Source: a virus (taxonomy: Duplodnaviria > Caudoviricetes). Taken from it: 31,310 nt of DNA. The DNA is taken from the IMG/VR virus record IMGVR_UViG_3300037424_000135, positions 1 through 31,310 of that record, one strand, 5' to 3'. Below the pieces are notes generated by a model. That model saw only the letters and a program-made list of their open reading frames with translations, had not been told where the DNA came from and made no database searches. Of this stretch, positions 1-31,310 are shown one piece after another; position 1 is the stretch's first letter; each line of letters begins with the position of its first letter. Both the position numbers and the translations under genes were made by a program.

Positions 1-1
1 C

Positions 2-2086
2 GAATACTATACAGGCCGTGCCTGCCGTGATGTCGTTATCTCTTATCCGTAATCCCCCCGCATACGCAGAATCCCAAAGAGTGCCACTGCCGAGAACACC
101 GTTCACGTTAATCTCTATACCAATCGCCGCCGTAGGATAATCGGAGGCAAGAACGCTTGCAGTACCGATGTCTCGGAACAGGGAGACAATCGTATTGCTG
201 TCGATGATGACCGGGTGCGTTAGCCCATAGTTGAACTGCTCAATTCTAATCGCTTCAGCATCCCCGGTATAGCTTGAGTCGGAGTCGTTTATATCACCAT
301 AGATGCGGATGTCATTATTGCGGATCACGAGGTTGGCGATTGTCTCTCGCCCCTTGATCGCTGTTGAGGAATGATATGCTCCCGCCCAGCCCTTGTGGGT
401 GATGATGTCGTTACCGTAAATCCAGTATGCGCCTTCTTCGGTTGTGTCTACACCCCGGCCCGTCATAAAGATACCGTCGCCGCCCCAATGGGTATCGCCC
501 ACGCGGAAGGTGTTGTTGGTTATCTTCGCGTTAGTGCCGACAAGCGTACCGTCGCCGTTGCGGATAGCTACTCCATAGCATTGCTCGGCGTTGGTGTATG
601 TGCCGTCACCCGTCCGCGTGTTGTAGGCATCGAGATAGATGTAGCTGGAATCCAGCCAGAACTTGCCATTAACACCCTCGAAGTAGTAGTTAACCCAGGG
701 GGCCGCAATGGTGGAGCACTTATCTATCTTGGCGTGGTAGGCGAAGGGGATACCGTTTAGGGTTGTCTTGTCATCACAGTTGGAAAAGACGACCATCGCG
801 TACAAGGCAAACTGCTGGCGGTCGTCAAGGGCCTCGGTACGGTTGTCGAACGTGATATTGCGGAGATAGAAGTTGTTGCCGCCTGAACTCCACCACGATT
901 GGGAGTTGCGCCCCTGAGTCCTGATGTAACAATCTTCTATGGTGATGTCGTGACTGAGCGTACCGACCCGAATAGCGTTCGCGCTTACATCGTAAGAGTC
1001 CAACAGACGCGCCGCAACCCGAATGTCCTGCACGAAGTTTAAGTCACGAACGGTGATATTATAGTTTCGGTTGGCGGGGTTGAGCGCAAAAGTGCTGGCC
1101 GTCCCCGCCGTGTCCCAATAGATTGAATCATTAGCGGGGTCCGACCCGTAGATCGTGATGTCGTGAACGTAAGCCGCGAGAGCTATACCGTTACCCGCAG
1201 AGTACAGGTCGTCCCTCACCACATAGCACGTATCGCTTACACTACAGGTGTACGGCAGGCCGGTAATCTCTATCGGGCTGCCGCAGACGGGATCGGTCGT
1301 GTAGAACACCACAAGTTTCGGGTGCGTCGTGTCGTCGGCATGATAAGGCGAATACCACGCCCGTTGTTTGGCCGCATTGGTAGAGTCTGCCGCCGTTTCG
1401 GGAGTGAACAACAGGACGCCGTAGTTATCGCCCAGGTCGGTCCAGTCCTCAACGACACTGGCCGCGAGTCTCAGAGTATCCCAAACGTAAGGCGTTGTGC
1501 CCACGCTGATCGTGTCCATATTGGTAGCAGAGCGGGATGTCGGCGTACCACAACCAACGTTGGTCCATTGCGTTTCAACCCAAATTCCAGGGTCTTCTTC
1601 GGTCGCTATGGTGTCGCAAAAGTACCACGTCGGCGTACCGTGCCGCCAAAATTCACCACCAAAGCCGTTCTCACCCCACGTCGTATCGGAGCCGACGATG
1701 AAATATCCGACCCATCGCCAAGATTCCATGACACGAGCCGCGTAGACTGTGACATTACCCGTCCAGTCTGAAGCGTCCGGGCCAGTAGGGGCAAACCGCT
1801 TGAGGATCAGATAGGCCGAGTCAACCGTCGTGTTGCTGTCGGCATCGAACTGCGGGGCGCTGCCTAAGCTGTCGAACTGAATCAAGGCACGGATGGCCGC
1901 GAACTGCGATATGGATTGATCTTTAACGTACAGGTATTCACCCGCAGCGAAGGAGAAGTCGTCTATGTTTTCGATGATCGGTGAGGCGTTCGTGTGCCCG
2001 TACTGTGTGACGCCATGTTGGAGCGTCAGGGTGGACCCCGATACCGACCCGACAAGCAGAAGGAGAAACGCCGCTATTCTACCCAC
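2..2086 (-). CDS. Signal-peptide-bearing DNRLRE-domain plus right-handed beta-helix protein (tail spike/depolymerase-like); 3' end runs off the window
   Basis: Missing from the ORF track because it has no stop in the window. My translation from GTG 2086 is open for 695 codons: MGRIAAFLLLLVGSVSGS..., DNRLRE motifs (RALIQFD, VDSAYL, VEDW..NYGVLL, HPKLVVFY), then beta-helix rungs (ITVRDLNF, ITIEDCYI, KITNNTF, IYGNDI, VIRNNDI, IIDSNTI, RIRDNDI). Confidence 0.85.
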   Translation of the reverse strand, partial: MGRIAAFLLLLVGSVSGSTLTLQHGVTQYGHTNASPIIENIDDFSFAAGEYLYVKDQSISQFAAIRALIQFDSLGSAPQFDADSNTTVDSAYLILKRFAPTGPDASDWTGNVTVYAARVMESWRWVGYFIVGSDTTWGENGFGGEFWRHGTPTWYFCDTIATEEDPGIWVETQWTNVGCGTPTSRSATNMDTISVGTTPYVWDTLRLAASVVEDWTDLGDNYGVLLFTPETAADSTNAAKQRAWYSPYHADDTTHPKLVVFYTTDPVCGSPIEITGLPYTCSVSDTCYVVRDDLYSAGNGIALAAYVHDITIYGSDPANDSIYWDTAGTASTFALNPANRNYNITVRDLNFVQDIRVAARLLDSYDVSANAIRVGTLSHDITIEDCYIRTQGRNSQSWWSSGGNNFYLRNITFDNRTEALDDRQQFALYAMVVFSNCDDKTTLNGIPFAYHAKIDKCSTIAAPWVNYYFEGVNGKFWLDSSYIYLDAYNTRTGDGTYTNAEQCYGVAIRNGDGTLVGTNAKITNNTFRVGDTHWGGDGIFMTGRGVDTTEEGAYWIYGNDIITHKGWAGAYHSSTAIKGRETIANLVIRNNDIRIYGDINDSDSSYTGDAEAIRIEQFNYGLTHPVIIDSNTIVSLFRDIGTASVLASDYPTAAIGIEINVNGVLGSGTLWDSAYAGGLRIRDNDITAGTACIVF

Positions 2087-3030
2087 GTCACCGTCCTTCT
2101 CCATACGGGGTTAGTCTCAAAGTAGCATCGCACGAGGGCGCACTGTTGGGCCGTCACAGAGTCAGGGCCAGCGGTTGTGGCCCCGATATAAGACAGTAAG
2201 TTTGTCCCGTATAGTGTGGTCGAATCACGATTCCAGGGGTACAGATTCGGGGTAGAGCAACTATCCACGTCCCAATTCGCCGCATAAGGCGCAGAGACGT
2301 TAAACTCCGGGTCCGGCGGAGTGTCCTCACAGACATCGTTCGTTGACCACGCAAGGGCGGTTGCGGAATCGGCGTCTATACCCGCCTGATCCAGCCAGTA
2401 GTTATAGGGGTACTCGTGCGCCGCACTCGCGCATGAGGGTACTTCGGTTACGTTTAGGTGAGTATGCCGCAACCCCCACTCATGACCCAATTCGTGCCGA
2501 ATCACTCGCCAGTCATTTGTCGGAGCCGCCGTCAGGGTGATGAACCCCGCGTCCCACACCGTATCCGCACCCGCTCCGTAGACCGCATGGTACTGGCCGG
2601 CAGTTGAACCAAGCCCCGCCACGAGGTTTACACTTGAATAGGGGACGGCGGGGACAAGGGCCTTGTATCCCGTTTCTGTCTGGCTGATTTCGTACTGGAC
2701 ATAAGCGTTAATCGCCGTGTTCGCAATAACGTTCGGCGTCACCTTGAATCGCAATTCTGTAAGCGCGTATGATTCGTTTAACCCCGTTTGCAGGGCCGTC
2801 ACGAGGGAATCGAGATTGCTCGCGGAATAGGTCGCCCCGCCCATGAAATGCGTCGAGTCCCCGTTGCCCGCGATGTTGAGCGTGATATTCACGGTATCTA
2901 CCCCACCACCAACCGAATCGGCGTGGTACTGCATCCGAACGGGCCTACAGTCACAGGAATCCCGTTGTGCCCCGTCATAGGCCGTCGCCGGAGCCGTCAA
3001 GATGAGCAATGCCAGTATCGTTCTCATCAT
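2074..3030 (-). CDS. Secreted metzincin zinc protease, M43 (pappalysin/ulilysin-like)
   Basis: Signal peptide MMRTILALLILTAPATA; zinc motif HELGHEWGLRH(TH); downstream D-x-C-x-DTPP, NLLSY (Met-turn position) and T-x-x-Q motifs in M43 order. Confidence 0.8.
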   Translation of the reverse strand: MMRTILALLILTAPATAYDGAQRDSCDCRPVRMQYHADSVGGGVDTVNITLNIAGNGDSTHFMGGATYSASNLDSLVTALQTGLNESYALTELRFKVTPNVIANTAINAYVQYEISQTETGYKALVPAVPYSSVNLVAGLGSTAGQYHAVYGAGADTVWDAGFITLTAAPTNDWRVIRHELGHEWGLRHTHLNVTEVPSCASAAHEYPYNYWLDQAGIDADSATALAWSTNDVCEDTPPDPEFNVSAPYAANWDVDSCSTPNLYPWNRDSTTLYGTNLLSYIGATTAGPDSVTAQQCALVRCYFETNPVWRRTVTWVE

Positions 3031-3797
3031 TCCCCCATCAGCAAGGCGCGACGTCGCGACCCGGTAGCCGCTTCCGGTGGTGTGTAGTAAATAGTGAGGA
3101 TGGGACGGACTCCCGTGTTCGTCGTGTATTCGGTAGATGCGAACGTCGTAAGGACATTATCGTTTATCCAGATCATCCAACCGAAGTTATTCCCCAGCCC
3201 ATTAATCAGAGAGTCAACGTGTGCAATTGCCGCCGCAGAAGTAAGCCGGAACTCGATATCGACCCCGTTTTCCGCTGGTACTACTGATGTGGCAAGCGGC
3301 GTCGCGTAGGCGTCACTTAAGTCTACGTCATCAAGCGATGTGGCGCAATTCGCTCCCCACGCCGAGTCAGTCTCCTCGTCAGGTTCATTGCCCTCCCACC
3401 GATCCGCGCCGTTGCCCATGTGGACTTGCCCCGCCGTACCCGTCCCCGTTCCCTCATACCATGCGACCTTCAGGCGGCGCAACCGAGCGTCCGTCGCCCC
3501 ATTCTGTGTTATGCAGTGAATACGAAAGATCGCTGAATCAAAGACGTTGCCCGCGTTCAGCGTCAGCAGCGTGTCCCAATTCGTGAACTTCCACACGGCT
3601 GTTCTGTTTGATCCCGCCAGACTGTCGAGGATAAACGTCGTGGCCCCGCCGTAGTTATAGTCGAAGTATGGGGAGTTCCCCCGCATCCCCATATCTTCCA
3701 TGTAATGCGAAGCGCCAGTTTCCTGAATAGCCAGAGTCTCGGCAGACGCCGACGCACAGAGGCACATGAGTAGTATTGTCAGCCGTTTTAGAACCAT
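3027..3797 (-). CDS. Signal-peptide-bearing DNRLRE-domain protein (candidate tail accessory/carbohydrate binding)
   Basis: Start reassigned to ATG 3797 (MVLKRLTILLMCLCASASA). Motifs RTAVWKF, FDSAIFRI, WYEGTG, NNFGWMI, FASTE..RPILTIYY; C-terminal RRRALL tail. Confidence 0.75.
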   Translation of the reverse strand: MVLKRLTILLMCLCASASAETLAIQETGASHYMEDMGMRGNSPYFDYNYGGATTFILDSLAGSNRTAVWKFTNWDTLLTLNAGNVFDSAIFRIHCITQNGATDARLRRLKVAWYEGTGTGTAGQVHMGNGADRWEGNEPDEETDSAWGANCATSLDDVDLSDAYATPLATSVVPAENGVDIEFRLTSAAAIAHVDSLINGLGNNFGWMIWINDNVLTTFASTEYTTNTGVRPILTIYYTPPEAATGSRRRALLMGE

Positions 3798-3877
3798 GCC
3801 CGTAGCTCCCATGACCAGACGAGGAGGAGGATTATGACAAGGGCCACGCAGATGCGGCCCCAAGTTTGGGTTGTCAT
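3788..3877 (-). CDS. 29-aa single-pass membrane peptide
   Basis: MTTQTWGRICVALVIILLLVWSWELRAWF; TGATG coupling to the upstream gene and overlap with the next start; fills the gap exactly. Confidence 0.55.
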   Translation of the reverse strand: MTTQTWGRICVALVIILLLVWSWELRAWF

Positions 3878-4149
3878 CAAAACGCTCCTAACATTTTGAA
3901 CGTGGCGACAATACCGACAATGGCCGCGATAGCCTTGAGGGTCGGGACGCTGATCCTTTCGAGAAAACTCCGGTTGGATTGCCATGTCTCTACGTCCCCT
4001 ACGCGAGTTTCGACCTTCCCTACGCGCCCATTTTGCGTGTCAAGACGCGTGTTGATGCCGGCGAACCCAGTAGCCATCGTATTCTTGATCCCCTCGACGG
4101 CCTCCGCCATCCTGCCGAAATCGTATGCACTTACCTCGTTGTCTGCCAT
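3877..4149 (-). CDS. Holin-like/XhlA-like small membrane protein
   Basis: Coiled coil (RLDTQNGRVGKVE) followed by one C-terminal hydrophobic helix (AIAAIVGIVATFKMLGAF); located right after the ejection genes. Confidence 0.5.
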   Translation of the reverse strand: MADNEVSAYDFGRMAEAVEGIKNTMATGFAGINTRLDTQNGRVGKVETRVGDVETWQSNRSFLERISVPTLKAIAAIVGIVATFKMLGAF

Positions 4150-4157
4150 GCGTCCCC

Positions 4158-7100
4158 CTATTTCGGTATCTCATCTATCTTCTGCTGTATCTTCGTGAGA
4201 CGCTCTTGCGCCTTCACTTTCGTAGTCGCCGCCGTCTTCGGACTGGTGATCTGCTCGACCAGTGAGATCATCTGGCCCTGCAAGAAGGCCCGGTACTGAT
4301 CGTCGTCACGCAACTTGATGTTGAACGGCGTCCAGAACTGCACGTCCACTTCGAGGTCTTTGTACTTCAAGGGCTGTTTCGTGGAGCGGTCCACCTTGGC
4401 CGGCAACATCTGGCTGAACGCCGGGTTCTCTGAGGCGTAGCCGTAGAAGAAGTTCTGCGCGAACCCAGACTTGACATCGTAGGTGCGCCGCTTCACGGGG
4501 TCGGTCTTGCGCTTGAGATACTGCAAGATCGGGGCATACGGCTGGAACTGCGCGACAAACTTACCCAACCGGGCCGATGTCGGCATATCCCGCTCATATT
4601 GATCGCGCACGTCACGGATGATGTCAGCCGCCTGTACCGCCGGACCAAACCCGTACATGGCATCGGCGTACTTGGCGACGTAATCAAAGTCGCCCTCCAG
4701 TAACCGCCGCCCAAGCGCCGCCTCGCGCACTATCGGCAACTGCGTCACATCGACCCAAATGCGTTGGCCGTCAATCTCCCCTACCGGAGTCCGCCCGTAG
4801 ACATCATTCTTGAGATCGTCGTTTTTATTCTGCATGTCGGACGTGAGGATGTAGCCCACCGTCCCAAGGGTGACTGCCCGTGCCAAATGAGCCGCCCGAG
4901 CAGCGCGTTCAGCGGAGGTCAAGCCGGAGTGGAGCACGTTGGCCTTGCTCGGATTGAGCAGGTCCATCGTCAACCGCGTCCCCTTATACATATAGGACGG
5001 GAACGACACGAGGGCGCGTCCCGCCTTAGACCGCTTCATACCGAGAATGAACTTCGGTAGATTGTTGTAGTCGAAGTTGACTCGATCCATCTCCACGTAG
5101 GCGTCGCGCAACACTTCACGCGGCGGGTCCTTGATGATCGACGCCTCAATCGCGGCATCACCGCCCGCAATCTCTTTCGCTTTCGCCCGGATCACCGCGT
5201 CAAACGTGCGCCGCTTCTGGAATAGTTCCACCGCCTTGAAGCCAGCCAGTAATTCGTTATAGCCGGGCATCGCGCCCTTTTGCTCAAACTGCGCGAAGAA
5301 GTTATCGCCAAGGCGCTCGGACTGGATCGACTTACGGGCTGCGGGTAACAGACTCTTATAGTAGGACTCGACATCGGCCTTCACCTTGGTCATATCTTTC
5401 GTGAAGACGCCCTCATAGAAGTCCTGCAAGAGCTTGGTGCTGAACTGTATCTCACCGGACACGAAGTTGAGCGCCGTCGTCTTGGGCCTCAGCAGCATCG
5501 TGGCGAGGAGATTATTCACGCCCCACGCTGCCACATTGTCGCCCATCTCAAGTAAGGCCAAAGTGGTCGGGGTCACGACCGTCTGCCCCTGTCGCGCCTT
5601 GAGTATCCCGCCGAGATCCTCGGCGATGATCTGCGGCACGATCACCCGTTTGCCGGACATGGCAAACCCGGCGCTCTTAACCTCAGCCAAGTCAATCTCT
5701 ACGCCGCGCTCCTTGAGAAGCGGCTCCGCCATCTCAAGTATTTTGCCAAAGTTCTTGGCACCCTCGGTCCATTCGACTACCGCCCAACCGTCAGGGATCG
5801 TTTCGCCACGTTTTAGTGTCCGCGCCGCGATGCCGATGAGCTTGGCCGCCGCCTCGTTATGGATCACTTCCGTACCGAGATCGACCGCGACCTTCTCCTC
5901 GGACATGACAAGGGACTGTATCTCCTCACCTGATTCGGCCAAGATACCCGTCCGGTACTTGCGCTCAGGCGCGACACGCTTCTTCAACCGATTCCAGAGA
6001 CCGCCAAAGCGAGTCTTGCCGGCCCCAGGAGCCGCGAAGCTGTGGACGTACCCCTCAACCCTCTGTGATATGCCCGCCTCAGTCGCCAAGTCCTGCATTC
6101 GCTTGACGTACTCCTTGACGTAGGACTGAGCATCAGCGGATAGGCCCTCAAACGAGGCGCGGGCCTCTTTGGGTGTGATCTTCCGGTAGTATTGCGTCTT
6201 GCCCTTGTAGGCACCCTCAGTCAGTTCTTCGCCCGCGATCAGGCCGTCGGGTATCTCCGCTCCCTCTTTGTAGACGCCCGCCCGCTGCATCGTGCCGAAC
6301 TCGATAGTCCCATCATTGGCGATGGACTTGATGCCCTTGACCGCCTGAAACATCTTCGCGTCGATGTCGGAGCCGATAGTTTTGAGTAGCTCAATGTCGC
6401 GTTTCTTGACAGCATCTCTAATCTGCTTTGCCGCGCCACCCTTGACGAACTGGTAGTCCTTGTCGGACCACTCCGGCTTACGCGGTATGCGCTCCGTCTC
6501 TTTCAGGAGCAAGTCGCCAAACTGTTGCACCGCGTTCTCGTGCGCGACACGGCGGAGTATCGCCACTTCCTCGCCCGCTTCTCTGAGGGTGTGGTAAGCG
6601 TCTGCACCCTTTTCGGCCCCCATGCCGACTTCCTCGAAGCCTGCCTCCAACCGCTCAGAGATCGTGCCGAGCTTCATGGTGAGCCACCGCTTCACGCCGG
6701 CAGCCACACCTTCAGGCGTACCGGGATCGACGCCATACTTTTCCATCGCGGCTTTCGCGGCCTTGATCGGGTCAGGTCCCTTGCCAACTACGCCGATACC
6801 GCCGGAGCGTTCCTCTGGCTGAAGATTCAGCACAGTCTCAGCCGCACCCGGATCGGTGAGACGGTCAAACTCCGCCTGTTGCTCGGCCAACCGTTCGTTC
6901 AGTGTCACAATGTCGGCTTCAGCCTGTGCCCGCTGTTCGCCCGTGATTGTCTTTAGGTCTCGCGCCTGTTCTGCGACTTGTATAGCCTTTTTGGTGTGCG
7001 CGAGATTGCGGCCCGCGTCCGCCATGTCGTTCCCGGTCTTTATGACTTCAGGAACCGACGGCTGTGCAGGGACTTCTTGGGCCGTATGTCGAACCGAGCG

Positions 7101-8873
7101 CACGGTGCCCGCAGGTGTTTCAACGGGGGGCGGCGGGGAAACGTCCCGATTTCTCTGGATTTCGGGGACCGCCCCAACCGTTTCCTTGACTATCGGCCTC
7201 GCCATTGTCGCCTCAGCCTCAGCCAGGGCCTTCTCCTGATCGGCCAACTGCGTCCTCCAGTTGGTGATTATGTCACCGAGGGCCTTCTTGTCAGCCCCGC
7301 GCCGCACCACCTTCTGCTGTCCCTCTAACTTGCCGATCTGCTCGGTGTAGTTCTGGATGTCCGACTTGGCTGTCTCAGCCGTCTCTTTGGCGGCATCGAA
7401 AGCCTCTTGCGTGATCGGCTCGGTCGAGGGCTTGGCCGGCTCCACCTGCTCAGGCGCAGGGGTCACGTCGGTCGGCTTCTTCTCCGGCTCCAACTTGACC
7501 TTGCCCGTCTGCTCGGACACGATGTCCGATTGAATGTCCGGTTTCACCGATCCCACCACCACTTCGTTTGGAATCCGGCCGCCGCTAACGATCTCCCGCA
7601 ACTGGCCCGTATCCATTCGTACTAGTTCGTCGGGGGTAATCCTTGCCGCCAAATCAGGATTCATTTCCTGTAACTTGTTGGCTTCAATAACTAACTGGCC
7701 CCGCGACATTTGTTGTATATCCTCAATCTGGCCGTAACTTTCGGTAGTCGGCTCAAATGTAGACTTCTGGGGTCGCGTTGCCTTGCCTGCCCGCTCGATC
7801 CCGTCCGCCACATCCTGCACGATCTTGACTTCTTCCGGTGTGGCTATACCGCTCTTTTCAGCCCCTTTCGCCGCGTCCCGCAGACCCGTGGCCCGCTCGG
7901 TCATGCGGTCCATCGTCTTCACGCCGCCCTTAACAAAACCCGCCGCCATCATCACACCAAAGGGCAGGGCCGAGGGGGTCTCGTAGAGCGCGTTCATCGC
8001 TTTTTTGCGAAGTTCTTTACGGTCGATACCGCCCGTAGTCGCCAGTGTCGCCGGGGCCTGTGCCGTCTCAATCAGCTTGGTAATGACGTTGTTCGGTGAC
8101 CCGAAGAACTGCTCCGCCATGCCAGCCACCTGATCCGGCACGTTGGCGATCATGTCCGCCATGCCAGTTGCAACTTCCTTGATGGCTTGGTCCTTGCTCT
8201 GGCCGTACTTCTCGGAGTTGACCACGCGGTCGAGCGTCTGAGTGAGAAAGTCCATCGTGCCCGACAGAGCGTCGTTGACCATGTATTCCGCCGACCAAAT
8301 ACCCTGTTCGACCGCGCCGCCCGCCTTGAACGCCTGAGACGCCGAGTATTCTTCCGGCGTCATCGGTTCGGTCTTCAAGTCACGGCCCGGCGAGACCGGA
8401 TGTGGCGTCTCAGCTTTACGCTTGCGGAAATAGTCGGCAATAGGCTTGGTGGACTCAGCCACCACATCGGAGCCAGCCTTGAGTACGCCCGCCGCCCCCT
8501 TTGTGGCCTGATCGGATTCCTGTTGCGCCTCTTGCGCCGCCCTCTGTTGATCCTGCTCTCGCGCCGCCTCGTCGATCTGTGGGAACAACTGCCGCGCCTG
8601 AGTGAACTGCTTCTGCTCGTCCGGGGTCAGAGACTCAGGCGACATTAGACCGCGCATAAGCATATCCTGTCCCGCCTCAGACGACAGGAACAGGTTCTCC
8701 GGGCCAACTTCGGGCACCTGCATCATAGGGACGCCCTGAGCCGCCATACCCTGCCCTACTCGCGTACCCATTTCAGCCGTGCGCTGTTCGGTGAGCCACT
8801 TGGTATAAGCGGCCTTTTCGCCCGTCCGCTTTTCAGCGAGCCACTGAGTATATGCTTCTTTGTCTGACGCCAT
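4158..8873 (-). CDS. Large internal virion/DNA ejection protein (~1571 aa)
   Basis: Start set to ATG 8873 (TAATG overlap). Ala/Glu/Lys-rich helical protein with a hydrophobic C-terminal third; last and largest of three genes after the nozzle, the usual ejectosome position. Confidence 0.7.
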   Translation of the reverse strand: MASDKEAYTQWLAEKRTGEKAAYTKWLTEQRTAEMGTRVGQGMAAQGVPMMQVPEVGPENLFLSSEAGQDMLMRGLMSPESLTPDEQKQFTQARQLFPQIDEAAREQDQQRAAQEAQQESDQATKGAAGVLKAGSDVVAESTKPIADYFRKRKAETPHPVSPGRDLKTEPMTPEEYSASQAFKAGGAVEQGIWSAEYMVNDALSGTMDFLTQTLDRVVNSEKYGQSKDQAIKEVATGMADMIANVPDQVAGMAEQFFGSPNNVITKLIETAQAPATLATTGGIDRKELRKKAMNALYETPSALPFGVMMAAGFVKGGVKTMDRMTERATGLRDAAKGAEKSGIATPEEVKIVQDVADGIERAGKATRPQKSTFEPTTESYGQIEDIQQMSRGQLVIEANKLQEMNPDLAARITPDELVRMDTGQLREIVSGGRIPNEVVVGSVKPDIQSDIVSEQTGKVKLEPEKKPTDVTPAPEQVEPAKPSTEPITQEAFDAAKETAETAKSDIQNYTEQIGKLEGQQKVVRRGADKKALGDIITNWRTQLADQEKALAEAEATMARPIVKETVGAVPEIQRNRDVSPPPPVETPAGTVRSVRHTAQEVPAQPSVPEVIKTGNDMADAGRNLAHTKKAIQVAEQARDLKTITGEQRAQAEADIVTLNERLAEQQAEFDRLTDPGAAETVLNLQPEERSGGIGVVGKGPDPIKAAKAAMEKYGVDPGTPEGVAAGVKRWLTMKLGTISERLEAGFEEVGMGAEKGADAYHTLREAGEEVAILRRVAHENAVQQFGDLLLKETERIPRKPEWSDKDYQFVKGGAAKQIRDAVKKRDIELLKTIGSDIDAKMFQAVKGIKSIANDGTIEFGTMQRAGVYKEGAEIPDGLIAGEELTEGAYKGKTQYYRKITPKEARASFEGLSADAQSYVKEYVKRMQDLATEAGISQRVEGYVHSFAAPGAGKTRFGGLWNRLKKRVAPERKYRTGILAESGEEIQSLVMSEEKVAVDLGTEVIHNEAAAKLIGIAARTLKRGETIPDGWAVVEWTEGAKNFGKILEMAEPLLKERGVEIDLAEVKSAGFAMSGKRVIVPQIIAEDLGGILKARQGQTVVTPTTLALLEMGDNVAAWGVNNLLATMLLRPKTTALNFVSGEIQFSTKLLQDFYEGVFTKDMTKVKADVESYYKSLLPAARKSIQSERLGDNFFAQFEQKGAMPGYNELLAGFKAVELFQKRRTFDAVIRAKAKEIAGGDAAIEASIIKDPPREVLRDAYVEMDRVNFDYNNLPKFILGMKRSKAGRALVSFPSYMYKGTRLTMDLLNPSKANVLHSGLTSAERAARAAHLARAVTLGTVGYILTSDMQNKNDDLKNDVYGRTPVGEIDGQRIWVDVTQLPIVREAALGRRLLEGDFDYVAKYADAMYGFGPAVQAADIIRDVRDQYERDMPTSARLGKFVAQFQPYAPILQYLKRKTDPVKRRTYDVKSGFAQNFFYGYASENPAFSQMLPAKVDRSTKQPLKYKDLEVDVQFWTPFNIKLRDDDQYRAFLQGQMISLVEQITSPKTAATTKVKAQERLTKIQQKIDEIPK

Positions 8874-9853
8874 TAGAGTCTGCCGGTCTCTTTTAGCCAA
8901 GCCTCGTAATCGTCCTGTGTGCCCGGAAAGTCTTTCGGCTTTCTCGGGGCGGCCAAACCTGTCTTCTCTATCGCGGTCGCCTTGTCACCCTCGACCCGCT
9001 TGGTGACCATTGCTTCTTTGACTTCACCCGTCGCCTTGTCGCGGTACTTGTCGAAGACGGCCTGTGTCTTTTCGTCAATCTGCTCACCCGCCAGCCAGCG
9101 TTGCAGGTCGATGTCGAACGTTGCCACGTTGCCGCCGGCCATGATGTACTTGCCGAGTTCTTCATTCTGAAGCGTAGACCGGGCCGAAGTGATCGCCTTC
9201 ACATCCATGCCGTAGACACCATAGAGTTCATCCATCGATCCGCCGTTGGCGAGATAGTCAGCCCGGCGCTCGGCACCCTCCGCCCCGAACATGGTCTTAG
9301 CATCCACGAGATTGCCGCCCTCATCATGGAGGGCGCTGGCAAGAGCCTCACGCTTGATCGCGGCATCGGTCGGCTTATCGGCGGCACCGCCCGTACCCAT
9401 GAAATCACTTGCACCCTGCTTGCCGAGATACTTGGTCAACTGATAGCTCGATAATAGCTTCGCACCCTCACCCGGCTGGCCCAATGCCGCCGCCAGTTGC
9501 TCCGCCGTCTCAGGGGTCAATTCTACCTTCTCGCCCGCACTCCATCCGATCTTGAGGGCCTCTTGTGGATCGAGTACGCCCGCCTCATACGCCTGTTGGA
9601 CTTCCGGCGGTAACTTGGCAAAGGACAGGTCGGGCCGACCCTGCAACATACTGAACGGCACCGATGCCCCCGCGCCGGCCAGACCAGCCGCCGCAGTTGC
9701 CTTTGAGGACGAAGACGCCTTCGGGTTCAGGAGGAGCTTATACATCTCCGCGACCTGACCCTCACGATCCTTGCGCCGTTGTTCTGACCGCTTCTCCCGC
9801 CCCTTCTCCAAGAGCATCGGGAAGATCAGTTCTTCCAGTCCGAGTTTAGGCAT
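8873..9853 (-). CDS. Putative internal virion/ejection protein
   Basis: Helical Ala/Gly-rich 326 aa, middle gene of the post-nozzle trio. Confidence 0.55.
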   Translation of the reverse strand: MPKLGLEELIFPMLLEKGREKRSEQRRKDREGQVAEMYKLLLNPKASSSSKATAAAGLAGAGASVPFSMLQGRPDLSFAKLPPEVQQAYEAGVLDPQEALKIGWSAGEKVELTPETAEQLAAALGQPGEGAKLLSSYQLTKYLGKQGASDFMGTGGAADKPTDAAIKREALASALHDEGGNLVDAKTMFGAEGAERRADYLANGGSMDELYGVYGMDVKAITSARSTLQNEELGKYIMAGGNVATFDIDLQRWLAGEQIDEKTQAVFDKYRDKATGEVKEAMVTKRVEGDKATAIEKTGLAAPRKPKDFPGTQDDYEAWLKETGRL

Positions 9854-10418
9854 AGTTCACTCCGCCAGACGCCGTGTCGCCTCCGCCGAACAGCCCCATC
9901 TTCTGCATCATCAGGAACTTCGTGGCGAAATCTCCGCCCTCACCGAGAAGGTCAAACAACTGTTGCGTTCCAGTAGACGAGCCGGCCTGTCCGCCCACGA
10001 GCATTTGTAACGCCTGCATCATGGCCTGCTGGTTCTGTTGCTCTGCTTGCATTTTCATGGACTGGTAGCCGAGCATATTCTGGGAGCCTACCGTAGCCGC
10101 CGCCCGACCGATAGGCGCGTAGACCGATGAGTACAGGTTCTTGGTCGCCTCACCGGAAGATGACAGCCCACGAGACGCGAGATCGGCGTTGAACGCTTCC
10201 CGTCCGACCGGCAACTGCGCCATGATGTCGGCGATCTGCGCGTTGGAGTTCGCCGACCATGCGGCTTCACTCGGTATCGTCATGTTCATCCGCTGGCCGC
10301 GTATGACCTGCATGAGCATATCTTGGATTGACTTCGGCAGACCACCGCCACCGCTACCGAACAGTCGGCCCGCTATACTACCTGCGGCACCCAGAGCCGC
10401 TACAATAGGAAATGCCAT
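9846..10418 (-). CDS. Putative DNA transfer/ejection protein (P22 gp7-like pilot)
   Basis: N-terminus MAFPIVAALGAAGSIAGRLFG, ASRGL..SG motif, Gln/Met-rich tail; first gene after the nozzle. Confidence 0.65.
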   Translation of the reverse strand: MAFPIVAALGAAGSIAGRLFGSGGGGLPKSIQDMLMQVIRGQRMNMTIPSEAAWSANSNAQIADIMAQLPVGREAFNADLASRGLSSSGEATKNLYSSVYAPIGRAAATVGSQNMLGYQSMKMQAEQQNQQAMMQALQMLVGGQAGSSTGTQQLFDLLGEGGDFATKFLMMQKMGLFGGGDTASGGVNYA

Positions 10419-10427
10419 CTCGCTACC

Positions 10428-12890
10428 TCACTTTTTCCCGTCGTCCCACACCATGTAGCCGATGTCGTAGCCCGTGATCCGGTAGTTGCCGACACCCTTG
10501 AAATCTTCTATCCGCAATGAGAAGTTCTCACATATCAGATTGACCGCCACCCGGTCCCGGTCTTGATCGGTGAACACCGGCTTGATATAGGCCGTGTCCA
10601 CCTGGTCGCCGTCGTTCTCGTAGAACAGGAGGCGGAGCGAATCCACCGTACCCGTCCCGAACAGGTCCACCCACAACACCTTCTCGCGCACCGGATCATC
10701 AAAGAAGAACTTGGATTGGTAACTCGCCTGTATCTTCGTGGTCCCATCCAGCGTGTCCGCGTCCGCATAGTTCCAGCGAAACACCGTGTCTGTCTCGGTG
10801 AGAATCAGCGACCGATCCGTCGAGTACGCCGTCCAGTCTTGCGCCGTGTCGTAGGCTATCGCGTCCCGCATGGCAAAGTTGTATGAGGTCCAGTGGGGCG
10901 AGGGGCGGAGCGAGTACACCAGCGTCCGGTTATTGACCGTATCGCCTATCGCCAGCGACCACCAGAGTTCATCCCCGACCGACCGGAGAACGCTTCGAGA
11001 GATATACTGTGACGCCGAATCGACTGTCTCTTGTATCGCCGCGCTCAGTGGTTGCGGCTTACCCAACTGGTACACGCCGTCGTTGCCGACAAAGTAGACG
11101 CCGAAGTTGTCCTTGCAGTAACCGCGCTCGGCCACGAGACCGACCCCGCTCATCAGTTGGCTCAAGCGATAGTCGCTAAACGTAAACCCGGAGATCGCCC
11201 ATACGCTGTTCTTCTTGAACACGACCAACTGATCGGCGGGAAGGGCACTGTCATAGTAGTCTACGTCCGCGATGGAAAGCAGGCCCGTAATGCCATCCCC
11301 ATCCTGTGAGGCGATTCGCACAAACTGATCCGGCGGGAACAGTGTCGGATAGTTCGTATTTGAATAGTACAAGTAGTCCGGCAACTCAGGATTGCCCGCC
11401 GCCCAGAGACGGTCGGCATGATGCTCAATGATAGAGGGCTGGAAAACGATAACTGAATCGTCGGGGCACCGCTGTTCTGGCGTCTTAATATAGAACCACT
11501 GTTCGCCGACACAATCTGGTATGCAAACGTCGTGGTTGGTCGTGTCTATATGTGTTGCATCCTCCCAACTCCCACCATCAACGATGCTATCATACCCAGA
11601 CTGAGTGAACGTATGAATACGATACCAACGCGGCGATATACTATCGCTACAATTATCGCCACCCGTAGTATCATAAAACTCACCCGCAAGGCGTCTCCAT
11701 AATTCAATCTCGCTGATGCCTGATTGGGGCAGTGGTGGAAAACTATCAATGGTTACCCGGCGCAGATAACTGTTAACTATCGCGCCTGTCATATTAAGCG
11801 AATCGGCCTCCATCGCAGTTGAATATGAGCGGCGGCCCAACGAGTCCACATATACCAACACATAAGCAACCCAACAGAACTTCGCGCTATCACCGGGAAG
11901 CCCGAACAGAATACTGGTAGATCCTCCCGTAACGATGTTGGTCCCGAATCCACCGGGAGGACGAATACGGGTATAGTGTCCCTGACTATACGAACCACCT
12001 TCCGTATTTCTCGTGTGCCAACCATACCGCGAACCAGCGTGAGCAAGACTAAGTGAGGCGGTTGGGGTGTTGTCAATATAGTAAGATATGGACGACGAGA
12101 TCGTGGCGACCTCGTAGTATAGCAAGTCCGGCAATTCTCGCCGGATAATTCCAATGGAATCTTGACTCGACAAAATCCCCGTATCCATAATTAGGGCGAC
12201 TTGGCCGTTATCAACGTAAACGGGGAACGACGGGGCAGAGAATACGCTGGTGTCGTCTGTCTCCGTATCAATATACGCATACTTATATACGAACCGCCCG
12301 CTCAATGCCCCCCCACCGGCGAGAGTTGTTGCCCGTGGCTGTCCGGCCGTTAAGGGACGGGCGGGAGCCGCTGAGGAGTCCGTCATATAAACAAGCTCAC
12401 TATTGGACTCGGCTATAAAGAGACGATGGTATATCTGGGTGCGATCTGTGGTTTGGGGGACGGTTAGGTTGCGCCACGGGCCATCAAATAACCGCGCCTT
12501 AACCAACTCGAAATCGTGTGTAGACGGGCCATACTTGACAAGTTGCTGCGTATTCTCGGAGATCGTGTCAGACTCGAACGCACCGTCGATCTGTCTGACG
12601 GCGAATAGGCTTTTATCCCGATAGTGTGACCATGGGAATATCGCCCCCACATACGGCGCACCCGTATCGGCCCACAGATAGCCGAGTCCCGGTCGTCGAT
12701 CCAGTACGCCGCCTACAACGTCATAGTTCGATAGACTCACCGCCCCGTTGTCCGGCACAAAAGCATTGGCGACACCGTTCACGATGCCGCCACTGAAATC
12801 GCGCACAGACTTGACCTGCACCTGCCCAAAAGCGGGTATTGCCAGTGCAAGAACGAAAAAGATCGTCAATCTGTTCAGGGCTTGAGCCAT
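10428..12890 (-). CDS. Tail nozzle/stabilization protein (P22 gp10 / T7 tubular-B-like) carrying an N-terminal signal peptide
   Basis: Typical nozzle N-terminal motifs DFSGG and N....G.L.RRPG, and beta-propeller motifs (RLWAAG, LYYS, ITGL, LVVFK, GVG, VYF..DGVY), preceded by MAQALNRLTIFFVLALAIPAFG|Q. Confidence 0.8.
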   Translation of the reverse strand: MAQALNRLTIFFVLALAIPAFGQVQVKSVRDFSGGIVNGVANAFVPDNGAVSLSNYDVVGGVLDRRPGLGYLWADTGAPYVGAIFPWSHYRDKSLFAVRQIDGAFESDTISENTQQLVKYGPSTHDFELVKARLFDGPWRNLTVPQTTDRTQIYHRLFIAESNSELVYMTDSSAAPARPLTAGQPRATTLAGGGALSGRFVYKYAYIDTETDDTSVFSAPSFPVYVDNGQVALIMDTGILSSQDSIGIIRRELPDLLYYEVATISSSISYYIDNTPTASLSLAHAGSRYGWHTRNTEGGSYSQGHYTRIRPPGGFGTNIVTGGSTSILFGLPGDSAKFCWVAYVLVYVDSLGRRSYSTAMEADSLNMTGAIVNSYLRRVTIDSFPPLPQSGISEIELWRRLAGEFYDTTGGDNCSDSISPRWYRIHTFTQSGYDSIVDGGSWEDATHIDTTNHDVCIPDCVGEQWFYIKTPEQRCPDDSVIVFQPSIIEHHADRLWAAGNPELPDYLYYSNTNYPTLFPPDQFVRIASQDGDGITGLLSIADVDYYDSALPADQLVVFKKNSVWAISGFTFSDYRLSQLMSGVGLVAERGYCKDNFGVYFVGNDGVYQLGKPQPLSAAIQETVDSASQYISRSVLRSVGDELWWSLAIGDTVNNRTLVYSLRPSPHWTSYNFAMRDAIAYDTAQDWTAYSTDRSLILTETDTVFRWNYADADTLDGTTKIQASYQSKFFFDDPVREKVLWVDLFGTGTVDSLRLLFYENDGDQVDTAYIKPVFTDQDRDRVAVNLICENFSLRIEDFKGVGNYRITGYDIGYMVWDDGKK

Positions 12891-13729
12891 ATCTTGATTC
12901 GCGGGTTAATAGTGAAGGTGGCCGTGCTGTCTCGATCTACCACCGCCGAATCCGCCAGGATGAAGTCGATGTACCAGTCCTGCAAAAACAGCGAATCGGT
13001 GTCCACGTATGGAATCGCCAAACTGTCAGGGATCGCCCATGCCTGAGAATCAATCAGCATCCGGCGACCGTCCATCATGCTGTATATCACCGTAGTCACG
13101 GTGTCCTCATCGCCGAAGTCCGTACCCGCCCCACTATATGTGGCCGCGACAAGATGGATCGACCCACAGATCGCGTCTATCCGCATAGCCGATCCCATGC
13201 TGATTGTCCCGGTGGCGCGGCGAGAGGTAGTCTGCGCGAGGGTGAGGTCGGGCGTGAACGTAGTGGTAGCTGTCTGTCCGGCTGCGACAATCGCACTATC
13301 CGCCCAGATGACATACAGGATGAGACTGTCGCCATTTGTAGCAAGAGAATCAGTCTCAAAATATGCCACGGTGATCGTGTCGGGAAGAATTGTGAGCGTC
13401 GAGTCTATAAGATGCCGAGTCGCTCCCTTCCGCCCATAGACTTTCGTGATGACAGTATCGACTGCACCAAACAGACCACCCTTTGTATATGACGATGACA
13501 GCAATGTAAGTGTCCCGCTGATGCCCTCGATGTTCGTCATAATCCCCACGTTGACCGTGAGCGTATCGCGCCGGTCGGTGGCCGCGATGCTCAAGGGGGA
13601 AGTCGTGACATACGATCCCGTACCGCTGATCGTCACCGTAGTCGCCTTGTCATATTTGTCTGAGGAGGCAGCCCATACGCTCGATCCGATCAGAGTGAGA
13701 ACTGCCAGTAGCACAAACCATTTCTTCAC
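12875..13729 (-). CDS. Signal-peptide-bearing beta-rich virion-module protein with a two-fold internal repeat
   Basis: GGAGG RBS; MKKWFVLLAVLTLIGSSVWA; Thr/Ser-rich; two alignable ~110-aa halves; lies between adaptor and nozzle. Confidence 0.75.
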   Translation of the reverse strand: MKKWFVLLAVLTLIGSSVWAASSDKYDKATTVTISGTGSYVTTSPLSIAATDRRDTLTVNVGIMTNIEGISGTLTLLSSSYTKGGLFGAVDTVITKVYGRKGATRHLIDSTLTILPDTITVAYFETDSLATNGDSLILYVIWADSAIVAAGQTATTTFTPDLTLAQTTSRRATGTISMGSAMRIDAICGSIHLVAATYSGAGTDFGDEDTVTTVIYSMMDGRRMLIDSQAWAIPDSLAIPYVDTDSLFLQDWYIDFILADSAVVDRDSTATFTINPRIKIWLKP

Positions 13730-14385
13730 TTCGACACCTCCGCCGATTTAGTTATCCCCAAATCCTGTCTCACCTGCATCTGTACCGCCTGAGCCTCTTG
13801 AAACCGCTTCAGGCTGCCGAGATAGTATGAAAACGCTTCCTCGATCACGAACACCTGCAACCGCTCCGCCAGCCGGCAGGTATCCGTCAACGTATCCAAG
13901 TCAGCCGGGTCCGCGACGTAGAACAGCCGCACCCGATTTGTTTCCTGATTCAGATTCTTGCAGTAGATTCTCGCGCTGTCCGTGTTCGTCCAGTCGGTAA
14001 AATACTGCGGCTTGGCACCCAACTTCGCTTCTTCGGGGATGCTGCCGAAATACTCGTTTGGCAGGACTGGCTCCCACAGGTAGCTGACCCAGACCATGAC
14101 ACCGGTTTCGCGTACAAAGTCGCTCGGCAGTAGTTCTCCTAAGCTGTCGGCGACGGTCCACGTTATGTTATATGACTTCTGGTAGCTGCCTGTGAGTCCA
14201 TTGATTTTGTCCTGCGCCTGATTCATCCAGTACCGCACGTCCGTATCCGTGAAGCTGGACTGCGCCGTATCCGTCTCGCCCACCCGACTGCGAAACATCG
14301 CAGTAAGATCAGAGAGGGTCACGGATGACGCTATCGAAGTGGAGGTGACCCACAACATCAAGAAGATGGCGATGCGTCGCATCAT
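13726..14385 (-). CDS. Head-tail adaptor/tail tubular-A-like protein with an N-terminal signal peptide
   Basis: After MMRRIAIFLMLWVTSTSIA comes the usual adaptor start (TLSDL...RSRVGE...TDTDVRYWMNQAQDKI), then LPSDF, KPQYF and RLFYVADP motifs. Confidence 0.75.
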   Translation of the reverse strand: MMRRIAIFLMLWVTSTSIASSVTLSDLTAMFRSRVGETDTAQSSFTDTDVRYWMNQAQDKINGLTGSYQKSYNITWTVADSLGELLPSDFVRETGVMVWVSYLWEPVLPNEYFGSIPEEAKLGAKPQYFTDWTNTDSARIYCKNLNQETNRVRLFYVADPADLDTLTDTCRLAERLQVFVIEEAFSYYLGSLKRFQEAQAVQMQVRQDLGITKSAEVSK

Positions 14386-15059
14386 GAACCCCCTCTGAAC
14401 CTTGAGTGCATCCGTCTGTTCAACCGCTGCACGTACCGCGTCGGCATGAGCGCCATGTGCGATGCGCGGGTAGATGGAGATTCGCGGATGCCTGATTTCA
14501 TGCGTTCGTAGATCACCAACGACTGAGCCGCATCAGGATTGAACTGCTCGAACATCGACCGCACACCTTCCTTGATCGCACGAGTGTTGATAATCAGGTC
14601 GGTGTCGGTCGTCTGCGGTTTCCGGTAGTAGAAGAACTTGTAGGTCCCTACCGCCGTCGGCAACGCATTGAGGATGAGGTAGTCGCCGGGTCCAGTCGCT
14701 CCATCCATGCGGGTCTCGATCATGCCGTACCAGTTGCCCGTGTATTCCGTGTCCGCCATGCGGCGGTAATACTCGGACTGGCTGATGACCTCAACCTCGC
14801 GGACGAACGCTCCGTCCGTATCTACCTCGATGATCGGGCCTTTAATTGTCGCAAAGTCGCCGGGGATTTTGTACGCCATAGACGACGTACTCAGTGTAAT
14901 TGGATACACCTTGCTCAATCGCTCAAATCGGCAATCGTTTTGCGACAATATGTCAATCGTGATCTCGCCGACAGCCCGCTCGACTCTCGAACGTAGCTCA
15001 GGCGAGTTCTGACCAAACTCGGTCATCAGTTCAGTGGTGATCTGCGCGGGTGACGCCAT
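14382..15059 (-). CDS. Head-tail adaptor-like protein, no signal peptide
   Basis: Helical N-terminus, YKIPGDF, LILNALP and FFYYRKP motifs paralleling the neighbouring adaptor; basic C-terminal tail. Confidence 0.65.
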   Translation of the reverse strand: MASPAQITTELMTEFGQNSPELRSRVERAVGEITIDILSQNDCRFERLSKVYPITLSTSSMAYKIPGDFATIKGPIIEVDTDGAFVREVEVISQSEYYRRMADTEYTGNWYGMIETRMDGATGPGDYLILNALPTAVGTYKFFYYRKPQTTDTDLIINTRAIKEGVRSMFEQFNPDAAQSLVIYERMKSGIRESPSTRASHMALMPTRYVQRLNRRMHSRFRGGS

Positions 15060-15060
15060 A

Positions 15061-15570
15061 TTATTTTATGACGCGAAGCGGCTTTACGTCAGTCTCAGCT
15101 TTCAGTTCCTTGAGATTCAACTCATCGAACGACGGGTGGCTGCCGCTCTCGAACTTCGCGGTCTCGATGACCTTGACCTCGATGACGCCCTGTTGACGCC
15201 AGAACCCCGTCGGGTCTTCCGGGTCGGGGCGCACCATACCGCGCTCGTACACGTCGTCCGCCATCAGCAGTTGCAACAACCGCTTGTTATAAACCAACTT
15301 CTTGCAACCCTGAAATACGAGGGTGCATCCGGTCCCTTCGGTCTTCTCCCACACACCCGTCGCTTCGTTCTTCTTCCCCTCAGAGGGGATCAGTTTCACG
15401 CGCAACGAAATGAGCGGGTCAGAGGTAAAGACCGCCGGGACAGCCAGGTCCTTCTCCGTCAAATCGTAGGTCTTCGGGGGTTTCGAGTCCGGGTCAACCC
15501 ACTTCTTCGGGATACTTTCCCTGACAACTACTGAAGCCATATCCTGCCTTTTGGTGAAGGGGCCGGTCAT
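15061..15570 (-). CDS. Hypothetical protein in the head module
   Basis: GAGGGGG RBS, abuts neighbours; no motif recognised. Confidence 0.65.
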   Translation of the reverse strand: MTGPFTKRQDMASVVVRESIPKKWVDPDSKPPKTYDLTEKDLAVPAVFTSDPLISLRVKLIPSEGKKNEATGVWEKTEGTGCTLVFQGCKKLVYNKRLLQLLMADDVYERGMVRPDPEDPTGFWRQQGVIEVKVIETAKFESGSHPSFDELNLKELKAETDVKPLRVIK

Positions 15571-15592
15571 GCCCGACCCCCTCTGCTATTGG

Positions 15593-16420
15593 TTAGAAAG
15601 ACGAATACATCTTGTTGGCTCTGATCGCCGGCCCAAACGCATAGGACCGGGTGAAGACTTCGAGGCACGGCGAACTCGTACCCACGGCCGTCAGAGCGCC
15701 AGAGGCGTCTGCGATCTTGAATACGATGCGCTTGCCCTTCACGCTGAACAGCGGCTCATCGCTCACCGTCGAGGGGAAGGTTGTGTCAGTCGCCGTGACC
15801 AGCGCGAAGTGCCCGATCTGCGTCTTCGTCCCGGCGATGTCGTCGCACTCGTAGACGTAGACACCATCGGTCGCGCCCGCAAAGGTCGCCAGAGCCCGGA
15901 ACCTCATCACCTCGTGCAACACCTGAGCGTCGCAGTTGTGAGGCAGAAGCGACGGGCCGTTCCAAGTCACACCACAGTAGTGCGTCTCGGCGGTTGGCAA
16001 GTTCGTATCGACCACAAAGGAAGCCGTCAATCCGGCATCCGTCTTGGCCTGAGCAGCCGTCTTGCCGCCGACCGTGAACACACCGTTGTTGGTCGAGATG
16101 TTCATGTCGAAATCGCCGGGGAAGTCAATCGGCCAAGCCTCCCAGTTCGGCGACGCATTGATCGCATCGAGCACCTTTTTCAAGGTGTCGTAGGTCGTGA
16201 GATCGAGGATGCCGGTCGAAGCGAAGACGGTCGTGTCGGCCGCTTCGGATGACAGGACACCATGCTCGAACGTCAGGTTGCCAGTGGTCGCGGCCACCGT
16301 GACCAGACCACTCGCCGAAGTCCCGATGTAGCGGACACCCAGAAGAATCGGAGTATCCACGCCTTCGCGTCTGTAAATCTGCCGCTTCCAGTCCTGCGGC
16401 TGTATGGAATTGCAAATCAT
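15593..16420 (-). CDS. Putative capsid decoration/minor head protein
   Basis: Start reassigned to ATG 16420 behind TAAGGAGG; Thr/Ala/Gly beta-rich; immediately follows the major capsid gene. Confidence 0.55.
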   Translation of the reverse strand: MICNSIQPQDWKRQIYRREGVDTPILLGVRYIGTSASGLVTVAATTGNLTFEHGVLSSEAADTTVFASTGILDLTTYDTLKKVLDAINASPNWEAWPIDFPGDFDMNISTNNGVFTVGGKTAAQAKTDAGLTASFVVDTNLPTAETHYCGVTWNGPSLLPHNCDAQVLHEVMRFRALATFAGATDGVYVYECDDIAGTKTQIGHFALVTATDTTFPSTVSDEPLFSVKGKRIVFKIADASGALTAVGTSSPCLEVFTRSYAFGPAIRANKMYSSF

Positions 16421-16431
16421 CTCATGCCTCC

Positions 16432-17619
16432 TTAAGCCGTGAACCGCAAGCCGGTGATTCGAGCGAAGTCTTCCTCGGGGCCATAACCCCAACCGTACTC
16501 ACCGTAGATTTCGCCCTCTTTGGAGTGAATCTCATCGCGTGAGACCGGACGGTACTTCACGTCGAGATTCTTGTATCCATTCAGAGGCCGATATACGATG
16601 TGCTTGTTCGGAACCAGGAAAACCTGCCCAGCGAGATACGGGTCCTGATCGAGGAGATCGACTAGGCTCAACTCGAACCGACCGTATGGCGTCAGCACCG
16701 CCTCGACCGACATGCCGTCCACTACGGACGACTGGTCAATCGTGAGATGCTGCATCGCCCACATGGTAGCCATCGCGTAGAACGGACTGGAACACCACAC
16801 CGAGCCGCCGAAACGCCGTCCCGACCACTCAGCGAAGATGTCCCACAGGTCCATGCGACTGATCGAACCCACGCTGTACACGTTGGTCGCAATCAGATTT
16901 GCCAAGCCCTCAGAAGTCGTCAGGGGATGGGTGTACGTTGAGCTATCCACCTTGTAGCCGGACAGCAACAGTTCGCCTTCCATCTGATCCTTAGACTGCT
17001 TGATGGCTTTCTTGAGGGCGCGTTTGAACGGATTGCCGGCACGGGCAATCTCGGCGTCCTCAGTATCAGTGACCTGAACCGGCCACGATACAATCGACGT
17101 GTACCGGGTCTTCACAACCATTGCGTTGGCAAGACCGGAACCCATCGTGAAACCCTGCTCGAAGGACGGGGCGATGATGAGACCCTTATCGCCCGGCCTC
17201 AACAGGGAAGTGGAAGCATTGCCGCGACCAAAGTTACGGCTTACACCGGCAGTAGTGTCGGTGCTCATCGCGGCATCGAGCCGGATGACTTCCTCGATAC
17301 GAGGCCAGTAGATACGACTGCCGGTCGTGACGCGAGCGCCATGACCAGAGGCAAGCACAACGCCGGTAGCGGCCTGAGTAGACTCAACCGCACCAGCGTA
17401 CTCGACCCAGTTGGCGAACGGCGCATCATGCAGATCATAGAAGACGTGGTTGGGAGTGTCCTCGGTAGTACCGCTCCGCAACGCCGACCGCAACGCCTGA
17501 TTGGTGTTGGGGTCGTACATCCAAATCTGCCTGCCGATAGCTATTTCCTTTTCCGAGGAAATAGTATCTGCCGTATCCTTATAGCCCCGGACGTAAGTAA
17601 CGTCCTTGGGAGTTGACAT
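16432..17619 (-). CDS. Major capsid protein (HK97 fold, SU10/DUF5309-like)
   Basis: 395 aa after the scaffold; motifs QVTDT, K.QME..LL.G, TTSEGL, TPYG.F, GEIYGEYG; insertion containing V.RNFG; GGAGG RBS. Confidence 0.8.
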   Translation of the reverse strand: MSTPKDVTYVRGYKDTADTISSEKEIAIGRQIWMYDPNTNQALRSALRSGTTEDTPNHVFYDLHDAPFANWVEYAGAVESTQAATGVVLASGHGARVTTGSRIYWPRIEEVIRLDAAMSTDTTAGVSRNFGRGNASTSLLRPGDKGLIIAPSFEQGFTMGSGLANAMVVKTRYTSIVSWPVQVTDTEDAEIARAGNPFKRALKKAIKQSKDQMEGELLLSGYKVDSSTYTHPLTTSEGLANLIATNVYSVGSISRMDLWDIFAEWSGRRFGGSVWCSSPFYAMATMWAMQHLTIDQSSVVDGMSVEAVLTPYGRFELSLVDLLDQDPYLAGQVFLVPNKHIVYRPLNGYKNLDVKYRPVSRDEIHSKEGEIYGEYGWGYGPEEDFARITGLRFTA

Positions 17620-17657
17620 TTAGAAAAACCTCCGTCGTCTTGTTTGGGGGCGCATCG

Positions 17658-18440
17658 TCACTGAAGGTCCTTCAGGATGCCTTCGAGTGTCTGTGCGCCT
17701 TCTTGCGCGGACGCCTTGTGAGCACCGCGACTTCCAGGTATGCCGCCCCGGTTTTTCGTTTGCAGACTGTCGATGTACTCCTCGACCGCTTCCTTCTTAG
17801 CCGCCTCTATAGCCTTGTCCAGATTGAGGCCCCGTGTGGCAAGGTGGGTCAACTCGGACGGCTTGATCTTGCCGACCGACACCGCAAGACTCAGAGCGTC
17901 CCGCTCATCCCCAAGGTCATCCCAATCCTTGTACTGGTTGGCGAGCGCCTGTTCGTCGAGGACGGACAGCCGTTCGATCACCGCGTCAAGTCTTGGGTCG
18001 TTCCCCTGGAGAGATTCAACCGCCTTTGCCTGTTTCTCCGGGTTCCCACTGGCGAAGATCGCCGCGAGGTCCGGCTTTTGGTCGCCGTCGAATTGCACTT
18101 TCAGTCCAGTCTGTTTTGCGATGCTGGCGATCAGGTCTTTGGGCTTCGTCTTGATCCGTTCGTTGAAGTCCTTGAGCGTCTTGATGTGCTCGCTTTGCTT
18201 GCCGAGCTTCGAGGTGACATCCTTGTACTTCGTTTCAAGATCAGCGAAAGCCTTTTCTCTGGCCGCCAACTTTTCTTCGGGACTGAGCTTCGGTTCCGGT
18301 TTCTGGCTCTCCTGACTCTTTCCCCCATCAGCCGCCCCGCCTGCATCGGCGTCGGGCTTCTGGTCGAGATTGGTTGCGCCGTCAGACTCGGCTCCGGGTA
18401 CGCCCCCACCGCCTTCGCCTGCGAAATGATACAGAACCAT
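17658..18440 (-). CDS. Capsid scaffolding protein
   Basis: LYHFAGEGGGG start, acidic disordered N-terminus, coiled coil; between portal and capsid. Confidence 0.75.
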   Translation of the reverse strand: MVLYHFAGEGGGGVPGAESDGATNLDQKPDADAGGAADGGKSQESQKPEPKLSPEEKLAAREKAFADLETKYKDVTSKLGKQSEHIKTLKDFNERIKTKPKDLIASIAKQTGLKVQFDGDQKPDLAAIFASGNPEKQAKAVESLQGNDPRLDAVIERLSVLDEQALANQYKDWDDLGDERDALSLAVSVGKIKPSELTHLATRGLNLDKAIEAAKKEAVEEYIDSLQTKNRGGIPGSRGAHKASAQEGAQTLEGILKDLQ

Positions 18441-18449
18441 TTTCTTCTC

Positions 18450-18695
18450 CTACTTCTTGTTTGGGTGATTCTGAGCGTTGGTCACGTATCTCCGCAACCG
18501 ACCCCAGAAATCTTCAAAGTTCTGAATGAGCGCGTGCTGCGCGTCTCGTTCATCTTTAGCTAACTTCCAATACTGCTCCCTCTCCGCCGCTATCACCTCA
18601 TCCGCATAGCTGCTCAGTTGCTTCCACGCATGACTATGCTCCAACTGCTCAAAGAGTACGTGCGACGGGATCGGCTTCTGTGCGGGTTCGGTCAT
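18450..18695 (-). CDS. Small helical post-portal protein
   Basis: 81 aa, L..S.AWK pattern, usual position between portal and scaffold in podophages. Confidence 0.6.
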   Translation of the reverse strand: MTEPAQKPIPSHVLFEQLEHSHAWKQLSSYADEVIAAEREQYWKLAKDERDAQHALIQNFEDFWGRLRRYVTNAQNHPNKK

Positions 18696-20728
18696 CGCAT
18701 CGCTCCTACCGCCGGCGGTCTAAGACCCCGCGACGGATTCATGCCGTCCTGCATCCCCATCGTGGCCCCACCGAGCATCGGGTTAGGCATAGCCATCGGC
18801 TGTGCCCCCTGTTGGTGCTGTGCGAGATGATTGTCGAGCGCCATCTTGAAGGCCGCCGGCCACACCTGATAATCCGGCGTCCGCTTCAACCCCTCGTGCG
18901 CCGCGATATGCAGGCGATGGTCATTCGCCGGAGAAATCTCGGGACGCTGGCCCTGAGCGAACATCTGATTCTCAATCTCAGGCGGGACATTATGCGTCGG
19001 GACATTCGGGTCCTTGACGAACTTCCAATACTGATGCGGGTGGAGTCGCCGCCACATCTCGATAGCAATGTTGGTCCAATCGTGCTGGACCTGCGGCATG
19101 AGCATAGCCTGATTCGCAGCGGCCATGAACTGCTGCGTCTGGACCGCATCCTGTCCGGCAAAGACCGTCCCACGCGGCAGGAATCGCGGTACGCTGTTCC
19201 ACATATAACTCGCCGGGTCAATGACAAAGAACTCCTCGCCATGCTCACCATTGTATTTGAAGGATTCCGCCCGCGAGAGATAGGTCTGCTCAAGATAGAA
19301 CTGATTCAGATATATCTTGCACAGGTCCTCATTCTCGAACCGCTGTGCGATCATGGACGCGAGTGAGATGCCGCCGAGTTTCGCCGCCTGTACTTCCGTA
19401 GCTGAAGTGCGCGTCCCGGTCGTCTGCCCCATATCGGAGTCCGGCACCTGAGACAACTGTTGCATCATGTCCGCGTGTAGTTGCACGTCCGCCACGGAGT
19501 CGAGGCCCTGATTGTTGCCCGGCTGATAGACCCAAATTTGTTTCGACGGATCGGAATTGGCGCGAGACTGCCCCACCCAACCTGGATACAACTTCGCCGG
19601 CCCCTGTTGTCCGGCCAGCAGGTCCTCGTTCACCACGGCAAACGGATTCGACGTGAGATTCTGATAGTTGCGCCGAGCGTTCATGGAGGCGTTAATGTCG
19701 ATCTGATTACGCTCCATGCACTCAAGTAGGCCCATGCCGCCAAAGGCGTCCGTGTGCGGGAACAGCGTCCAATCCTGCAAGCACCACCCCGGCATATGCA
19801 TCCGGCGGATCACTTCGCCGTTGCAGGCTTCGACCAGATGATTGCGCGTCCAGTAGCGGATGATCGTCACGCGACGCTGCTTGACATATTCGTCACCGTT
19901 CTCCGCGCCGAGCGCGTAGGCGGCGTTAACATCGCCCGCCTTCCTATTGAGAACCTTGTGGATGACCTTTTCGACGTTCTTGTACTTGCCCCACGACTTC
20001 GTGTTCTCCGACTCCATGATGAGCGTTTCCATCATCTCATCACGCGCGTCGATAAAGAAGCGCGAATCAGCAAAACCATTCTTGGATTCCCAATCATGGA
20101 AGCAGTCGCGGAACGGCAATAGGAACGTATCGCACCGATCCACCTTGTCGGGGACATACCGATCTATCGAGGCGACCCGCTGGCGCTGTACTCCTATGCT
20201 CCCCAGTTTGACGCTTTCCAGCGTCCTTCGCGGTCTCGGCACGTAGCCGTCTTCCAGCAACCAGCGGGTGCCAGTTATCGCATAATCATACTTGCAGGCC
20301 TCAAGCAGCGCCTTGTAGATCGTGGACTTGAACCCCATCTCGATATGCCGCTTGTAGAGATGGGCCGTGACTTCCTCGGCAAAGAAAGCGTCCTTGATGT
20401 CATCCGCTTCCAACTCGAAATAGCGCGACGTGGAGAACAGTTGGTTGAACAACTTCGCGGAAGCCGACCGCACCAGCGCCGCACCCACCGGGAGATAGCC
20501 ATTGGCATACATCGCTTCGTCATCGTCGATCAGACCGGACGATTCGTCAATCACGTCATCCGGGTCATCTCGCGCCCGCCAGATCGCTTCATACCGCTCG
20601 GCCCGTTTCAGCGCGTCACTCTTTTGGCTCTTGGCTTCTTCGTAGTCGCCGAGGACGCGGATGAGCGCCTCTTTGTCGCTTAGCTGCTCAATCGGCTTCG
20701 CATCAAGATAAGTTGGCTTCCTATCCAT
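18692..20728 (-). CDS. Portal protein (P22/SU10-like)
   Basis: 678 aa directly after terL; G.G..E...NQ..IN, NP, PG, TSATEV motifs; C-terminal DHxxHIxxH motif and Met/Gln/Pro tail. Confidence 0.88.
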   Translation of the reverse strand: MDRKPTYLDAKPIEQLSDKEALIRVLGDYEEAKSQKSDALKRAERYEAIWRARDDPDDVIDESSGLIDDDEAMYANGYLPVGAALVRSASAKLFNQLFSTSRYFELEADDIKDAFFAEEVTAHLYKRHIEMGFKSTIYKALLEACKYDYAITGTRWLLEDGYVPRPRRTLESVKLGSIGVQRQRVASIDRYVPDKVDRCDTFLLPFRDCFHDWESKNGFADSRFFIDARDEMMETLIMESENTKSWGKYKNVEKVIHKVLNRKAGDVNAAYALGAENGDEYVKQRRVTIIRYWTRNHLVEACNGEVIRRMHMPGWCLQDWTLFPHTDAFGGMGLLECMERNQIDINASMNARRNYQNLTSNPFAVVNEDLLAGQQGPAKLYPGWVGQSRANSDPSKQIWVYQPGNNQGLDSVADVQLHADMMQQLSQVPDSDMGQTTGTRTSATEVQAAKLGGISLASMIAQRFENEDLCKIYLNQFYLEQTYLSRAESFKYNGEHGEEFFVIDPASYMWNSVPRFLPRGTVFAGQDAVQTQQFMAAANQAMLMPQVQHDWTNIAIEMWRRLHPHQYWKFVKDPNVPTHNVPPEIENQMFAQGQRPEISPANDHRLHIAAHEGLKRTPDYQVWPAAFKMALDNHLAQHQQGAQPMAMPNPMLGGATMGMQDGMNPSRGLRPPAVGAMR

Positions 20729-22499
20729 GAACTTCGTGCTCTCCCCTCATAGGATTGATGCGACGCGGACGGCGGATACCGCGTATCTCACCCGTGTACT
20801 TGCGTCTCACGTACTGCGGCTGATAGAAGATATGCCGCTCTTTATTGGCGGCATCGTACTCGGAGAAGGTGTTGCAGATGCAGTACCGCAGCATATCGCC
20901 GCCATGCTCCCAGTAGCCGTCTTTCTCTGGATACCCCGGACGCCCTTTGTTCTCAGCCGCGAAGCGCCATCCCCCGGCGCACACACCGATCAGGTACTCA
21001 CAGGACGGATCTATCACCACCGAGACATCACCGTCCGGCAGCACCCGCGCAAACATCGACCGGACAAAGAGCGTCGAGTCGGGTACGTCGAACTTGCGCG
21101 ACACGGGGTAGATGCCGTAGGCGTTGAGAATCTTGATGGAGCTACTCATCGCCTTGTCCATCGCCGTCTCGCGGTTCTGATTCCCCGCCGTGTCGCAGAA
21201 GGCTTTGATGTTGTTCTGTCGCCAAGCCTTTTGGAAACGCGAGTCGAGGCGCTGAAGCGTCATCTCCGCCAGGCGCACCGTGTCGGCCCGCTCAAGGAAG
21301 ATTTCAGCGAGGAAGCGTTTCTGTTTCCCGTTGTGGCCCTTGATCTGGACCGTCTGCGAAAACAGACAGCCGCACGTCTCGCCGAAATCGAAAGTCAGTT
21401 CGAGCGGATAGTTCGGATCGAAGTCCAGCCGGCGGACGTAGGTGGAGCGATTGAACATCGGCAGCACCGGGCGACCGTCGAAAGAGTCATAGCGGATCTC
21501 CATCTCCCGTTCCCACCGCGTCTCGTCCGACATCTGCCGGCGGGCTTCCGCTATCCACTTGACCCCGTACTTGGTGTCGGGCGACTTGTCCGGGTCCGCC
21601 GAGTAGTGAACTCTCAGGCAATCCACTTCCTGAGCCGTCCGCCAATACCGCATCCCCGGCATACAGGCCACTAGTTGTGCGAAGGGGACACTGTTGAACT
21701 CGGCATCGCTCATTTCGAGTATTTTCCGGTCTACCCAACGGCGTTGCCCTTCCAAGTCCATCCCTTCCGGTGACTGGATAAGGGTCGCTTCGGTCGTTGC
21801 GGAGTCGATCAGGTTTGGCCCGATCTGTTCGAGGGTCCGGCTGTCGATCCCGTAGAGCTTCTGATAGCCCACGTTCTTGCCGTTCGGCGTACCCTGAGCG
21901 ACGTACTTGCCCCCGCCGGTAATGGTCGGAGCAGCCGCCGCGAACCCGTCCCCGAACTCTTGCTGGTGATTCATTTCGTCCGCGAGAATACCCGAAAAGG
22001 TGAACGACCGAACGACATCGGGGCCTTGCGGAATCGCCCGTATGATCGAGCGTGTAGTCTGGAACTCTAACAGGGTCGCCGTACCCAACTTGTTTCCGGT
22101 CCATTTCGCCTCCGGTATCCACGGGATTTCAAGATTCAGGGCTTGCTCGTAGATGTGCTTGGCGCGGTCAAGGAGCGCATTGGCCGAGTCCTGTTCCTTG
22201 GACTGAAAAGCTATGCGCCGGACATTTTTGGTCATGGCGTCGTGGAGAAACAGAGCCGCCATAATCCAACTCATCATGATCTGCCGGGACTTCTCGATAA
22301 ACAGGATGTTGTAGTCCCGCCACGCCCGGCAGACAATTCGGTACATCGCCTTGTTGGGGAAGGGCTTAGATATGGTCGTGGGGTCGTGTTCGTCAAAGGT
22401 GCTGGCGACGTACCGCACAAAGTACCACGGGTCGAACTCGGCCTGCTTGATCCGGTCGATCCAGAGGCGCTGCTCCGGGGTCAACTCTTTGTCGCTCAA
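20721..22499 (-). CDS. terL: Terminase large subunit
   Basis: Walker A-like EKSRQIMMSW, Walker B GILADE, coupling motif GTPNG, RNase H-like DFG, CDTAG, HGGDMLRY. Confidence 0.92.
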   Translation of the reverse strand: MSDKELTPEQRLWIDRIKQAEFDPWYFVRYVASTFDEHDPTTISKPFPNKAMYRIVCRAWRDYNILFIEKSRQIMMSWIMAALFLHDAMTKNVRRIAFQSKEQDSANALLDRAKHIYEQALNLEIPWIPEAKWTGNKLGTATLLEFQTTRSIIRAIPQGPDVVRSFTFSGILADEMNHQQEFGDGFAAAAPTITGGGKYVAQGTPNGKNVGYQKLYGIDSRTLEQIGPNLIDSATTEATLIQSPEGMDLEGQRRWVDRKILEMSDAEFNSVPFAQLVACMPGMRYWRTAQEVDCLRVHYSADPDKSPDTKYGVKWIAEARRQMSDETRWEREMEIRYDSFDGRPVLPMFNRSTYVRRLDFDPNYPLELTFDFGETCGCLFSQTVQIKGHNGKQKRFLAEIFLERADTVRLAEMTLQRLDSRFQKAWRQNNIKAFCDTAGNQNRETAMDKAMSSSIKILNAYGIYPVSRKFDVPDSTLFVRSMFARVLPDGDVSVVIDPSCEYLIGVCAGGWRFAAENKGRPGYPEKDGYWEHGGDMLRYCICNTFSEYDAANKERHIFYQPQYVRRKYTGEIRGIRRPRRINPMRGEHEVHG

Positions 22500-23077
22500 G
22501 GGGCTACCTCATAGCTGGCAGGCACCTGCTGTTGCCGCTTCTCCCGGTCTACGAGGGCGTCTATGGTCTTTGCGGTCAGGCCATAAGTCCGCTCCTCTTT
22601 CTTGTCGATCTCAATTTTGGGGTTCGGGTAGTAGCCGCCGAGCTTGCAGGCCTCTTTGAAGGCGGCAAGGCGGACAGGCATATCCGGCGTCCGCACAAGC
22701 TGGATGTCATCCCCGACCTTGACGGTCGTGATCTTCTCCGCCCGGAGTCCATCCATGAGCACTTTGACCAGATCTGCCTCGGTGCCGCCAAGCCGGAGCA
22801 AGGCCGGGCCGAGTTTGCCCGCAATCTCCCGAAAAGCTGAATTGGCTTGCGATACGGTCAGGCCGGCAGACTTGGCCTGTTCACAGAGCGTCGCCTGGGG
22901 GTCGGCCAACATCGCCAAGACCAGTTCGCGCCGCTTAACTGGCATCATACCAATAGCTTGCACGAACGGACTCTTTTCGTCCGCAGTCAAGGTCTTGCGG
23001 CGGTCGGCAATTTGCAGGTCTTTGATGGTCGGTACGCCCATTTCAGGTTGTGTGCAACTCCTTGCATACAATATCAC
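22496..23077 (-). CDS. terS: Terminase small subunit (start could be ATG 23041)
   Basis: HTH-like N-terminus (QAKSAG), PD..VRL.A....KL.G.Y oligomerisation motif; overlaps the terL start. Confidence 0.7.
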   Translation of the reverse strand: MILYARSCTQPEMGVPTIKDLQIADRRKTLTADEKSPFVQAIGMMPVKRRELVLAMLADPQATLCEQAKSAGLTVSQANSAFREIAGKLGPALLRLGGTEADLVKVLMDGLRAEKITTVKVGDDIQLVRTPDMPVRLAAFKEACKLGGYYPNPKIEIDKKEERTYGLTAKTIDALVDREKRQQQVPASYEVAP

Positions 23078-23133
23078 CTAAAACGGCATAGTCTTACACC
23101 CCTAGATGAAGATTTTTTACGAAATCGGCAGAT

Positions 23134-23310
23134 TTATTGCTTAGAATCGGCAGAATTGCCCAATTTGTCGTCTTCGAGGTCCATGACGACCACTATCCGG
23201 CTACTTTGTGGCCCCGTGATCCGCTTGACTTGCACCCGCCCGATGGCGTCCACGATGATCTCGACCGTCTCGTTCTTGCGCGGGGTCACTCGCGGCTTCT
23301 TAGTTTTCAA
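23134..23310 (-). CDS. Small basic hypothetical protein
   Basis: Probable TTG start at 23310 overlapping the upstream stop (MKTKKPRVTPRKNETVEIIVD...). Confidence 0.45.
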   Translation of the reverse strand: MKTKKPRVTPRKNETVEIIVDAIGRVQVKRITGPQSSRIVVVMDLEDDKLGNSADSKQ

Positions 23311-23479
23311 TCGACACCCCCGTTCCGGGTTCATCAAGTAAGCACTCCTCAATACCAGCGCGATCCGATATGGCGAGACCCTCATAGAACTGTCTTGCTA
23401 ATACTTCGCTTGAGAATACCCCTCCCACATCATACTCACCCCAGTCGATTATGCCCACCACCCAGATTTTTGTACTCAT
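23300..23479 (-). CDS. Small hypothetical phage protein
   Basis: MSTKIWVV...GVFSSE..A pattern common in small phage proteins; ATGA overlap with the upstream gene. Confidence 0.6.
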   Translation of the reverse strand: MSTKIWVVGIIDWGEYDVGGVFSSEVLARQFYEGLAISDRAGIEECLLDEPGTGVSIEN

Positions 23480-23886
23480 AACAGCCTCAATCCCAAATAC
23501 GCCCCGATAGCGCGGTAGAAGGTCTTCGCCGATTGATCTGTCCGGTGCCACCGGATGCCGTCAGCCACGATGTCGTAACCCCGTGAACAGGACTTGATGA
23601 GCGACCGTATCCTGATCTTCCGTTGCCGGGTTATCATGTGATCCTCCAAGCCAGCCAACATCGGCACGAAACACCAAAAGACGTGGATCGCCTTGTCCTG
23701 TGCCCGGTCGCCCATAACCACCGGGGAGTCGTGGAGTATCCAGATGAAGACGTGGTGCTCCGCCTTGGCCCCGATCTCCTTGTTGACCAGCAGCCGGGGC
23801 TTGGTCAAGTGTAGGACGAAGCCGGGGCGGAGCGGATACAAGCTCGCACCCCGGCTGTTGTCGTAATAGGTCGCGCCGAGCGGCAC
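23476..23886 (-). CDS. Hypothetical protein
   Basis: Fills the gap with start/stop overlaps on both sides. Confidence 0.5.
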   Translation of the reverse strand: MPLGATYYDNSRGASLYPLRPGFVLHLTKPRLLVNKEIGAKAEHHVFIWILHDSPVVMGDRAQDKAIHVFWCFVPMLAGLEDHMITRQRKIRIRSLIKSCSRGYDIVADGIRWHRTDQSAKTFYRAIGAYLGLRLL

Positions 23887-24176
23887 TACCCCTCCGATTC
23901 CGGGCCGGCGGCTATGAGGACTTCCGGCGGGGTCTCGACAGTCGGCGTCTCAGTCGGAGCAGCCGACACAGCCTCCGTGTGGGGGGAAACTTCCGCCGAC
24001 GTACCCCCGGCCAGAAAAACCGGGTATCTCTCCACAGTGGCATCGAACGGCACGAGTGCCCGCTGGATGTCCAGCGCGGCAGATTCCGTCACGCGGTACT
24101 GCGTAGCCTGCACCATCTTCTGACCGTTGGCGACCTGCTCGGCATCGACCAAGATGATTGTTCTGTTCAACTCCAT
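23886..24176 (-). CDS. Hypothetical protein
   Basis: GGAGAGGG RBS; acidic Pro/Thr-rich tail. Confidence 0.6.
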   Translation of the reverse strand: MELNRTIILVDAEQVANGQKMVQATQYRVTESAALDIQRALVPFDATVERYPVFLAGGTSAEVSPHTEAVSAAPTETPTVETPPEVLIAAGPESEG

Positions 24177-24177
24177 A

Positions 24178-24417
24178 TCACTGACCCTCTCCGGTTACAA
24201 CCGCCACCTTGTCGGGGTCATAGACATCGGTGACGATGACGTTGGCCCCGACGTTGACAAACTTCTCAAGCCGGTAGACGCCGACTTTCTTGACTCGCGT
24301 AGTGTCACACTGAAACGCGGGATCGACCGAAACATCGAACGACACCCCATCGCCGTGTTGCCACTCTATCCCCCGGACATATACCACGTCCGGGTATACT
24401 GCTTTTTCGTCTGCCAT
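24178..24417 (-). CDS. Hypothetical protein
   Basis: Start reassigned to ATG 24417 behind AAGGAG (MADEKAVYPD...). Confidence 0.65.
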   Translation of the reverse strand: MADEKAVYPDVVYVRGIEWQHGDGVSFDVSVDPAFQCDTTRVKKVGVYRLEKFVNVGANVIVTDVYDPDKVAVVTGEGQ

Positions 24418-24436
24418 CAAACTCTCCTTGTTTGGG

Positions 24437-25717
24437 TTATTGGTTACTTGCGTTGACTGCGAAATGTCCAAAGTATCCATCTGTCTTGTGCCAGAGGTAC
24501 GCTTCAAGGGCGCGGTTCTTGTTCACGTACCCCTTCAGGTAGTGCCAGTAATCCGTCCCGCTCAAACTCGGCAAGACCCGCACCTTGATCCCGACGTGCG
24601 TATCCCCGGCGTTGTAGACCGTCTGCTTCATCTTATGGAAATGCCCGACGTGCCACTCACGGCTCGTAGTCTCGGCCCAATCAGTCGGCATCTCTGCCGC
24701 CATGATCGTCGGCAGGTCACGATGATTTTCTTCCTCGCCATGCGTGAAGCCGAGTAGGTTGACGCCGAACCGATGATACTTTCGTACCTTGGGCGAGACA
24801 TCGACCGTCACGTCTTTCGCCGTTCGATACCAGACCGACAACACAACCGCGAGGTGATACGATGTCGTCCGGTCATGGTTGCCCGGCGTCCACTTGAGCA
24901 CCACCGGGGCGATCTGCCGCAGGCGGTCGATCACGCGCACGAAAGCCATGACGCCGGAATAGAACATCTTCCCGTACCGGGTGTCCTGATCTTCCATAAT
25001 CGTCCCATGCACGGTATTGGCGCGGATGTAATCAACGTGGAAGAAGTCCTGACCCACCGGGACCACAATCTCGGAAATCTTATAGTTGTCGATCCGGCCA
25101 AGTATCCGCTCCACAGCATCCACAAAGATTCGTTCTGCTATCGCGCAGTCGTAGTCATTGCCAGTCTCTTCGCCCCACGCCAGCGAACCGAAGTGAAGAT
25201 CGTAGGGTGACACCTCAAGTAAGAACTCGCCGTCCTTCTTGTGTTTGATCTCAGTGTACTTCGGACTATACTTCTCCATCCGCTTCATCAGATCGGCGGA
25301 GGCAATCTCGATCCCCCGCGCCACCTTGCGTCTCAACCACACCTTGATCTGACGGTTCTGTTTGGTAAGGGCCTTGTCCTCGGCCCCCGCCCGGACCTTC
25401 ATGGTCACGTCCCAACCATTGACCACGACGCGCTCAACTTCCCAAATGGCCGCATCCACGCCAGCGGCCTTCAACGCATCGTCCACCGACTCGATCCGGT
25501 CGCCGTAGGCTTCGATCACCCACGACTCGGATTGTTGGTCAGACTTCCATGCGGGCTTTTCCGGCTTTATGTCGGTAGTAACGGCTCCAATACGGTCGAT
25601 ACGATCCTTGAGTGTCGTGGTGCTTACACCCAACGACTTCGCCGCCTTCGCCTTGTTGCCGCCACATCGCCGGAGCGCATCGACGATCTGCGCGTCTGTG
25701 TAGTCGGAACATTTCAC
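24437..25717 (-). CDS. Calcineurin-like metallophosphoesterase with N-terminal Fis-type HTH
   Basis: DLHFG, GQDFFH, GNHD, THG, GHFH motifs; N-terminal ALRRCGGNKAKAAKSLGVSTTTL. Confidence 0.85.
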   Translation of the reverse strand: MKCSDYTDAQIVDALRRCGGNKAKAAKSLGVSTTTLKDRIDRIGAVTTDIKPEKPAWKSDQQSESWVIEAYGDRIESVDDALKAAGVDAAIWEVERVVVNGWDVTMKVRAGAEDKALTKQNRQIKVWLRRKVARGIEIASADLMKRMEKYSPKYTEIKHKKDGEFLLEVSPYDLHFGSLAWGEETGNDYDCAIAERIFVDAVERILGRIDNYKISEIVVPVGQDFFHVDYIRANTVHGTIMEDQDTRYGKMFYSGVMAFVRVIDRLRQIAPVVLKWTPGNHDRTTSYHLAVVLSVWYRTAKDVTVDVSPKVRKYHRFGVNLLGFTHGEEENHRDLPTIMAAEMPTDWAETTSREWHVGHFHKMKQTVYNAGDTHVGIKVRVLPSLSGTDYWHYLKGYVNKNRALEAYLWHKTDGYFGHFAVNASNQ

Positions 25718-26091
25718 TTGCTCAACCCCTCTATAATTTGTGCCAAGTCTCGCGCCGGCCTATACCGATCATCACACTCTGGGTGCGTGATGACATATTC
25801 GCGGACCATAGCTATCTGTGTCATCGCATGATCCAACGGACACAAGCCGGATTCCGGGTCGGCCTCAACACCCTCAAGAAAGTCGAAGATATGCCGGAGC
25901 GCAGAACTGAGCCGCTCGGTGTAGGGGAACCCCTTGCGCCAGTCGTGAAGGCCGTGTTTGTCGGCGCCCATCATCATCGCACGAGCAATGCCCTCGATTG
26001 CGGACTCTGGCACAAGAGCCAACGACGCCTTCCCCTCTTTCTTCTTCGCCGCCTGTTCGTCGGCAATGGTCCGGTTCAACGCTCCCTCCAC
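25714..26091 (-). CDS. dATP/dGTP diphosphohydrolase-family protein (DUF5664-like)
   Basis: GK..L.LVP, GA.K.G...WRKG, SALRH, DPESGL..L.HA motifs. Confidence 0.85.
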   Translation of the reverse strand: MEGALNRTIADEQAAKKKEGKASLALVPESAIEGIARAMMMGADKHGLHDWRKGFPYTERLSSALRHIFDFLEGVEADPESGLCPLDHAMTQIAMVREYVITHPECDDRYRPARDLAQIIEGLSK

Positions 26092-26456
26092 TTCGGTTCC
26101 TTGTGGAATAGTTCTTCGAGCGACTGGTAGATCGGGATACCCAACAACTGCGCCCGCTCATATTCAGCCAGTACACCCTTCGACGTACCGTAGCCAGAGA
26201 CGATGACCATGCAGTCCGACGCCTCAAGCCACGTCATTGAGTAGCGGTAGAAGTCTGCCACTACCAAGGGCGCGTTAGGCTCTCGCTCGGCCAACACGAA
26301 ATGATAATCCAAGTGAGGACAGAAGGGCGCATAGCCCGCCACCAACACTTGCATAGATGCGTTGATGCCGACGCGCATATTGCGCAGCACATCCATCACA
26401 TTGTCTGCCGAGTACGCCCCGGCGACATAGACGCGAGTTTGTCTTTTACCGTCCAA
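26076..26456 (-). CDS. Nucleoside 2-deoxyribosyltransferase-like protein (DUF4406/DUF1937-like)
   Basis: VYVAGAYS, PFCPH, WL..SD, SKG...E...A..LGIPI motifs. Confidence 0.8.
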   Translation of the reverse strand: MDGKRQTRVYVAGAYSADNVMDVLRNMRVGINASMQVLVAGYAPFCPHLDYHFVLAEREPNAPLVVADFYRYSMTWLEASDCMVIVSGYGTSKGVLAEYERAQLLGIPIYQSLEELFHKEPKWRER

Positions 26457-27003
26457 GATTTGCTCCTTGTGTCAGTAGCCGTTTCAGCGTCGCCTTCGCC
26501 AGCGTCAACTTGTTGGCGACCGTCGTACCAGATACGCCCAGAAACGACGCAATCTCTTGTAGTGTGTCCCCGTCCCAATAGTAGGCGAGGATGATCTGCC
26601 GGTCATCTTCCGGCAGGCGGTCTACGGCCCGGTTGAGCGCCGAACGCATCTCAGCCGACAACTCAATCGGTCCCTCGATGCCGATGATGTCTTCGGGATT
26701 GTGGTCTCTGTAGCTTTCCTGATCGCAAAACGACAGGGGAATGTGTAGAGGGCGGCGATCCCGCAGATAATTCCGCACCCGCCACTTGACCCGCTGGTAT
26801 ATCCATCCCCGAAACGTACCGCCCTCCATAGGCCGATAGTTCTTGGTAGCTTTCGCCACCCCCCACATGACATAAGACAGGAGATCGTCCGAATCGGGCA
26901 GATGCCGAAATCGCCACCCGATGTAACTTGTGATGTTCTCGACTATCGACTTCAGTTCTACGTCTGAATAGCCACGCTTCTCATCCGTCTTTGAGATGCT
27001 CAC
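26446..27003 (-). CDS. Phage-encoded sigma-70 family RNA polymerase sigma factor (regions 2 and 4)
   Basis: Region 2: DDLLS...GVAKA..NY.P..G..F..W....V...V.NYLR. Region 4: L..LPE.DR.II...Y.DG.TLQEIA..LGVS..TV. Start uncertain (GTG 27003 chosen; ORF is open to 27177). Confidence 0.85.
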   Translation of the reverse strand: MSISKTDEKRGYSDVELKSIVENITSYIGWRFRHLPDSDDLLSYVMWGVAKATKNYRPMEGGTFRGWIYQRVKWRVRNYLRDRRPLHIPLSFCDQESYRDHNPEDIIGIEGPIELSAEMRSALNRAVDRLPEDDRQIILAYYWDGDTLQEIASFLGVSGTTVANKLTLAKATLKRLLTQGANLGR

Positions 27004-27238
27004 AGAGGTCCGTCTCTTCAAGCCAGTGCTGACATTCCTCGCACCAGCGGTATCTTGTTTGGGGATTACCGACCTTCTTGCACCCGCCGAAGATGCGATT
27101 CCATCTATCTTCGGGCACAAGTTCTCCGGGCCGGAACCTGAATCCAGGTTGTAACAGATCGTTGCCCCGCGCTCCATGCTTGCGGATTAACGACCTGTCG
27201 TGGTCAGTCGTATCGGGCGTGTACTTGTCGTCACTCAT
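26981..27238 (-). CDS. Small Cys/His-containing hypothetical protein
   Basis: WCEECQH...CEH possible Zn site; overlaps neighbours. Confidence 0.55.
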   Translation of the reverse strand: MSDDKYTPDTTDHDRSLIRKHGARGNDLLQPGFRFRPGELVPEDRWNRIFGGCKKVGNPQTRYRWCEECQHWLEETDLCEHLKDG

Positions 27239-27473
27239 CTAAACCAATCCCATAGGAATGATCCATTTCGACTTCAATGTCCTTGAGGAGTTGCTTATCG
27301 GAATCGGTCAAATCATTTGTTTGTACTCGTCCAAGAAGACGAACAACGAAGGGATCGTGCGTATCACCATATTTCCATTCAATGAGCGTTCTGATGACGA
27401 ATAGTTGCCACTGATGACGTAGGCCACCCTGAAACAGAGTGGGGGTGACGTCGTATGGCCTCCCGTTTACCAT
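27231..27473 (-). CDS. Hypothetical protein
   Basis: GGAGG RBS inside the groES 3' end. Confidence 0.55.
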   Translation of the reverse strand: MVNGRPYDVTPTLFQGGLRHQWQLFVIRTLIEWKYGDTHDPFVVRLLGRVQTNDLTDSDKQLLKDIEVEMDHSYGIGLDE

Positions 27474-27474
27474 A

Positions 27475-27765
27475 CTACGCCTCCACCACCGCCATCACAT
27501 CAGACTCACGCATGACGATCAAGTCTTCGCCGTCCACCGTCACGCGGGTATAGGGAAATGGCCCATACAGCACCGTCCACCCCGGCTTGAGGGCTATCGG
27601 CACCAGTCCGCCGTAGAGCGTCCGGTTGCCCTGTCCGATTGCCACCACGACACCGTGTAGCGGTTTGTCTTGAGCGGTCTCAGGGATGACCAGATCGCCC
27701 CGCTTCGTCTCTTCCTGCTTGATCGGCTTGACCAGTATCCGGTCGCCCATTGGTATCAGCTTCAT
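27475..27765 (-). CDS. groES: Co-chaperonin GroES (Cpn10)
   Basis: MKLIPMGDRILVKP...G.VVAIG.G...V.Y...MRESDVMAVV; TAAGGAG RBS. Confidence 0.95.
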   Translation of the reverse strand: MKLIPMGDRILVKPIKQEETKRGDLVIPETAQDKPLHGVVVAIGQGNRTLYGGLVPIALKPGWTVLYGPFPYTRVTVDGEDLIVMRESDVMAVVEA

Positions 27766-27782
27766 TTCATCTCCTTATCTTT

Positions 27783-27814
27783 GTGCCGCTGTATTGGCCT
27801 TGGGACAACGGCAC
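27783..27814 (-). promoter_or_regulatory. 10-bp hairpin immediately upstream of the groES RBS
   Basis: GTGCCGTTGT / ACAGCGGCAC (one G-U pair) ending 5 nt before TAAGGAG. Confidence 0.4.
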
Positions 27815-27830
27815 GGAACCCGTCAAGTTT

Positions 27831-28021
27831 TGGGTCGTGAGGCCGGGGACTCTCACCCCGGCAGAGCACTTTCGCTGGGTTATTCTTCGCCCCTCAGCTT
27901 TCACCCATGTTCGTAGGATGGGCAGTTCCTGAATCCGCGCCGTGCTCGTCTCGGCAACGGGGAGGGGATACTCAACCAGTGAAGCGTGTAGTAAGCGTTT
28001 GATCTTCCGCCACTCACGACC
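27831..28021 (-). ncRNA. Candidate tRNA-like structured RNA with a large insertion in place of the anticodon arm
   Basis: Closing stem GGTCGTGAG/CTCACGACC, D-arm-like TGGCGGAAGATCAAACGC, T-loop hairpin GCCGGGG-TGAGAGT-CCCCGGC, nested internal helices. Confidence 0.5.
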
Positions 28022-28031
28022 TTGATTTTCA

Positions 28032-28126
28032 GTGGAGGGGATGCCCCGACACTCCCGTCGGATGAGGTTACGAGACTCGTCGGTCTCACGCGTCCTGCGA
28101 TAAGAGCATCCCACGTCGTACTCCAC
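28032..28126 (-). ncRNA. Candidate multibranch structured RNA element
   Basis: GTGGAG/CTCCAC and GGGATGC/GCATCCC enclose hairpins GAGAC/GTCTC and CCGAC/GTCGG. Confidence 0.4.
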
Positions 28127-28131
28127 CTTGC

Positions 28132-28659
28132 TTACAGGTTGAACAACAGCCCACCGTGGACAAAATAGAGATTGTCCCCCGGTGTGCCTACCACGTCACC
28201 CGCGATCCGGGCAACAAAAGGACCGACCGCCCAGCCTATCCCGCCTTTGCCGGCCACATACGTCACGTCATCGCCGTCCGTGTTCGTCATCGTCCAGCTG
28301 CCGAAGCCCATGCCGGTAAAGAACCCCTTGAATGTGCCCTGCGAGATTGCGAACACCTTGTAGTTGAAGAACCGGGCCGCATAGGTCTCTCGCGTGAACA
28401 CGGTGTTCCGGTCAGAGTACAAGACCGACCCCTCCCATCCCTCGGCGAAGGAGAACTTGCTCAGGATGTCGCCGATCAGCGGCACCTTCTTCAATGAAAA
28501 GTCCTTCGTGATCGCATAGGCCATCACCGGTCGCTCGCCGCGCTGGACCAAGCAGCCGAACTCGCCGCCAAACCAGTTCTCACTCGATGTCTGCGCCTGC
28601 GCCTGAACACTCAGGCACGTCAGGCAGACAAACAGCGCAATCAAAACCTTCTTCGTCAT
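28132..28659 (-). CDS. Outer-membrane beta-barrel protein (small, ~8 strands)
   Basis: Start ATG 28659 behind GGAGG; signal peptide MTKKVLIALFVCLTCLSVQAQA|Q; alternating amphipathic strands (FFTGMGFGSW, GKGGIGW); C-terminal beta-signal-like FVHGGLLFNL. Confidence 0.7.
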   Translation of the reverse strand: MTKKVLIALFVCLTCLSVQAQAQTSSENWFGGEFGCLVQRGERPVMAYAITKDFSLKKVPLIGDILSKFSFAEGWEGSVLYSDRNTVFTRETYAARFFNYKVFAISQGTFKGFFTGMGFGSWTMTNTDGDDVTYVAGKGGIGWAVGPFVARIAGDVVGTPGDNLYFVHGGLLFNL

Positions 28660-28693
28660 CTTTCCTCCGTATCTTGTTTGGGTTAGTGCCATC

Positions 28694-28933
28694 TTATCCA
28701 TTCCCCGCCACCTTGATCGCCCGGTTCTTCTTGGCGATCATCTCCAACAACCCCGACGCCTGTATATACGCCGTCGCTGAATCGGCATACGCCAGCTTCT
28801 CCTCGGCTGAAAGAGGTTGTCCTGCCTTCGCCTTCGCCAGCACAATCTTATCGTGCAACTCAGCCAAGTTGTAGCCGAGGTCCTGCTGGATCACGCCGAG
28901 GATTTCCTCGAAAGAGGCTTGTTGTGAACTCAT
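28694..28933 (-). CDS. Hypothetical helical protein
   Basis: GGGGG RBS; fits the operon. Confidence 0.6.
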   Translation of the reverse strand: MSSQQASFEEILGVIQQDLGYNLAELHDKIVLAKAKAGQPLSAEEKLAYADSATAYIQASGLLEMIAKKNRAIKVAGNG

Positions 28934-28942
28934 CGCATCCCC

Positions 28943-29308
28943 CTAGTATATCGCCACGCCGTTGGTGTAGCAGTCCTTGACATCCCGATCCGCCGGCACG
29001 TCGCCGGGGAAGATCAGGAATAGGGCCGCGATCCCCGCGCCAGTCTGGTGGTAACACGTCGCGCCCAGAGAAGCGGCCAGCGGCATCGCCTCAGCCAGCA
29101 ACCCAGACATCTTCCGGTCTAGCCAGGAGGCGGCGATGGTGTTATACTCAGAATACTGCCGGTCCCCCAGTTTGGCCAGTTTCCGGCTGATGACCTGCAA
29201 CCGAGGGACCACAAATAGCGGCTTTCCCGGCACCTGCCGATCCCCAATCTTCCCTAATACGGCATCTACCTGCCGTACCAACCTAGTCTCTCTAATAGTC
29301 GCCATCAT
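28943..29308 (-). CDS. Hypothetical protein, first gene of the leftward operon
   Basis: AGGAG RBS upstream of ATGATG. Confidence 0.6.
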   Translation of the reverse strand: MMATIRETRLVRQVDAVLGKIGDRQVPGKPLFVVPRLQVISRKLAKLGDRQYSEYNTIAASWLDRKMSGLLAEAMPLAASLGATCYHQTGAGIAALFLIFPGDVPADRDVKDCYTNGVAIY

Positions 29309-29418
29309 CTCTCCTGTCTCGTTTGGGACGGGACCCGGTGGCCCCGCGATACGCCCCCAAGATACTCACCCCGCCGGCACTACTAAGAGTTAAACGCATA
29401 CCCATAGCAGAAATACCC

Positions 29419-29731
29419 GCTTGGTAGACGCCCTACCAAGGAGCTCTACCAAGCAGAAAGGACCCGCCCACTCGACGATTTTTTTTCAGCCTTTTTCCCT
29501 ATAATATATACTAGTATATTAACTAGAGATTAAGAGATCTCTTTGTTTAGAGTCTTCTCTTGGATTATCCTTACACTCTAACCAAAGTATTTTCTTGGTA
29601 CTTCTTTGTAATTCTGACTTTTGACGTACTAAGTGAAATCATTCACAAGCCTCTCAACCCTCTCACCACCACCCCCTTACAGCGAAAATGTGGATAACTC
29701 CTAAAATCGCTTGGTAGAGCCTCTACCAAGC
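29419..29731. repeat. Two CTTGGTAG/CTACCAAG inverted-repeat clusters flanking an AT-rich palindromic core (candidate origin, operator or packaging/terminus site)
   Basis: GCTTGGTAGAG-C-CTCTACCAAGC at 29709-29731; CTTGGTAG..CTACCAAG..CTACCAAG at 29420-29453; palindromes ATATACTAGTATAT (29506-29519) and AAGAGATCTCTT (29532-29543). Confidence 0.7.
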
Positions 29732-29989
29732 AGTTTTGCCTCATATACACGTTCCCAGCCGATCATGTATAGTCTTGAACAAATCTTATGCGTCTTACCG
29801 CCCCACACCCACCCAACAACCCAACGAACAACGTGCAACTGGTTGCATAATGGACCCATAACACGAGATTCTGGGATTTTTTTGTGAGAGAATGCAATCT
29901 CCTTCCCCCTGCCTCGTTGGGGGCGACTCAACCTGGGGCCTTTATAATGTGGCGGCCCGTTTCACCCGATCCCTATACATCATATAGCC

Positions 29990-30018
29990 TTGCGTGCCTT
30001 GTACATTGCACGTATAAT
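29990..30018 (+). promoter_or_regulatory. Sigma-70-type promoter for the rightward early genes
   Basis: TTGCGT-N17-TATAAT, ~160 bp upstream of the first plus-strand gene. Confidence 0.6.
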
Positions 30019-30178
30019 GCCTATACGCGTCCACTATACGCAATACATTGCACACCACAAGCGCCCAATGTGGGTAAGGGCTGTTGTGCTGCAATGGGTT
30101 GCATAATAGACTTGGGTTGGCATGATGTATGCTAATAGCAGGGTGAAAGCAGTCAGAAACAGGAAGAAAAGGTAGAAG

Positions 30179-30397
30179 ATGAAGAAACTAACAGCCTATG
30201 ACTACCGGCGGCAATGCTGGGTTGAGGGTGAAGCAGCCCGGATTGAGCTACTACGGCAACACTCTGAAACGCTGGACCTACTGACGTCTGATAATGGCCG
30301 GGAATACCTTACCTTTGTCGGGCTATATGGCATGAGCCTAAAAGCGGCCGTAGCCCTCACTCGCCGGAACATTGAAGCACTGGAACAGGGCCAATAA
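30179..30397 (+). CDS. Early hypothetical protein
   Basis: Purine-rich leader (AAGGT) and first ORF after the promoter. Confidence 0.65.
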   Translation: MKKLTAYDYRRQCWVEGEAARIELLRQHSETLDLLTSDNGREYLTFVGLYGMSLKAAVALTRRNIEALEQGQ

Positions 30398-30408
30398 TGC
30401 ATAAGTCT

Positions 30409-30529
30409 GCCACAATGGCGCAACGGACTGCCAATATGGCAGGAATGCACAATAATTGTGCAAGGGTAGGGCCGGACAAGAGGCCACTACTACTAACCTA
30501 ACAATAGTCAAGTGTACCAAACGGTACAC
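30409..30529. repeat. Cluster of short inverted repeats
   Basis: GCCA-caa-TGGC, CTGCCA-ata-TGGCAG, TGCACAAT-a-ATTGTGCA, GGCC-N8-GGCC, GTGTACC-aaac-GGTACAC. Confidence 0.55.
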
Positions 30530-30596
30530 ATCGGTTAAATACTACACAGCGTAGAAGTTCAGTTAACATAATATCCCAAGCAAGGTAGGTGCAAGG

Positions 30597-30806
30597 ATGA
30601 AGTTCTGTAATTGTTGCGGCAGTGAGATGGACGGCAAGGACGGGGAAAACTACTGTCAAACCTGTGAGGATTGGATTGCCAATGGCGGCACCAAGAATCA
30701 TCCCGCCATAAAACAGCGAGCGAGACGCAAGGAGCGAGAGGATGCGCTCAAGTCCCTGGGTCTGGTCAAGGTTCGTGGTGCGCTTGGCGGCACATACTGG
30801 GAATAG
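30597..30806 (+). CDS. Small zinc-ribbon early protein
   Basis: CxCC..CxxC, basic helix, C-terminal SLGLVKVRGALGGTYWE resembling a recurrent small phage-protein ending; AGGT RBS. Confidence 0.7.
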   Translation: MKFCNCCGSEMDGKDGENYCQTCEDWIANGGTKNHPAIKQRARRKEREDALKSLGLVKVRGALGGTYWE

Positions 30807-30869
30807 TCCCTTGCCTGACGATGGCCGGTAGGCCGAAACCTGGCCCGATGGGGCTGGGTCGCAAGGTAC
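30806..30869 (+). ncRNA. Hammerhead ribozyme, type I
   Basis: Stem I CCTTGC/GCAAGG; core CTGACGA (30815-30821) plus one extra U; stem II GGCC-ggta-GGCC; GAAA (30835-30838); 9-bp stem III ACCTGGCCC-gatg-GGGCTGGGT; GUC cleavage triplet ending at 30860. Confidence 0.9.
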
Positions 30870-30896
30870 GAAACCAAACAAGACGGAGTGACCCCT

Positions 30897-31310
30897 ATGC
30901 GGAAGAAAACTCAAGACTTAATCGCCAAGACCTACGGCCAGTCATGGCGCGACGGTGACAAGGCCGAGGAATTGCACCCGGTAGCTTGTGCGATGCTGGA
31001 TTATGCCGCCCAACGGCCGGGGTTGGAATGGTGCAACTACGCCACAAGCAACCGCCCAGAATCAGTCAAGGCCTATCAGGCCGAAAGCCGACATATTACC
31101 GCCCAATGGCGGGATGTAATACAGGCCTTCCGCGAATACTACTTTGCGGACGGCACCGAAGCGGACCTTTTGGACGCCATGCCGCACGCCTTTTCCGGCC
31201 GTCTGTCGTGGGAAAACGGACGGATCAAGTATTGTACTGGGCAATACTGGCCTACCGAGTACCGACTGGCCGTGTCTGCCGTGTTCCGTTATGCCACACG
31301 ATCAATTGAG
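30897..31310 (+). CDS. Early hypothetical phage protein, 3' end runs off the window
   Basis: Missing from the ORF track (no stop in window). GGAG RBS, ATG 30897, open for 138 codons: MRKKTQDLIAK...QRPGLEWCNY...AFSGRLSW...YCTGQYWPTEYR. Confidence 0.75.
   Translation, partial: MRKKTQDLIAKTYGQSWRDGDKAEELHPVACAMLDYAAQRPGLEWCNYATSNRPESVKAYQAESRHITAQWRDVIQAFREYYFADGTEADLLDAMPHAFSGRLSWENGRIKYCTGQYWPTEYRLAVSAVFRYATRSIE

Follow-up and report, generated by a model that had tools for sequence, protein, structure and literature searches.

Six proteins of a podophage tail module, among them the second of two adaptor rings and the tail nozzle, begin with Sec-type leaders and carry an excess of Bacteroidota-type O-glycosylation sequons; in related loci both marks recur on ring 2 and the nozzle, while the neighbouring first ring has neither. 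The module lies on the minus strand of the window, the whole stretch of DNA analysed here (IMGVR_UViG_3300037424_000135, Caudoviricetes; 31,310 nt, a partial genome). We think it likely that the outer tail of this phage is exported, clipped, O-glycosylated by the host and joined to the head at lysis. The component parts are of known kinds, and the route that we infer from them would be new: no description of an exported tail was found for any tailed phage in the literature searched. To our knowledge, every virion part of tailed phages is taught as being built in the cytoplasm. Filamentous phages such as M13 make virion proteins with Sec leaders; these are unrelated ssDNA viruses, which are extruded through the membrane and preform no head.

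The window encodes an SU10-type podophage, with TerL, portal, capsid protein and, by position, ejection proteins, and no tape measure or sheath (Table 1). The portal is 32–47% identical to same-place genes of eight relatives, and the gene for the 169-aa protein, a candidate head plug or chaperone, was found in all nine aligned loci.

Table 1. Features of the window, from head genes to tail genes, with the seventh leader protein last. Sequon counts are observed versus expected.
Feature	Coordinates	Strand	Basis and marks
Small terminase (TerS)	22496..23077	-	By position; no leader; no family match
Large terminase (TerL)	20721..22499	-	phrog_2 E 7e-16; no leader
Portal, 678 aa	18692..20728	-	By position; phrog_449 E 0.002; no leader
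Scaffold	17658..18440	-	By position and coiled coil; no leader
Major capsid protein, SU10 type	16432..17619	-	PF17236 E 9e-14; no leader
Conserved jelly-roll protein, 275 aa	15593..16420	-	Probably capsid cement; no leader
Conserved protein, 169 aa	15061..15570	-	No leader; no family match
Adaptor ring 1	14382..15059	-	PF24175 E 1.5e-3; leaderless; basic C-terminal arm; 0 sequons
Adaptor ring 2, 219 aa	13726..14385	-	Sec-type leader 14385-14329; 4 sequons vs 0.9
284-aa protein	12875..13729	-	Leader 13729-13670; 12 sequons vs 3.2
Tail nozzle, 820 aa	10428..12890	-	Leader 12890-12825; Gln at predicted +1; 18 sequons vs 4.1
Small ejection protein, 190 aa	9846..10418	-	By position; no Cys; no leader
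Middle ejection protein	8873..9853	-	By position; no leader; 0 sequons
Large ejection protein, 1580 aa	4158..8900	-	By position; no leader; 0 sequons vs 3.9
90-aa protein	3877..4149	-	Holin-like, by position only; one C-terminal hydrophobic segment (KD19 1.9 at residue 66); phrog_5225 (unknown function) E 0.003
CBM96/DNRLRE-like protein, 256 aa	3027..3797	-	Leader 3797-3741; 5 sequons vs 1.2
Zinc metallopeptidase, 318 aa	2074..3030	-	HELGHEWGLRH; PF13688 E 2.8e-6; leader 3030-2980; 8 sequons vs 1.5
Fibre/tailspike-like protein, 695 aa seen	<2..2086	-	Cut by contig end; leader 2086-2036; 12 sequons vs 4.0
Seventh leader protein, outer-membrane-protein-like	28132..28659	-	Outside tail module; 0 sequons

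An earlier note, made from the sequence alone, had proposed that six tail-side proteins start with Sec signal peptides and that TerL, portal, scaffold, capsid protein, ring 1 and the ejection proteins do not. All six N-termini are present, in frame, on the minus strand. Leaders were called by a purpose-made hydropathy/charge rule, which also gave false calls (for example, on the capsid protein of genome G153), and by this rule both halves of the proposal hold. The best nine-residue hydropathy within the first 45 residues is 2.9–3.4 in all six leader proteins, as against at most 1.5 in TerS, TerL, portal, scaffold, capsid protein, ring 1 and two ejection proteins; the 190-aa ejection protein reaches 2.3 at residue 1, but without a basic n-region. 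By the same rule the leaders comprise a basic n-region, a hydrophobic h-region and small residues at -3/-1, and no second membrane segment follows. Gln stands at the predicted +1 in only two of the window's seven leader proteins.

The same division recurs outside the window, in related loci; INPHARED yielded no cultured relative. Ring 2 and the nozzle each bear a leader in 17 of 17 related loci, ring 1 in none of 16; because 17 related loci share it, the split exceeds chance. A group of 49 leader-bearing nozzles forms a single clade (support 99). From the start to the D-F-x-G-G motif the median distance is 12 residues in leaderless nozzle relatives and 29 in leader-bearing core ones, and 40 of 55 core nozzles, as against three of 54 leaderless ones, have the pair [AGSC]-Q directly ahead of it (background 7.4%). 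Gln behind a signal-peptidase-I site is a signature of Bacteroidota exported proteins (PMC5837995). True starts downstream of the leaders are not supported either, as the starts are coupled to upstream stops: in 12 of the 15 pairs that lie side by side, ring-2 stop and nozzle start overlap by 4 nt, the window genes for ring 2, the 284-aa protein and the 318-aa protein show the same 4-nt overlap with the stop upstream, and GGAG/GGGG-type motifs precede four of the six leader-gene starts. The tail-side leader reading thus came through every attempt at refutation that was made, on homologues, on starts and on folds.

As to folds, the AlphaFold2 model of the nozzle (pLDDT 82.6), a platform with a seven-bladed beta-propeller, retrieved podophage tails in all of the top 30 Foldseek matches listed, including those of SU10 (7z47, E 2e-18), T7 gp12 and P22 gp10. 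The adaptor assignment stands for both rings through the SU10-type family PF24175, for ring 2 by way of its relatives. The window's ring 2 has no direct PF24175 match; P0002, 63% identical to it, matches from residue 21 (E 2e-8), and at E up to 0.1 the family was found in 16 of 17 related ring-2 proteins and, among 14 ring-1 proteins tested, in 11, with E down to 2e-12. The rings are adjacent PF24175 paralogues; compared directly, their profiles match weakly (probability 30%).

Sequons were counted as D-(S/T)-(A/I/L/V/M/T), the Bacteroidota O-glycosylation motif (PMC10897501); the host here may lie outside the Bacteroidota proper. The six leader tail proteins hold 59 sequons where about 15 are expected, an enrichment of 3.0–5.5-fold in each, and the 18 leaderless window proteins hold 16 against 16.7 expected (portal, one against 1.6); leaderless TerL is also sequon-rich (five against 1.3). 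This excess had gone unnoticed in the earlier note. Across the related loci, ring 2 has 76 sequons against 15.6 expected and ring 1 has 15 against 13.3, the density being higher in ring 2 in 17 of 17 loci; nozzles have 282 against 61.9, and 21 leader-bearing fibre-region proteins of the relatives 242 against 69.9. The motif is 4.2-fold enriched in the 49 core nozzles and stands at 0.98-fold in 54 leaderless ones, while in the core nozzles D[ST] followed by other residues (0.93-fold), the reversed motif (0.79-fold) and E[ST] (0.69-fold) are not enriched. Six of 66 leader-bearing nozzles are sequon-low, and on the nozzle tree leader and sequon excess showed no significant co-change (four independent pairs: 1.6 same, 2.4 no change). 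The Gln behind the nozzle leader and the sequons are two independent marks of processing outside the cytoplasm, and together they support the export reading.

We propose that ring 2, the nozzle, the fibres and the accessory proteins would enter the host Sec system and be clipped and O-glycosylated in the periplasm, while the DNA-filled head would stay in the cytoplasm, capped by leaderless ring 1, and meet the outer tail only once the inner membrane opens at lysis. Sec export with leader cleavage is very probable, and with much the same assurance we expect mature ring 2 and nozzle in the virion; for the mature peptidase and 284-aa protein a place in the virion is somewhat less assured. Glycosylation of the sequons by a host enzyme is probable, and it is slightly less probable that head and tail join at the ring 1/ring 2 interface by way of large holin lesions. 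Such large holes would be needed because the NlpC/P60 endolysins of genomes G001 and G002 are leaderless; holin holes are of micron scale (PMC6116005). The T7 portal valve opens when the adaptor binds, and closure of the channel falls to the nozzle (PMC6702177); a head with ring 1 alone would accordingly need a separate plug. The likely gain would be a glycan coat on the tail parts that contact the host surface. Lacking glycosyltransferases of its own, a phage could obtain such a coat only outside the cytoplasm, and the window, a partial genome, yielded no enzyme of this kind. In its broadest form the proposal, to which we give even chances, is that a deep podophage clade builds a two-compartment virion, split between the rings by an adaptor duplication: the whole outer tail would be exported and glycosylated in the host periplasm, under selection for many more sites than host proteins have, and this host-glycan-coated tail would snap onto stably plugged heads that pass the holin lesions. 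If so, a Sec-routed tail core would bring in a second compartment for assembly, would call for heads that stay plugged for long and are joined to their tails at lysis, and would tie burst size to host secretion and glycosylation; a bacterial virus would be wearing host glycans as enveloped animal viruses do.

The tail might instead be exported and joined outside the cytoplasm yet never glycosylated, the D-S/T excess serving turn capping, metal binding or another modification, and export serving folding or keeping tail enzymes out of the cytoplasm. Exported proteins of the candidate host bins are indeed only weakly sequon-enriched (1.6-fold in G021, n = 18; 1.07-fold in G009, n = 4; 1.06-fold in G006, n = 12; small samples), and the leader proteins of Cellulophaga phage phi18:3 (discussed below) show no excess. 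Folding as the purpose would fit the Cys pairs, which the earlier note took as a sign of maturation: they do co-vary (456/475 in eight of nine independent pairs), but crAss001 has tail disulfides (PMC10172136) yet no leaders, so the Cys argument is a weak one. We nevertheless consider this account unlikely, as the same-fold controls, ring 1 and the leaderless nozzles, lack the excess, which is confined to the published third-residue set, and seven exported outer-membrane-like proteins contain no sequon at all.

More improbable still are two further accounts. Uncleaved leaders could make ring 2 and the nozzle an inner-membrane-anchored assembly platform, or a shorter cytoplasmic form from a second start could build the usual tail; either would sidestep the plug problem, and in-frame GTG codons do lie just behind the leader in the window nozzle (codons 24 and 29) and ring 2 (codon 22). 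Such starts occur in 12 of 18 nozzles; however, no in-frame start lies within 16 codons past the h-region in six of 18 nozzles and six of 18 ring-2 genes, and the position is not conserved. Small residues at -1/-3 and Gln at +1 speak against uncleaved leaders, the basic residues precede the h-region and would therefore place the protein body outside, and inside the cytoplasm the sequon excess would make no sense. Least probable of all, in our estimate, is that the exported proteins form a secreted decoy or some surface structure, for superinfection exclusion or lysogenic conversion, while another tail serves the virion. The relatives are temperate, with integrases in G003 and G021, and the peptidase and CBM-like proteins look like those that bacteria secrete; yet the genes stand in canonical morphogenesis order, coupled to those of ring 1 and the ejection proteins, the complete 52-kb genome G003 has a single nozzle match, and the SU10 nozzle binds its adaptor directly (PMC9509320).

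Against these alternatives we retain export, host glycosylation and late joining, and compare this tail with known ones. The closest are those of SU10 (gp11 PF24175, gp17 nozzle, PDB 7z47; PMC9509320), T7 (gp11/gp12) and P22 (gp4/gp10). SU10 shares with the window the nozzle fold, adaptor family, capsid protein type and gene order with ejection proteins, at 8–13% identity, but has one adaptor ring rather than two, and its paper mentions no signal peptide (PMC9509320), whereas the window's ring 2 and nozzle have leaders and sequons. crAss001 (PMC10172136; PDB 7qok) likewise stacks paralogous rings between the portal and a nozzle-like muzzle, itself a Foldseek match to the window nozzle (E 1e-16); in contrast, leaders are absent from all 16 of its late proteins examined, where sequons stand at chance level (31 against 25.9 expected). 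Crassviruses combine a muzzle of crass fold with a large RNA polymerase cargo and a genome of about 100 kb, whereas the window has an 820-aa nozzle, a complete relative of 52 kb and no crAss family match among its proteins.

The cultured phage phi18:3 (KC821620, Pachyviridae) encodes gp085–gp087 with Sec-type leaders and Gln at +1. Its record lists these as structural by MS/MS, so purified virion preparations do contain proteins that bear leaders; a search for papers on the export of gp085–gp087 found none. Unlike in the window, its ring-position gp112/gp113 and muzzle gp114/gp115 are leaderless, and gp085–gp087 are sequon-poor, with one each against about three expected. Bacteroidota O-glycosylation and the Gln rule (PMC10897501, PMC5837995) are known for bacterial exported proteins, and motif and Gln recur on the window tail; no description of such sequon use on a phage tail core was found in the literature searched. 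Mycobacteriophages Che8 and Rita, as cited in PMC11256854, have a glycan coat on a tailed virion, but there phage-encoded glycosyltransferases act on capsid proteins, whereas here exported tail parts would be marked instead.

Among the accessory proteins, the M43 label once given to the protease gives way to reprolysin-like PF13688 (Table 1) and PF12388 M57 (E 1.5e-4), with no M43 among its Pfam matches. No window protein matched DNRLRE in Pfam or NCBIfam; an aligned similar protein of one relative matches CBM96 PF24517 (E 1e-5), just under the cut-off. For the 284-aa protein, a tandem duplication of a unit of about 130 aa, no counterpart was found in related loci (atlas matches all <0.9), and the fibre/tailspike-like protein is matched at 26% by an 861-aa protein of G002 that bears a leader.

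The window is an entire virus record of 31,310 bases, a single contig whose left end is cut within a gene. Its late operon lies on the minus strand in the order small terminase, TerL (matching phrog_2), portal, scaffold, SU10-type capsid protein (PF17236), 275-aa and 169-aa proteins, two adaptors, 284-aa protein, nozzle, three ejection proteins, a holin-like gene and three accessory genes, the names of portal, scaffold and ejection proteins resting on gene position and weak matches. A search of INPHARED gave no cultured relative. The earlier note had claimed Sec leaders on six tail-side proteins, and all are present in the window sequence: on the second adaptor (ring 2), the 284-aa protein, the nozzle, a 256-aa protein, a 318-aa peptidase and a 695-aa fibre-like protein. 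In each, one to three basic residues are followed by a hydrophobic stretch (nine-residue mean at best 2.9–3.4), with small residues at −3/−1, as called by our own hydropathy and charge rule, which is crude and makes false calls elsewhere. Such features are absent from the head proteins, the first adaptor (ring 1) and the ejection proteins. Neither the five leader proteins checked (ring 2 and nozzle not among them) nor the nozzle structure model has a second membrane segment. Two family labels lacked confirmation: the peptidase, called M43, instead matches reprolysin-like PF13688, and the DNRLRE label of the 256-aa protein finds only a CBM96 match in a relative of that protein.

A unit of ~130 aa is duplicated in tandem in the 284-aa protein (38% identity over 99 residues); directly after the nozzle, relatives carry instead a leader protein of 120–230 aa. 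A further leader-bearing protein of 160–180 aa, in the window and six relatives, resembles an outer-membrane beta-barrel and often adjoins lysis genes. These proteins align poorly (17–24%), those tested had no Pfam match, and they are possibly outer-membrane lysis or exclusion proteins.

The proposed adaptor and nozzle folds held up. A structure model of the 820-aa nozzle (47-row alignment, pLDDT 82.6) returned podophage nozzles as its first 30 rows among the Foldseek matches listed, the best being SU10 (E 1e-19 to 2e-18) and others including crAss001 muzzle, T7 gp12 and P22 gp10. The window's 219-aa ring 2 had no family match of its own. Its homologue with 63% identity does match the SU10 adaptor family PF24175, as do 16 of 17 proteins at the ring-2 position in related loci (E up to 0.1), and the match often begins directly behind the leader. 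Ring 1 of the window belongs to PF24175 as well, as does that of 11 of 14 tested relatives, so two paralogous rings make up this part of the tail, only one of them with a leader. Ring 1 carries a basic C-terminal arm, as expected for a portal-binding adaptor (compare the embracing loop described for SU10, PMC9509320). In four relatives ring 2 is longer by ~85 residues through internal duplication of its beta-sandwich domain.

The leaders are genuine and have been conserved within a deep clade. Among 17 related loci (eight from binned genomes, and nine left once three distant leaderless loci, three duplicates and two short fragments had been removed), leaders occur on 17/17 ring 2 proteins and 17/17 nozzles, and on ring 1 in 0/16, two ring-1 genes being assigned from position alone. 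Of 367 nozzle homologues found, the best 150 were used and 138 kept at ≥440 residues: 66 have a leader, 54, counted by construction among distant rows only, have none, eight are ambiguous and 10 fragments were dropped. The 60 closest rows comprise 49 with leaders, five fragments and six starting inside an apparent leader, two of which (P0015, P0049) turn out to carry complete leaders in loci L010 and L009. All 49 leader-bearing rows fall into a single clade (FastTree, support 99); the leader label changes eight times on the tree of 120 rows, so leaders have been gained or lost elsewhere too. Mis-called starts, with true starts downstream, are excluded as a general cause, since nozzle start and ring-2 stop share a 4-nt overlap in 12 of 15 adjacent gene pairs, and no in-frame start follows the hydrophobic region in 6 of 18 nozzles, although the window's own nozzle and ring 2 do have in-frame GTG codons there. 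Three binned relatives have a leader-bearing gene, its product without assigned role, between portal and scaffold, inside the head module.

Immediately ahead of the motif that opens the nozzle family, 40/55 core nozzles but 3/54 leaderless ones have a small residue followed by Gln (background 7.4%), which we take as a mark of extracytoplasmic processing. The Q-rule described for Bacteroidota places Gln directly behind the signal peptidase I cleavage site, at a level that varies across the FCB group (PMC5837995); just two of the window's seven leader proteins follow it. Three Cys pairs co-vary in core nozzles whether or not gapped rows are omitted, changing jointly in 8/9 independent pairs on the tree for 456/475 (p 0.008) and 6.4 of 8 for 295/362, with too few pairs for 120/127; as evidence for export they are weak, since crAss001 has tail disulfides (reported in PMC10172136) but no leaders on the 16 late proteins checked.

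Many D-S and D-T pairs were spotted in the 284-aa protein, and we tested D(S/T)(A/I/L/M/T/V), reported as the experimentally defined site of a general O-glycosylation system of extracytoplasmic Bacteroidota proteins (PMC10897501). The six tail-side proteins hold 59 such sequons versus about 15 in shuffles (p ≤0.013 for each) and 18 leaderless window proteins 16 versus 16.7 expected, TerL being an exception (5 versus 1.3). The paralogues give a clean control: in the window plus 16 loci, the counts are 76 versus 15.6 for ring 2, 15 versus 13.3 for ring 1 (ring 2 denser in 17/17) and 282 versus 61.9 for nozzles; 21 leader-bearing fibre-region proteins of six relatives have 242 versus 69.9, while the seven exported outer-membrane-like proteins have none, and in four relatives portal, capsid, cement and ejection proteins are at chance. 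The excess is specific: 4.2x in the 49 core nozzles against 0.93x for other third residues, 0.79x reversed, 0.69x with Glu and 1.44x with Asn, and 0.98x in the 54 leaderless nozzles. Against this, co-change of leader and sequon excess on the nozzle tree was not significant, 6/66 leader-bearing nozzles are sequon-low, and 11/18 nozzle sequons lie in coil, a share no higher than for the remaining Ser/Thr. One leaderless nozzle in a leader-bearing subclade (P0076) keeps a 2.9x excess and reflects either a mis-called start or recent leader loss.

We consider it probable that an exported, host-glycosylated outer tail is joined to the head at lysis, glycosylation and joining being the least certain parts. 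Head assembly and DNA filling would take place in the cytoplasm, with ring 1 added as a cap, while ring 2, nozzle and fibres would pass through Sec, be clipped, glycosylated and pre-assembled in the periplasm, and meet heads passing through holin holes. In relatives G001 and G002 the endolysins are of the NlpC/P60 type and leaderless; such enzymes are described as exiting through micron-scale holin holes (PMC6116005), which would admit heads and make joining feasible. The weak point is the head plug, since the closed T7 portal reportedly retains DNA only briefly and opens on adaptor binding (PMC6702177); the task of keeping the DNA inside would fall to ring 1, the portal or the conserved 169-aa protein. 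Three relatives (G003, G021, G009) have, at the expected endolysin place, a leaderless 120–126-aa protein with no Pfam match, possibly an unrecognised endolysin family.

The window's tail works like a podophage tail but, with its export signals, probably does not share the cytoplasmic synthesis of T7, P22 and SU10 tails. Among the top 8–25 matches listed per search of mainly open-access literature, we found no description of exported or glycosylated tail parts joined by such a route; there are reports of Q-rule leaders on Porphyromonas phage genes of unassigned function (PMC10367356) and of mycobacteriophage capsids glycosylated by phage enzymes (PMC11256854). In phi18:3, a cultured phage of Cellulophaga (Bacteroidota), gp085–087, annotated as structural by MS/MS, begin with leader plus Gln; they are sequon-poor (1 each versus about 3), the opposite of the window's clade, and its rings and muzzle, unlike the window's ring 2 and nozzle, are leaderless.

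Nozzle relatives occur in 10/285 genomes of the class of G005 (labelled uncultured Ignavibacteriales; searching the phylum gave the same 285), of which nine have leaders on both ring 2 and nozzle and one is truncated, and in 5/401 sampled Phycisphaerae genomes (class of G006), one with leaders. The former class, as a one-class phylum of 285 genomes, could conceivably be another FCB lineage such as Zixibacteria. Judged by eye, the four largest binned contigs appear to be phage alone, so presence in bacterial genomes reflects binning, not integration. In small samples of exported proteins from candidate host bins, sequon enrichment is weak, at 1.6x (G021, n=18), 1.07x (G009, n=4) and 1.06x (G006, n=12), which leaves a host system using the motif putative.

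Coordinates of features in the window and in compared loci
Feature	Source	Coordinates	Strand
284-aa protein	window	12875-13729	-
Outer-membrane-like leader protein	window	28132-28659	-
Outer-membrane-like leader protein	six relatives	L058:16819-17334, L060:7711-8238, L063:2720-3199, L023:15707-16195, L019:16331-16870, L022:3826-4320	
Longer ring 2	four relatives	L002:9063-9956, L004:9081-9995, L009:9094-10011, L010:7683-8564	
Leader gene between portal and scaffold	three relatives	L045:5776-6594, L048:4975-5511, L049:14402-15256	
120–126-aa protein at endolysin place	three relatives	L019:14765-15145, L060:6527-6889, L047:1229-1600	
gp085–087	phi18:3	L064:2892-8584	
GroES-like co-chaperonin	window	27475-27765	-
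Accessory block	window	24437-27177	-
AT-richer region	window	29400-30150	

The window also encodes a GroES-like co-chaperonin (PF00166, E 3e-25), carried by phi18:3 and crAss001 as well. Its accessory block, possibly a sign of modified nucleotides, comprises an HTH-phosphoesterase/exonuclease (phrog_704), a dATP/dGTP diphosphohydrolase (PF18909), a nucleoside deoxyribosyltransferase-like protein (phrog_355) and a sigma-70-type factor. An AT-richer region without long ORFs, where gene direction and GC skew switch, likely holds divergent promoters, an origin or a packaging region.

Follow-up and report, generated by a model that had tools for sequence, protein, structure and literature searches.

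In an uncultured phage group that, judged from its genes, is a short-tailed family, the tail nozzle, the putative second adaptor ring and the appendage proteins are likely exported, cleaved and given O-glycans by a Bacteroidota-type system in the host periplasm, and then probably joined to a cytoplasm-built head once the inner membrane gives way during lysis; we consider this reading reasonably probable. Precisely, predicted leaders and a roughly fourfold excess of a glycosylation motif are found on the tail proteins and not on the head proteins, hence the tail probably takes shape, and receives its sugars, outside the cytoplasm. The DNA analysed (the window) is the whole stretch of 31,310 nt at positions 1 to 31,310 of the virus record IMGVR_UViG_3300037424_000135 (Duplodnaviria; Caudoviricetes). 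Tailed-phage particles are taken to be assembled entirely in the cytoplasm, and to our knowledge no part of a tailed phage is built outside it. We regard as evenly balanced the fuller reading of a two-compartment virion, in which the head would receive its DNA and its cap inside the cytoplasm, the entire tail, beginning with the second ring, would be secreted, coated with host O-glycans in the periplasm and joined at lysis, the motif would reveal a Bacteroidota-like system in an uncultured lineage, and the ejection protein would shun the motif. The novelty is the route, since nozzle, adaptor and motif are all of known kinds; in the open-access literature, searched mostly by listing, no description of such a route of tail export and host glycosylation was found.

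Sequons in leader-bearing and leaderless proteins

We considered as a sequon any D-[ST]-[AILMTV], and as its expected number the mean of 2000 composition shuffles of each protein. Leaders were called by a hydrophobicity heuristic (false calls in 1 of 14 SU10 proteins and 0 of 20 crAss001 proteins) and by eye, all leaders and cut sites being predictions. Like Sec signals, the predicted leaders combine a basic end with a hydrophobic core, and small residues recur at -3/-1 at the fold boundary.

The six leader-bearing proteins of the window (2594 aa) hold 59 sequons against 15.1 expected, and the seven leaderless ones (3986 aa) hold 10 against 10.2. Observed and expected numbers are 12/4.15, 8/1.51 and 5/1.07 for the leader-bearing proteins of 695, 318 and 256 aa, 18/4.16 for the nozzle, 12/3.14 for the 284-aa protein and 4/1.03 for the 219-aa adaptor (p from <0.0005 to 0.014 in the shuffles). 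For the leaderless proteins they are 3/1.49 (capsid), 1/1.49 (portal), 0/0.73 (adaptor), 0/4.01, 0/0.78 and 1/0.31 (ejection proteins) and 5/1.38 for the terminase large subunit (TerL), which is the exception (p=0.011). All the 13 hand counts of the sequence-only reading were exact on recount; the contrast that it drew from them, about one sequon per 44 aa against one per 400, stands as raw figures (1/44 and 1/399) and not in its ninefold size, since the composition-corrected excess is 3.9-fold and part of the raw gap is thus due to composition.

The shuffle check with control motifs that the same reading had proposed left the excess in place: summed over the six leader-bearing proteins, E-[ST]-h occurred 4 times (6.2 expected), N-[ST]-h 4 times (8.4) and the reversed motif 11 times (14.9), the only control to rise being [ST]-D-h, found 5 times in the adaptor of 219 aa (1.0 expected). 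Among the 400 dipeptides D-S was the most over-represented and D-T the second. The signal is at the protein level, since the sites use the two Asp codons almost equally (30/29) and draw on both families of Ser codons (23 TCN, 12 AGY). N-x-S/T showed a small excess (431 against 365), and no disulfide signal was found, either in Cys content (1.0% against 0.9%) or in even Cys counts (24/45 against 29/60).

In eight related genomes the second, leader-bearing adaptor had 41 sequons with 8.8 expected, and the first, leaderless one had 6 with 5.9; the other leader-bearing classes gave 133/28.4 (nozzle), 26/6.5 (small tail protein) and 266/74.4 (fibres), and the leaderless classes 15/13.3 (portal), 16/11.1 (capsid) and 12/9.6 (TerL, 7 genomes). 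The claim that sequon density tracks leaders holds within the eight genomes, where the TerL exception is only partly shared: it recurs in the closest relative of the window (5/1.4 each) and a family-wide excess is absent. The excess is seen in at least five unrelated classes of protein and, as far as the sequences tell, is restricted to leader-bearing proteins.

The residue after D-[ST], which was not preset, was most enriched for L (6.9 observed/expected), followed by C (4.2), I (4.0), M and A (3.7 each), T and V (3.5 each) and S (2.2), the top eight being identical in 33 non-nozzle proteins; D, K, P, R, E, W, H and Y were at 0.1-0.4, and Asn was mildly raised (1.3-1.8) although outside the motif. 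All eight leading residues belong to the motif measured in P. gingivalis, D-S/T-A/I/L/V/M/T/S/G/F/C (PMC8729774; papers given by PMC number are cited for the available part of their text). At the first position the excess goes with Asp (3.8-4.3) and not with Glu (0.6-0.7), and in B. fragilis Glu is likewise no substitute for Asp (PMC12871550). The Bacteroidota system is reported to act on non-cytoplasmic proteins only (PMC12871550).

The proposal that export lets the phage borrow host glycosylation keeps part of its support, an excess that survives the composition and fold controls, tracks leaders and reproduces a measured Bacteroidota motif, and loses its argument from Gln after the leader. 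In Bacteroidetes Gln follows the cut in most signal-peptidase-I substrates (the Q-rule; PMC5837995). Here it follows the predicted cut in only 2 of 7 window leaders, of which one (AFG|Q) does belong to the nozzle and the other (AQA|Q) to a beta-barrel that holds no sequon and stands outside the finding. With heuristic cut sites, the Q-rule does not hold across the family either: of the 38 leaders outside the nozzle family, the script places Gln at +1 in 3 and inspection by eye in about 7, and Gln is common only in the nozzles (20 of 47 by script).

Nozzle, adaptor rings and neighbouring genes

The 820-aa protein (10428..12890; like all the genes given below, on the minus strand) has a predicted Sec leader at residues 1-22 (12825-12890, cut AFG|Q). 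Its AlphaFold model (pLDDT 84.5) matched the Pa223 tail with Z 30.6 (rmsd 2.9, 450 residues aligned), the crAss001 muzzle with Z 27.6 and SU10 with Z 27.3, and the best 13 rows were all phage tails. On this model the protein is a podovirus nozzle with a beta-propeller fold, of the P22 gp10 / T7 gp12 / SU10 gp17 kind, and from fold and gene order it would be a hexamer docked on an adaptor ring. The structural alignments begin at residue 23, against target residue 2, and the leader-like N-termini are conserved and end where the modelled fold starts.

The homologous nozzle region holds 335 sequons with 81.6 expected in 58 family members, and 79 with 79.4 (0.99) in 60 leaderless relatives, the 58 sequences not being independent since, in a tree of the shared C-terminal region (97 of 135 sequences, with every third family member), leader-plus-sequon nozzles form only one or two clades. 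The second-clade nozzles P0076 and P0095 are enriched without a called leader. The 890 sites of the nozzle family are spread over 188 alignment columns, of which 95 are singletons. Columns in which no more than 13 of the 53 sequences have a site contribute 418 by themselves, against a total expectation of 209; several other columns are near-fixed (48, 45, 44 and 40 of 53). Residues 500-599 have only 1 of the 890 sites, and, considering secondary structure only, coil contains 11 of the 18 sites of the window's nozzle and 68 of its 132 Ser/Thr in total. In each of two complete relatives there is a single nozzle match, with a leader in both.

The putative second adaptor-ring protein (219 aa, 13726..14385), with a predicted leader at about residues 1-20, is tentatively assigned from the Pfam family SU10_adaptor (PF24175), which matches 6 of 8 orthologues and not the window's own copy, and from a low-confidence model (pLDDT 50.9; best Z 7.7) for which the 22 best matches all come from necks or tails of phages or GTAs; a PDB sequence search with it gave no match. 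The first adaptor-ring protein (225 aa, 14382..15059) is leaderless and matches SU10_adaptor below the cut-off (E 0.0015); its arginine-rich C-terminal tail, conserved in 9 aligned sequences, is a possible temporary DNA plug. Compared as profiles, the two adaptors matched only weakly (probability 36.8%, 27 columns), and a complex prediction with two copies of each scored 0.00.

Four other leader-bearing proteins carry the motif excess. The 284-aa one (12875..13729) had no Pfam or PHROG match, Atlas matches of 0.81-0.85 that are leads only, and no tblastn match in the loci of relatives. The 256-aa appendage candidate (3027..3797) starts at an ATG with a GGGAG site upstream and has two homologues (79% and 53%); relatives' proteins from its region match CBM96/Disaggr_repeat. 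The 318-aa protein (2074..3030) is zinc metalloprotease-like (HExxHxxGxxH; Pfam Reprolysin_5 E 2.8e-6, Peptidase_M57 E 1.5e-4), and the fibre or spike candidate of at least 695 aa (2..2086, running off the contig end; 4.0-4.2 sequons expected) had no Pfam match and, by tblastn, weakly matched leader-bearing proteins in two relatives. On the window's own proteins Pfam did not bear out the labels previously given to three of them, DNRLRE (256 aa), M43 (318 aa) and beta-helix (695 aa): the 318-aa protein matched M12/M57-type zinc-protease families, and the others had no match. The leader-bearing outer-membrane beta-barrel (28132..28659) has Atlas structure matches of TM 0.73-0.79, several of them named PF13505 OMP barrels; similar leader-bearing barrels in five genomes have 0 sequons with 2.4 expected, which is not significant alone, and P. 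gingivalis outer-membrane barrels are likewise without sites (PMC8729774).

The large leaderless ejection-type protein (1580 aa, 4158..8900; role suggested by position and size) is sequon-poor, with 0 against 4.0 in the window and 9 against 23.0 in 6 genomes. Two smaller ejection-type proteins (8873-9853 and 9846-10418) are also leaderless, and a homologue of the second, of 190 aa, matches Pfam T7_gp14 (E 1e-4). The 90-aa protein at 3877..4149, with one hydrophobic segment (19-residue hydropathy 1.91) and a match to phrog_5225 (function unknown), is a holin candidate. The leaderless controls were the major capsid protein (16432..17619; Pfam SU10_MCP E 8.7e-14), the portal (18692..20728; phrog_449, with an orthologue matching SU10_portal at E 2.7e-7) and TerL (20721..22499; phrog_2 E 7e-16).

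Host and comparison with known systems

The beta-barrel gene points to a host with an outer membrane. In a GTDB scan, one locus among 47 pattern matches was a 16-kb contig of a Phycisphaerae MAG (Planctomycetota), the only one of 201 Planctomycetota genomes with a full-length nozzle (four others had weak partial matches). We rejected this MAG as the host: the first 4.3 kb of the contig are free of long ORFs of host type, and the MAG's own leader-bearing ORFs, 37 of them in 13 stretches of 20 kb, have 49 sites where 52.0 are expected, an absence of motif bias from which we read the phage contig as misbinned. No tRNA was found in 15 loci, and searches of cultured phages gave only two records each for nozzle and TerL. 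The host would be a bacterium with an outer membrane and the motif system, more likely of a lineage with a weak Q-rule than of the core Bacteroidetes. That no phage glycosyltransferase is seen in the window, as the sequence-only reading noted, agrees with a Pfam scan of 105 ORFs, which found none, and with the absence of PF00535, PF00534 and PF13231 from all five phage records searched, two of them complete relatives. Release by lysis fits with the NlpC/P60 hydrolases encoded in relatives whose genomes are complete or nearly so.

Bacteroidota O-glycosylation (PMC12871550, PMC8729774) is alike in the three-residue motif, the +1 ranking, the use of Asp and not Glu, the limitation to leader-bearing proteins and the absence from the outer-membrane barrel; it differs in that the candidate substrates here are phage tail parts, known from genes alone, and in the weak Q-rule. 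The podophage tails of SU10 (7z47), crAss001 (7qok), Pa223 (9nwi) and Sf6/P22 share the nozzle fold (Z 25-31), the SU10-type capsid and adaptor families and the gene order, and crAss001 also has stacked paralogous rings (PMC10172136); however, their nozzles and rings are leaderless and unenriched (7/4.6 for the crAss001 muzzle, 2/4.2 for the SU10 nozzle), and in the available text of the crAss001 paper 'signal peptide', 'glycosyl' and 'glycan' have 0 matches. The cultured Bacteroidota phage phi18:3 of Cellulophaga (KC821620) has MS/MS-annotated virion proteins with Sec-like leaders, gp085-gp087, and is thus a precedent for leader-bearing proteins ending up in a tailed virion. These are only three proteins, all accessory; in the part of the genome analysed, the 8 remaining annotated structural proteins lack leaders. 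Sequons are depleted in the three (3 against 9.8 expected), a counterexample showing that export alone does not bring sequons.

In mycobacteriophages, Freeman et al. (2023) reportedly described phage-encoded, cytoplasmic glycosyltransferases acting on capsid and tail tube. These phages are alike in bearing sugars on tailed-phage virion proteins (PMC12582341, PMC11256854), whereas here none of the three glycosyltransferase families was found and the sites are on exported proteins. Short motifs of virion proteins are targets of a host enzyme also in the haloarchaeal pleolipovirus HRPV-1, whose spike carries host glycan, and in the mycobacteriophage tail protein Gp34, which is host-methylated (PMC10384203; PMC13445384); HRPV-1 is, however, an enveloped archaeal virus with N-glycans and Gp34 a case of methylation, and neither, in the available text, exports the core tail of a tailed phage.

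Proposed route and its alternatives

In the route that we propose, the head would be filled with DNA in the cytoplasm and closed there by the leaderless adaptor, with the arginine-rich tail of this protein possibly keeping the DNA inside before the nozzle docks. Podophage heads without a nozzle leak DNA (P22), hence such a plug has to be assumed. Tail parts would be exported by Sec and cleaved by signal peptidase, and a host periplasmic enzyme would transfer glycan onto them; head and tail would join at the interface of the two rings, after permeabilisation of the inner membrane and before rupture of the outer one. The glycans would most likely stabilise and shield the tail, with sites gained by selection.

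A composition artefact of Ser/Thr/Asp-rich beta proteins is barely credible: composition accounts for the step from a ninefold raw gap to a fourfold corrected one, but the remaining excess is measured against shuffles with flat control motifs, and the fold-matched leaderless nozzles, at 0.99, refute it. The proteins could instead be exported and glycosylated and yet reside in the envelope, where they would form a channel through which heads leave or serve as superinfection decoys. The dense sequons that in P. gingivalis mark periplasm-resident, not abundant surface proteins (PMC8729774), and the avoidance of the motif by the leader-bearing virion proteins of phi18:3, speak for this, but in eight genomes the genes lie between those for capsid and ejection proteins, as is usual in podophages, the nozzle has retained the complete podophage fold, and in the complete genomes, with a single nozzle match each, the virion would have no other nozzle; we hold this alternative to be rather unlikely.

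It is quite unlikely, in our view, that the N-terminal helices are uncleaved anchors on the cytoplasmic face of the inner membrane, with cytoplasmic assembly and a motif unused or read by a cytoplasmic enzyme. No head would then have to cross a membrane and no plug would be needed, and cleavage is only predicted; against this stand the Sec-like form of the leaders, their small residues at the fold boundary, the cytoplasmic paralogues without excess and the match to a system reported to act only on non-cytoplasmic proteins (PMC12871550). Similarly improbable is that D-S/T-hydrophobic serves metal binding, turn capping or a non-glycan modification in exported proteins: the near-fixed columns may be structural and the motif is read from sequence, but nozzles that share the fold and lack a leader show no excess, at least five unrelated classes are enriched, half of the nozzle sites occur where the alignment is poorly conserved, and the +1 ranking agrees with that measured in glycoproteomes.

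If the proposed export and glycosylation of the tail is true, it would be an additional morphogenesis route for Caudoviricetes, in which the core tail machine, beyond fibres, is sent through the secretion pathway and the phage wears host glycan without encoding sugar enzymes. If the virion is indeed made in two compartments, the ejection protein would shun the motif to escape modification while crossing the periplasm of the next host. Leader and motif bias together are a sequence signature that may narrow the hosts of uncultured phages. The exported tail proteins may be dense natural substrates for finding the oligosaccharyltransferase of Bacteroidota O-glycosylation, still undiscovered (PMC12871550), and the presence of the motif would, if the reading is true, reveal Bacteroidota-like O-glycosylation in an uncultured lineage.

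Genes of the window and identity of the nozzle and adaptors

The window is the entire virus record (31,310 bases), with an estimated completeness of about 60%. Its minus-strand genes encode a terminase, a portal, a scaffold, an SU10-type capsid, two adaptor-type proteins, a 284-aa protein and an 820-aa protein, together with three ejection-type proteins, a candidate holin and three candidate appendage proteins, of which the third is truncated by the contig end. Upstream of the terminase, on the same strand, are GroES (27475-27765), a sigma-70-type factor (26446-27177), a dATP/dGTP diphosphohydrolase (25714-26091) and an HTH-metallophosphoesterase gene (24437-25717). Each start that encodes a leader (predicted Sec-type signal) has a ribosome-binding site or overlaps the upstream gene. 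The gene order is common to the window and seven related genomes or contigs, two of which are complete at 52 kb. Searches of cultured phages found no close relative, two records matching 15% of the nozzle and two matching 30% of TerL.

The 820-aa protein (10428-12890, minus strand) has a confident predicted fold (pLDDT 84.5) that matches podophage nozzles, precisely Pa223 (Z 30.6, rmsd 2.9 over 450 aligned residues), the crAss001 muzzle (27.6) and SU10 (27.3). The structural alignments begin at its residue 23, against target residue 2, which points to residues 1-22 being an addition ahead of an intact fold. The leader-bearing 219-aa protein (adaptor 2; 13726-14385, minus strand) is probably a second adaptor ring: six of its eight orthologues match SU10_adaptor, and its model, poor as it is (pLDDT 50.9), gave neck or tail entries in the top 22 rows (best Z 7.7), with alignments again beginning late, at about residue 20. 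An arginine-rich C-terminal tail (14382-14460, minus strand, in the adaptor alignment A9) is conserved in all nine sequences of the leaderless adaptor 1 (225 aa; 14382-15059, minus strand) and is absent from adaptor 2. The 284-aa leader-bearing protein (12875-13729, minus strand) had no match in the fetched relatives; it looks like two similar halves, and its weak leads in the Atlas (0.81-0.85) are small virus proteins, among them a cluster with Bbp16 in 15% of its members.

Sequon excess in leader-bearing proteins

The sequence-only reading had reported exported proteins packed with the Bacteroidota O-glycosylation sequon D-[ST]-[AILMTV], and every one of its hand counts was exact on recount; Pfam gave the window's own proteins none of its labels M43, DNRLRE and beta-helix. 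Part of the raw contrast is due to composition, and a 3.9-fold excess remains once this is considered: pooling gives 59 sites for the six leader-bearing proteins, where composition predicts 15.1, and 10 against 10.2 for the seven leaderless ones, with TerL as the exception among the latter (5 against 1.4). Control motifs were flat (h, hydrophobic set: E-[ST]-h 4 against 6.2, N-[ST]-h 4 against 8.4, reversed motif 11 against 14.9), except for a raised [ST]-D-h in adaptor 2 (5 against 1.0). Codon use at the sites was mixed, which argues that the signal lies at the protein level.

Across the window and its seven relatives, adaptor 1 had 6 sites against 5.9, adaptor 2 had 41 against 8.8 and the nozzle 133 against 28.4. 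We considered the adaptor pair as the best control, these being adjacent genes of the same genome with probably the same fold. The other leader-bearing classes were also enriched (small tail protein 26 against 6.5, n=6; fibres 266 against 74.4, n=19), and the remaining classes gave 12 against 9.6 for TerL (n=7), 15 against 13.3 for the portal, 5 against 6.7 for the scaffold, 16 against 11.1 for the capsid and 10 against 14.2 for the auxiliary protein. It is from several unrelated protein classes inside each genome that independent weight comes.

We found 367 nozzle relatives among 1.84 billion representatives, and the family figures rest on the 150 matches listed. Among these, the leader heuristic was passed by 47 of the 58 close relatives of at least 700 aa, and in 3 of the 11 that failed it the start was called too short, since their loci show the full leader. 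Median excess among the matches listed was 4.3 (range 1.9-6.4) in close relatives and 0.92 in 68 distant ones without a called leader; for the shared C-terminal region, again among the matches listed, there were 335 sites against 81.6 in 58 family members, 79 against 79.4 in 60 leaderless nozzles and 41 against 25.1 in 17 distant leader-bearing ones.

We also ranked the residue following D-[ST] without presetting the motif. In family nozzles the ratios were L 6.9, C 4.2, I 4.0, M 3.7, A 3.7, T 3.5, V 3.5 and S 2.2, then 1.2-1.3 for N, G and F and 0.1-0.4 for D, K, P, R, E, W, H and Y. The same top eight were found in 33 non-nozzle leader-bearing proteins, and leaderless nozzles had no such ranking. 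All eight fall within the motif measured in P. gingivalis, D-S/T-A/I/L/V/M/T/S/G/F/C (PMC8729774). L/I/V/T/A/S account for 75-79% of all phage D-[ST] pairs, used or not, whereas the figure of about 90% in the review PMC12871550 refers to glycosylated sites. In 53 aligned nozzles, 890 sites occupied 188 columns, 95 of them with a site once, and residues 500-599 held 1 site. Poorly conserved columns alone held 418 sites against 209 expected for the whole protein (twofold), which suggests repeated gain of sites.

Could export by itself account for the excess? Three leader-bearing proteins of the cultured Cellulophaga phage phi18:3 (gp085-gp087, L032:2892-8584) carry a structural annotation from MS/MS, so that virion proteins with leaders have a precedent. 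They hold 3 sites against 9.8 (P=0.012), which shows that export is not by itself enough to bring sites. The nozzles and rings of crAss001 and SU10 are leaderless and unenriched. In a tree of the shared nozzle region all family members form a single clade (support 1.0). A second clade (0.94) holds 12 enriched nozzles, in two of which no leader was called. Seven further nozzles (P0108, P0109, P0099, P0005, P0111, P0136, P0143) bear leaders but show little or no excess, and are scattered among leaderless ones. Leaders thus seem to have had several origins and the motif bias one or two, and the scattered nozzles suggest repeated origins of nozzle export, in phages of other hosts. On a distantly related phage contig (L059:2932-9896), a 1822-aa leader-bearing protein has 45 sites against 10.5 and an adjoining 499-aa one 1 against 2.6. 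Overall, the sequences give strong evidence that a Bacteroidota-type glycosylation motif is under selection in predicted-exported core tail proteins; the sequon observation is borne out, and its interpretation as export with host glycosylation is supported in part only.

Host and probable source of any glycan

The searches made did not find the host, and a Phycisphaerae MAG was rejected because its contig with a relative is probably misbinned. The window encodes a small leader-bearing outer-membrane beta-barrel (28132-28659, minus strand), which implies a host with two membranes; four relatives have similar small leader-bearing proteins (L013:13708-14196, L014:17826-18320, L077:16331-16870, L081:1598-2080), near lysis genes, and none of the five genomes has a sequon in this protein. 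The argument for an FCB-group host from Gln after the leader proved weak: by script, Gln follows the heuristic cut in 2 of the window's 7 leaders, in 3 of 38 from outside the nozzle family and in 20 of 47 nozzles, or by eye in about 7 of 38 non-nozzle leaders and 32 of 46 nozzles. According to PMC5837995, Gln comes after the cut in most Bacteroidetes substrates, but its share ranges from 2% to 77% in the rest of the FCB group. A non-core FCB lineage would fit the combination of a strong motif bias and a weak Q-rule.

No phage glycosyltransferase was found: PF00535, PF00534 and PF13231 were absent from all five records (two complete), and Pfam matched none in 105 ORFs taken from four relatives, two of which have NlpC/P60 hydrolases and one an integrase. 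Any glycan would most likely come from the host. At L061:2902-8799, several ORFs that by eye resemble glycosyltransferases neighbour a distant TerL relative, and nearby proteins are not motif-enriched. A complete relative (G205) has a tyrosine integrase and a repressor-like gene (L077:18509-19573), therefore prophages with host flanks should exist.

In the largely open-access literature searched, we found nothing published on the export of nozzles or adaptors, nor on phage tails O-glycosylated by the host. The nearest reports are the following. Mycobacteriophage virions are reportedly glycosylated. Some phage genes of P. gingivalis, their function unknown, bear leaders (PMC10367356), a host methylates a phage tail protein (PMC13445384), HRPV-1 carries host glycans and the tailed archaeal virus HRTV-DL1 has some glycosylated structural proteins (PMC10384203).

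Proposed assembly in two compartments

We favour, with moderate confidence, an assembly in two compartments, joined at lysis. The head would be filled and capped by adaptor 1 inside the cytoplasm; adaptor 2, the nozzle and the appendages would be exported to the periplasm, where their leaders would be cut off and glycans added; and the capped head would meet these parts once lysis breaches the inner membrane. The main difficulty would be keeping DNA in a head without the nozzle, as P22 heads in that state leak it, and the arginine-rich tail of adaptor 1 is a candidate temporary plug.

The large ejection-type protein (4158-8900, minus strand, with orthologues in five relatives) is depleted in sites (9 against 23.0) and in D-[ST] (32 against 64.5), with E-[ST]-h normal (39 against 36.1); in crAss001, SU10 and phi18:3, four large proteins of this type together hold 16 against 20.2. 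It is possible that this protein avoids the motif, and hence modification, during its transit of the next host's periplasm.
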